This document shows positions 1 through 64,000 of a stretch of 64,000 nt of DNA, one piece after another. How positions within the stretch are numbered: position 1 is the first letter of the stretch; every line of letters begins with the position of its first letter. The translations under genes were made by a program, and so were the position numbers. The notes under the pieces are model-generated. The model saw only the letters and a program-made list of their open reading frames with translations. It was not told the origin of the DNA and did no database searches. Origin of the DNA: Yuukianura sp. NJ FZ-2021 (taxonomy: Eukaryota); NCBI GenBank assembly GCA_046563655.1, contig CM102287.1:744001-808000 (forward strand), read 5' to 3'.

Positions 1-3000
1 GATTTATCCCGACTTTTAAGTCCGCCCTATCCAGATTTAATGGCGATCTATCCACACCAATGAAACTTGGGGTCCTGCAGTACGTTTCATAAGGATTTCA
101 GAAAACTAACTCATTTTCACCCGGCATCGTTCCGCGCGGAGGTTTTTCGAATGTTCTGTTTTGAAACAAATTTTCATAAATAAAAGTAACGAGATGAGGG
201 ACGATACAGCAAGTGAAAGTGGGTTCCTGTAGCACTTTTTATGAGGATTTCAAAAATGTTGTTGCCTTTTACCCAGCATCGTTCCGGAATGCATTTCTTT
301 TGAATTCTCTGCTTTGAAACATGAATTTTCATAAATAAAGGTAACAAGATGAGGGACGACACAGCAAGTGAAAGTGGGTTCCTGTAGCACTTTTTATGAG
401 GATTTCAAAAATGTAGTTGACTTTTACCCAGCATCGTTCCGGAATGCATTTCTTTTGAATTCTCTGTTTTGAAACATGAATTTTCATAAATAAAGGTAAC
501 AAGATGAGGGACGACACAGCAAGTGAAAGTGGGTTCCTGTAGCCCTTTTTATGAGGATTTCAAAAATATAATTTACTTTCTGTTCATTCTCACATTTGAA
601 TGTTCATTCTCACAAATTTAAGTCGTTTTGCGTCAAAATGGTGCTCGGCATTCCCCTGGGTGCCGTATTCCAACCCCAGATAAAATTCGAGGCGGAGCGA
701 TTTATCCCGACTTTTAAGTCCGCCCTATCCAGATTTAATGGCGATCTATCCACACCAATGAAACTTGGGGTCCTGCAGTACGTTTCATAAGGATTTCAGA
801 AAACTAACTCATTTTCACCCGGCATCGTTCCGCGCGGAGGTTTTTCGAATGTTTTGTTTTGAAACAAATTTTCATAAATAAAAGTAACGAGATGAGGGAC
901 GATACAGCAAGTGAAAGTGGGTTCCTGTAGCACTTTTTATGAGGATTTCAAAAATGTTGTTGCCTTTTACCCAGCATCGTTCCGGAATGCATTTCTTTTG
1001 AATTCTCTGTTTTGAAACATGAATTTTCATAAATAAAGGTAACAAGATGAGGGACGACACAGCAAGTGAAAGTGGGTTCCTGTAGCCCTTTTTATGAGGA
1101 TTTCAAAAATATAATTTACTTTCTGTTCATTCTCACATTTGAATGTTCAGTCTCACAAATTTAAGTCGTTTTGCGTCAAAATGGTGCTCGGCATTCCCCT
1201 GGGTGCCGTATTCCAACCCCAGATAAAATTCGAGGCGGAGCGATTTATCCCGACTTTTAAGTCCGCCCTATCCAGATTTAATGGCGATCTATCCACACCA
1301 ATGAAACTTGGGGTCCTGCAGTACGTTTCATAAGGATTTCAGAAAACTAACTCATTTTCACCCGGCATCGTTCCGCGCGGAGGTTTTTCGAATGTTCTGT
1401 TTTGAAACAAATTTTCATAAATAAAAGTAACGAGATGAGGGACGATACAGCAAGTGAAAGTGGGTTCCTGTAGCACTTTTTATGAGGATTTCAAAAATGT
1501 TGTTGCCTTTTACCCAGCATCGTTCCGGAATGCATTTCTTTTGAATTCTCTGTTTTGAAACATGAATTTTCATAAATAAAGGTAACAAGATGAGGGACGA
1601 CACAGCAAGTGAAAGTGGGTTCCTGTAGCCCTTTTTATGAGGATTTCAAAAATATAATTTACTTTCTGTTCATTCTCACATTTGAATGTTCATTCTCACA
1701 AATTTAAGTCGTTTTGCGTCAAAATGGTGCTCGGCATTCCCCTGGGTGCCGTATTCCAACCCCAGATAAAATTCGAGGCGGAGCGATTTATCCCGACTTT
1801 TAAGTCCGCCCTATCCAGATTTAATGGCGATCTATCCACACCAATGAAACTTGGGGTCCTGCAGTACGTTTCATAAGGATTTCAGAAAACTAACTCATTT
1901 TCACCCGGCATCGTTCCGCGCGGAGGTTTTTCGAATGTTCTGTTTTGAAACAAATTTTCATAAATAAAAGTAACGAGATGAGGGACGACACAGCAAGTGA
2001 AAGTGGGTTCCTGTAGCACTTTTTATGAGGATTTCAAAAATGTTGTTGCCTTTTACCCAGCATCGTTCCGGAATGCATTTCTTTTGAATTCTCTGCTTTG
2101 AAACATGAATTTTCATAAATAAAGGTAACAAGATGAGGGACGACACAGCAAGTGAAAGTGGGTTCCTGTAGCACTTTTTATGAGGATTTCAAAAATGTAG
2201 TTGACTTTTACCCAGCATCGTTCCGGAATGCATTTCTTTTGAATTCTCTGTTTTGAAACATGAATTTTCATAAATAAAGGTAACAAGATGAGGGACGACA
2301 CAGCAAGTGAAAGTGGGTTCCTGTAGCCCTTTTTATGAGGATTTCAAAAATATAATTTACTTTCTGTTCATTCTCACATTTGAATGTTCATTCTCACAAA
2401 TTTAAGTCGTTTTGCGTCAAAATGGTGCTCGGCATTCCCCTGGGTGCCGTATTCCAACCCCAGATAAAATTCGAGGCGGAGCGATTTATCCCGACTTTTA
2501 AGTCCGCCCTATCCAGATTTAATGGCGATCTATCCACACCAATGAAACTTGGGGTCCTGCAGTACGTTTCATAAGGATTTCAGAAAACTAACTCATTTTC
2601 ACCCGGCATCGTTCCGCGCGGAGGTTTTTCGAATGTTCTGTTTTGAAACAAATTTTCATAAATAAAAGTAACGAGATGAGGGACGACACAGCAAGTGAAA
2701 GTGGGTTCCTGTAGCACTTTTTATGAGGATTTCAAAAATGTTGTTGCCTTTTACCCAGCATCGTTCCGGAATGCATTTCTTTTGAATTCTCTGCTTTGAA
2801 ACATGAATTTTCATAAATAAAGGTAACAAGATGAGGGACGACACAGCAAGTGAAAGTGGGTTCCTGTAGCACTTTTTATGAGGATTTCAAAAATATAATT
2901 TACTTTCTGTTCATTCTCACATTTGAATGTTCATTCTCACAAATTTAAGTCGTTTTGCGTCAAAATGGTGCTCGGCATTCCCCTGGGTGCCGTATTCCAA

Positions 3001-6000
3001 CCCCAGATAAAATTCGAGGCGGAGCGATTTATCCCGACTTTTAAGTCCGCCCTATCCAGATTTAATGGCGATCTATCCACACCAATGAAACTTGGGGTCC
3101 TGCAGTACGTTTCATAAGGATTTCAGAAAACTAACTCATTTTCACCCGGCATCGTTCCGCGCGGAGGTTTTTCGAATGTTTTGTTTTGAAACAAATTTTC
3201 ATAAATAAAAGTAACGAGATGAGGGACGACACAGCAAGTGAAAGTGGGTTCCTGTAGCACTTTTTATGAGGATTTCAAAAATGTTGTTGCCTTTTACCCA
3301 GCATCGTTCCGGAATGCATTTCTTTTGAATTCTCTGTTTTGAAACATGAATTTTCATAAATAAAGGTAACAAGATGAGGGACGACACAGCAAGTGAAAGT
3401 GGGTTCCTGTAGCCCTTTTTATGAGGATTTCAAAAATATAATTTACTTTCTGTTCATTCTCACATTTGAATGTTCATTCTCACAAATTTAAGTCGTTTTG
3501 CGTCAAAATGGTGCTCGGCATTCCCCTGGGTGCCGTATTCCAACCCCAGATAAAATTCGAGGCGGAGCGATTTATCCCGACTTTTAAGTCCGCCCTATCC
3601 AGATTTAATGGCGATCTATCCACACCAATGAAACTTGGGGTCCTGCAGTACGTTTCATAAGGATTTCAGAAAACTAACTCATTTTCACCCGGCATCGTTC
3701 CGCGCGGAGGTTTTTCGAATGTTTTGTTTTGAAACAAATTTTCATAAATAAAAGTAACGAGATGAGGGACGACACAGCAAGTGAAAGTGGGTTCCTGTAG
3801 CACTTTTTATGAGGATTTCAAAAATGTTGTTGCCTTTTACCCAGCATCGTTCCGGAATGCATTTCTTTTGAATTCTCTGCTTTGAAACATGAATTTTCAT
3901 AAATAAAGGTAACAAGATGAGGGACGACACAGCAAGTGAAAGTGGGTTCCTGTAGCACTTTTTATGAGGATTTCAAAAATGTAGTTGACTTTTACCCAGC
4001 ATCGTTCCGGAATGCATTTCTTTTGAATTCTCTGTTTTGAAACATGAATTTTCATAAATAAAGGTAACAAGATGAGGGACGACACAGCAAGTGAAAGTGG
4101 GTTCCTGTAGCCCTTTTTATGAGGATTTCAAAAATATAATTTACTTTCTGTTCATTCTCACATTTGAATGTTCATTCTCACAAATTTAAGTCGTTTTGCG
4201 TCAAAATGGTGCTCGGCATTCCCCTGGGTGCCGTATTCCAACCCCAGATAAAATTCGAGGCGGAGCGATTTATCCCGACTTTTAAGTCCGCCCTATCCAG
4301 ATTTAATGGCGATCTATCCACACCAATGAAACTTGGGGTCCTGCAGTACGTTTCATAAGGATTTCAGAAAACTAACTCATTTTCACCCGGCATCGTTCCG
4401 CGCGGAGGTTTTTCGAATGTTTTGTTTTGAAACAAATTTTCATAAATAAAAGTAACGAGATGAGGGACGACACAGCAAGTGAAAGTGGGTTCCTGTAGCA
4501 CTTTTTATGAGGATTTCAAAAATGTTGTTGCCTTTTACCCAGCATCGTTCCGGAATGCATTTCTTTTGAATTCTCTGTTTTGAAACATGAATTTTCATAA
4601 ATAAAGGTAACAAGATGAGGGACGACACAGCAAGTGAAAGTGGGTTCCTGTAGCCCTTTTTATGAGGATTTCAAAAATATAATTTACTTTCTGTTCATTC
4701 TCACAAATTTAAGTCGTTTTGCGTCAAAATGGTGCTCGGCATTCCCCTGGGTGCCGTATTCCAACCCCAGATAAAATTCGAGGCGGAGCGATTTATCCCG
4801 ACTTTTAAGTCCGCCCTATCCAGATTTAATGGCGATCTATCCACACCAATGAAACTTGGGGTCCTGCAGTACGTTTCATAAGGATTTCAGAAAACTAACT
4901 CATTTTCACCCGGCATCGTTCCGCGCGGAGGTTTTTCGAATGTTTTGTTTTGAAACAAATTTTCATAAATAAAAGTAACGAGATGAGGGACGACACAGCA
5001 AGTGAAAGTGGGTTCCTGTAGCACTTTTTATGAGGATTTCAAAAATGTTGTTGCCTTTTACCCAGCATCGTTCCGGAATGCATTTCTTTTGAATTCTCTG
5101 TTTTGAAACATGAATTTTCATAAATAAAGGTAACAAGATGAGGGACGACACAGCAAGTGAAAGTGGGTTCCTGTAGCCCTTTTTATGAGGATTTCAAAAA
5201 TATAATTTACTTTCTGTTCATTCTCACATTTGCATGTTCATTCTCACAAATTTAAGTCGTTTTGCGTCAAAATGGTGCTCGGCATTCTCCTGGGTGCCGT
5301 ATTCCAACCCCAAACAAAATTCGAGGCGGAGCGATTTATCCCGACTTTTAAGTCCGCCCTATCCAGATTTAATGGCGATCTATCCACACCAATGAAACTT
5401 GGGGTCCTGCAGTACGTTTCATAAGGATTTCAGAAAACTAACTCATTTTCACCCGGCATCGTTCCGCGCGGAGGTTTTTCGAATGTTCTGTTTTGAAACA
5501 AATTTTCATAAATAAAAGTAACGAGATGAGGGACGATACAGCAAGTGAAAGTGGGTTCCTGTAGCACTTTTTATGAGGATTTCAAAAATGTTGTTGCCTT
5601 TTACCCAGCATCGTTCCGGAATGCATTTCTTTTGAATTCTCTGCTTTGAAACATGAATTTTCATAAATAAAGGTAACAAGATGAGGGACGATACAGCAAG
5701 TGAAAGTGGGTTCCTGTAGCACTTTTTATGAGGATTTCAAAAATGTTGTTGCCTTTTACCCAGCATCGTTCCGGAATGCATTTCTTTTGAATTCTCTGTT
5801 TTGAAACATGAATTTTCATAAATAAAGGTAACAAGATGAGGGACGACACAGCAAGTGAAAGTGGGTTCCTGTAGCCCTTTTTATGAGGATTTCAAAAATA
5901 TAATTTACTTTCTGTTCATTCTCACATTTGAATGTTCAGTCTCACAAATTTAAGTCGTTTTGCGTCAAAATGGTGCTCGGCATTCCCCTGGGTGCCGTAT

Positions 6001-9000
6001 TCCAACCCCAGATAAAATTCGAGGCGGAGCGATTTATCCCGACTTTTAAGTCCGCCCTATCCAGATTTAATGGCGATCTATCCACACCAATGAAACTTGG
6101 GGTCCTGCAGTACGTTTCATAAGGATTTCAGAAAACTAACTCATTTTCACCCGGCATCGTTCCGCGCGGAGGTTTTTCGAATGTTTTGTTTTGAAACAAA
6201 TTTTCATAAATAAAAGTAACGAGATGAGGGACGACACAGCAAGTGAAAGTGGGTTCCTGTAGCACTTTTTATGAGGATTTCAAAAATGTTGTTGCCTTTT
6301 ACCCAGCATCGTTCCGGAATGCATTTCTTTTGAATTCTCTGTTTTGAAACATGAATTTTCATAAATAAAGGTAACAAGATGAGGGACGACACAGCAAGTG
6401 AAAGTGGGTTCCTGTAGCCCTTTTTATGAGGATTTCAAAAATATAATTTACTTTCTGTTCATTCTCACATTTGCATGTTCATTCTCACAAATTTAAGTCG
6501 TTTTGCGTCAAAATGGTGCTCGGCATTCTCCTGGGTGCCGTATTCCAACCCCAAACAAAATTCGAGGCGGAGCGATTTATCCCGACTTTTAAGTCCGCCC
6601 TATCCAGATTTAATGGCGATCTATCCACACCAATGAAACTTGGGGTCCTGCAGTACGTTTCATAAGGATTTCAGAAAACTAACTCATTTTCACCCGGCAT
6701 CGTTCCGCGCGGAGGTTTTTCGAATGTTCTGTTTTGAAACAAATTTTCATAAATAAAAGTAACGAGATGAGGGACGATACAGCAAGTGAAAGTGGGTTCC
6801 TGTAGCACTTTTTATGAGGATTTCAAAAATGTTGTTGCCTTTTACCCAGCATCGTTCCGGAATGCATTTCTTTTGAATTCTCTGCTTTGAAACATGAATT
6901 TTCATAAATAAAGGTAACAAGATGAGGGACGATACAGCAAGTGAAAGTGGGTTCCTGTAGCACTTTTTATGAGGATTTCAAAAATGTTGTTGCCTTTTAC
7001 CCAGCATCGTTCCGGAATGCATTTCTTTTGAATTCTCTGTTTTGAAACATGAATTTTCATAAATAAAGGTAACAAGATGAGGGACGACACAGCAAGTGAA
7101 AGTGGGTTCCTGTAGCCCTTTTTATGAGGATTTCAAAAATATAATTTACTTTCTGTTCATTCTCACATTTGCATGTTCATTCTCACAAATTTAAGTCGTT
7201 TTGCGTCAAAATGGTGCTCGGCATTCTCCTGGGTGCCGTATTCCAACCCCAGAACAAAATTCGAGGCGGAGCGATTTATCCCGACTTTTAAGTCCGCCCT
7301 ATCCAGATTTAATGGCGATCTATCCACACCAATGAAACTTGGGGTCCTGCAGTACGTTTCATAAGGATTTCAGAAAACTAACTCATTTTCACCCGGCATC
7401 GTTCCGCGCGGAGGTTTTTCGAATGTTCTGTTTTGAAACAAATTTTCATAAATAAAAGTAACGAGATGAGGGACGATACAGCAAGTGAAAGTGGGTTCCT
7501 GTAGCACTTTTTATGAGGATTTCAAAAATGTTGTTGCCTTTTACCCAGCATCGTTCCGGAATGCATTTCTTTTGAATTCTCTGCTTTGAAACATGAATTT
7601 TCATAAATAAAGGTAACAAGATGAGGGACGATACAGCAAGTGAAAGTGGGTTCCTGTAGCACTTTTTATGAGGATTTCAAAAATGTTGTTGCCTTTTACC
7701 CAGCATCGTTCCGGAATGCATTTCTTTTGAATTCTCTGTTTTGAAACATGAATTTTCATAAATAAAGGTAACAAGATGAGGGACGACACAGCAAGTGAAA
7801 GTGGGTTCCTGTAGCCCTTTTTATGAGGATTTCAAAAATATAATTTACTTTCTGTTCATTCTCACATTTGAATGTTCAGTCTCACAAATTTAAGTCGTTT
7901 TGCGTCAAAATGGTGCTCGGCATTCCCCTGGGTGCCGTATTCCAACCCCAGATAAAATTCGAGGCGGAGCGATTTATCCCGACTTTTAAGTCCGCCCTAT
8001 CCAGATTTAATGGCGATCTATCCACACCAATGAAACTTGGGGTCCTGCAGTACGTTTCATAAGGATTTCAGAAAACTAACTCATTTTCACCCGGCATCGT
8101 TCCGCGCGGAGGTTTTTCGAATGTTTTGTTTTGAAACAAATTTTCATAAATAAAAGTAACGAGATGAGGGACGACACAGCAAGTGAAAGTGGGTTCCTGT
8201 AGCACTTTTTATGAGGATTTCAAAAATGTTGTTGCCTTTTACCCAGCATCGTTCCGGAATGCATTTCTTTTGAATTCTCTGTTTTGAAACATGAATTTTC
8301 ATAAATAAAGGTAACAAGATGAGGGACGACACAGCAAGTGAAAGTGGGTTCCTGTAGCCCTTTTTATGAGGATTTCAAAAATATAATTTACTTTCTGTTC
8401 ATTCTCACAAATTTAAGTCGTTTTGCGTCAAAATGGTGCTCGGCATTCCCCTGGGTGCCGTATTCCAACCCCAGATAAAATTCGAGGCGGAGCGATTTAT
8501 CCCGACTTTTAAGTCCGCCCTATCCAGATTTAATGGCGATCTATCCACACCAATGAAACTTGGGGTCCTGCAGTACGTTTCATAAGGATTTCAGAAAACT
8601 AACTCATTTTCACCCGGCATCGTTCCGCGCGGAGGTTTTTCGAATGTTTTGTTTTGAAACAAATTTTCATAAATAAAAGTAACGAGATGAGGGACGACAC
8701 AGCAAGTGAAAGTGGGTTCCTGTAGCACTTTTTATGAGGATTTCAAAAATGTTGTTGCCTTTTACCCAGCATCGTTCCGGAATGCATTTCTTTTGAATTC
8801 TCTGTTTTGAAACATGAATTTTCATAAATAAAGGTAACAAGATGAGGGACGACACAGCAAGTGAAAGTGGGTTCCTGTAGCCCTTTTTATGAGGATTTCA
8901 AAAATATAATTTACTTTCTGTTCATTCTCACATTTGCATGTTCATTCTCACAAATTTAAGTCGTTTTGCGTCAAAATGGTGCTCGGCATTCTCCTGGGTG

Positions 9001-12000
9001 CAGTATTCCAACCCCAAACAAAATTCGAGGCGGAGCGATTTATCCCGACTTTTAAGTCCGCCCTATCCAGATTTAATGGCGATCTATCCACACCAATGAA
9101 ACTTGGGGTCCTGCAGTACGTTTCATAAGGATTTCAGAAAACTAACTCATTTTCACCCGGCATCGTTCCGCGCGGAGGTTTTTCGAATGTTCTGTTTTGA
9201 AACAAATTTTCATAAATAAAAGTAACGAGATGAGGGACGATACAGCAAGTGAAAGTGGGTTACTGTAGCACTTTTTATGAGGATTTCAAAAATGTTGTTG
9301 CCTTTTACCCAGCATCGTTCCGGAATGCATTTCTTTTGAATTCTCTGCTTTGAAACATGAATTTTCATAAATAAAGGTAACAAGATGAGGGACGATACAG
9401 CAAGTGAAAGTGGGTTCCTGTAGCACTTTTTATGAGGATTTCAAAAATGTTGTTGCCTTTTACCCAGCATCGTTCCGGAATGCATTTCTTTTGAATTCTC
9501 TGTTTTGAAACATGAATTTTCATAAATAAAGGTAACAAGATGAGGGACGACACAGCAAGTGAAAGTGGGTTCCTGTAGCCCTTTTTATGAGGATTTCAAA
9601 AATATAATTTACTTTCTGTTCATTCTCACATTTGAATGTTCAGTCTCACAAATTTAAGTCGTTTTGCGTCAAAATGGTGCTCGGCATTCCCCTGGGTGCC
9701 GTATTCCAACCCCAGATAAAATTCGAGGCGGAGCGATTTATCCCGACTTTTAAGTCCGCCCTATCCAGATTTAATGGCGATCTATCCACACCAATGAAAC
9801 TTGGGGTCCTGCAGTACGTTTCATAAGGATTTCAGAAAACTAACTCATTTTCACCCGGCATCGTTCCGCGCGGAGGTTTTTCGAATGTTTTGTTTTGAAA
9901 CAAATTTTCATAAATAAAAGTAACGAGATGAGGGACGACACAGCAAGTGAAAGTGGGTTCCTGTAGCACTTTTTATGAGGATTTCAAAAATGTTGTTGCC
10001 TTTTACCCAGCATCGTTCCGGAATGCATTTCTTTTGAATTCTCTGTTTTGAAACATGAATTTTCATAAATAAAGGTAACAAGATGAGGGACGACACAGCA
10101 AGTGAAAGTGGGTTCCTGTAGCCCTTTTTATGAGGATTTCAAAAATATAATTTACTTTCTGTTCATTCTCACATTTGCATGTTCATTCTCACAAATTTAA
10201 GTCGTTTTGCGTCAAAATGGTGCTCGGCATTCCCCTGGGTGCAGTATTCCAACCCCAAACAAAATTCGAGGCGGAGCGATTTATCCCGACTTTTAAGTCC
10301 GCCCTATCCAGATTTAATGGCGATCTATCCACACCAATGAAACTTGGGGTCCTGCAGTACGTTTCATAAGGATTTCAGAAAACTAACTCATTTTCACCCG
10401 GCATCGTTCCGCGCGGAGGTTTTTCGAATGTTCTGTTTTGAAACAAATTTTCATAAATAAAAGTAACGAGATGAGGGACGATACAGCAAGTGAAAGTGGG
10501 TTCCTGTAGCACTTTTTATGAGGATTTCAAAAATGTTGTTGCCTTTTACCCAGCATCGTTCCGGAATGCATTTCTTTTGAATTCTCTGCTTTGAAACATG
10601 AATTTTCATAAATAAAGGTAACAAGATGAGGGACGATACAGCAAGTGAAAGTGGGTTCCTGTAGCACTTTTTATGAGGATTTCAAAAATGTTGTTGCCTT
10701 TTACCCAGCATCGTTCCGGAATGCATTTCTTTTGAATTCTCTGCTTTGAAACATGAATTTTCATAAATAAAGGTAACAAGATGAGGGACGACACAGCAAG
10801 TGAAAGTGGGTTCCTGTAGCCCTTTTTATGAGGATTTCAAAAATATAATTTACTTTCTGTTCATTCTCACATTTGCATGTTCATTCTCACAAATTTAAGT
10901 TGTTTTGCGTCAAAATGGTGCTCGGCATTCCCCTGGGTGCCGTATTCGAACCCCAGACAAAATTCGAGGCGGAGCGATTTATCCCGACTTTTAAGTCCGC
11001 CCTATCCAGATTTAATGGCGATCTATCCACACCAATGAAACTTGGGGTCCTGCAGTACGTTTCATAAGGATTTCAGAAAACTAACTCATTTTCACCCGGC
11101 ATCGTTCCGCGCGGAGGTTTTTCGAATGTTCTGTTTTGAAACAAATTTTCATAAATAAAAGTAACGAGATGAGGGACGATACAGCAAGTGAAAGTGGGTT
11201 CCTGTAGCACTTTTTATGAGGATTTCAAAAATGTTGTTGCCTTTTACCCAGCATCGTTCCGGAATGCATTCCTTTTGAATTCTCTGCTTTGAAACATGAA
11301 TTTTCATAAATAAAGGTAACAAGATGAGGGACGATACAGCAAGTGAAAGTGGGTTCCTGTAGCACTTTTTATGAGGATTTCAAAAATGTTGTTGCCTTTT
11401 ACCCAGCATCGTTCCGGAATGCATTTCTTTTGAATTCTCTGCTTTGAAACATGAATTTTCATAAATAAAGGTAACAAGATGAGGGACGACACAGCAAGTG
11501 AAAGTGGGTTCCTGTAGCCCTTTTTATGAGGATTTCAAAAATATAATTTACTTTCTGTTCATTCTCACATTTGCATGTTCATTCTCACAAATTTAAGTCG
11601 TTTTGCGTCAAAATGGTGCTCGGCATTCCCCTGATTCCCCTGGGTGCCGTATTCGAACCCCAGACAAAATTCGAGGCGGAGCGATTTATCCCGACTTTTA
11701 AGTCCGCCCTATCCAGATTTAATGGCGATCTATCCACACCAATGAAACTTGGGGTCCTGCAGTACGTTTCATAAGGATTTCAGAAAACTAACTCATTTTC
11801 ACCCGGCATCGTTCCGCGCGGAGGTTTTTCGAATGTTCTGTTTTGAAACAAATTTTCATAAATAAAAGTAACGAGATGAGGGACGATACAGCAAGTGAAA
11901 GTGGGTTCCTGTAGCACTTTTTATGAGGATTTCAAAAATGTAGTTGACTTTTACCCAGCATCGTTCCGGAATGCATTTCTTTTGAATTCTCTGTTTTGAA

Positions 12001-15000
12001 ACATGAATTTTCATAAATAAAGGTAACAAGATGAGGGACGACACAGCAAGTGAAAGTGGGTTCCTGTAGCCCTTTTTATGAGGATTTCAAAAATATAATT
12101 TACTTTCTGTTCATTCTCACATTTGCATGTTCATTCTCACAAATTTAAGTCGTTTTGCGTCAAAATGGTGCTCGGCATTCCCCTGGGTGCCGTATTCCAA
12201 CCCCAGACAAAATTCGAGGCGGAGCGATTTATCCCGACTTTTAAGTCCGCCCTATCCAGATTTAATGGCGATCTATCCACACCAATGAAACTTGGGGTCC
12301 TGCAGTACGTTTCATAAGGATTTCAGAAAACTAACTCATTTTCACCCGGCATCGTTCCGCGCGGAGGTTTTTCGAATGTTCTGTTTTGAAACAAATTTTC
12401 ATAAATAAAAGTAACGAGATGAGGGACGATACAGCAAGTGAAAGTGGGTTCCTGTAGCACTTTTTATGAGGATTTCAAAAATGTAGTTGACTTTTACCCA
12501 GCATCGTTCCGGAATGCATTTCTTTTGAATTCTCTGTTTTGAAACATGAATTTTCATAAATAAAGGTAACAAGATGAGGGACGACACAGCAAGTGAAAGT
12601 GGGTTCCTGTAGCCCTTTTTATGAGGATTTCAAAAATATAATTTACTTTCTGTTCATTCTCACATTTGAATGTTCAGTCTCACAAATTTAAGTCGTTTTG
12701 CGTCAAAATGGTGCTCGGCATTCCCCTGGGTGCCGTATTCCAACCCCAGATAAAATTCGAGGCGGAGCGATTTATCCCGACTTTTAAGTCCGCCCTATCC
12801 AGATTTAATGGCGATCTATCCACACCAATGAAACTTGGGGTCCTGCAGTACGTTTCATAAGGATTTCAGAAAACTAACTCATTTTCACCCGGCATCGTTC
12901 CGCGCGGAGGTTTTTCGAATGTTTTGTTTTGAAACAAATTTTCATAAATAAAAGTAACGAGATGAGGGACGACACAGCAAGTGAAAGTGGGTTCCTGTAG
13001 CACTTTTTATGAGGATTTCAAAAATGTAGTTGACTTTTACCCAGCATCGTTCCGGAATGCATTTCTTTTGAATTCTCTGTTTTGAAACATGAATTTTCAT
13101 AAATAAAGGTAACAAGATGAGGGACGACACAGCAAGTGAAAGTGGGTTCCTGTAGCCCTTTTTATGAGGATTTCAAAAATATAATTTACTTTCTGTTCAT
13201 TCTCACATTTGCATGTTCATTCTCACAAATTTAAGTCGTTTTGCGTCAAAATGGTGCTCGGCATTCCCCTGGGTGCCGTATTCCAACCCCAGACAAAATT
13301 CGAGGCGGAGCGATTTATCCCGACTTTTAAGTCCGCCCTATCCAGATTTAATGGCGATCTATCCACACCAATGAAACTTGGGGTCCTGCAGTACGTTTCA
13401 TAAGGATTTCAGAAAACTAACTCATTTTCACCCGGCATCGTTCCGCGCGGAGGTTTTTCGAATGTTCTGTTTTGAAACAAATTTTCATAAATAAAAGTAA
13501 CGAGATGAGGGACGATACAGCAAGTGAAAGTGGGTTCCTGTAGCACTTTTTATGAGGATTTCAAAAATGTTGTTGCCTTTTACCCAGCATCGTTCCGGAA
13601 TGCATTTCTTTTGAATTCTCTGCTTTGAAACATGAATTTTCATAAATAAAGGTAACAAGATGAGGGACGACACAGCAAGTGAAAGTGGGTTCCTGTAGCA
13701 CTTTTTATGAGGATTTCAAAAATGTAGTTGACTTTTACCCAGCATCGTTCCGGAATGCATTTCTTTTGAATTCTCTGTTTTGAAACATGAATTTTCATAA
13801 ATAAAGGTAACAAGATGAGGGACGACACAGCAAGTGAAAGTGGGTTCCTGTAGCCCTTTTTATGAGGATTTCAAAAATATAATTTACTTTCTGTTCATTC
13901 TCACATTTGAATGTTCATTCTCACAAATTTAAGTCGTTTTGCGTCAAAATGGTGCTCGGCATTCCCCTGGGTGCCGTATTCGAACCCCAGATAAAATTCG
14001 AGGCGGAGCGATTTATCCCGACTTTTAAGTCCGCCCTATCCAGATTTAATGGCGATCTATCCACACCAATGAAACTTGGGGTCCTGCAGTACGTTTCATA
14101 AGGATTTCAGAAAACTAACTCATTTTCACCCGGCATCGTTCCGCGCGGAGGTTTTTCGAATGTTTTGTTTTGAAACAAATTTTCATAAATAAAAGTAACG
14201 AGATGAGGGACGACACAGCAAGTGAAAGTGGGTTCCTGTAGCACTTTTTATGAGGATTTCAAAAATGTTGTTGCCTTTTACCCAGCATCGTTCCGGAATG
14301 CATTTCTTTTGAATTCTCTGCTTTGAAACATGAATTTTCATAAATAAAGGTAACAAGATGAGGGACGACACAGCAAGTGAAAGTGGGTTCCTGTAGCACT
14401 TTTTATGAGGATTTCAAAAATGTAGTTGACTTTTACCCAGCATCGTTCCGGAATGCATTTCTTTTGAATTCTCTGTTTTGAAACATGAATTTTCATAAAT
14501 AAAGGTAACAAGATGAGGGACGACACAGCAAGTGAAAGTGGGTTCCTGTAGCCCTTTTTATGAGGATTTCAAAAATATAATTTACTTTCTGTTCATTCTC
14601 ACAAATTTAAGTCGTTTTGCGTCAAAATGGTGCTCGGCATTCCCCTGGGTGCCGTATTCCAACCCCAGATAAAATTCGAGGCGGAGCGATTTATCCCGAC
14701 TTTTAAGTCCGCCCTATCCAGATTTAATGGCGATCTATCCACACCAATGAAACTTGGGGTCCTGCAGTACGTTTCATAAGGATTTCAGAAAACTAACTCA
14801 TTTTCACCCGGCATCGTTCCGCGCGGAGGTTTTTCGAATGTTTTGTTTTGAAACAAATTTTCATAAATAAAAGTAACGAGATGAGGGACGACACAGCAAG
14901 TGAAAGTGGGTTCCTGTAGCACTTTTTATGAGGATTTCAAAAATGTTGTTGCCTTTTACCCAGCATCGTTCCGGAATGCATTTCTTTTGAATTCTCTGTT

Positions 15001-18000
15001 TTGAAACATGAATTTTCATAAATAAAGGTAACAAGATGAGGGACGACACAGCAAGTGAAAGTGGGTTCCTGTAGCCCTTTTTATGAGGATTTCAAAAATA
15101 TAATTTACTTTCTGTTCATTCTCACATTTGCATGTTCATTCTCACAAATTTAAGTCGTTTTGCGTCAAAATGGTGCTCGGCATTCCCCTGGGTGCAGTAT
15201 TCCAACCCCAAACAAAATTCGAGGCGGAGCGATTTATCCCGACTTTTAAGTCCGCCCTATCCAGATTTAATGGCGATCTATCCACACCAATGAAACTTGG
15301 GGTCCTGCAGTACGTTTCATAAGGATTTCAGAAAACTAACTCATTTTCACCCGGCATCGTTCCGCGCGGAGGTTTTTCAAATGTTCTGTTTTGAAACAAA
15401 TTTTCATAAATAAAAGTAACGAGATGAGGGACGATACAGCAAGTGAAAGTGGGTTCCTGTAGCACTTTTTATGAGGATTTCAAAAATGTTGTTGCCTTTT
15501 ACCCAGCATCGTTCCGGAATGCATTCCTTTTGAATTCTCTGCTTTGAAACATGAATTTTCATAAATAAAGGTAACAAGATGAGGGACGATACAGCAAGTG
15601 AAAGTGGGTTCCTGTAGCACTTTTTATGAGGATTTCAAAAATGTTGTTGCCTTTTACCCAGCATCGTTCCGGAATGCATTTCTTTTGAATTCTCTGTTTT
15701 GAAACATGAATTTTCATAAATAAAGGTAACAAGATGAGGGACGACACAGCAAGTGAAAGTGGGTTCCTGTAGCCCTTTTTATGAGGATTTCAAAAATATA
15801 ATTTACTTTCTGTTCATTCTCACATTTGAATGTTCAGTCTCACAAATTTAAGTCGTTTTGCGTCAAAATGGTGCTCGGCATTCCCCTGGGTGCCGTATTC
15901 CAACCCCAGATAAAATTCGAGGCGGAGCGATTTATCCCGACTTTTAAGTCCGCCCTATCCAGATTTAATGGCGATCTATCCACACCAATGAAACTTGGGG
16001 TCCTGCAGTACGTTTCATAAGGATTTCAGAAAACTAACTCATTTTCACCCGGCATCGTTCCGCGCGGAGGTTTTTCGAATGTTTTGTTTTGAAACAAATT
16101 TTCATAAATAAAAGTAACGAGATGAGGGACGACACAGCAAGTGAAAGTGGGTTCCTGTAGCACTTTTTATGAGGATTTCAAAAATGTTGTTGCCTTTTAC
16201 CCAGCATCGTTCCGGAATGCATTTCTTTTGAATTCTCTGTTTTGAAACATGAATTTTCATAAATAAAGGTAACAAGATGAGGGACGACACAGCAAGTGAA
16301 AGTGGGTTCCTGTAGCCCTTTTTATGAGGATTTCAAAAATATAATTTACTTTCTGTTCATTCTCACATTTGCATGTTCATTCTCACAAATTTAAGTCGTT
16401 TTGCGTCAAAATGGTGCTCGGCATTCCCCTGGGTGCAGTATTCCAACCCCAAACAAAATTCGAGGCGGAGCGATTTATCCCGACTTTTAAGTCCGCCCTA
16501 TCCAGATTTAATGGCGATCTATCCACACCAATGAAACTTGGGGTCCTGCAGTACGTTTCATAAGGATTTCAGAAAACTAACTCATTTTCACCCAGCATCG
16601 TTCCGCGCGGAGGTTTTTCGAATGTTCTGTTTTGAAACAAATTTTCATAAATAAAAGTAACGAGATGAGGGACGATACAGCAAGTGAAAGTGGGTTCCTG
16701 TAGCACTTTTTATGAGGATTTCAAAAATGTTGTTGCCTTTTACCCAGCATCGTTCCGGAATGCATTCCTTTTGAATTCTCTGCTTTGAAACATGAATTTT
16801 CATAAATAAAGGTAACAAGATGAGGGACGATACAGCAAGTGAAAGTGGGTTCCTGTAGCACTTTTTATGAGGATTTCAAAAATGTTGTTGCCTTTTACCC
16901 AGCATCGTTCCGGAATGCATTTCTTTTGAATTCTCTGCTTTGAAACATGAATTTTCATAAATAAAGGTAACAAGATGAGGGACGACACAGCAAGTGAAAG
17001 TGGGTTCCTGTAGCCCTTTTTATGAGGATTTCAAAAATATAATTTACTTTCTGTTCATTCTCACATTTGCATGTTCATTCTCACAAATTTAAGTCGTTTT
17101 GCGTCAAAATGGTGCTCGGCATTCCCCTGGGTGCCGTATTCGAACCCCAGACAAAATTCGAGGCGGAGCGATTTATCCCGACTTTTAAGTCCGCCCTATC
17201 CAGATTTAATGGCGATCTATCCACACCAATGAAACTTGGGGTCCTGCAGTACGTTTCATAAGGATTTCAGAAAACTAACTCATTTTCACCCGGCATCGTT
17301 CCGCGCGGAGGTTTTTCGAATGTTCTGTTTTGAAACAAATTTTCATAAATAAAAGTAACGAGATGAGGGACGATACAGCAAGTGAAAGTGGGTTCCTGTA
17401 GCACTTTTTATGAGGATTTCAAAAATGTTGTTGCCTTTTACCCAGCATCGTTCCGGAATGCATTCCTTTTGAATTCTCTGCTTTGAAACATGAATTTTCA
17501 TAAATAAAGGTAACAAGATGAGGGACGATACAGCAAGTGAAAGTGGGTTCCTGTAGCACTTTTTATGAGGATTTCAAAAATGTTGTTGCCTTTTACCCAG
17601 CATCGTTCCGGAATGCATTTCTTTTGAATTCTCTGCTTTGAAACATGAATTTTCATAAATAAAGGTAACAAGATGAGGGACGACACAGCAAGTGAAAGTG
17701 GGTTCCTGTAGCCCTTTTTATGAGGATTTCAAAAATATAATTTACTTTCTGTTCATTCTCACATTTGCATGTTCATTCTCACAAATTTAAGTCGTTTTGC
17801 GTCAAAATGGTGCTCGGCATTCCCCTGATTCCCCTGGGTGCCGTATTCGAACCCCAGACAAAATTCGAGGCGGAGCGATTTATCCCGACTTTTAAGTCCG
17901 CCCTATCCAGATTTAATGGCGATCTATCCACACCAATGAAACTTGGGGTCCTGCAGTACGTTTCATAAGGATTTCAGAAAACTAACTCATTTTCACCCGG

Positions 18001-21000
18001 CATCGTTCCGCGCGGAGGTTTTTCGAATGTTCTGTTTTGAAACAAATTTTCATAAATAAAAGTAACGAGATGAGGGACGATACAGCAAGTGAAAGTGGGT
18101 TCCTGTAGCACTTTTTATGAGGATTTCAAAAATGTAGTTGACTTTTACCCAGCATCGTTCCGGAATGCATTTCTTTTGAATTCTCTGTTTTGAAACATGA
18201 ATTTTCATAAATAAAGGTAACAAGATGAGGGACGACACAGCAAGTGAAAGTGGGTTCCTGTAGCCCTTTTTATGAGGATTTCAAAAATATAATTTACTTT
18301 CTGTTCATTCTCACATTTGCATGTTCATTCTCACAAATTTAAGTCGTTTTGCGTCAAAATGGTGCTCGGCATTCCCCTGGGTGCCGTATTCCAACCCCAG
18401 ACAAAATTCGAGGCGGAGCGATTTATCCCGACTTTTAAGTCCGCCCTATCCAGATTTAATGGCGATCTATCCACACCAATGAAACTTGGGGTCCTGCAGT
18501 ACGTTTCATAAGGATTTCAGAAAACTAACTCATTTTCACCCGGCATCGTTCCGCGCGGAGGTTTTTCGAATGTTCTGTTTTGAAACAAATTTTCATAAAT
18601 AAAAGTAACGAGATGAGGGACGATACAGCAAGTGAAAGTGGGTTCCTGTAGCACTTTTTATGAGGATTTCAAAAATGTTGTTGCCTTTTACCCAGCATCG
18701 TTCCGGAATGCATTTCTTTTGAATTCTCTGCTTTGAAACATGAATTTTCATAAATAAAGGTAACAAGATGAGGGACGACACAGCAAGTGAAAGTGGGTTC
18801 CTGTAGCACTTTTTATGAGGATTTCAAAAATGTAGTTGACTTTTACCCAGCATCGTTCCGGAATGCATTTCTTTTGAATTCTCTGTTTTGAAACATGAAT
18901 TTTCATAAATAAAGGTAACAAGATGAGGGACGACACAGCAAGTGAAAGTGGGTTCCTGTAGCCCTTTTTATGAGGATTTCAAAAATATAATTTACTTTCT
19001 GTTCATTCTCACATTTGAATGTTCATTCTCACAAATTTAAGTCGTTTTGCGTCAAAATGGTGCTCGGCATTCCCCTGGGTGCCGTATTCGAACCCCAGAC
19101 AAAATTCGAGGCGGAGCGATTTATCCCGACTTTTAAGTCCGCCCTATCCAGATTTAATGGCGATCTATCCACACCAATGAAACTTGGGGTCCTGCAGTAC
19201 GTTTCATAAGGATTTCAGAAAACTAACTCATTTTCACCCGGCATCGTTCCGCGCGGAGGTTTTTCGAATGTTCTGTTTTGAAACAAATTTTCATAAATAA
19301 AAGTAACGAGATGAGGGACGATACAGCAAGTGAAAGTGGGTTCCTGTAGCACTTTTTATGAGGATTTCAAAAATGTAGTTGACTTTTACCCAGCATCGTT
19401 CCGGAATGCATTTCTTTTGAATTCTCTGCTTTGAAACATGAATTTTCATAAATAAAGGTAACAAGATGAGGGACGACACAGCAAGTGAAAGTGGGTTCCT
19501 GTAGCACTTTTTATGAGGATTTCAAAAATGTTGTTGCCTTTTACCCAGCATCGTTCCGGAATGCATTTCTTTTGAATTCTCTGTTTTGAAACATGAATTT
19601 TCATAAATAAAGGTAACAAGATGAGGGACGACACAGCAAGTGAAAGTGGGTTCCTGTAGCCCTTTTTATGAGGATTTCAAAAATATAATTTACTTTCTGT
19701 TCATTCTCACATTTGCATGTTCATTCTCACAAATTTAAGTCGTTTTGCGTCAAAATGGTGCTCGGCATTCCCCTGGGTGCCGTATTCCAACCCCAGACAA
19801 AATTCGAGGCGGAGCGATTTATCCCGACTTTTAAGTCCGCCCTATCCAGATTTAATGGCGATCTATCCACACCAATGAAACTTGGGGTCCTGCAGTACGT
19901 TTCATAAGGATTTCAGAAAACTAACTCATTTTCACCCGGCATCGTTCCGCGCGGAGGTTTTTCGAATGTTCTGTTTTGAAACAAATTTTCATAAATAAAA
20001 GTAACGAGATGAGGGACGATACAGCAAGTGAAAGTGGGTTCCTGTAGCACTTTTTATGAGGATTTCAAAAATGTTGTTGCCTTTTACCCAGCATCGTTCC
20101 GGAATGCATTTCTTTTGAATTCTCTGCTTTGAAACATGAATTTTCATAAATAAAGGTAACAAGATGAGGGACGACACAGCAAGTGAAAGTGGGTTCCTGT
20201 AGCACTTTTTATGAGGATTTCAAAAATGTAGTTGACTTTTACCCAGCATCGTTCCGGAATGCATTTCTTTTGAATTCTCTGTTTTGAAACATGAATTTTC
20301 ATAAATAAAGGTAACAAGATGAGGGACGACACAGCAAGTGAAAGTGGGTTCCTGTAGCCCTTTTTATGAGGATTTCAAAAATATAATTTACTTTCTGTTC
20401 ATTCTCACATTTGCATGTTCATTCTCACAAATTTAAGTCGTTTTGCGTCAAAATGGTGCTCGGCATTCCCCTGGGTGCCGTATTCCAACCCCAGACAAAA
20501 TTCGAGGCGGAGCGATTTATCCCGACTTTTAAGTCCGCCCTATCCAGATTTAATGGCGATCTATCCACACCAATGAAACTTGGGGTCCTGCAGTACGTTT
20601 CATAAGGATTTCAGAAAACTAACTCATTTTCACCCGGCATCGTTCCGCGCGGAGGTTTTTCGAATGTTCTGTTTTGAAACAAATTTTCATAAATAAAAGT
20701 AACGAGATGAGGGACGATACAGCAAGTGAAAGTGGGTTCCTGTAGCACTTTTTATGAGGATTTCAAAAATGTTGTTGCCTTTTACCCAGCATCGTTCCGG
20801 AATGCATTTCTTTTGAATTCTCTGCTTTGAAACATGAATTTTCATAAATAAAGGTAACAAGATGAGGGACGACACAGCAAGTGAAAGTGGGTTCCTGTAG
20901 CACTTTTTATGAGGATTTCAAAAATGTAGTTGACTTTTACCCAGCATCGTTCCGGAATGCATTTCTTTTGAATTCTCTGTTTTGAAACATGAATTTTCAT

Positions 21001-24000
21001 AAATAAAGGTAACAAGATGAGGGACGACACAGCAAGTGAAAGTGGGTTCCTGTAGCCCTTTTTATGAGGATTTCAAAAATATAATTTGCTTTCTGTTCAT
21101 TCTCACATTTGAATGTTCATTCTCACAAATTTAAGTCGTTTTGCGTCAAAATGGTGCTCGGCATTCCCCTGGGTGCCGTATTCGAACCCCAGACAAAATT
21201 CGAGGCGGAGCGATTTATCCCGACTTTTAAGTCCGCCCTATCCAGATTTAATGGCGATCTATCCACACCAATGAAACTTGGGGTCCTGCAGTACGTTTCA
21301 TAAGGATTTCAGAAAACTAACTCATTTTCACCCGGCATCGTTCCGCGCGGAGGTTTTTCGAATGTTCTGTTTTGAAACAAATTTTCATAAATAAAAGTAA
21401 CGAGATGAGGGACGATACAGCAAGTGAAAGTGGGTTCCTGTAGCACTTTTTATGAGGATTTCAAAAATGTAGTTGACTTTTACCCAGCATCGTTCCGGAA
21501 TGCATTTCTTTTGAATTCTCTGTTTTGAAACATGAATTTTCATAAATAAAGGTAACAAGATGAGGGACGACACAGCAAGTGAAAGTGGGTTCCTGTAGCC
21601 CTTTTTATGAGGATTTCAAAAATATAATTTACTTTCTGTTCATTCTCACATTTGCATGTTCATTCTCACAAATTTAAGTCGTTTTGCGTCAAAATGGTGC
21701 TCGGCATTCCCCTGGGTGCCGTATTCCAACCCCAGATAAAATTCGAGGCGGAGCGATTTATCCCGACTTTTAAGTCCGCCCTATCCAGATTTAATGGCGA
21801 TCTATCCACACCAATGAAACTTGGGGTCCTGCAGTACGTTTCATAAGGATTTCAGAAAACTAACTCATTTTCACCCGGCATCGTTCCGCGCGGAGGTTTT
21901 TCGAATGTTCTGTTTTGAAACAAATTTTCATAAATAAAAGTAACGAGATGAGGGACGATACAGCAAGTGAAAGTGGGTTCCTGTAGCACTTTTTATGAGG
22001 ATTTCAAAAATGTTGTTGCCTTTTACCCAGCATCGTTCCGGAATGCATTTCTTTTGAATTCTCTGCTTTGAAACATGAATTTTCATAAATAAAGGTAACA
22101 AGATGAGGGACGACACAGCAAGTGAAAGTGGGTTCCTGTAGCACTTTTTATGAGGATTTCAAAAATGTAGTTGACTTTTACCCAGCATCGTTCCGGAATG
22201 CATTTCTTTTGAATTCTCTGTTTTGAAACATGAATTTTCATAAATAAAGGTAACAAGATGAGGGACGACACAGCAAGTGAAAGTGGGTTCCTGTAGCCCT
22301 TTTTATGAGGATTTCAAAAATATAATTTACTTTCTGTTCATTCTCACATTTGAATGTTCATTCTCACAAATTTAAGTCGTTTTGCGTCAAAATGGTGCTC
22401 GGCATTCCCCTGGGTGCCGTATTCGAACCCCAGACAAAATTCGAGGCGGAGCGATTTATCCCGACTTTTAAGTCCGCCCTATCCAGATTTAATGGCGATC
22501 TATCCACACCAATGAAACTTGGGGTCCTGCAGTACGTTTCATAAGGATTTCAGAAAACTAACTCATTTTCACCCGGCATCGTTCCGCGCGGAGGTTTTTC
22601 AAATGTTCTGTTTTGAAACAAATTTTCATAAATAAAAGTAACGAGATGAGGGACGATACAGCAAGTGAAAGTGGGTTCCTGTAGCACTTTTTATGAGGAT
22701 TTCAAAAATGTTGTTGCCTTTTACCCAGCATCGTTCCGGAATGCATTCCTTTTGAATTCTCTGCTTTGAAACATGAATTTTCATAAATAAAGGTAACAAG
22801 ATGAGGGACGATACAGCAAGTGAAAGTGGGTTCCTGTAGCACTTTTTATGAGGATTTCAAAAATGTTGTTGCCTTTTACCCAGCATCGTTCCGGAATGCA
22901 TTTCTTTTGAATTCTCTGCTTTGAAACATGAATTTTCATAAATAAAGGTAACAAGATGAGGGACGACACAGCAAGTGAAAGTGGGTTCCTGTAGCCCTTT
23001 TTATGAGGATTTCAAAAATATAATTTACTTTCTGTTCATTCTCACATTTGCATGTTCATTCTCACAAATTTAAGTCGTTTTGCGTCAAAATGGTGCTCGG
23101 CATTCCCCTGGGTGCCGTATTCCAACCCCAGATAAAATTCGAGGCGGAGCGATTTATCCCGACTTTTAAGTCCGCCCTATCCAGATTTAATGGCGATCTA
23201 TCCACACCAATGAAACTTGGGGTCCTGCAGTACGTTTCATAAGGATTTCAGAAAACTAACTCATTTTCACCCGGCATCGTTCCGCGCGGAGGTTTTTCGA
23301 ATGTTCTGTTTTGAAACAAATTTTCATAAATAAAAGTAACGAGATGAGGGACGATACAGCAAGTGAAAGTGGGTTCCTGTAGCACTTTTTATGAGGATTT
23401 CAAAAATGTTGTTGCCTTTTACCCAGCATCGTTCCGGAATGCATTCCTTTTGAATTCTCTGCTTTGAAACATGAATTTTCATAAATAAAGGTAACAAGAT
23501 GAGGGACGATACAGCAAGTGAAAGTGGGTTCCTGTAGCACTTTTTATGAGGATTTCAAAAATGTTGTTGCCTTTTACCCAGCATCGTTCCGGAATGCATT
23601 TCTTTTGAATTCTCTGTTTTGAAACATGAATTTTCATAAATAAAGGTAACAAGATGAGGGACGACACAGCAAGTGAAAGTGGGTTCCTGTAGCCCTTTTT
23701 ATGAGGATTTCAAAAATATAATTTACTTTCTGTTCATTCTCACATTTGCATGTTCATTCTCACAAATTTAAGTCGTTTTGCGTCAAAATGGTGCTCGGCA
23801 TTCCCCTGATTCCCCTGGGTGCCGTATTCGAACCCCAGACAAAATTCGAGGCGGAGCGATTTATCCCGACTTTTAAGTCCGCCCTATCCAGATTTAATGG
23901 CGATCTATCCACACCAATGAAACTTGGGGTCCTGCAGTACGTTTCATAAGGATTTCAGAAAACTAACTCATTTTCACCCGGCATCGTTCCGCGCGGAGGT

Positions 24001-24838
24001 TTTTCGAATGTTCTGTTTTGAAACAAATTTTCATAAATAAAAGTAACGAGATGAGGGACGATACAGCAAGTGAAAGTGGGTTCCTGTAGCACTTTTTATG
24101 AGGATTTCAAAAATGTAGTTGACTTTTACCCAGCATCGTTCCGGAATGCATTTCTTTTGAATTCTCTGTTTTGAAACATGAATTTTCATAAATAAAGGTA
24201 ACAAGATGAGGGACGACACAGCAAGTGAAAGTGGGTTCCTGTAGCCCTTTTTATGAGGATTTCAAAAATATAATTTACTTTCTGTTCATTCTCACATTTG
24301 CATGTTCATTCTCACAAATTTAAGTCGTTTTGCGTCAAAATGGTGCTCGGCATTCCCCTGCGTGCCGTATTCCAACCCCAAACAAAATTCGAGGCGGAGC
24401 GATTTATCCCGACTTTTAAGTCCGCCCTATCCAGATTTAATGGCGATCTATCCACACCAATGAAACTTGGGGTCCTGCAGTACGTTTCATAAGGATTTCA
24501 GAAAACTAACTCATTTTCACCCGGCATCGTTCCGCGCGGAGGTTTTTCGAATGTTCTGTTTTGAAACAAATTTTCATAAATAAAAGTAACGAGATGAGGG
24601 ACGATACAGCAAGTGAAAGTGGGTTCCTGTAGCACTTTTTATGAGGATTTCAAAAATGTTGTTGCCTTTTACCCAGCATCGTTCCGGAATGCATTCCTTT
24701 TGAATTCTCTGCTTTGAAACATGAATTTTCATAAATAAAGGTAACAAGATGAGGGACGATACAGCAAGTGAAAGTGGGTTCCTGTAGCACTTTTTATGAG
24801 GATTTCAAAAATGTTGTTGCCTTTTACCCAGCATCGTT
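1..24838. repeat. Satellite DNA array, left part; units of 543 bp or 698 bp (543+155), roughly 40 units
   Basis: Near-identical repeats. ORF-track markers recur at 543 (596->1139->1682) or 698 (1682->2380) spacing. An internal 155-bp subrepeat (CCCAGCATCGTTCCGGAATGC...GAGGATTTCAAAAATG) varies in copy number. Confidence 0.98.
24833..24838 (+). other. Left target-site duplication ATCGTT (right copy at 41445-41450)
   Basis: The satellite reads ...CCCAGCATCGTT | element | ATCGTTCCGGAATGC..., whereas the uninterrupted unit is CCCAGCATCGTTCCGGAATGC. Confidence 0.97.
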
Positions 24839-25877
24839 AGTAGTATACACTCTGTGGGCGCTAGTAAAAACAAACTTGACCTGTAGGTCAAAACATGTAA
24901 ACATGACCTACTTTTCGACACCCAACTTTTGTCAGTGCAACTGCACTGACAAAAGTTGCAGACAGTGCAGTTGCACTGTCTGCGAGTAAAAGCAAAAACA
25001 AAAACAAACCTGACCTACAGTTCAAAAATGTAAACAGTGCAGTTGCACTGTCTGCGAGTAAAAGCAAAAACAAAAACAAACCTGACCTACAGTTCAAAAA
25101 TGTAAACATGACCTAGTTGCACTTTCAGAGTGCATGAGAAAATGATGATCTCTTTTTTTCTCCCAATCTTAGTTTAGCCCGTGGAACTGAGATGGGACCT
25201 TTCCATCACAGTTTTACTGGCTAAACCATGCTTTTTGGGAGGTGTGGTTTTTGACAAAGTGAGATGCATCCCCCCACTCCTCATTCCCACCCTGATGTAT
25301 CTTTACACAAAAAGCAGTTCTTCTAAAGTCTAACAAGTCATAGTTTAAAAACAAAAACAAGTTGACGCACGAATAAAAAAAATAATAGAACGCAGGGATT
25401 TAAAACTCAATGTCTAGGCAGGGATTTAAATCCCAATGAGAACGCAGGAAAAAATCCACTGTGGACACGCTGGAGAAAATCCAAAGAGAAACGCAGGATT
25501 TTAATCCACTGTGGACACGCTGGGAAAAAAAACCCAAGGAAACGGTAAGGGAACCCCCTTTTTAGTAAAAGTTGCACGATCAGTCCCCCAGGGGGGGGGG
25601 CTCCCCCTCTCTCACTCTTTTTTTTTTTAGTATTTTTAACAATGTAAAAAAAGAGGAGAAGAAGAATGCTGTTTTTTTTTAAACCTTTTCCAATTTGTTT
25701 TTGAGGAGTCGGGGAGGATGCATCTTACTTTCTCAAAAACCTCCGATTTGTGTCGGGGGATTTTTTGGAAGGATTTGTTTTCTCATACAGTCTAAAGCGA
25801 ATGTGGGTTGGAACTTGCAACTCAAACATTTGAGTGAAGCAGGGTAACATTTTGAAGAAAATCCACTGCTCAGTTGC
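24839..25877 (+). repeat. Left terminal inverted repeat (1039 bp)
   Basis: Reverse complement of 40406-41444 with only a few substitutions and homopolymer differences; identity stops after ...ATCCACTGCTCAGTTGC. Confidence 0.95.
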
Positions 25878-26022
25878 TTCCGAATACTTCACGAAGAAGT
25901 TTCCTCAAACTAAATCTTTTTGAAAACTACTTGTTAACAACTTGAAGTTTGTTGTTCACCATACAAAAAATTGAGACACAACCTTCTGGAAAATTCTTAA
26001 GTTTTTTTTGTGATTAAACAAG

Positions 26023-27684
26023 ATGGAGGGTTTACCAAATGAGGTAAGATAAGTTTTGAGTTTTGAGAATGATGTTTACTAATAACAATTTGTTCCTTGT
26101 GACATTTTGACTATTTTTCAACAGATTTTGGGATTGATTATGAAGAAATTGGACAACAAGGACTTGTGTAGGCTGAGGGAAACATCTCGAAAATTGAAAA
26201 ATGTCGTCGATGGTGTAGCCGCCTTCGATGTTGATATTGTTGGATCTGGTATGAAGATTGATTTAATCCGACCTCACTGGAACCTTAGGATTCGCTCTCT
26301 AACCCTTCGGGGTTTTGAAAGTAATCCAGAGATGGAGGATGTTTCTCAATTTCTGGAGCTGAAGCACATCGAAAAGATTCGTGAAATTGAATTTTTTGAA
26401 GTGCGACATGCCCCAATTATTCGAAAATTTCTGACACGTTGTACGTCGCTAATATCCATAATTTTCAACTACAATCACCAGTATGAGAATTTATTTGAGG
26501 AGAGTGAAAACTTTGCATACGAAACTGTGTTTAAACGATTGAAGAAGTTGAAGTGTTTGAAGATTCGTGGGGAGAATGACACTGACCAACCGCACATACC
26601 AACAATATTTCGGACTGTTACATCGTCCCCTTACAAAATTTCTACACTTCAGCAGTTTAGTTTTGAGGGAAAACTGATGGATGTGGACAACCTTCGTGAC
26701 GTGATAAAATTCTTGAATTTACACTCGGACACCCTCCAAGTTCTTAAAATCGTATGCAGTGGTGTGAAAAAGTTTGTTGAACAGGAAATTTCGGAACTAG
26801 TTTCGATTACAAAGCTGGAAAAGTATCCAAATTTAAAAATTCTAAAAGTGTCATGTGGACCATGGAGATGTACCCAGCCACATGCACGTGTACTTCACCC
26901 ACTTTGGAGTATGTTCTTGACCCTACCGAATTCTTTCGAGGAACTCAAGCATGGGCTGGAATCCATAAATCTTCAGGAAGCAGCCACCATTGTGAAAAAT
27001 TCAATTTCCACACTGAAGAGAATGCGGTTTGAATATCTGGATTATGACCATGGACTCCTTGGAAATTTGGATTGGGTGAAGGATTGTACGTCCTTGTTGA
27101 AGTTGTCACTTCATTTTGAAGGTACAAGTCGTTTGGCGTTTAATCCGGGGTTTGGAATCAGGAATCCGTATTTCACTACAACACTAAACTTGGTTTTACC
27201 ACCTTGTTTGAGGAAGTTGGTGCTCGGTCGTTGTCGTTTGGAAAGAGAACATCTCGTCAATTTGGTGTCAGCTTTACCTAATTTGGATACACTCTGTCTT
27301 TATAAACTTGGCGACAGTTACGACGACACATGCGGAGTGAATGCACATGTGTTTCTTGACATTGTTAAAAAATGCAAGAGTTTAAAGATTTTGAGGTTGG
27401 AAGATATTTCCGGAACCTCGTTTGTTAACAATGACGAAGATGATCGACTGTGGACGGACATAATTTCTGCTGCACGGTACTTGGGCATGGCAAGTGTACA
27501 TCCAACACGAAATCCAAGATCCGTATGCCATTTCACCTTCCCAGACGGTCGGAAAAAACAAGAATTTCTGAAAAAGGTGAAGAGTCTGATTTCAGATTAT
27601 GATAAGGAGGAGAGGAGGAGTCGCATACATGGAAAGCGGCAACGATATTATCCGGAACTCCACAACTTGTACTTTTCGGATTAG
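26023..27684 (+). CDS. F-box/LRR-like protein; two exons (26023-26043, 26125-27684)
   Basis: Exon 1 MEGLPNE, then intron GTAAGA...TACTAAT...CAG (26044-26124, phase 0), joins to give MEGLPNEILGLIMKKLDNKDLCRLRETSRKL, a canonical F-box. It is followed by LxxLxL repeats (LKKLKCLKI, LQVLKI, LKILKV, LRKLVL, LDTLCL, LKILRL). Confidence 0.85.
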
Positions 27685-27764
27685 GATAGTGATTTGGAGA
27701 AAAAATTTGTTAGTTCTACTTTATCACTCGACCAAAGAGGTTCAAATTTAAGAAGAATAAAATT

Positions 27765-28298
27765 ATGGAGTCCGGGCGATACTACCCAAGTGAGAAGGGA
27801 GGGAAGGAGTTAAAGTGTTGGTACACGAGAGACGAATTCAGCTGGCAGAAGAAGGTCACATTCAAGAGAGATGGCTGGCATGCGGAAATCCTCATGAAGG
27901 ACACTCCTTTCATCGTTGAAAAACTAATTCAGTGCTACATTCATGCCGGAAACAGTCCAAAAAACCTTCCAGAATTCAAAAAAATTGTGGGAGAGGCGAA
28001 CATTGACTACTTGAACAAACAGAGGGATTTGAGGTACGCTGGTGAGTCTGCAAAATGTAAGATTCTTCATCGGGTGAAGGAAATGAAGGAAGACAAATGG
28101 AACAAAGATGTTTGGGGAGTTAGGAGATTTGGGGAAGGAGTAGAAGACGAGGAATTTTATGGTTGGCTATGTTCCGAGCATGGTTCAACTTCCGACGACC
28201 TCAACGACTTGTCAACGTTCTCAGTGGATGGCGGGGATTCCAAGAACGAAAACGAAGTTGATGATAGTAAGAGTGAAGAAATTCCAAACTCCAACTGA
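27765..28298 (+). CDS. Hypothetical 177-aa protein with acidic C-terminus
   Basis: ATG-initiated ORF filling the space after the F-box gene; AATAAA downstream at ~28445; no recognisable family. Confidence 0.6.
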   Translation: MESGRYYPSEKGGKELKCWYTRDEFSWQKKVTFKRDGWHAEILMKDTPFIVEKLIQCYIHAGNSPKNLPEFKKIVGEANIDYLNKQRDLRYAGESAKCKILHRVKEMKEDKWNKDVWGVRRFGEGVEDEEFYGWLCSEHGSTSDDLNDLSTFSVDGGDSKNENEVDDSKSEEIPNSN

Positions 28299-28519
28299 AG
28301 CAACGTCAGCAGTTTCCCACACTCTCAAATCGTTTTTTCTCCTACCTGGAGACTTGCCTCAGCGACCTTCAAACCTTCAACCAGGAGCTGGAACACGTCC
28401 CACACGACTAAAACTCCATTTCTCCCTTTTCACTTGGTGGTTAAAATAAAATTTTAATCTTTTTACTTGATTCGGAACGAAAAAGAGAATTGGATTTTGG
28501 AAATTTTATTTGTTTTTTT

Positions 28520-29047
28520 TTAATTGAATGGAGTACAGCATTGATTAAGGTTAGTTGAAGAAGGAGAAGGGTTTTTTGTGAGTCTCCTCAGCTTTTTTCT
28601 TACAAATTGTCTAACTAGCCTATCATTTCTTTTGGAGTTGGAATTGAAGTTGCAGTAAATGGACATGAGACAGCAAGTGTGGTAAAGTTTGTAGAGGAAA
28701 TAGATTGCATATTCTCCACACACTTGGGAGTTTGGACTTTGAAGAGTCCGGATGTTTTCCACAATTGAAGTCTGGAGCCGAGATGCAAAGTTTGAAAAGG
28801 CCTTGTCGTAAAACTCCACACCCATCCCGTACGAGTCGATGAATTTGAGGGAAGCCTTGGAATTTTCTCGAAACATGGCCACCCAATGACTTCCGGGAAA
28901 TGTGGACGGATCCGAGTTGACAACCAGCAGCAGAGGATAACGCTGAACCTCAAGGTGATCCAAATAGTCACACGGAATGACTTGAAAAGTGGCCTGCGTC
29001 GACTTCAAAAATGATGACAGGTAGGTGAAAATTTGTCGCGTCTCCAT
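28520..29047 (-). CDS. Adenain-like cysteine (maturation) protease
   Basis: NSDPSTFPGSHWVAM (His), FIDSYG (Asp), QSPNSQVCGEY (Gln/Cys); likely ATG at 29047, just after the MCP stop. Confidence 0.93.
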   Translation of the reverse strand: METRQIFTYLSSFLKSTQATFQVIPCDYLDHLEVQRYPLLLVVNSDPSTFPGSHWVAMFRENSKASLKFIDSYGMGVEFYDKAFSNFASRLQTSIVENIRTLQSPNSQVCGEYAIYFLYKLYHTCCLMSIYCNFNSNSKRNDRLVRQFVRKKLRRLTKNPSPSSTNLNQCCTPFN

Positions 29048-29054
29048 CGTCTCT

Positions 29055-30407
29055 CTATCCGGTGGTGCTGGTTGCGCTGTAGTCTTTCCAAAAGACGTTC
29101 TTGCTCGAATCAATGTAGAGAACTGCCTGGTATTCGGCATAGACCATCACAGTAATAGCCTTGGCAACAGCCTTTTTAAACTTCAATTCAATTTTCACAT
29201 TTCCATGTTTTGGAGGTGCAAAGCCTTCTCGAGTATGTCGCAAGTTGTAAATCATCAAAGGTTGTTTCTTATACTCGGCTCTGGTCATGTCAATTCCGAC
29301 ATCTTCGTTGGACATTCCCAGACCGTAAAATAGATTGTTGTAGAGCTGAATATACTGATCTCCTTCCCAATCCAAATGCATTGCCAGAGATGAACTTTGA
29401 TCTCCGTTGACAGTAACGTTGAGATGGTTAAAGTCAAAGTGGGAAAAATTGAAGGGATTCGTTGTGATTGTACCCATGTAGTCTTCCGATTCCAAAAGTC
29501 CAATTATAATTCTGTCTGGAAGGAGCCCACTCAGCAAATTTTCATTGATGCTTTGCAAACTCCCAGGTCCAACCGTGTAAGTTTTGAGTTCCACACGACG
29601 AAGAGGATATGTAATTGATCGCCCTAGTTCCCACTCTTTGAGGATTGACGTTACGAGTGAGGGAAGAAGAGTATGCTTTTGAACAATGATTCTGGCCTCG
29701 GAAATTTGAACTTGATACTTTCCATCTGCTTTGTCAGCGATTAAACAAAATGCAGGAGAGGATCGTAGAAAGCTGATGCGAACATCAATTCCAGGAATGA
29801 GAAATTTGTTTTGGGCGAAAATGTCTCCAAATGGACGTCCAATCAACTCAACACTCTTGCTTCCCTTTGTCAAATCGAACCGAGTTTTGTAACCATCCTC
29901 TACTGTTGTGCTCTTGCTGCTGGGATCCTTGTCTTTGTAGTATAGAGAACCCTGGGCTTGCGACTTTTTGAATTCTTTGTTGTAACCGAGTAGAGTTTCA
30001 AGGTAGCTTCGGTAGGCGTATTGATTTGAGGATGGTGTGATGAGAGTCTCATTGAAATAAACGCTGAGTTGCTGAAACAGGGTATGTAGAAAATTGTTTG
30101 CAGGTGCGACAAGTTCCTCTGCCGCCAGAGCAGTTCCATTTTCAGCAACAATTCTTGCCTTGACGTACAACTTTGTCTCGGACAAGTCCAAAAAGTGTGT
30201 ATCATTTCCTTGAATGTAAAATTCCACGGGAGCCAAACTGTCCGCCAGAGATGTAATTGGATGATACTCGGTTTGAATTGTAGACAAAAGACTGACATCA
30301 AAGGCAGGTTCTTCAAACAAATTTGTCTCTGAACGGATAAAAGTGTAAGGAGCAGCCGGCCCTGAGGTTGTCCCTCCGTACCCTTTTGTTGTTTTTACGC
30401 GTGGCAT
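29055..30407 (-). CDS. Major capsid protein (double jelly-roll, hexon-like)
   Basis: ~450 aa with Polinton MCP motifs (PVEFYIQG..FLDLSETKLY, NNFLHTLFQQ, YAYRSYLETLL, LPDRIIIGL, NPFNF, GNVKIELKF); clearly homologous to 59723-61024. Confidence 0.92.
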   Translation of the reverse strand: MPRVKTTKGYGGTTSGPAAPYTFIRSETNLFEEPAFDVSLLSTIQTEYHPITSLADSLAPVEFYIQGNDTHFLDLSETKLYVKARIVAENGTALAAEELVAPANNFLHTLFQQLSVYFNETLITPSSNQYAYRSYLETLLGYNKEFKKSQAQGSLYYKDKDPSSKSTTVEDGYKTRFDLTKGSKSVELIGRPFGDIFAQNKFLIPGIDVRISFLRSSPAFCLIADKADGKYQVQISEARIIVQKHTLLPSLVTSILKEWELGRSITYPLRRVELKTYTVGPGSLQSINENLLSGLLPDRIIIGLLESEDYMGTITTNPFNFSHFDFNHLNVTVNGDQSSSLAMHLDWEGDQYIQLYNNLFYGLGMSNEDVGIDMTRAEYKKQPLMIYNLRHTREGFAPPKHGNVKIELKFKKAVAKAITVMVYAEYQAVLYIDSSKNVFWKDYSATSTTG

Positions 30408-30408
30408 T

Positions 30409-30850
30409 TTAGAAAATGTACCTCGTTCCACCGACTCTCTTACGACTCTTTGTTCGGCGTCTCTTATTTCTTCTGCTTTTAGCCTTCTTTGACTTTTTTC
30501 GCCTTGGACCGTTTGCTGGTTTTCCTCGTAGTCGTTTGATGCCTCGTTTCCTTGACCTCACACCTCGAATGCCCGAACCCGTCTGATTCATAACATCCCT
30601 ACCCATACTCTTAAGTGCTTCCCAGCCGTGCGATTTCAGAGATTCCTTGATGGGTTTTTTGTTCAAAATAAAGTCAGAGGCGACACCTCCTACGGCATCT
30701 GCCGCATGTGGCAGTACGTACTGCTTAAGAAACGGAAAAAGCCGACGTGCAATTGCACCAAAAACTCCTCCAAGACCAGCCCCTGACGGGTCACGTAAAT
30801 TAGAATAATTGATTCGACCAAGACCAACATTATAAACATAATTTTGACAT
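30409..30850 (-). CDS. Basic core/membrane-active virion protein, with a 1-nt frameshift just after the ATG
   Basis: The open frame upstream of the listed ORF reads NYVYNVGLG...SGAGLGGVFGAIARRLFPFLK...QTGSG plus an R/K-rich tail. The ATG at 30850 is out of frame by one extra A (ATGTCAAAATTAT). Homologous to 61038-61516. Confidence 0.75.
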
Positions 30851-31024
30851 TTTTTAAATTTTTATTTTGCTTTTTTTAACCTTTTTGACGACGAACCCCA
30901 CTAAAGTAGATTGTGGTGGGGGAAAATCCACTACCAAATTGATTTTGTGAAAAAAATGAATCGACAGGAAAGTCTCCAGCACAATTGTAGGGGAGGGAGG
31001 CAGAGTGGTGTCCAGACGTTGACC

Positions 31025-31963
31025 TCATGTCTTCCGTTCGCGAAAGCGAAGTGTAGCCGTGAGGTTACCAAACTCAAATGGCATCCTCTCTCCCACCTCG
31101 TTCATTATATACAAATGAATAGTATCAAATTGAGATACGGCCAGCTGCATGTAGTGGGCATGAGTGAATTCATGAGAGTGTTGTTTTCGAAATTTTCCCT
31201 CATAGTTGACCACTCGAAGAATTGGTGCAAGAGCATCTCCAATGAATTGAGGTCGGATTAGGTTGCAGTAGACGAAAAGTTTTGTTTGTCCAGCATTCAA
31301 AAAGACTGGATACGCTCCTTCTCCTTCGTAAAGATAGAATCCATCTGCAGGTAGGGCTCCTCTGACGACTTGGTTCGCTGTCTGCAATTCTCCTCCACCC
31401 ATCCCCAGAATGTCAGCTACTTGTGGAGAAAACTTGATTGTAGTTCCTTCCTTCAAGGGTATGCGATACTTGAAGATGCTGGATTCGATTCGAAACTGAG
31501 AGTTGGGTAGCATATCGTGCAGAAAACTCAATAGTTGAGTGTCAGTCATCAAACGTCGGTGTGTTTTGATTGGAATTTCCAAAACTTTTGGAGGTGAAAA
31601 TGCACGCTGATTAGCAGAGCGGCGCTGTCTTTCTCGAAACGAATTGCTCTTGTCATTCATATCCAGTTCATGTACAGCAGCAGCGACTGTCTCTGCACCT
31701 GTTGGCGCGGCGACAAAAGATGGTGGTGGCAACTGGACCCGTTTTGTAAAAATTGTTCTTCCTGCTCCGACAAACGCATTTCCATAAGTATAGCTCAAGT
31801 CGGTCAAGGCCACCTCCCATTGATCTCCAGGCAGACTGATGGAACTTGCCAACTTATTCTTGAAATCGCAAATTAAATTGCCTGGAAAATAGTCCATCGA
31901 AGCATTCGATTGAAGCGTAACGTAGAAAGAGTTGGATGTACTCGAACCAGTCGCAGTCATCAT
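31025..31963 (-). CDS. Minor capsid protein (penton, single jelly-roll)
   Basis: FYVTLQSNAS..FPGN...F.NKL..I.L..WEVALTDLSY and LFVYCNLIRPQFIGD..APILRVV, the typical Polinton penton termini; likely ATG at 31963. Confidence 0.9.
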   Translation of the reverse strand: MMTATGSSTSNSFYVTLQSNASMDYFPGNLICDFKNKLASSISLPGDQWEVALTDLSYTYGNAFVGAGRTIFTKRVQLPPPSFVAAPTGAETVAAAVHELDMNDKSNSFRERQRRSANQRAFSPPKVLEIPIKTHRRLMTDTQLLSFLHDMLPNSQFRIESSIFKYRIPLKEGTTIKFSPQVADILGMGGGELQTANQVVRGALPADGFYLYEGEGAYPVFLNAGQTKLFVYCNLIRPQFIGDALAPILRVVNYEGKFRKQHSHEFTHAHYMQLAVSQFDTIHLYIMNEVGERMPFEFGNLTATLRFRERKT

Positions 31964-31973
31964 CGTTGTCAAA

Positions 31974-32230
31974 GCACGAAATCCTTTTAAATAAAAGCAC
32001 GAATCCATAAAAATGTGAGGCACGAATCCTTAAAATTGGTTAGCACGAATCCTTTTAATCTAAATTAAACTTACCCTCAAATCCAAAAATACGTAGGTAG
32101 GGATGAGTAGAATTGTAAGCTCGAATCCACAAGAATGGTTGGCACGAATCCTTAAAGTCTTTTCTCAACAATTTGTGTTGATCCAAAAGAAGCAAAAGCA
32201 CGAATGAACAAAATCGCTGGGCACGAATCC
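31974..32230. promoter_or_regulatory. Cluster of eight GCACGAATCC-like motifs with 23-bp phasing upstream of the capsid genes
   Basis: Exact copies at 31997, 32020, 32043, 32142, 32221; variants at 31974, 32119, 32198. The repeats are seen directly; the regulatory function is inferred. Confidence 0.55.
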
Positions 32231-32335
32231 TCAAAAAATGATCACGCTGGATCCTCCCCACACAACGTTCGGCTGCCCGATCAGCCCCCTCGCGCGGGCA
32301 GGCAGGGGGACCTTGCCTCCGACTCCACGTATCCT

Positions 32336-33340
32336 TCAAAACTTTTCCCAACGGCAGAAGTTTGCTCCTCCTCCTCCCTTTTGACTCTTGGTCCCTCCTT
32401 TTCGGAACACATCCTTTCCAGTTGGATTAGCAGCCCTCCTTACAAGCCTCTTTGCAATAGGTGTAGCTTTAGCTCTAGTAGGTGAGGGACGATGAATTTG
32501 AAATGGTGGTGGCGGTGGGGGTTGGGGGTTTTCTTCAAAAACATCTTCTTCCTCTTCCTCCTCCTCTTCCTCATCGGTTCCCCTTTCATTCTGGCTGGCA
32601 CTTGGTGTGTTGTAATTTGATCCCGCCAGGTTCTGTTGTTGTCTTTGGTCAAAAAATATTGCTGGGGAAGTGATTAGGCGCGAAATTCCAGAGTTTGGAG
32701 CAGATCCATCCACAATTTTTGGGGAAATGTACCGCTGCAATTGGTCTCGAACTTGTATGAATCCTTCGGGAGCTCTAATATGCTTTCGATCCTTGAGGTT
32801 TATGAAATATTGTAGTATGTTTACAATGTCAGAGCCTGGTAGACGTTGCTTTTGAATCAAAACTTCAAACTTTTCATTCCAAACAATGTCATTGTTGCGC
32901 ATCAAATGCAAAAGTTTTCTTGCATTTTTACTTCCTTTTAGCTGCTCCAAAATGTATGGTTCAGTAACATCTAGAAGATTTTCCACTCTGATGCTGGGAT
33001 TGGAAATTATACTATCTCCAAGTTGAGTTCCGTAAAAAAGATTTGATTGATTGTCGTCGTCGTCTTCTTGAAATCCCTCATGTTGACGGTCACGGTCACC
33101 CGCAACATTTTTCACCAAAATTGGTTTGGATTCTAAAATATGACGTTTTTGATGGAGACGACGAGCTAGGTCTTGATACAAAATTGCTTTTATGTCATCT
33201 GGTATGTTTGAATTTGATAACACGCTCAGTTTCGGGTCTACAGAATCGACGGCTGGGATAGAAACGTCATTTCCAACTAATCTGGTTTGCTGCTGAATTT
33301 TTTGAAAATCTGCTTCGTTCACCAACCTCATTCGCTTCAT
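32336..33340 (-). CDS. Conserved Polinton protein of unknown function (334 aa, acidic/proline-rich tail)
   Basis: MKRMRLV start, DDIKAILY and IVWNEKFEV..Q.LPGSDIVNIL motifs shared with 55493-56344 (MSKKMKLI, DDIKLALF, ISWDESGQV..G.NIIELL). Confidence 0.8.
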   Translation of the reverse strand: MKRMRLVNEADFQKIQQQTRLVGNDVSIPAVDSVDPKLSVLSNSNIPDDIKAILYQDLARRLHQKRHILESKPILVKNVAGDRDRQHEGFQEDDDDNQSNLFYGTQLGDSIISNPSIRVENLLDVTEPYILEQLKGSKNARKLLHLMRNNDIVWNEKFEVLIQKQRLPGSDIVNILQYFINLKDRKHIRAPEGFIQVRDQLQRYISPKIVDGSAPNSGISRLITSPAIFFDQRQQQNLAGSNYNTPSASQNERGTDEEEEEEEEEDVFEENPQPPPPPPFQIHRPSPTRAKATPIAKRLVRRAANPTGKDVFRKGGTKSQKGGGGANFCRWEKF

Positions 33341-33705
33341 TCCGATTGAGTTTTCTTTTTGAAAAATCCTACGGCAGAACTAATTAAAGAGGGTAGTACA
33401 GCTCCCAACAAAAGAGGTAGTACCGCTCCCCCTTTTTGAGACAAGAGTCGTTTTTTCTTAAATTTGAGACTTGACCTCCGCCGACCCTTGAGTATTGCGA
33501 GAATGGTTTTTTTGTATGGTTTCAGGCGTTTGACAGTGTTGGCGGTGATGCCCACGTTCCCTTTGTATACGTTAAGTATACACTCACAAATGCCTTGAAT
33601 TTCCTCTTTGCTTGCGTTTTTAATCAATTCTCGCCGCTGCTTAGGTGACGTTGCTTTGGACAAATAGCTCAAAAACTCTCTGTTTTGCGCTACACACTTG
33701 GACAT
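33337..33705 (-). CDS. Small basic conserved Polinton virion protein (122 aa)
   Basis: KQRRELIKNAS..I..ICECILNVYKGNV...QKGGAVLPLLL; homologous to 56344-56690 (NTLIGNVPL...QKGGFLPLLV). Confidence 0.85.
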   Translation of the reverse strand: MSKCVAQNREFLSYLSKATSPKQRRELIKNASKEEIQGICECILNVYKGNVGITANTVKRLKPYKKTILAILKGRRRSSLKFKKKRLLSQKGGAVLPLLLGAVLPSLISSAVGFFKKKTQSE

Positions 33706-33806
33706 GTTGACCAGTCAAGGAGTTGGGCGTCAATGAACCTTTTCACGCCAGAAGCTGCTAACAATAAAGACCATGACACTTGTCGCATTTTAATTTAGTC
33801 GTCAAA

Positions 33807-34738
33807 ATGTCAGAGCTAGACAAACAAATCAAAGAGGATTACGTAAATCCAAATGTCCAGCACAGCTTTTCGGGTGCATATCAAGTTAAAAAAAGTTTGA
33901 AAAATCATTCAAAAGATGTCGAGCGGTCACTCTACTCCATACCAGCATATACTCTGCACAAACGAGCTCGGAAAAGATATCCTAGGCGAAGAGTATTCAT
34001 TCCTGGACTTAAGCAACAAATGGTAGCAGATCTGATTGACGTAAGCAAGTATAGCGACTCAAACAACGGATACAAGTTCTTGTTGACTTGCATCAATGGG
34101 TTTAGTAAAGTTGCGGATGCAATCCCACTCAAGAATAAAAATGCACCTACTGTGCGAAATGCTCTGGCAAAGATTATAGAGAAGCGAGGAGCGTGCAAAT
34201 ACATACAAGTAGATCGGGGCAAAGAGTTTATCAACAAAACTGTGGAGAAGTTACTCAAACAGCATGGAATCCATTTGTTCAGTACAGGATCCGAGTTGAA
34301 GGCGGTAATTGTGGAGAGATTCAACCAGACTCTTATGAATAGAATTGCTCGCTACATGACATACAAAGAAACGGAGAAATTTTACGACGTTCTGCCTGCG
34401 ATTGTTGAGAATTACAACAATTCATACCACTCTTCCATCAAATGCACACCGAATCAAGTCAACGAAGAAACGAAAACTGATGTTTTCTTAAATCTATACA
34501 AAGACAAAGTCGTAAAACGTCGGAAAAAGACGAAATTCTCCGTTGGGGACACTGTTCTGATTAGTAAAATCAAGAAAATCTTTGAAAAAGGCTACTCGAG
34601 GTCTTGGAATCGAGAGCAGTTCAAGGTTTCCAAAGTTTTTATACTACTCCAACCAGCTATCAGCTTCAGGATTTGAAAGGAGAGTTCATATTTGGTGTAT
34701 TTTATGATCCGGAACTCCAGAAAGTTCTTCATTCCTAA
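33807..34738 (+). CDS. Retroviral-like DDE integrase; 1-nt frameshift at ~34636-34640
   Basis: QMVADLID, QVDRGKEF, IVERFNQTL. Adding one T to the T5 run restores VFYTTPTSYQLQDLKGEFIFGVFYDPELQKVLHS*, which matches the C-terminus of the second integrase (PVTYRVRDLSGEQISGIYYSQDL). Confidence 0.92.
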
Positions 34739-34918
34739 CCTTACAGTCGACTGGTGATGAACTGTGGTTGCATTTTTAGTATCTGGAGATCATTTTCCGA
34801 ATTTTTGTGTAAACGAAATTCTACAACTACAATCACAGTGTGTAAATCCTTCTCTTGCAACTGCAACTTGAACAAATCATCACGAGGACAATCTGTGAAA
34901 CTTCATCCAACTCAAGAA

Positions 34919-35281
34919 ATGGCAACTCCTGGACCAACCTTTGTACCATCCGAAGACATGGAAGGCCACGAAAGTTCTCCACCATACACTCTACACTCAA
35001 CTCGTCAAAAGAAAAAGAAGCATTATCCAGCCCACACCCGCAAAGTATCATCGGTTCCCATGATTGTGGAGATTCGCAAGCAATTCCCAAATCCTCTACC
35101 TCCACCTCAAGTCATGCTCGAGAATGGATGGACCCTCTTTCTTGCTGATCATCTTGGAAATACTACAGACAACTCGTATCTTCACATCCGAAACCAGTCG
35201 GAACCGGGTGTTGGAATCTGCATTCCTGCAGATTTGTTTGACTGTCTAGTTCAAGGACTACTAGAACTCAAACGAACTTGA
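34919..35281 (+). CDS. Small protein, possibly PC4-like ssDNA-binding fold
   Basis: ATG at 34919 (MATPGP...). The C-terminal YLHIRNQSEPGVGICIPADLFDCLVQGL resembles the PC4 pattern (Y.DIR...KGI.L..E.W..L); weak, judged by eye. Confidence 0.5.
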   Translation: MATPGPTFVPSEDMEGHESSPPYTLHSTRQKKKKHYPAHTRKVSSVPMIVEIRKQFPNPLPPPQVMLENGWTLFLADHLGNTTDNSYLHIRNQSEPGVGICIPADLFDCLVQGLLELKRT

Positions 35282-35299
35282 GGGTAAGTTACCTTGAAT

Positions 35300-35956
35300 C
35301 TATTTTTTCAAATAGACGATGCATGACGGGTCGGGAAAAAGATTTGAACGGAAACGGTGTTCGTCATCCTGTTGTTGACTCAAGTCCAAAAACAAGTAGC
35401 TGTTTGGCTTGTTTTTGGTTGCATCCTCGTAAGCAGCTTCAAGGACTGGATGACTTTTTCCATTGTTCATCTGTCTTCCCAGAAACTGAACAATTGTAGA
35501 GTCTCTTGGATTTCGAAATAACGCCAAGTATTTGCTGTTTAACGTCAAGTTTCTGCAGTTTTTGTAGAAAAAGTTTTGCATTGTAATGATTAGAGACATT
35601 GATCTATGATGACTCCCTCGTGTCACCATTGTGCAAACTTCCTTGGACATTGCAATCTCTTCCATAAAGTCGTCGAGAATTACGAGAGTGGGAACTCGGT
35701 TCCCCTCGGCCACGTCCACCTCCATACCCTTTTGAAATTCCACACAAACGCCCTCCTTGTCCTTGAAAGGTTCATGCACAGAACTTGCAAACGAAGGCAA
35801 ATCTTCGCCGTAGCAATAGATTACTCGCTCAATTTTAGGCTCAATCACTTCATCCTTTCTCAAAATTAATTGATAAATTAATGTACTCTTTCCAGATTGC
35901 GTGGCTCCTGCACAAACCATCACAAACGGATGACTCAGCTCGAAATGAAAACTCAT
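35300..35956 (-). CDS. A32/FtsK-like genome packaging ATPase
   Basis: Walker A GATQSGKS, Walker B LVILDD, RGSHHRSMSLIITMQN, FRNPRD. Confidence 0.95.
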   Translation of the reverse strand: MSFHFELSHPFVMVCAGATQSGKSTLIYQLILRKDEVIEPKIERVIYCYGEDLPSFASSVHEPFKDKEGVCVEFQKGMEVDVAEGNRVPTLVILDDFMEEIAMSKEVCTMVTRGSHHRSMSLIITMQNFFYKNCRNLTLNSKYLALFRNPRDSTIVQFLGRQMNNGKSHPVLEAAYEDATKNKPNSYLFLDLSQQQDDEHRFRSNLFPDPSCIVYLKK

Positions 35957-36048
35957 CTTTACTTCAACTTTTAATCACTTACTATTGGTCAAACAGTCAA
36001 ATTCAAACTAAAATTTGAAATCATTATTAAATTGGCTTATATTAGGAC

Positions 36049-39000
36049 TTAAACTTGTTGTTGCATTTGTTCCTGTTGTTGTTCTTCTTGTTGTTGGTAC
36101 ATTGGGATTTGGTAGTGACCAAATCGGAGAGACTCAATTGGGGAAATGTAGTAACCAGATTTGTCTTCTAGAGCGGAAAGGCTCTGCTTGCATACGGTCG
36201 TTGTGTAAACTCGGTGGTCCAAACTTCGAATTGTGGTCATTCTAACGCTGAGTGATGACGACTCGTCTAGCACGCGAAGATAGTCCTCAAAACGGAGTTC
36301 ATTTCTCACCGCTGCTCTCACCGTCCCCTTGGCCTTTTTTCGGTCCGAAACGATGTTGTTCTGGTCCAGAGAGCGGACGCAGTACAATTTTGGCTTGAGT
36401 GCAACCACTTCAGTCACAATTGAGTTGGCAAATTCGTCCTTGAAGTAGCCACACTTCCCTTGATGTTGCTGGGAAGACAAGTGTCCGAGGGTTGGATGCT
36501 TGGGATCATAGTTGGAAGTGTCGAGTCGGCAGTCTGGATCTTGGGCCATTTGGTAAAAGTCTTGGTAGAGATCTGGAGTCTTGATGTGCAACAGAAGACT
36601 GTCCGTGTCCGTCATAACCAATCTCATGTTCTCGCCATACTTTTTCTGCATGACATTGTAGTAGAAATCGTACATGATTCGTTTGCTGTCATCCAACACC
36701 GTAAGTCCAGCACTTATGTGCTTATTTAAACATACTGAAAGCTTTTTCATCATAAACAAAACGCACTCATCGTGTAAAATTTTGAAACGCTTCACAGTTG
36801 GTTTTTTGCCATACTCGAAAACTTTCTCACGAGTCAGCGCAATGTTGATTCTCTTGTGCTTTCGAACATTTTGCAACAGTTTCCCAAATACAATGTTACC
36901 CATCGCTTTCCAAAACTTGACATCAACCGGATTCGTGGCACTTCTCCTTCTCTGGATGCACATTTCAATATAGGGGCGCATAAGTGGTGCCTGCATGAAA
37001 CGAAGACCTCGGTGGATTTTTGTCATCTTCAGCCCCAACTGCAAAAACAACTTGAGCAGTCTATAGTGGATAATGTAATTTTTCTTTGGGTAAAAGGTCC
37101 CCATCAGTTTGGATTTGTTGACTGAGGTCGGTCTAACACCCAAATTTTCCATCACGTTTTTTGTGTAGGGGGACAAGTTTTCATATTCAATGATTCCTCG
37201 TTCTACTGCCAGTGGATAGTCATTGTGCTGATCATGCAGTTCATCTGGATAGTCCAAGTCCACTTCCAAAATGAGCCCTTCTCTGTCCTCATCTCCCATC
37301 CTCAAAATTCTTGCAACTGCACTCTCCAAATCTGCGGTTCTTGCCTCAAAGCTCGGATCCCAGCGGAAATTCTTCCAAGGAACAAAGCATCTCAAACATG
37401 TGCTGTAGAGAAGATTGGCGTCCAACAAGCACAAGTAGCTTAGTGGTTTTGATGGGTCGTACTGAGCTCCCATGTAAGGATTGTTTGCTTTTGCATATCG
37501 AAGCCCCACAGCACAATTTCCACCACGAATTCCTCTCTCACACCACATGTACATGTCATCCATCTTCAAGTAGTCATATTCGACTCTTCCAATCAACATT
37601 GCTGCATCATATGCAATTCCTGGGAGTGTGACGTAATGAGCGGGATCTAAGCGGAAATTTGTAATCATAGTATCTCTCAAATCCTGGAAACAATCTGCCA
37701 ACAAGCAAACGTCCAACTTCACATAAAGGTTGTGATAGTCTCTCAAGGTTCTACATCCAAACTCTTCCCACACCTTCAGTGCTCTTTCGTAATCTTCGTC
37801 GGAAATTCCTTCCCCTCTCAATTCACTGTAGAATGCTTCCTTGTCGGGCAGTCCAGTCTCATCCATCTTTTCAAAACTGTCCATGTACTCGTATGGGTAG
37901 ACCCCCTTTTGAAGCAGAAAAGACATTGCTCTTGGATGATGACGAAATGCACTTTTGGTTACTTGGAACTTGTTCACATCCTTTTTCGCCATCATTTCCA
38001 CCAAGTCTGCCAAGCTGGAACTGATAAACTGATAAGAGTCTATAAACTTGAGCGCGTTTCCGGCATGAGTTGTGCACTCCATTGATGTAAACTTTTCTTC
38101 TGACGTGGGTAGGGGTAAAACATGTTTGAACAAGTTGCTTTTCAACGCTTGAACTATAAAGTGAGAGTCATAGTTTCGAAAATTGTGAAAAACGATGGGA
38201 ATTTTTTTGGTGACTTGAAGTTGTAAGTTGCAATTATTGCAACTCACTCCTCGGATACGTCCCGTGAGGTGACAATGGTCAATTACTGTGTCTCTCACAT
38301 TTTGAAACCCAGCACCACAGTGGATGCAGTTTGTGGCTGCCGCTCTCATATTATAAAAATCGATTTCAGTGTATGATGGGTCACGTCCAACATCTTGCTT
38401 CAATTTTGTAAAATATGGTTCAGTAATGTTCACCAAATCTTCGAGTAAATGCTGTGCAGCGTTTCGACCGCAAAAGGTCAATGGTTCTTCACACATCCTC
38501 CCGGTTGGTCCTACAAGAACAAAACCGTAGCCACAGTCAACGTGTTCATTCAGCACATTTCCAATTCGCATTGTTCCACTTTCTTGACGTAAAATGCACT
38601 CAAAGTCACAAACAATGACAAACGACACAGGTAGTGTGTGGCGAATGTGCTTGAATGTGTACTTGAATTCTGGTGGAAAGCATACTCCCTGCGGTTCTAC
38701 GGCAGCACAAAAAACTTGATGTCGTTCTAGTGTTGCCTTGGACTCCCAATAATGAAGACAAAAGTTGCAAATGTACTTCTGATTATACCTCTCGTTTTGT
38801 CCCAACAGACGAGACAACCCGAGGGATGGATTTTCATCTGTTTGCTTCAGCAAAACAAAGTGTGAGTTGCTACCTTCAATTAGTAACAACAGATCAATGT
38901 GTTTTTCTCTTTTTTCACGGCAAACATATAGCGGAAACACTTTCATTTTCTGTTTTGCGTAATTTGGATCTAGTTCGTCGACTGCTTCATAACCATACAC

Positions 39001-40373
39001 ATTCACTGATAGTCTAGTGTTAAAGTGTAAAAACTTGTCCATTTGCTCCGTATCCATGGGAAACTGGATACAATCCCAGTCGACTGCATGAGGAAAATTG
39101 TCGTAGCTTCTCGGGTCCGTAATTTTATACCAATGAGCAGAGTCGTTCTTATACAGCGGGTACAACTCCGACAAAATTGCATATTTGAAACACTGGTCGT
39201 CAGAATTTCTAATGTTCACAACACATCCCTTCCTGGTCATATGAGCAGGCGTCGCAATCCAGCCATCTCCACGCTGCATTCGGTACACGGAAAATTTGAA
39301 TGTAATCCATTTGAATCGACTAACACGCCATCCAGAGCCCTTCCTCAAGAATGCGGCTATTGTATCTCCAATTTTGTTTGACATAAGCCGAAGGGTATTT
39401 TGAATCATTCTGGGTTCTAAGGTGATGTGCGTAAATGAACGGAATGGAAAGTCCTCAACTTGTTGTTCAGTGTTACTTCCATGAACTTGTCTTGTCATTT
39501 CAACTAGTGCAACACTGCTCACCAAATACGACCCGATTTCACCATGAATCCTTCTCATCAATTCCCGCAAAGTTGCTGAACAGTGGGCAAAAACACCAGC
39601 CACATCCACAAACACATCTTCATCAAACGTTGCGGTATATTCGCGCGTGGTACCGCCGAAAGCAGTCAATTCATCGAAATGTACTTCATTCTCTGGAGCA
39701 CTTCCACCCTGTTGGTTTTCAACAGAAGGATACAGTTCTGGGTGAGTATTGTACTGGTGCTCATCCAACTGCCCAGGATACTCAAAATTTATTCCACACT
39801 GAGCACAAAATCGTCTCTTGTAATTCCTCAATTCCAACGCAACAGCATCTCGCTCTAAATTGAAGGACAAAATTATTTTTAGAAAAAATTTCATCATCAT
39901 GACATTCTAACCTTCCGTCAGTTGGTGCTGAAGGGGTACAGATGCCGACCGTGAACTACTTGTACCAGCAACTGAGACCTAAAAATAACCAACAACAATC
40001 AAAACATGCTCTGCTCTCGAATTATTAATTTGCGATTACCTGGTAATTGAATACTTGGATGCAGTTGTTGAATGTGACTTATAAAATCTCGTTCAGAAAG
40101 CCCCCTCAAGTTACATGTTTCGCATCCGTATTGTCTTCCAGCGAATGCCCCCGACGTATCATAATGCTCAGTTTGAATGTCTTCTAACAATTCACCTATT
40201 GTAACAAGAATTTTAAAAACAATGCGTATTACTGTATCAATTGTTTTAAGCTTACCAGGTATTTCAATGTCCAGATGGGTTGTTTGGACGTGATGTAAGA
40301 ATTGTTGTGCACCTAAATTTTGCAATTGGCATCTGTCACAAGAGTAAAATCTACTAGAACTGAAACCAGACAT
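36049..40373 (-). CDS. polB: Protein-primed family B DNA polymerase with HNH/EndoVII-like insert; predicted 4 exons (40373-40256, 40195-40040, 39971-39912, 39854-36049)
   Basis: Exo motifs CDFE, FHNFRNYDSHF; HNH CIHC...DHCHLTG.IRG..CNNCN; pol motifs DANLLY, KAMGNIVFGK, TDTDS. Three short GT-AG phase-1 introns join upstream C2H2 exons in frame. The main ORF is certain; the splicing is predicted. Confidence 0.93.
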
Positions 40374-40405
40374 TTTTCTCCTCCCTGCATGTGTACTGGT
40401 TAAAG

Positions 40406-41444
40406 GCAACTGAGCAGTGGATTTTCTTCAAAATGTTACCCTGCTTCACTCAAATGTTTGAGTTGCAAGTTCCAACCCACATTCGCTTTAGACTGTATGA
40501 GAAAACAAATCCTTCCAAAAAATCCCCCGACACAAATCGGAGGTTTTTGAGAAAGTGAGATGCATCCTCCCCCGCTCCTCAAAAACAAATTGGAAAAGGT
40601 TTAAAAAAAAAGCAGCATTCTTCTTCTCCTCTTTTTTTACATTGTTAAAAATACTAAAAAAAAAGAGTGAGAGAGGGGGAGCCCCCCCCCCCTGGGGGAC
40701 TGATCGTGCAACTTTTACTAAAAAGGGGGTTCCCTTACCGTTTCCTTGGGTTTTTTTTTCCCAGCGTGTCCACAGTGGATTAAAATCCTGCGTTTCTCTT
40801 TGGATTTTCTCCAGCGTGTCCACAGTGGATTTTTTCCTGCGTTCTCATTGGGATTTAAATCCCTGCCTAGACATTGAGTTTTAAATCCCTGCGTTCTATT
40901 ATTTTTTTTATTCGTGCGTCAACTTGTTTTTGTTTTTAAACTATGACTTGTTAGACTTTAGAAGAACTGCTTTTTGTGTAAAGATACATCAGGGTGGGAA
41001 TGAGGAGTGGGGGATGCATCTCACTTTGTCAAAAACCACACCTCCCAAAAAGCATGGTTTAGCCAGTAAAACTGTGATGGAAAGGTCCCATCTCAGTTCC
41101 ACGGGCTAAACTAAGATTGGGAGAAAAAAAGAGATCATCATTTTCTCATGCACTCTGAAAGTGCAACTAGGTCATGTTTACATTTTTGAACTGTAGGTCA
41201 GGTTTGTTTTTGTTTTTGCTTTTACTCGCAGACAGTGCAACTGCACTGTTTACATTTTTGAACTGTAGGTCAGGTTTGTTTTTGTTTTTGCTTTTACTCG
41301 CAGACAGTGCAACTGCACTGTCTGCAACTTTTGTCAGTGCAGTTGCACTGACAAAAGTTGGGTGTCGAAAAGTAGGTCATGTTTACATGTTTTGACCTAC
41401 AGGTCAAGTTTGTTTTTACTAGCGCCCACAGAGTGTATACTACT
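40406..41444 (-). repeat. Right terminal inverted repeat (1039 bp)
   Basis: Reverse complement of 24839-25877; the same 73-aa spurious ORF appears in both TIRs on opposite strands. Confidence 0.95.
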
Positions 41445-44400
41445 ATCGTTCCGGAATGCATTTCTTTTGAATTCTCTGCTTTGAAACATGAATTTTCATA
41501 AATAAAGGTAACAAGATGAGGGACGACACAGCAAGTGAAAGTGGGTTCCTGTAGCCCTTTTTATGAGGATTTCAAAAATATAATTTACTTTCTGTTCATT
41601 CTCACATTTGCATGTTCATTCTCACAAATTTAAGTCGTTTTGCGTCAAAATGGTGCTCGGCATTCCCCTGGGTGCCGTATTCGAACCCCAGACAAAATTC
41701 GAGGCGGAGCGATTTATCCCGACTTTTAAGTCCGCCCTATCCAGATTTAATGGCGATCTATCCACACCAATGAAACTTGGGGTCCTGCAGTACGTTTCAT
41801 AAGGATTTCAGAAAACTAACTCATTTTCACCCGGCATCGTTCCGCGCGGAGGTTTTTCGAATGTTCTGTTTTGAAACAAATTTTCATAAATAAAAGTAAC
41901 GAGATGAGGGACGATACAGCAAGTGAAAGTGGGTTCCTGTAGCACTTTTTATGAGGATTTCAAAAATGTTGTTGCCTTTTACCCAGCATCGTTCCGGAAT
42001 GCATTCCTTTTGAATTCTCTGCTTTGAAACATGAATTTTCATAAATAAAGGTAACAAGATGAGGGACGATACAGCAAGTGAAAGTGGGTTCCTGTAGCAC
42101 TTTTTATGAGGATTTCAAAAATGTTGTTGCCTTTTACCCAGCATCGTTCCGGAATGCATTTCTTTTGAATTCTCTGCTTTGAAACATGAATTTTCATAAA
42201 TAAAGGTAACAAGATGAGGGACGACACAGCAAGTGAAAGTGGGTTCCTGTAGCCCTTTTTATGAGGATTTCAAAAATATAATTTACTTTCTGTTCATTCT
42301 CACATTTGCATGTTCATTCTCACAAATTTAAGTCGTTTTGCGTCAAAATGGTGCTCGGCATTCCCCTGATTCCCCTGGGTGCCGTATTCGAACCCCAGAC
42401 AAAATTCGAGGCGGAGCGATTTATCCTGACTTTTAAGTCCGCCCTATCCAGATTTAATGGCGATCTATCCACACCAATGAAACTTGGGGTCCAGCAGTAC
42501 GTTTCATAAGGATTTCAGAAAACTAACTCATTTTCACCCGGCATCGTTCCGCGCGGAGGTTTTTCGAATGTTCTGTTTTGAAACAAATTTTCATAAATAA
42601 AAGTAACGAGATGAGGGACGATACAGCAAGTGAAAGTGGGTTCCTGTAGCACTTTTTATGAGGATTTCAAAAATGTTGTTGCCTTTTACCCAGCATCGTT
42701 CCGGAATGCATTCCTTTTGAATTCTCTGCTTTGAAACATGAATTTTCATAAATAAAGGTAACAAGATGAGGGACGATACAGCAAGTGAAAGTGGGTTCCT
42801 GTAGCACTTTTTATGAGGATTTCAAAAATGTTGTTGCCTTTTACCCAGCATCGTTCCGGAATGCATTTCTTTTGAATTCTCTGCTTTGAAACATGAATTT
42901 TCATAAATAAAGGTAACAAGATGAGGGACGACACAGCAAGTGAAAGTGGGTTCCAGTAGCCCTTTTTATGAGGATTTCAAAAATATAATTTACTTTCTGT
43001 TCATTCTCACATTTGCATGTTCATTCTCACAAATTTAAGTCGTTTTGCGTCAAAATGGTGCTCGGCATTCCCCTGGGTGCCGTATTCGAACCCCAGACAA
43101 AATTCGAGGCGGAGCGATTTATCCCGACTTTTAAGTCCGCCCTATCCAGATTTAATGGCGATCTATCCACACCAATGAAACTTGGGGTCCTGCAGTACGT
43201 TTCATAAGGATTTCAGAAAACTAACTCATTTTCACCCGGCATCGTTCCGCGCGGAGGTTTTTCGAATGTTCTGTTTTGAAACAAATTTTCATAAATAAAA
43301 GTAACGAGATGAGGGACGATACAGCAAGTGAAAGTGGGTTCCTGTAGCACTTTTTATGAGGATTTCAAAAATGTTGTTGCCTTTTACCCAGCATCGTTCC
43401 GGAATGCATTCCTTTTGAATTCTCTGCTTTGAAACATGAATTTTCATAAATAAAGGTAACAAGATGAGGGACGATACAGCAAGTGAAAGTGGGTTCCTGT
43501 AGCACTTTTTATGAGGATTTCAAAAATGTTGTTGCCTTTTACCCAGCATCGTTCCGGAATGCATTTCTTTTGAATTCTCTGCTTTGAAACATGAATTTTC
43601 ATAAATAAAGGTAACAAGATGAGGGACGACACAGCAAGTGAAAGTGGGTTCCTGTAGCCCTTTTTATGAGGATTTCAAAAATATAATTTACTTTCTGTTC
43701 ATTCTCACATTTGCATGTTCATTCTCACAAATTTAAGTCGTTTTGCGTCAAAATGGTGCTCGGCATTCCCCTGATTCCCCTGGGTGCCGTATTCGAACCC
43801 CAGACAAAATTCGAGGCGGAGCGATTTATCCCGACTTTTAAGTCCGCCCTATCCAGATTTAATGGCGATCTATCCACACCAATGAAACTTGGGGTCCTGC
43901 AGTACGTTTCATAAGGATTTCAGAAAACTAACTCATTTTCACCCGGCATCGTTCCGCGCGGAGGTTTTTCGAATGTTCTGTTTTGAAACAAATTTTCATA
44001 AATAAAAGTAACGAGATGAGGGACGATACAGCAAGTGAAAGTGGGTTCCTGTAGCACTTTTTATGAGGATTTCAAAAATGTAGTTGACTTTTACCCAGCA
44101 TCGTTCCGGAATGCATTTCTTTTGAATTCTCTGTTTTGAAACATGAATTTTCATAAATAAAGGTAACAAGATGAGGGACGACACAGCAAGTGAAAGTGGG
44201 TTCCTGTAGCCCTTTTTATGAGGATTTCAAAAATATAATTTACTTTCTGTTCATTCTCACATTTGCATGTTCATTCTCACAAATTTAAGTCGTTTTGCGT
44301 CAAAATGGTGCTCGGCATTCCCTGGGTGCCGTATTCCAACCCCAGACAAAATTCGAGGCGGAGCGATTTATCCCGACTTTTAAGTCCGCCCTATCCAGAT

Positions 44401-47400
44401 TTAATGGCGATCTATCCACACCAATGAAACTTGGGGTCCTGCAGTACGTTTCATAAGGATTTCAGAAAACTAACTCATTTTCACCCGGCATCGTTCCGCG
44501 CGGAGGTTTTTCGAATGTTCTGTTTTGAAACAAATTTTCATAAATAAAAGTAACGAGATGAGGGACGATACAGCAAGTGAAAGTGGGTTCCTGTAGCACT
44601 TTTTATGAGGATTTCAAAAATGTTGTTGCCTTTTACCCAGCATCGTTCCGGAATGCATTTCTTTTGAATTCTCTGCTTTGAAACATGAATTTTCATAAAT
44701 AAAGGTAACAAGATGAGGGACGACACAGCAAGTGAAAGTGGGTTCCTGTAGCACTTTTTATGAGGATTTCAAAAATGTAGTTGACTTTTACCCAGCATCG
44801 TTCCGGAATGCATTTCTTTTGAATTCTCTGTTTTGAAACATGAATTTTCATAAATAAAGGTAACAAGATGAGGGACGACACAGCAAGTGAAAGTGGGTTC
44901 CTGTAGCCCTTTTTATGAGGATTTCAAAAATATAATTTACTTTCTGTTCATTCTCACATTTGAATGTTCATTCTCACAAATTTAAGTCGTTTTGCGTCAA
45001 AATGGTGCTCGGCATTCCCCTGGGTGCCGTATTCGAACCCCAGACAAAATTCGAGGCGGAGCGATTTATCCCGACTTTTAAGTCCGCCCTATCCAGATTT
45101 AATGGCGATCTATCCACACCAATGAAACTTGGGGTCCTGCAGTACGTTTCATAAGGATTTCAGAAAACTAACTCATTTTCACCCGGCATCGTTCCGCGCG
45201 GAGGTTTTTCAAATGTTCTGTTTTGAAACAAATTTTCATAAATAAAAGTAACGAGATGAGGGACGATACAGCAAGTGAAAGTGGGTTCCTGTAGCACTTT
45301 TTATGAGGATTTCAAAAATGTTGTTGCCTTTTACCCAGCATCGTTCCGGAATGCATTCCTTTTGAATTCTCTGCTTTGAAACATGAATTTTCATAAATAA
45401 AGGTAACAAGATGAGGGACGATACAGCAAGTGAAAGTGGGTTCCTGTAGCACTTTTTATGAGGATTTCAAAAATGTTGTTGCCTTTTACCCAGCATCGTT
45501 CCGGAATGCATTTCTTTTGAATTCTCTGTTTTGAAACATGAATTTTCATAAATAAAGGTAACAAGATGAGGGACGACACAGCAAGTGAAAGTGGGTTCCT
45601 GTAGCCCTTTTTATGAGGATTTCAAAAATATAATTTACTTTCTGTTCATTCTCACATTTGAATGTTCAGTCTCACAAATTTAAGTCGTTTTGCGTCAAAA
45701 TGGTGCTCGGCATTCCCTGGGTGCCGTATTCCAACCCCAGATAAAATTCGAGGCGGAGCGATTTATCCCGACTTTTAAGTCCGCCCTATCCAGATTTAAT
45801 GGCGATCTATCCACACCAATGAAACTTGGGGTCCTGCAGTACGTTTCATAAGGATTTCAGAAAACTAACTCATTTTCACCCGGCATCGTTCCGCGCGGAG
45901 GTTTTTCAAATGTTCTGTTTTGAAACAAATTTTCATAAATAAAAGTAACGAGATGAGGGACGATACAGCAAGTGAAAGTGGGTTCCTGTAGCACTTTTTA
46001 TGAGGATTTCAAAAATGTTGTTGCCTTTTACCCAGCATCGTTCCGGAATGCATTCCTTTTGAATTCTCTGCTTTGAAACATGAATTTTCATAAATAAAGG
46101 TAACAAGATGAGGGACGATACAGCAAGTGAAAGTGGGTTCCTGTAGCACTTTTTATGAGGATTTCAAAAATGTTGTTGCCTTTTACCCAGCATCGTTCCG
46201 GAATGCATTTCTTTTGAATTCTCTGTTTTGAAACATGAATTTTCATAAATAAAGGTAACAAGATGAGGGACGACACAGCAAGTGAAAGTGGGTTCCTGTA
46301 GCCCTTTTTATGAGGATTTCAAAAATATAATTTACTTTCTGTTCATTCTCACATTTGAATGTTCAGTCTCACAAATTTAAGTCGTTTTGCGTCAAAATGG
46401 TGCTCGGCATTCCCCTGGGTGCCGTATTCCAACCCCAGATAAAATTCGAGGCGGAGCGATTTATCCCGACTTTTAAGTCCGCCCTATCCAGATTTAATGG
46501 CGATCTATCCACACCAATGAAACTTGGGGTCCTGCAGTACGTTTCATAAGGATTTCAGAAAACTAACTCATTTTCACCCGGCATCGTTCCGCGCGGAGGT
46601 TTTTCGAATGTTTTGTTTTGAAACAAATTTTCATAAATAAAAGTAACGAGATGAGGGACGACACAGCAAGTGAAAGTGGGTTCCTGTAGCACTTTTTATG
46701 AGGATTTCAAAAATGTTGTTGCCTTTTACCCAGCATCGTTCCGGAATGCATTTCTTTTGAATTCTCTATTTTGAAACATGAATTTTCATAAATAAAGGTA
46801 ACAAGATGAGGGACGACACAGCAAGTGAAAGTGGGTTCCTGTAGCCCTTTTTATGAGGATTTCAAAAATATAATTTACTTTCTGTTCATTCTCACATTTG
46901 CATGTTCATTCTCACAAATTTAAGTCGTTTTGCGTCAAAATGGTGCTCGGCATTCCCCTGGGTGCAGTATTCCAACCCCAAACAAAATTCGAGGCGGAGC
47001 GATTTATCCCGACTTTTAAGTCCGCCCTATCCAGATTTAATGGCGATCTATCCACACCAATGAAACTTGGGGTCCTGCAGTACGTTTCATAAGGATTTCA
47101 GAAAACTAACTCATTTTCACCCGGCATCGTTCCGCGCGGAGGTTTTTCGAATGTTCTGTTTTGAAACAAATTTTCATAAATAAAAGTAACGAGATGAGGG
47201 ACGATACAGCAAGTGAAAGTGGGTTCCTGTAGCACTTTTTATGAGGATTTCAAAAATGTTGTTGCCTTTTACCCAGCATCGTTCCGGAATGCATTCCTTT
47301 TGAATTCTCTGCTTTGAAACATGAATTTTCATAAATAAAGGTAACAAGATGAGGGACGATACAGCAAGTGAAAGTGGGTTCCTGTAGCACTTTTTATGAG

Positions 47401-48810
47401 GATTTCAAAAATGTTGTTGCCTTTTACCCAGCATCGTTCCGGAATGCATTTCTTTTGAATTCTCTGCTTTGAAACATGAATTTTCATAAATAAAGGTAAC
47501 AAGATGAGGGACGACACAGCAAGTGAAAGTGGGTTCCTGTAGCCCTTTTTATGAGGATTTCAAAAATATAATTTACTTTCTGTTCATTCTCACATTTGCA
47601 TGTTCATTCTCACAAATTTAAGTCGTTTTGCGTCAAAATGGTGCTCGGCATTCCCCTGGGTGCCGTATTCGAACCCCAGACAAAATTCGAGGCGGAGCGA
47701 TTTATCCCGACTTTTAAGTCCGCCCTATCCAGATTTAATGGCGATCTATCCACACCAATGAAACTTGGGGTCCTGCAGTACGTTTCATAAGGATTTCAGA
47801 AAACTAACTCATTTTCACCCGGCATCGTTCCGCGCGGAGGTTTTTCGAATGTTCTGTTTTGAAACAAATTTTCATAAATAAAAGTAACGAGATGAGGGAC
47901 GATACAGCAAGTGAAAGTGGGTTCCTGTAGCACTTTTTATGAGGATTTCAAAAATGTTGTTGCCTTTTACCCAGCATCGTTCCGGAATGCATTCCTTTTG
48001 AATTCTCTGCTTTGAAACATGAATTTTCATAAATAAAGGTAACAAGATGAGGGACGATACAGCAAGTGAAAGTGGGTTCCTGTAGCACTTTTTATGAGGA
48101 TTTCAAAAATGTTGTTGCCTTTTACCCAGCATCGTTCCGGAATGCATTTCTTTTGAATTCTCTGCTTTGAAACATGAATTTTCATAAATAAAGGTAACAA
48201 GATGAGGGACGACACAGCAAGTGAAAGTGGGTTCCTGTAGCCCTTTTTATGAGGATTTCAAAAATATAATTTACTTTCTGTTCATTCTCACATTTGCATG
48301 TTCATTCTCACAAATTTAAGTCGTTTTGCGTCAAAATGGTGCTCGGCATTCCCCTGATTCCCCTGGGTGCCGTATTCGAACCCCAGACAAAATTCGAGGC
48401 GGAGCGATTTATCCTGACTTTTAAGTCCGCCCTATCCAGATTTAATGGCGATCTATCCACACCAATGAAACTTGGGGTCCAGCAGTACGTTTCATAAGGA
48501 TTTCAGAAAACTAACTCATTTTCACCCGGCATCGTTCCGCGCGGAGGTTTTTCGAATGTTCTGTTTTGAAACAAATTTTCATAAATAAAAGTAACGAGAT
48601 GAGGGACGATACAGCAAGTGAAAGTGGGTTCCTGTAGCACTTTTTATGAGGATTTCAAAAATGTAGTTGACTTTTACCCAGCATCGTTCCGGAATGCATT
48701 TCTTTTGAATTCTCTGTTTTGAAACATGAATTTTCATAAATAAAGGTAACAAGATGAGGGACGACACAGCAAGTGAAAGTGGGTTCCTGTAGCCCTTTTT
48801 ATGAGGATTT
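41445..48810. repeat. Satellite DNA array, right part (same family, resumes in register)
   Basis: Same 543/698-bp units continue from the TSD to the assembly gap. Confidence 0.98.
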
Positions 48811-48910
48811 NNNNNNNNNNNNNNNNNNNNNNNNNNNNNNNNNNNNNNNNNNNNNNNNNNNNNNNNNNNNNNNNNNNNNNNNNNNNNNNNNNNNNNNNNN
48901 NNNNNNNNNN
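48811..48910. other. Assembly gap (100 N)
   Basis: Run of exactly 100 N, usually a placeholder for a gap of unknown size. Confidence 0.99.
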
Positions 48911-50036
48911 GGGCGTTTTGCTGCTTTTTTGGCGGTTCGTCCTTGTGGTCGGAGATAGATTGCCTTGGAAACGGTTGTTGTATTTTCGTCCGGTTTAGTT
49001 GCTGATTCAATTCCATATGTAACCTGTAAAGTTTTAAATAACATATTTTAAATTATACGATAGTTGCTTGTAAATATAACTTCAATTCGAAACATGATCT
49101 TTATACCTTTCCAAGTCGCTGCTTTGTAGATGATTTAGCAGCAATTTGGTTGCGCCGTTTGTTTGGTTGTGCAACCTTGACGATCATCTGTGTCTTTGGC
49201 GCAGCGGCAGCAAGCTCTTGAGTCAAATTCTAATAAGGACAAAACAAAGATAGTTATTTTATACAACCTCGTCTTTATTTTGTTCTTACCTTGACAAATG
49301 CTGGCTTCTTTGGCGCAATCTTTTTTTCGATGGCGATGAGTTTGACTTCTTCCTCGTCCATACCCTTTTCGCTCTCTTCACTATCATCCTCTTCAAAGCT
49401 ATCTTCTTCTTCTTCTTCTTCTTCTTCTTCATCGTCATCTTCATCATTGTTGAGTTTATCATCGTCCAGCAAAAATTCCGGATCAGATTCCTTAAATAAT
49501 AAATCAAAAGTTAATTATGGAATTTTGCGCAACTTTTTAAATAAGAGTTGTAAATCTTACCTCACGCTCCACTGATGCTTTCTTTCGCATAGCTTCCTTT
49601 ACGGACTCCTGATACTGCTGAGAACGAGCTAAGGGGTTAACCCTTGAAGTGGCTAACTCTGCATTCCTTAGGTCATTCGAATTTGGACTCATTTCGGCTA
49701 CCATTTTTTCGGTTCTGGATGGAACTTCTTCCTCTAGGTCCACGGTGTTCGCTAAGAACAAATTAATCAAAAAAGTAAATTAAATGTAAGTTTTTCAAAA
49801 TGAACAGCACATTTGAATATTTACAAAATAGCTATTGCAACAATTGAAACAATGAAACAATTGTAAAATGAGGGCTTACCCCTTTTCAACCTTTGGGTCA
49901 TAGTTAGTTGACACAGATAACTTTGCAAAATGGAACGATGGTGGTGATTGATGCAACTCGTTCGCTGCTTAGGAGTTGTTTCTGTAACTGAGTTGGAACG
50001 ATGACTGAAACTTAGGGAGCGGCAAGCCTTCATCAT
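48911..50036 (-). CDS. Multi-exon gene for a low-complexity acidic/basic protein, 3'-truncated by the gap
   Basis: GT-AG introns 49879-49752, 49560-49491, 49289-49230 and 49106-49024 join the ORF pieces in frame (...QRLKR/ANTVDLEEE...VERE/ESDPEFLLDDD[poly-D/E]...FVK/NLTQELAAAA...LGK/VTYGIES...). The 5' start is uncertain. Confidence 0.65.
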
Positions 50037-50588
50037 GACAAATTAAAGTATCTAACGTTTATGCCTTAGCAACAATATGACACGGAATCTCTCATTGTCC
50101 TTCAATTCGTGAGAATTGAGGATTCAGCAAATTTTTAGTTTTGAAAACTGCAATTTAACAAAAATTGAGTGATTTTGGACTTTGTTTTACCTGACACATC
50201 GATAATACTTAATGTTCGCTTTCAATCTCAGGATCAAACGAGTTCATAGAAGTCAAACAGAAACTGGCCAAATTCATTTAGGTACTTAAGGGAATACAGT
50301 TGGACTTAAGTACCCTAGTTTAAGGAAAAATTTCATTCTGGGAAGGCTTAAACGCAGCGTTTTTTCCTTTATTCATCTACTTTTTGAAGCCTTGTATTTG
50401 GCATCTCAAACTTGTTCATTCTAAAATACACTTCAAAATTTTGCTCTGCAATATTGCTACAAAGTGACTATCAGCGCCACCTTTTGGACAATTGTTGAAA
50501 GACTCTAGAACTTGAAACACATGTAATTTGAAAGATGGAGTACTTATCTAAATTCATCTGCTGATTAATTCAAAACTTGTTTTAAGAC

Positions 50589-53500
50589 ATGGATCACATC
50601 CAACCAAGCTCTTCTGTTTGTGGTGTTTGTGGCAAACAGAAACTTCGAAAGCTTGCTTACCTTAAACACGTTTCTAAGTGCCGGAGGAAAGTGTGCAAGA
50701 AACAAAAGTGTACGTGAAATTCCAAATTATCGGTGCGTTCTTTGTCGAAAAACATTTAACTCACATTTACGTCTAGAAAACCATTCTGCAGTTGTGCATT
50801 CAAGAGTTCTGCATTCTCAAATTGCAAAGGCTATAAGTCGAAAGATCCAAATTGGGAGGTCAATTTCTAAGAACAGTGAAACTGGAATACTTCCTTTCAA
50901 AAAATTCAGGCATTTCAAGGGTACGTCCGGACATACCGTCATCTGATGAAAAAGTCGGTCCCCTGCCTCAATTTGTATTTTCTGAAATTTGGAAATCAAA
51001 TCGAAAACATTATCAAAGAATGTCTGGTCCAGTTGAAAACTATCAAGTGCCAACTTTCTGTGAAGGTACAGTTTAAACGCTATTTATGTCAATCGAAAGA
51101 TGGAAACGAAATTTTTGAATACCAAGAGAAAATGATAAACTCGAACATGCTTAACGTGTTGAACCCCAAGCAAAGTCTTGTGCGGTTTATGAAAATGTGT
51201 GTATCAAAAATTGACCAGTCAATTAACATCTTTGAAGTTTATGGTTCGGGGTGGCAGTTGTCAAAAATCCGCGGATCAGACATCAGAGTTGGGAAATTCA
51301 AGCCATTCACTGGAGGTCAGTGGAAGCGACTTCCAAAATGTTTGGAATCCAAAAAGGCGACTGTAAATATTATGACGAGAGGAAATCGCTGTTTTAAGTG
51401 GGCTGTGCTCAGTTCCTTGTACCGTCCTGATAAGGAGACTTCGCGTGCCTCAACTTATCAGCAGTACGCTCATCTACATGACTTTGACTGCATTGAATAT
51501 CCGGTTTCATTGAAACAAATATGCAAATTCGAAGAAAAAAACGACGTTGCAGTGAATGTTTTTGAATATTCTCGCTTTGATGGAATTTTGCCGGTACGAA
51601 TTTCTGAGAAAAACTACAGAACTTCTCAAACAGCAAATTTAATGCTTGTGCGTGACAAAACTGGAAACAATTGGCATTTCATTGGAATTCGGAACATGAA
51701 CAGATTGTTGGGAAAACAAAACTGCAAACGACGTTACTTACAATTGTTTACAAAGAATTAAGCAGTGTTCAAAAACCTGTCGTGAAAGCAAATGCGAGAA
51801 GATGTGCTTACTTCTCAGGCATAAAGCTGAGTGTGAAAAGTTTGTTTTTCAAAAGGTGAAGATGCCGAAAGTCGAAAATGGTAGTCCACCAGTGATGTGT
51901 TTCGAAAACTATTCAAACAAAATGGAAGCAGGCTATGTTATGTACGCTGATTTGGAATCAATATTGAAACCCATTCAAGATTCTTCAAATGAGTCGTCCA
52001 TCACTAAAGAGAAACGTCATATCCCCTCCGGATTCCCATATGCTTTAATCAAAAATACCGGCGAGTTGATCTCCTACCGTGTTTACAGAGGAAAGGACAG
52101 CATCAAGATTTTTCTTGAAGATTGTTTAAAAATTGCGAGCAGTGTCATGGAGATATACAAACTGAAAGTACCCATTAAAATGAAACATGGAGAGGAGGAG
52201 ATATTTCAGAATGCTGAGAGTTGTCACATTTGTGGTGGAGCATTTGAATTTTATGGAGACAAGTGCAGAGATCATTGTCATTTGACGGGTAACAAAATAA
52301 AAACGCTGATAAATTCAAAGGTAAAGGTTGTTATCTTATTGAAAAATTAAACGAATTACTATTAGGTACATTTCGAGGGGCCGCTCACCAGAGATGTAAT
52401 TTACAATTCCAACAAGAGGAAATTTTACCTGTTGTGGTTAGAACAACATACGTTTGCAATATGCGTTGTAATTGTTTCATTAAATTTTTTATATTCACGC
52501 AGATCCACAACTTTCAAGGATATGATCATCACTTGATCATCAAAGGACTGAATGACATAAGTGCTAGGAAAATATCCGTAATTCCAACTAACACGGAGAA
52601 ATACATGTCGGTGGCAGTTGACTCCTTGCGGTTTATAGATAGCCTTCAATTTCTCAATTCCTCATTAAGTGAACTCGTCAGCAATTTGAAGGAGCAAGGA
52701 GAAGATAAATTTGCAATCATGAAGCAGGTGTTTGGAAACAAATATGAACTGCTTACAAGAAAAGGTGTATACCCTTACGACTACATCGACTCTTGGCAAC
52801 GTTTTGATGAAGAAAATTTACCTGCGAAGCCAAAGTTCTACAACACACTTACTAGTTGCCACATTACCGATGCGGACTATGAATACGCTCTGCATATTTT
52901 CAAGACGTTCGGTCTTAAATCCTTAGGGGAATACCATGATCTTTACCTACTAACCGATGCGTTGTTACTCGCTTGCGTGTTTGAAGAGTTTCGAAAAATG
53001 GCATTGAAGAATTTTGGACTTGACCCGGCTCACTACTTTTCGCTACCTGGGCTGGCGTGGGATGCTGCTTTAAAAATGTCAAACGTAAAGCTGGAACTCA
53101 TAACTGACATTGAGATGTATATTTTTCTGGAGAAAGGAATGAGAGGTATTTGAGTATTTCCTCTAATAATGTTTAATTTAACACTGACTAACTCCTAAAC
53201 CATTGTTCAGGAGGAATTTCCCAAATCTCACATCGTTATGCAGAGGCACACAACAAATACATGAAGGACTATAGTGGAAAGCCTGGAGATGCAAACCAGA
53301 TGTATATTGCTTTGTGGGACATGGTTAACCTGTACGGAAAGGCAATGGAGAGCAGGCTTCCAGTTGACAATTTTATTTTTTTAAATCAAGGTAGCGTTAA
53401 GCAAGTGAAATGTTGAGTAACTTTACATTTTAATATACTGATCTGCTTTAATTTTAGCATTGGTGGCAGAATTCAATATTGATGACTTTCACTTGGACGA

Positions 53501-54742
53501 CGACATTGGGTACATTATAGAAGCAGATCTTCATTATCCTGGTATTGTACTTTCATGAACTATTACTGTCTACTTTTGTTAATTTTTCATGATTTTCTTA
53601 ACCTTTTGAACTATACAGAAGAACTTCACGACTCACACCAATGCTATCCACTGGCTTGTGAAAAGACAACTGTGTCTTCAGAGAATTTTAGCAGCTTCCA
53701 AAGAAAGTTGCTTGACTGTCTTCCAATCAATTACATGGAATTGCAAGAAAAGCTTGTGTGCCATTTCCAGCACCGAAAGAATTACATCTGTCATGTGGCA
53801 AACTTACAATTCTACGTGAATCGTGGACTTTTGATTCAGAAGATTCACAGAATTTTGGCATTCCGGCAAAAACCATGGCTTAAAACATACGTTGAGTTCA
53901 ACAGCTCCCAAAGGCGCAATGCCAAAAATGAATTTGATAGGATGTTCTACAAGTTATGTGTCAATGCTGTATTTGGAAAAGGAATGGAATCTGTCAGGAA
54001 GCGCATGAACATCAGAGTAGTGAACAACCGTCAAACCGCTTCCAGATTGTTGTCAAAATTCCAATTTTTGTCGCATGATATTTTGGGTGACAATCTGGCC
54101 TGCTTTAGAATGCAGAAGTCATGCGTCACCCTTAACAAAGCAATTTACACAGGATTCTGCGTTTTAGAGTTAAGCAAATTACATATGGCACGTTTCCACT
54201 ATGACTACGTCAAGACCAAATGGGGCCAAAATGCGACGCTGCTCATGACTGATACTGACAGCTTGGCATACTCAATTTGCACCACAGACCTATACAAAGA
54301 CCTCGAAGAAGACTTAGAACTATTTGACACCAGCAACTTGCCAAAATCACACCCGCTTTATTCAATGGCGAATGCTGGAGTCACTGGAAAAATGAAAGAC
54401 GACGTGAAGGGACGAATACTAACCAAGTTTGTGGGACTCGCCCCCAAGTCCTACTGCTTTGTAGGTGAAGATTACCATGCGGCTTCTTTCAAAAAAACTG
54501 CCATGAAGGGAATCCCGCAAAGAGTTCAGCAAAAGTCAATATCATTTGAAATGCTGGAGAAAGTTTTATTAGACCAAAAAATTCTAGCGTGCACTCTGAA
54601 ATCAATGCGGTCGTACAAGCATAAAATTTACAATATCAGAACAACTAAAGCTGCACTACATGCATTTGATTCCAAACGCTACATTTTAAACGACGGCATT
54701 ACAACCTTACCGTACGGGCATTACAGGATTAATAAAAACTAA
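50589..54742 (+). pseudogene. polB: pPolB with 5 spliceosomal introns and ~3 frameshifts in the N-terminal part (pseudogene or assembly errors)
   Basis: N-terminal Zn fingers (CGVC..H...C; CVLC..H....H), GSGW, YADLES, DHCHLTG/TFRGAAHQRCN, IHNFQGYD, RGGIS, WDMVNLYG, KLCVNAVFGK, TDTDS. Introns at 52289-52365, 52437-52502, 53146-53210, 53391-53457, 53542-53618. Frameshifts near ~50700, ~50930 and ~51740. Confidence 0.88.
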
Positions 54743-54775
54743 GTCTAATGCTTTATTACTTATATGTGACGTATT

Positions 54776-55461
54776 TTAAACGAAGACCTTAATTATCAGC
54801 GTTATTTCGGAACGACATATGGGGCATATTGATTGGGTGGTACAGCATTCCAAACATGTTGCCAAATGACAGCAAGGAGCGTACATATAGGAGACTTGGC
54901 GAATCATGCAAATCTTGCACCTGATAATAGACTTCAAATTGTTCAATTCTATATAAGAAAAAATAATTATGAGTTCACACATAAGTTCAAACTTGCACTT
55001 TAATGATTCCTTTACCTGTCTCTATACACTTTCCGGAATCCATCTCACAAAGATCCGTTGTTGACGAAACCTACATTTTTCAAAATTTATCATAAATATA
55101 TATTTACTGTCATAATTTTGCTTCCAAACATTTTGTAGCTTACGTTTGTGACTGGGTGCTTTAGAATGAGATATGCACAGTTTGGAGAATGAATTCGGTG
55201 TTCCAACCATGGTGAATCGTGTTGACTCCAAGAACTCAGACACAGCCCACAGTAAAAACAAATTACAGCATCCTCAAACTCTGTGAAGAAGAATCCTGCG
55301 TTTGCTAGTGTTGCAGCAGGAGGGAAGCAATCCTTAGTAGAGGAATCGAAGCTGGCTAGCCTACTTTCAGTGGTTGAGTACTGTTCGAAATCCGGACCGT
55401 TGTTCGTTAATACTACTAGAGGCATGTTGATTACGTCTACTTTTGCAACTAGTTCTGACAT
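54776..55461 (-). CDS. iap: Inhibitor of apoptosis (one BIR + C-terminal RING), 3 exons, ~181 aa
   Basis: BIR: RLASF...LANAGFFF...DAVICFYCG..L..W...DSPWLEHRIHSPNCAYL. RING: CKICM...PCCHLATCLEC...CPICR. Introns 55143-55071 and 55015-54949 join them in frame. Confidence 0.92.
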
Positions 55462-55492
55462 GTTTGTACTATTAACTCCAATAACTGACTAA

Positions 55493-56344
55493 TTAGAAGA
55501 TGCTCCAGGCAGAGGCTGTGGCAACTGGCGTTTGATATTGCTCATCAGATGTATTACCACTAGTGGGAGCATCCGCTTCGTAATCGTCCATTCCGTCTCC
55601 CTCCTCCTCTTCGTCGTCGTGTTCCTCCTCCTCTTCCTCGCCCTCTTCTAGCGATTCGTTAGTGGCTGGAGTATTTTGGGCAAGTAGTGCTACCGTACTC
55701 AGATTTAACTTGTTCCGAATATGAATTCCAAGCAACTCCTTTTGTAAATGCACTTTCTTTAAAATGTAAATAAATGTACGAATTCCCTTTGGTGGAATGA
55801 CCTTCGCCGGAGGCTTTAGGACGTATGCCAAGAGTTCAATAATATTTGCACCATTCCTTGGTACACCCTTATACGAAACTTGGCCGGACTCATCCCAGGA
55901 AATGTCATTAAATGCAGACGTAGAAAGAACGTGCATTATTTTCATGCCAGGTAGCTGGTACTTTTTTGGAAGGAACTTAGCTAGGTGAGTGTTGTACAAA
56001 GCCTGGTCTACGGTCGTTCCTGCATCGCGTTTTATATTCTCTTCGTGGTTGGTCTTTGTACTTTTGGGTGATGGAACAAGCTTTCCCGGTTTAGAAACTT
56101 CAACTTGAAGTGGAGTGTGTATTAGAGCCGAAAAGTTTGCGTGCAGTCCCTTTACCATACTATTGAATAAGGCTAATTTGATGTCATCGGAAATAGAATT
56201 CCATTTTAGAATGTTTGTTGCTGCTGCTTGCTTCCTTTGGAATAGTTGAACTGATGCAGATTTATGTAAAAGCTGAGGAGCTCGTTGAATGGCAATAAGT
56301 TTTTCGTACTCCAGATGCGGTATCAGTTTCATTTTTTTGGACAT
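55493..56344 (-). CDS. Conserved Polinton protein of unknown function (283 aa, acidic tail)
   Basis: Homologous to 32336-33340 by shared motifs and by position downstream of the small basic gene. Confidence 0.8.
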   Translation of the reverse strand: MSKKMKLIPHLEYEKLIAIQRAPQLLHKSASVQLFQRKQAAATNILKWNSISDDIKLALFNSMVKGLHANFSALIHTPLQVEVSKPGKLVPSPKSTKTNHEENIKRDAGTTVDQALYNTHLAKFLPKKYQLPGMKIMHVLSTSAFNDISWDESGQVSYKGVPRNGANIIELLAYVLKPPAKVIPPKGIRTFIYILKKVHLQKELLGIHIRNKLNLSTVALLAQNTPATNESLEEGEEEEEEHDDEEEEGDGMDDYEADAPTSGNTSDEQYQTPVATASAWSIF

Positions 56345-56690
56345 TATAAACCCACAAGGTGAGTTAATGCGTTTGCTGCAAGACCGCCAAGTATCGACAG
56401 AGCTGGTGTCACCAACAGTGGAAGAAACCCACCTTTTTGTATTAAGAATTCCTTCTTCTTTTTAATAGAGAACTTCTTTGCAAGATTCCTGATACAACTC
56501 CTGTGCCGTTTGAGTTTATGTTTGTGTTGTTTAGTTAATGGCACATTACCAATTAACGTGTTTAGAGCAATTTCGGACAATGCTTCAATGTTGTCTTTTG
56601 AAGCCTTTTTTATTAACTTTTTCGGCGCGGAGCTTTACACTTTTTAACTTCTTCGAGGAACGTTTTGTTTCTAACTAAACGGTTTGTCAT
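56344..56690 (-). CDS. Small basic conserved virion protein, 1-nt frameshift at ~56620
   Basis: ATG at 56690 (MTNRLVRNKTFLEEV...). One extra A in the A-run restores RKKLIKKASKDNIEALSEIALN...QKGGFLPLL. Confidence 0.8.
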
Positions 56691-56704
56691 TGTAAAAGAA
56701 ACAC

Positions 56705-57430
56705 TTAACTTGGTAAGTAAATAATATGTTCTTCCTTTGGAAGAATTCCTGACTGTATTCGTAAATTATCGTGGCAACTAGGGTGTAAATTTAAGAACAA
56801 GTATGAATACGGCTGGCGAGTTGCCTCCTCGTAAGCGTTTAAAATTGCACTCGGCTTCCTTGGATTGAGTTGTCTACTGAGGTACATCACTTGTGATGGA
56901 AATGAGGGTCTTGCAAATCGTCATGTAATGTGTGTTGAGACGAATATCCCTGGCATATTTTCCTTGCGGCAGCAAATTTTGAGAAAGGAAGATGACGGAT
57001 ATTGACCTGGAATTCAAAAACGTTTTGTCAATTCTATGCAAATTTATCGAGGTAGTGCATTTGCAAAGTGATTTTTGCCTTACCTATGATGAACACCGCA
57101 AGTGAAGAGTTCTTGGACAGATTTGTCTTTTAATGAATCTGCCATTTGGTCATCGATGACTAGCAATGTATTATTAGCGTAGACTTCGTCCAATTTTAAT
57201 CCCTCCATGCATCTAACTCTATGGTCCATTGACTTCATGACGTCATAGCCGCTTTGATATACCTTATAGAATACAATTACGTCATCGATTCTAGGTGACA
57301 CCATCATGTCGAGGTTTTGAATAATCTTGCAAACAAATGTTGTTTTTCCAGACATCGTACCGCCTGCAACAATAAATGTGAATGGATGTTTGAGTTGAAT
57401 TTGATCGAAATCGTACGTATGGTTCTCCAT
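56705..57430 (-). CDS. Packaging ATPase with one intron (57083-57007) and a frameshift at ~56910
   Basis: GGTMSGKT, LLVIDD, GVHHR|SISVIFLSQN...IRLNTHY, then YLSRQ...AYEEAT..PYSYLFLNL in another frame. Confidence 0.88.
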
Positions 57431-58176
57431 TAGGTTGATATCTTCTTAAAATGTAGAGTTAAAGTCACTTGACCTTTGTCAATTTGTAATTCCTCCCCAA
57501 ATTCGTCACACGGTACAATAGAGATGATGTCAAACTCGCTCCTTGAAATCGGCAGATAAAACGGATGAGCAAAAGTTTGAGTGACTGCTTGTCCTTCGTT
57601 TCCAATTATGTTTACCATACGAAGCAGAGGCACAAGAGAGGATCCAACGATTTGAGACTCTATTATGTCACAGTATAGAAACATGTGATATCGCCCACCG
57701 AGTATATCCGGTGGAGAATCGGCTATCAAGTAAGTATTTTGCTGATTTGAATTGAATTCAAGCGTACCATTAAATCCCAAAATGTAGGAGAGTTTCTCAC
57801 TTATTTCGATACTAAATCCAGCTTCTACTTCCAGGATAACACGACACTTTGTTTCATAGTACTTCAAGTTGGAAGGGACGCTGTGCTTTATAAAAGATGC
57901 GTTGATTATGTGAACTAAATGCTCCACGGTACTGTAATGAAGTAAAGGAAGCACTATTTTCCCGGCAGTCTTCGCCGCATTATACTCAATGAGGTTGTCT
58001 TTCTCAGCTCCGGTTAGGGTTTTTATGGAGCACACATAAGTCAACTCAGTAAGCCCGACTTCGTATAAGGAAGGCTCAAGTTTTATTTTGGATGGAAGTT
58101 TAATCCTGTAGTTACTGGTTCGGTTGTCAGAAAAATAACGTGAGCCGTTCGACGGTAATGTAATATAGAATCCCAT
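57430..58176 (-). CDS. Minor capsid protein (penton)
   Basis: FYITLPSNGS..F.DN.TSNY..KLP..I.L...YEVGLTEL; MFLYCDIIE.QIVG...VPLLRMV; TLTLHFK. Confidence 0.92.
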   Translation of the reverse strand: MGFYITLPSNGSRYFSDNRTSNYRIKLPSKIKLEPSLYEVGLTELTYVCSIKTLTGAEKDNLIEYNAAKTAGKIVLPLLHYSTVEHLVHIINASFIKHSVPSNLKYYETKCRVILEVEAGFSIEISEKLSYILGFNGTLEFNSNQQNTYLIADSPPDILGGRYHMFLYCDIIESQIVGSSLVPLLRMVNIIGNEGQAVTQTFAHPFYLPISRSEFDIISIVPCDEFGEELQIDKGQVTLTLHFKKIST

Positions 58177-58177
58177 T

Positions 58178-59107
58178 TTACACTTTTAAACTTATCTTGC
58201 TGAGGTCTTGACTGTAATAGATGCCAGAAATTTGCTCACCAGAGAGATCCCTGACACGATACGTCACAGGAATGGAATTGATGACTTCACAAACTTCGAA
58301 AATTTCGCTCGTAAAAGCAGGCCAATAACCTTTGCCAAATATGTGTTTCGTTTTATCTAGGCGAACGCGGTCGTACAGTTTAAGAGTAGCTTTTGATTTA
58401 GGTTTTGAATACAAGTCCTTATAAGATTCCAACCATACGTCCATTTCATTGTATTTGTTAACGTCGCATGGCGCCACTTTCGTTCGCGAATGTATTTTAC
58501 TGTTATAAGTCTTTATAAGAAAAGGCAGGGCTTCAATGTATCTCGCTTGACCACTTTCAGTAAGATGTCTTGAGATAGCTGTGCATATTGTTCGGTTAAA
58601 CCGTTCAATAACGGATGAACCAAAGTCTGAAAAGTTATGGTACATCAATATGCCAAGAGACTTTGCCCACTTCTGGAATGTAGCTGACCAAAATTCTAAA
58701 CCTTGATCGCATTCTAGTGTTACAGGTTTTCCTTTCCCTGAAGAGATGATCCGCTTAAATGCTTGAATAACTTCGCTAGTTTTCTTTGATTTCATTGGCA
58801 CAGCAAATGCATACTTTGACAGGACATCAATTGCGGTTAAAAGACAAGAATAGCCATCGTTTTCTTCAGTGTACTTTGGCAAAAAAACAATATCAGCCTG
58901 CCATAGGTAGTTTATACCTGGTGATGTTACCCGTCTCCTGCGAAATTTGCACCTCCGACTCTTATGGCGCGTGTATGAGTCTTGAGTTTGTAAGAATTTC
59001 AATGCTGTAGAATCAGAAATACCGTTTAACTTACTTAAATGTTTCTTGCCCCCCAAATAAGTAGAACTTCCGATGTTCTTGTATGCTTTCGCAACTTGAG
59101 ATTTCAT
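58178..59107 (-). CDS. Retroviral-like DDE integrase
   Basis: WQADIV, IDVLSKYAFAVP, CDQGLEF, IERFNRT, YNSKIHS, FGKGY; likely ATG at 59107. Confidence 0.94.
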   Translation of the reverse strand: MKSQVAKAYKNIGSSTYLGGKKHLSKLNGISDSTALKFLQTQDSYTRHKSRRCKFRRRRVTSPGINYLWQADIVFLPKYTEENDGYSCLLTAIDVLSKYAFAVPMKSKKTSEVIQAFKRIISSGKGKPVTLECDQGLEFWSATFQKWAKSLGILMYHNFSDFGSSVIERFNRTICTAISRHLTESGQARYIEALPFLIKTYNSKIHSRTKVAPCDVNKYNEMDVWLESYKDLYSKPKSKATLKLYDRVRLDKTKHIFGKGYWPAFTSEIFEVCEVINSIPVTYRVRDLSGEQISGIYYSQDLSKISLKV

Positions 59108-59174
59108 TTTAATAAGATTAGAATGAATGTACAATTTGGTCACGTTAAATATATACACTTGTAGGAACCGAAAC

Positions 59175-59726
59175 TTACATGTTGAGTAGAACTTCTAAAA
59201 TCTCACAACACTGAATGATTCTGGTTACTTCTAAGTTTTGGGAGTCACCCCTGAAGCATGTATTATCGTAATGTAAGTTAATTGCCGCGAAGTCTCTAAC
59301 AATGTTGTCGTTTACATTTAGATCAAATTCGTCGAACCTGCTCAGAATTTTTTCGAATGATTCTCCCTTGACTCTGTGTATCAAGTAGTATAGCGCGAAC
59401 TGTCCACAAGCATCGCTATGCTCCGGCTGAACTCTAAGGCTGCTCATCCTTATGACGTCGGATTTGGAGTAAAGAAAATTTACAAAGCTAGGATTGTAAA
59501 AGTGAATCGGCATTGCACAGCTGTCGAAGAATTCTACTTCCCTACCTCCTCGTTTTTTGAACATGCCGATCCAATGCATTCCTGGTTCCTTGGAAGTTTG
59601 GGAATTTGCTACGACTGCGAACTGATCCGAAGTAATAACGTTTAATTTGTCGGACGGTAGAACTGCAGTTTGGTATGATCCGTTGATGCTCCTATCCAGT
59701 ATCTCCATGATTTCGGTGGTATTCAT
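59175..59726 (-). CDS. Adenain-like cysteine protease
   Basis: NSQTSKEPGMHWIG, EFFDS, VQPEHSDACGQF. Confidence 0.93.
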   Translation of the reverse strand: MNTTEIMEILDRSINGSYQTAVLPSDKLNVITSDQFAVVANSQTSKEPGMHWIGMFKKRGGREVEFFDSCAMPIHFYNPSFVNFLYSKSDVIRMSSLRVQPEHSDACGQFALYYLIHRVKGESFEKILSRFDEFDLNVNDNIVRDFAAINLHYDNTCFRGDSQNLEVTRIIQCCEILEVLLNM

Positions 59727-61024
59727 TGTGCCACAACTGCTTGTCGGTACTTGTCAATCTCCAAAACCCCTTGTTGTTCAGACAGAATAACACAGTGCAC
59801 TGATTTTTCTAGCGCCCTGCTAAACTGAACTTCAATTTTCACGCTCCCAGATTTTTCCAAATGAAGGAGTGCCTCGTTCCCAGTGGGTTGAAGAATATCA
59901 AATGTAAATAGGGCATTGCTCTCTTTGTAGTCGTCTCGCCCAAAAGACAGTCCAACATCGTGCCCAGCTATTCCTGTGCTCGTAAATAAAAGATAGTATG
60001 CCAAAAGACATTCGTTATTTGGAAAGTCCAAGGACAACGGTCTAATTGGTATAGACACATTGTTGACTGAAATCGAAATGGACTTAATGTTGTAATTGTG
60101 GAAACGAAACGGATTTGAATTGAAATCTCCGTTGAACGCCAAGCTATCCACAAATCCAATTATGATACGACTTGGCACAGTATTTGCAAAAAGGTTTTCT
60201 TCGAGGGCAGACGAATTTCCTTGAGCAATGGTAAAGTATTTCACTTCAGTGGACTTAAATGGGTATTGAGCAATTTCGCCTTTTTCTAAAAGTCTCTGAT
60301 GAGCCAATATAATGCTAGGAAATGGCAGTTGTTTTCGGATGTAGTATGTTGCCGATAAGAACTTGATTACTCCATCCTCACCCTTCTTCTTTGAAAAAAG
60401 GGCAAATGCATCGGAAGATCGTGTGAGACAAATGCGAACGTTCACGTCATTCAATATGTATCGATGTTGATTAGCTAGGTTAAATCTCAATTTGTCGATT
60501 AGCTCCAAGTCTTTCGATTCGTTGATGTAGCTTTTTCGTTTCTCCCATCCTAGGTTTGTCGAGTCTGCAATTCCACCAACTGTGTCTTCATAGTACAAAG
60601 CACATCCACCCTGGGAGGTTTTGTAGTCTTTTCCGTAGCAAAGCAATGTTTCTATGTACGCCCGATATGAGTAGCCATTATTGCTTGTGGACACAAGTTT
60701 TTCATTAAAATAAATGTCCAGTTGTGAGAAGAGGGCATGCATAAATAAATTCACAGTTCCAACTGTGGAATCCGTTCCTAGGTTATCTCCGGTCTTCTGC
60801 GTCACTTTTAGCTTGATCCGCAGGAAGCTGTCTGTCAAATCCAGGTAATGGTTACTATTCCCAGGAATCTTAAATTCGATTTTGTTTGAAGCGTCCTGAA
60901 CGTTCACAACTGGCTGATACTCTTCGTACATACTGTAGTCACACGTCGTATCTGTTGCTGGGATTGAAAATAGGTCGACTTCTCCACGAATAGCCGGTTT
61001 AGACCGGGAATGCAGCAAAGACAT
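59723..61024 (-). CDS. Major capsid protein
   Basis: IEFKIPG..YLDL, NLFMHALFSQ, YSYRAYIETLL, VPSRIIIGFV...AFNG...NPFRF, GSVKIEVQF. Confidence 0.93.
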   Translation of the reverse strand: MSLLHSRSKPAIRGEVDLFSIPATDTTCDYSMYEEYQPVVNVQDASNKIEFKIPGNSNHYLDLTDSFLRIKLKVTQKTGDNLGTDSTVGTVNLFMHALFSQLDIYFNEKLVSTSNNGYSYRAYIETLLCYGKDYKTSQGGCALYYEDTVGGIADSTNLGWEKRKSYINESKDLELIDKLRFNLANQHRYILNDVNVRICLTRSSDAFALFSKKKGEDGVIKFLSATYYIRKQLPFPSIILAHQRLLEKGEIAQYPFKSTEVKYFTIAQGNSSALEENLFANTVPSRIIIGFVDSLAFNGDFNSNPFRFHNYNIKSISISVNNVSIPIRPLSLDFPNNECLLAYYLLFTSTGIAGHDVGLSFGRDDYKESNALFTFDILQPTGNEALLHLEKSGSVKIEVQFSRALEKSVHCVILSEQQGVLEIDKYRQAVVAQ

Positions 61025-61037
61025 TATGCAAAAATAT

Positions 61038-61516
61038 CTAATTTGGTTCTCTTCGTCTTTGTTGGATTTGGTTTCGCTTTTCGTTTTTTGAGACTTTCGA
61101 TTTGGATTTCTTAACCTTGTTTGCAGAGACTTGCTTCCTTAGTTTCGCGGGTTTCCTCTTCGTGTACGTCCGCTTCTGTTTATTTCGAACACCGTTTCCG
61201 GTTTGACTTCCCACTACTGAATTCAAAAGATCCGAGCCGACGTTCTTCAAAAATCCAACGCTGTTTTCTTTCAAAGCCTTCTTTACCGACTGGCGTCCTC
61301 CCGCAATGCCACTCACAGTTTTAACTGCAGCTTCCTTTGCGCGAGGCAAAATCCACTTCATGATGATTGGCAATGCGTACTTGGCAATCCCGCCTAGGAT
61401 GGAACCAATCCCACCCCTCTTTGACGTACCCCATGAAACACAGGCATTCCATTGCCAATTTGGTCCCTCAAAGTGTTGTAGTAATGTTCGTGATTAAACA
61501 CGTACCTCTGCCGCAT
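61038..61516 (-). CDS. Basic core/membrane-active virion protein, 1-nt frameshift at ~61415
   Basis: ATG at 61516: MRQRYVF...YY...QIGNGMPVFHGVRQRG. One extra G restores GGIGSILGGIAKYALPI...QTGNG plus a K/R-rich tail. Confidence 0.8.
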
Positions 61517-61752
61517 TGTAGATAGATGTTTTCAGTTTGACTTAAGAAAGATAACTGAGAGCTAAATTTGGAGCTATGATTAATATCACTATTAAGTGCA
61601 CAATTGACTAACCGGAAAGGAATTTAAGCTGAGCTTTTAAGATGTAAACAGTTTCTAATGTTAAAAACGTTTATGTTTAAACCCTTGTTTTATAATAACA
61701 TTTTGATTATTTCGGAGTATATATCAAATTCACTTTGAATTAAACAATGGTA

Positions 61753-61823
61753 AGTGCATTAGCGCAAACGATAGGGTGATGGAATCAAATCGAGGAAGCC
61801 TGGGGTCGATTCCCAGGAGCAGT
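61753..61823 (+). ncRNA. Degenerate tRNA-like sequence (tRNA pseudogene, SINE head or Pol III promoter)
   Basis: A-box-like TAGCGCAAACG and T-arm/B-box-like CTGGG-GTCGATT-CCCAG at tRNA-like spacing; acceptor and anticodon stems are poor. Confidence 0.4.
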
Positions 61824-61833
61824 AATAAAAAAT

Positions 61834-62072
61834 TAAAAAAGTTAGGTTCGTACTCTATTTAAACTCTTCGCATAAGTCAAGCATTCTTCTCTCACGGTTG
61901 CCTCAACTTGTTGCTCTCTGTTCTTTGAGTCACTGTTCCATTTCCACCATTCAGGAGAAGGTGGAATGAGGCAATGACTTAAAGAGCAGAGAGCAACAAG
62001 TTGAGGCATCCGTGAGAGAAGAATGCTTGATTATGCGAAGAGTTTAAATAGAGTACGAACCTAACTTTTTTA
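61834..62072. repeat. Long imperfect inverted repeat (~110-bp arms, short loop); foldback/MITE-like or hairpin RNA
   Basis: TAAAAAAGTTAGGTTCGTACTCTATTTAAACTCTTCGCATAA... pairs with ...TTATGCGAAGAGTTTAAATAGAGTACGAACCTAACTTTTTTA. Confidence 0.9.
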
Positions 62073-62099
62073 TGTTTAAATGGAGACGCGGTGATTTTC

Positions 62100-62222
62100 C
62101 TTTTGACATCACACCAGAAACGGCTGAATGACATAAAGATCTTTTGACATCACACCAGAAACGGCTGAATGACATAAAGATCTTTTGACATCACAACAAA
62201 AACGGCTGAATGACATAAAGAT
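62100..62222. repeat. 41-bp tandem repeat x3
   Basis: CTTTTGACATCACACCAGAAACGGCTGAATGACATAAAGAT at 62100, 62141 and 62182 (third copy slightly diverged). Confidence 0.95.
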
Positions 62223-62834
62223 GTATTACATTCTCTGTCGAAAAGTCAATTCGACACACAATACCTGGGGTGACTTGAGACTCAAGCGGGGTAGAAGTGG
62301 CTTAGCTCACTCATCACTCACTAATTTTTTCAAATTTTCTGGTCAAATAACACTTGACCTTGGATGACCTCACTGACCTTTGGTAGTTGAGACACGAACG
62401 GTCGCCATTGTGTAGCGTCTCATACGCTAATCCCCAACCTAAATGACCGCAGCCACGCCCTCAGACTCCAAACACTGATCCGCAGATCCCTCTAACTACC
62501 AAGAATCAGGGTCACCGACTCCAACAACACATCGCGGAGATAAATATATAAATATATATTTATTGTAGCATAAGAATAAACTGATGAATAATCACTGCTA
62601 AATACAACATGATCTCAAACTGGTCATCTCTCCACTGATCTCTCTCTCACCACAGCACAATCCAGACTGCCTCTGAAACTCTATACAAATCCTAACTTGC
62701 TCTCCACCTCGCCTCTCTTCAAATCCCACAATTCTTCCCACAAACCAACAACATATCTCATCTTACCCCTACTCTGAAACTGTACACTAACCTACTAATA
62801 ACTAACAATAGGATAATCGATGAGCAGCCGCTTC

Positions 62835-64000
62835 AAATACGCTGCTTGAACAGCGACAGTTCGAGGTGCATATGTTACATTGAAGTTTCAGGAACACCCT
62901 TACCAACACTTGGTCCTCAAAATGTGGGCTGCAAAATGGAATGTGATCAGCACACTCCAGAGAGTGTGCAACTATTTACTGTAATGGAATTCTTTCGCTG
63001 TATGTGTATACACTGGAAGCGTGAGCCCTGTACAACAGCGATTGCAAATACGAAACCCTGTGTTGCCTAAAAGCTATTTTTTAGTTGCAATCATAACTAG
63101 TGCGTAGAAGCCAGTTGGCTTCGCAGCGCTGCGCGAAATAGGGATAATAAGTCGACAGTTGTAGGCAAGCAGCAAGTGGATATTTGATGTACGTGTGCAC
63201 TGTTGGCCATAAAGCCACAAAATAAGCAAGTTGGTCAAAGGTAAATACGCTGCTTGAACAGCGACACTTCGAGGTGCATATGTTACATTGAAGTTTCAGG
63301 AACACCCTTACCAACACTTGGTGCCTAAAATGTGGGCTGCAAAATGGAATGTGATCAGCACACTCCAGACAGTGTGCAACTATTTACTGTAATGGAATTC
63401 TTTCGCTGTATGTGCATACACTGGAAGCGTGAGCCCTGTACAACAGCGATTGCAAATACGAAACCCTGTGTTGCCTAAAAGCTATTTTTTAGTTGCAATT
63501 ATAACTAGTGCGTTGAAGCCAGTTGGGTTCGCAGCGCTTCGCGATATAGGAATAACAAGTCGACAGTTGTAGGCAACAGCATGTGGATATTTGATGTATG
63601 TGTGCACCGTTGGCCACAAAGCCACAAAATAAGCAAGTTGGTCAAAGGTAAATACGCTGCTTGAACAGCGACACTTCGAGGTGCATATGTCACATTGAAG
63701 TTTCAGGAACACCCTTACCAACACTTGGTCCTCAAAATGTGGGCTGCAAAATGGAATGTGATCAGCACACTCCAGACAGTGTGCAACTATTTACTGTAAT
63801 GGAATTCTTTCGCTGTATGTGTATACACTGGAAGCGTGAGCCCTGTACAACAGCGATTGCAAAAACGAAACCTTGTGTTGCCTAAAAGCTATTTTTTAGT
63901 TGCAATTATAACTAGTTCTTAGAAGCCGGTTGGCTTCGCAGCTCTGCGCGATATAGGGATAATAAGTCGACAGTTGTAGGCAACAGCAAGTGGATATTTG
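62835..64000. repeat. Second tandem repeat family, ~408-bp unit, ~2.9 copies, runs off the window end
   Basis: AAATACGCTGCTTGAACAGCGACA at 62835, 63243 and 63650; copies differ by scattered substitutions; no evident similarity to the main satellite. Confidence 0.93.

Follow-up and report, generated by a model that had tools for sequence, protein, structure and literature searches.

Putative spliceosomal introns in the polymerase, packaging ATPase and IAP genes of a Polinton-like provirus

The window, that is, the whole 64,000-nucleotide stretch of DNA analysed here (Yuukianura sp. NJ FZ-2021, contig CM102287.1, positions 744,001 to 808,000), contains two Polintons, the second of which (element 2) spans 48911 to about 62000. 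Judged by its sequence, element 2 belongs to a family of Polinton/Maverick (adintovirus-like) proviruses, of which it is one copy, and it carries MCP-like, penton-like, protease-like, integrase and ATPase genes in Polinton order. Its left end is concealed by a 100-N assembly gap (48811-48910). A search of 48911-64000, the left end lying inside the gap, gave no pair of terminal inverted repeats, the sole inverted structure being a local palindrome at 61829-62077; element 1 bears terminal inverted repeats of about 1 kb. Satellite DNA adjoins the element-2 locus.

Several genes on the minus strand of element 2 consist of a single exon. These are a candidate major capsid protein (MCP) gene (59726..61138; 32% identity, E=6e-79 to element-1 ORF 29055-30557), an adenain-like protease candidate (59178..59753; element-1 ORF 28520-29146, E=5e-19), an rve integrase (58181..59194; PF00665, E=4.3e-16, 59.5 bits with a cut-off of 32.6; element-1 integrase, E=2e-39) and a penton/minor-capsid-like ORF (57433..58185; 26% identity, E=1e-22 to element-1 ORF 31025-32029). 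Each is one ORF that matches one ORF in element 1, in agreement with an earlier reading of the sequence without database searches (the sequence-only reading), which had described these four genes as lacking introns. The capsid and penton candidates had no Pfam or PDB sequence match; the nearest Atlas clusters of the MCP candidate are 'F54H12.2-like', with the PF21738 DJR-like domain in 14-24% of members (score 0.98), which serves as a lead only. The protease candidate had no Pfam match and gave weak clan-CE matches in PDB (a clan-CE deubiquitinase at E=0.06), and its element-1 counterpart matches Peptidase_C5 weakly and below the cut-off (E=0.008). A small basic ORF (61041..61493, minus strand) is also kept in element 1 (E=2e-11). 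Two overlapping minus-strand ORFs at 55496..56634, with no assigned function and no Pfam family, follow the order of element-1 ORFs 32336-33714 (E=1.5e-6 and 6.7e-10).

The remaining genes are interrupted. The pPolB gene of element 2 (PolB2) lies on the plus strand at 50589..54742, with an ATG at 50589, a stop codon at 54740-54742 and six exons downstream of 51739. It has more than 1000 homologues (1003 of 654-2000 aa), including 'PolB [Parasteatoda house spider adintovirus]', which is 39% identical over exon 6, and the match to Pfam PF03175 is weak and below the cut-off (E=0.0014). The packaging ATPase gene (A32/FtsK-like; 56708..57445, minus strand) has two exons, 1273 homologues, a PF04665 score of 23.0 bits (cut-off 22.8) and a PF01580 match on exon 1. 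An IAP-like gene (54779..55461, minus strand) has three exons, a BIR domain (PF00653, E=9e-20) and a RING domain (PF13920, E=7e-9). A further multi-exon gene, absent from the sequence-only reading, encodes an acidic protein at 48911..49751 on the minus strand and runs into the assembly gap; no Pfam family was found for it. Removal of three putative GT..AG introns at 49491-49560 (70 nt), 49230-49289 (60 nt) and 49024-49106 (83 nt), with a GC content of 0.21-0.27, leaves 208 open codons, and 49752-49879 (128 nt) is another possible intron of this gene.

Five inserts interrupt PolB2, all with GT..AG ends (slashes mark the junctions): intron 1 at 52289..52365 (77 nt, phase 1, in HCHLTG/xxRG), intron 2 at 52437..52502 (66 nt, phase 0, PVV/IHN), intron 3 at 53146..53210 (65 nt, phase 1, RG/GIS), intron 4 at 53391..53457 (67 nt, phase 1, NQ/AL, in a variable region) and intron 5 at 53542..53618 (77 nt, phase 1, YP/EELHD). 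Thus, the claim of five GT-AG introns of 65-77 nt within conserved polymerase motifs was confirmed in its coordinates and in all five pairs of ends; it should be noted that the PolB2 region has 286 GT..AG pairs of 55-90 nt, and that the five tested were the proposed introns only. Four of the five inserts have a length not divisible by three and stop codons in the entering frame, the exception being intron 2, which is open in frame. Their GC content is 0.23-0.29 versus 0.40 in the exons. Between 51739 and 54739, 135 of 2942 sixty-nucleotide windows had a GC content of at most 0.27 and every one of them fell on the five inserts; in the intron-free PolB of element 1 (PolB1) there were 6 such windows among 3799.

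Removal of the five inserts leaves 883 codons without a stop (51739-54739). We aligned PolB2 by MAFFT with ten intron-free references, namely nine uninterrupted homologues of 1218-1275 aa and PolB1, and no gap opened at any of the five junction codons against any reference; junctions 3 and 5 fall in gap-free blocks of 25 columns. The tblastn alignments of the same ten references were colinear across the intron sites as well, with HSPs that abut to 0-4 residues over introns 1, 3, 4 and 5 and intron 2 appearing as an insertion of 22 residues. The restored colinearity with the element-1 polymerase that had been proposed was therefore borne out.

The ATPase intron, at 57007..57083 on the minus strand (77 nt, GT..AG, phase 2, HHR/S), has a colinear junction, and the gene aligns across both exons with the element-1 ATPase, which is a single ORF. 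The IAP gene has two minus-strand GT..AG introns, A at 55071..55143 (73 nt, phase 0) and B at 54949..55015 (67 nt, phase 1), removal of which leaves 181 open codons from the ATG with both BIR and RING present. The one ATPase and two IAP introns reported before were accordingly found as described. On the other hand, the description of the introns as lying mostly in early genes holds loosely, since the packaging ATPase is interrupted too.

Taken together, the eight inserts of PolB2 (five), ATPase (one) and IAP (two) are 65-77 nt long, all have GT..AG ends and have a GC content of 0.22-0.34 versus 0.40 in exons; removal of each contributes to an open colinear frame. Motifs resembling CTAAC, CTGAT or TTGAC lie 15-30 nt 5' of the acceptors, with branch points and polypyrimidine tracts judged by eye only. 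Self-splicing introns were considered and rejected: no Rfam family matched at gathering score across 48911-64000, and therefore no group I or group II intron is present, and the inserts are merely 65-77 nt. We also considered that introners, intron-generating transposons, colonised the provirus and made its introns, an idea that would give the present introns an origin that they otherwise lack. However, none of the 28 pairs among the eight introns scored above all 100 shuffles, the introns are short, inspection by eye showed no terminal repeats or target duplications other than 1-4 shared boundary bases, and homologous introns in a related metagenome contig (L001, see below) differ in sequence and length. 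We regard an introner origin as unlikely; any signal of an introner founder would be gone, because the homologous introns have diverged in this way.

The window copy is probably not fully intact. PolB2 has three frame breaks in its first third, near 50715, 50890 and 51738 (within 50700..51745, plus strand), and the ATPase has one at 56905-56920 that is common to one read contig; all four were overlooked in the sequence-only reading. The three polymerase breaks are not introns, because the residues of homologues run on across them without loss. Read-derived contigs differ from the window in length at 50898 and, net, inside 49908-50977 and 51274-52071, so some of these breaks may be assembly errors. 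Element 2 may thus be a dead copy, and its expression cannot be assumed. Such discrepancies, together with the 100-N gap, raise the question of whether the inserts or their boundaries are themselves assembly errors. We consider this extremely improbable: in read-derived contigs of three separate runs on one sample, the PolB introns are present and colinear with the window, with 0-5 gaps (record 9 of X2 covers introns 1-2; record 2 of X1 covers introns 3-5 with 0 gaps), and the same architecture occurs in the unrelated metagenome contig L001. The contigs of all four runs used derive from DNA. The reads contain several copies of element 2 at 80-99% identity in organism A and at about 87% in organism B. 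A contig of organism B aligns unbroken across the ATPase intron (56620-59085, about 87% identity), and across this intron a diverged contig from organism A spans 533 letters versus 540 in the window; both thus retain a stretch of intron size there.

Intron positions were also compared across related elements. L001, with 68% amino acid identity to PolB2, is interrupted at the intron-2 site by 58 nt with GT..AG ends and in-frame stops, and at the intron-3 site by a 67-nt GT..AG insert followed by GGIS, both in the same phase as in the window; it also keeps the intron-1 acceptor (ttag) and the 71-nt exon 2 after it. Nucleotide identity between L001 and the window is 65-70% in exons versus 49-53% in introns. 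Among database ORFs, the eight that share 64% identity or more with exon 3 are all 169-223 aa long; seven of them (P0121-P0126 and P0129; 64-73% identical) end 2-8 codons past G(M/I)RG, the intron-3 site, and six begin exactly where exon 3 does, at its first codon (MHNF), fitting the intron-2 site. For exon 6, all seven relatives with 66% identity or more are ORFs 268-339 aa long. The exon-6 ORF of four close relatives opens with the first Met, which lies about 40 codons inside the exon, a start that fits, but does not prove, an interruption just upstream (intron 5). The two closest ATPase cluster representatives, P0361 and P0362 (69% and 63% identical), terminate exactly at HHK/HHR, where the slash separates the two variants. 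On this sequence comparison, the intron positions are inherited and not peculiar to the window copy; the evidence for introns 4 and 5 and for both IAP introns comes from within the window only. The several lineages of related contigs could also be several elements of one host group.

These relatives bear on the view that element 2 is a decaying pseudogene, in which short AT-rich insertions are never spliced and end in GT..AG by chance. The frame breaks in PolB2 and the ATPase speak for decay. However, all eight inserts have GT..AG ends and their removal restores frame and colinearity exactly, unrelated GT..AG sequences break L001 at the same sites and in the same phases, and ORF ends imply the same sites in seven of eight exon-3 relatives and in both close ATPase relatives. 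Random insertions would not be expected to recur at one codon phase in elements that are 64-73% identical, and this explanation appears highly improbable to us.

More distant polymerases are uninterrupted. All 17 uninterrupted relatives that were checked, comprising 10 long proteins and the loci L002, L004, L006, L007, L009, L011 and L106, were unbroken at the PolB2 intron sites (the first six of these loci with a single HSP each), and P0246 (54% identical) reads through intron sites 3-5. The 120 listed matches of at least 654 aa were all at most 47% identical to PolB2, and no protein translated from a spliced transcript of this clade was encountered. These observations agree with the previous proposal that this lineage gained introns, which we likewise favour as the direction of change; the benefits suggested for such introns, better expression or escape from silencing, are speculative. 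The prediction that ORF-based surveys would score the lineage as fragmented was also supported by the short exon-3 and exon-6 ORFs given above: with introns at the same sites in related elements, such surveys see the lineage as fragments only.

On the basis of these results, the pPolB, ATPase and IAP genes of element 2 very probably carry genuine U2-type spliceosomal introns (58-83 nt) that were gained in one Polinton lineage and whose positions were then kept. Under this model, host RNA polymerase II would transcribe element 2 in the nucleus, and the host spliceosome would excise the introns to yield mRNAs that encode a colinear polymerase, ATPase and IAP. Copies of the element itself would arise as DNA by protein-primed synthesis with no RNA step, and introns would therefore reach daughter copies unchanged and could persist through the divergence of the family. 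The introns would have been gained after the split from intron-free relatives, with positions fixed from then on and sequences drifting.

Another possibility, which the sequence-only reading had also raised, is that a Polinton was domesticated here into a host locus passed on vertically, and that its introns were acquired when its genes became host genes. Host genes typically have several introns each, IAPs form a cellular gene family, and the published account of Ginger1 has an intron-bearing DNA transposon giving rise to the host genes Gin-1 and Gin-2 (PMC2836005). Nevertheless, element 2 keeps the full mobile or viral set in Polinton order, from MCP-like, penton-like and protease-like genes to integrase and ATPase; it is present in several diverged copies in two organisms; the window copy is frame-broken, with an ATPase break that recurs in a read contig; and the locus adjoins satellite DNA. 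Domestication therefore seems quite improbable. Returning to introns gained within a mobile lineage, we tentatively suggest, as a possibility somewhat short of an even chance, that a whole clade of animal Polinton/adintovirus-like elements needs the host spliceosome for its replication and packaging genes, with at least five conserved pPolB introns and one in the ATPase, gained de novo and kept through spread between copies and host species. If so, the clade would offer a natural, datable system for the study of intron gain and would at present be invisible to ORF-based virus discovery; should it still be active or able to infect, the Polinton/adintovirus group would have an intron-rich member in it.

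Element 2 resembles animal Polintons/Mavericks and adintoviruses in gene set and order: a protein-primed PolB, an rve integrase, an A32/FtsK-like ATPase, candidates for an adenain-like protease and for double-jelly-roll-type capsid proteins, and IAP as an accessory gene. Adintoviruses are reported to have IAP homologues (PMC8502044). The view that Polinton core genes are intron-poor agrees with the portions of the literature consulted, in which intact vertebrate Mavericks have intron-free core genes (PMC8097293), nematode Mavericks have 'intronless genes' (preprint 10.1101/2022.07.12.499685) and survey pipelines presuppose no introns (PMC10120064, PMC9356565). Against these descriptions, element 2 has five PolB introns and one ATPase intron that appear to be conserved in its clade. 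What is new here is that these interruptions of polymerase and ATPase core genes, most likely real spliceosomal introns, sit at positions conserved in relatives.

The closest parallels differ in where the introns lie or how they arose. The wasp and krma cargo genes of nematode Mavericks, as the same preprint presents them, have spliceosomal introns that are copied along with the Maverick, but these lie in captured host-like cargo beside intron-free core genes, whereas those of element 2 are in the polymerase and ATPase (10.1101/2022.07.12.499685); the IAP and left-hand acidic genes of element 2 may be the counterpart of this cargo. Dinoflagellate Maverick-Polinton-like proviruses carry introners, and so have spliceosomal-type introns within Polinton-like proviruses, but as recognisable repeated copies acquired mostly after integration (PMC11957031). 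In contrast, the element-2 introns share no sequence among the 28 pairs compared, are conserved in position over diverged elements and belong to the animal-type Polinton group. The Ginger1 transposase gene, with 1-4 GT-AG introns at positions described as conserved between families, is another example of a DNA-copied element whose own enzyme gene bears introns (PMC2836005). Ginger1, however, belongs to the cut-and-paste class and has neither polymerase nor capsid genes.

Spliced genes are also found in nuclear DNA viruses, such as adenoviruses, which share ancestry with Polintons and have spliced E2B polymerase/pTP mRNAs, a chlorella virus, whose DNA polymerase gene has a short spliceosomal intron, and pandoraviruses, which also have introns. 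Viruses that use the host nucleus can rely on its splicing machinery, including for expression of the DNA polymerase. These viruses are free, and their polymerase genes have one or a few introns or leader exons, whereas element 2 appears to have five in the conserved catalytic core of its pPolB.

Two Polintons lie in the window, both in or adjoining satellite DNA with a 155-bp unit that occupies positions 1 to ~24800 and 41450-48810. This satellite is of higher order, with 2.7-2.8 copies of the unit per block and a block spacing of ~700-1790 bp. Element 1 is a complete Polinton of 16.6 kb inserted in the satellite (24835-41448), bounded by terminal inverted repeats of ~1 kb that are 100% identical over their outer 440 nt, a stretch that contains a 72-bp x2 tandem repeat. 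All of its core genes are uninterrupted: the polymerase (PolB1) is one ORF of 1285 codons, and the integrase, ATPase and protease-like genes are likewise single ORFs. An F-box protein gene was also found in this element (26086-27684; PF00646, E=8e-7). Element 2 extends from a run of 100 Ns (48811-48910), which directly follows the satellite at its left, to ~62000. Its proteins share only 22-42% identity with those of element 1, which places the two elements in different families.

The polymerase gene of element 2 (PolB2) is on the plus strand, and the minus strand carries genes for an IAP (BIR and RING), two ORFs without assigned function, an A32/FtsK-like ATPase, a penton-like protein, an rve integrase, a protease-like protein, a major-capsid-like protein and a small basic ORF. 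In a PDB sequence search the major capsid candidate had no match and the protease candidate a weak best match (E=0.06). Each of the capsid-like, penton-like, protease-like and integrase genes consists of one ORF with a one-ORF counterpart in element 1, which agrees with the sequence-only reading that these four genes lack introns. Both elements contain, in the same order, an overlapping pair of minus-strand ORFs (55496-56634 and 32336-33714) that are pairwise homologous (E=1.5e-6 and 6.7e-10) and could represent a single gene joined by frameshift or splicing. Next to the N run, a multi-exon gene for an acidic protein (48911-49751, minus strand) is cut by the gap; it contains three or four introns (GT..AG, 60-128 nt), its frame stays open over 208 codons as far as the gap, and it matched no Pfam family. 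In organism B, one of two organisms whose read-derived contigs match the window (organism A being its source), the segment 49000-49679 is ~98.5% identical and has a depth of 552x, compared with ~22x across the remaining element; the segment may represent a high-copy sequence of its own or a cargo gene that is shared. Just past the last ORF of element 2 lies a near-perfect palindrome (61829-62077; arms of 47 nt at 96% and 66 nt at 89%, with a 22-nt centre), which could be the terminal structure of the element or a junction; beyond it come a 41-bp x3 tandem repeat (62100-62222) and a 407-bp tandem array (62835-64000).

PolB2 is interrupted by five GT..AG inserts on the plus strand: intron 1 (52289-52365, 77 nt), intron 2 (52437-52502, 66 nt), intron 3 (53146-53210, 65 nt), intron 4 (53391-53457, 67 nt) and intron 5 (53542-53618, 77 nt), exactly the five introns of 65-77 nt that had been proposed from sequence alone. 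Their GC content is 0.23-0.29, versus 0.40 in the exons. Within 51739-54739, 135 of 2942 windows of 60 nt had a GC content of 0.27 or less, all of them on the five inserts, and such windows numbered 6 of 3799 in the uninterrupted PolB1. Four of the five inserts have a length that is not a multiple of three and contain stops in the entering frame, the exception being intron 2, which is open in frame and whose retention would insert 22 residues between IPVV and IHN. When the five inserts are removed, 51739-54739 becomes 883 codons with zero stops. The comparison set comprised PolB1 and nine homologues from the protein collection, all nine uninterrupted and 1218-1275 aa long. The tblastn segments of these references meet within 0-4 residues at introns 1, 3, 4 and 5, with intron 2 appearing as a 22-residue insertion, and in a multiple alignment the junction codons are gap-free at all five sites; the colinearity expected on removal of the inserts is thus borne out. 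Junctions 1, 2, 3 and 5 fall in the conserved blocks HCHLTG|xxRG, IPVV|IHN, RG|GIS and DLxYP|xELHD.

The inserts of the ATPase and IAP genes are on the minus strand. The ATPase gene is split at GVHHR|SISV by 77 nt (57007-57083), where the ATPase of element 1 has the colinear sequence GSHHR-SMSL, and the IAP gene has two inserts (55071-55143 and 54949-55015), without which it shows 181 open codons from the ATG through BIR and RING. One ATPase intron and two IAP introns, as previously suggested, are therefore upheld by this colinearity and this reading frame.

Inheritance of the inserts in relatives was used as the strongest available test of intron status. Exon 3 of PolB2 was searched against a collection of 5.8 billion proteins, limited to proteins of similar length. 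The best eight matches were 64-73% identical and came from ORFs of 169-223 aa, which is the size of exon 3. Six of the eight begin at MHNF(R)GYDHH, the first codon past intron 2, and seven terminate 2-8 codons beyond the G(M/I)RG at which intron 3 is sited and where uninterrupted relatives go on with RGGIS. One of these relatives is encoded on a 1017-nt metagenome contig (L001), in which an acceptor (...ttag) leads into an exon 2 of 71 nt, the length found in the window. An insert of 58 nt with GT..AG ends and in-frame stops separates this exon from exon 3, and a second GT..AG insert, of 67 nt, lies between exon 3 and GA GGC ATT TCC (G-G-I-S). L001 and the window share sites and phases for introns 1 (acceptor only), 2 and 3; the comparison of positions among related copies that had been recommended thus yielded GT-AG inserts at identical sites for introns 2 and 3. 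Nucleotide identity between the two is 65-70% in exons and 49-53% in introns, with length changes in the latter. Because the homologous intron in L001 is 58 nt long and contains stops, the open frame of intron 2 in the window is probably incidental. Seven matches to exon 6 of at least 66% identity had ORFs of 268-339 aa, four of which start at the first methionine ~40 codons into the exon; such starts fit an upstream interruption and do not give its exact place.

Similar results were obtained for the ATPase. In an exhaustive HMMER search with exon 1, two close representatives (69% and 63% identical) terminate exactly at ...GVHHK and ...GVHHR, and the two more distant full-length ATPases inspected (P0365, 41%, 225 aa; P0369, 43%, 218 aa) are uninterrupted past that point. 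The read contigs compared with the window came from four runs, all of them of DNA. A contig of organism B aligned in one piece over the ATPase intron (56620-59085, ~87% identity), and over the intron and exon 1 a diverged organism-A contig is 533 letters long, versus 540 in the window; on the basis of these alignments and lengths, both contigs retain an intron-sized stretch. A joint in diverged read contigs near intron 3 that skips 67 nt (53149->53217) was considered as an intron-less form and rejected: it is offset, has sides of 20 letters and was read as piecewise alignment of a diverged copy.

More distant relatives were uninterrupted. All 120 listed matches of 654-2000 aa were at most 47% identical, and one protein at 54% identity (P0246) continues through sites 3, 4 and 5. 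Among the best twelve metagenome loci, only L001 was interrupted at PolB2 intron sites, and it was the sole clade member from the metagenome scan; six others (L002, L004, L006, L007, L009 and L011) gave one continuous HSP each, L008 one partial HSP, and L003, L005, L010 and L012 two pieces caused by a frame change, with no intron-sized gap. The viral contig collection yielded 8 relatives, each at most 52% identical. Of 20 relatives in the genome contig collection, 8 were checked: one (L106) is a continuous HSP and the other seven are broken up by frame shifts, none of which leaves an intron-sized gap. At least seven Polinton PolB loci (L093, L095, L098, L100-L102 and L105), each with frame shifts, are on 25-56 kb contigs of one 'MAG: bacterium' record, which are probably mis-binned eukaryotic DNA. 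As relatives outside the clade lack the interruptions, the introns appear to be a derived feature common to the members of one Polinton clade, the limit of which falls at about 58-64% identity in exon 3.

Directly observed were canonical boundaries, AT-rich composition, a frame and a colinearity that removal restores, occurrence in genomic DNA and positions kept while the sequence drifts, and we consider it very probable that the inserts are genuine inherited spliceosomal introns. As judged from sequence comparison, element 2 represents a clade of Polinton/adintovirus-like elements in whose core genes at least six putative introns keep their positions, cross-lineage sites being seen for introns 1 (acceptor), 2 and 3 and the ATPase intron. 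These data from other lineages make the case stronger than the sequence-only reading could. The eight introns have no common sequence (0 of 28 pairs beat 100 shuffles) and an Rfam search of element 2 matched no family; thus, they are not recognisable introners or self-splicing introns. The element would be transcribed in the nucleus and the host major spliceosome would excise the introns, and DNA-to-DNA replication would pass them to daughter elements; inheritance by copies would follow from the element copying itself as DNA. Because intron-free outgroups are many, gain in this lineage, as the sequence-only reading had also suggested, appears more parsimonious than loss in all other lineages.

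It should be noted that this copy also contains frame breaks. The first third of PolB2 has three frame changes (near 50715, 50890 and 51738), which are frame breaks and not introns since two homologues (P0030 and P0001) continue there without residue loss. Additional introns at these sites were also rejected by eye, as no GT..AG pair of suitable length preserves the zinc-finger exon. Contigs from DNA reads (three runs of one sample, possibly the same sample as the window assembly; ~99% identity over the region) differ in length from the window exactly at 50898, and in net length within 49908-50977 and 51274-52071; hence an assembly error or a difference between near-identical copies accounts for at least one of the three breaks and perhaps for all of them. 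One further frame change was found in ATPase exon 2 (~56905-56920), where two diverged contigs are off by two letters and a third, by depth subtraction, matches the window. This break looks genuine, and at least as regards its ATPase the copy in the window is probably defective. Domestication, which had been offered as one setting for the intron gain, is unlikely because the full viral gene set is retained, multiple diverged copies exist across two organisms and frame breaks are present.

For intact vertebrate Mavericks, 'intronless ORFs' have been described, with 'no introns ... in agreement with Kapitonov and Jurka (2006)' (PMC8097293). In nematode Mavericks the core genes are called 'intronless' and only the cargo carries introns (preprint 10.1101/2022.07.12.499685). 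Large surveys take endogenous viruses or viral genes as intron-free and find genes with prokaryotic callers or as plain ORFs (PMC10120064, PMC9356565). Other reports describe introners within Maverick-Polinton-like proviruses of dinoflagellates (PMC11957031), canonical introns in DNA-transposon transposase genes such as Ginger1 (PMC2836005) and IAP homologues in adintoviruses (PMC8502044). Our literature search found no account of conserved spliceosomal introns in pPolB or ATPase of animal Polintons, and an earlier mention may exist in the founding papers (Kapitonov & Jurka 2006, Pritham et al. 2007), in Krupovic & Koonin 2015 or in Repbase entries. Since the collection of 5.8 billion proteins shows this lineage solely as exon-sized fragments, intron-bearing lineages would be scored as degraded or missed, as had been anticipated for ORF-based surveys. 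How a mobile element gains introns is also tractable in this clade, whose intron-free outgroups at 47-58% identity provide a reference for dating.

Conserved introns in the polymerase core would imply nuclear transcription and dependence on host splicing. The chlorella virus DNA polymerase gene has a short spliceosomal intron, spliceosomal introns are present in pandoraviruses, and adenovirus polymerase mRNAs are spliced. Adenoviruses are related to Polintons and rely on nuclear transcription and host splicing. By analogy with these systems, a nuclear DNA virus depending on host splicing has precedents, and the lineage of element 2 would resemble the adenoviruses in this reliance.
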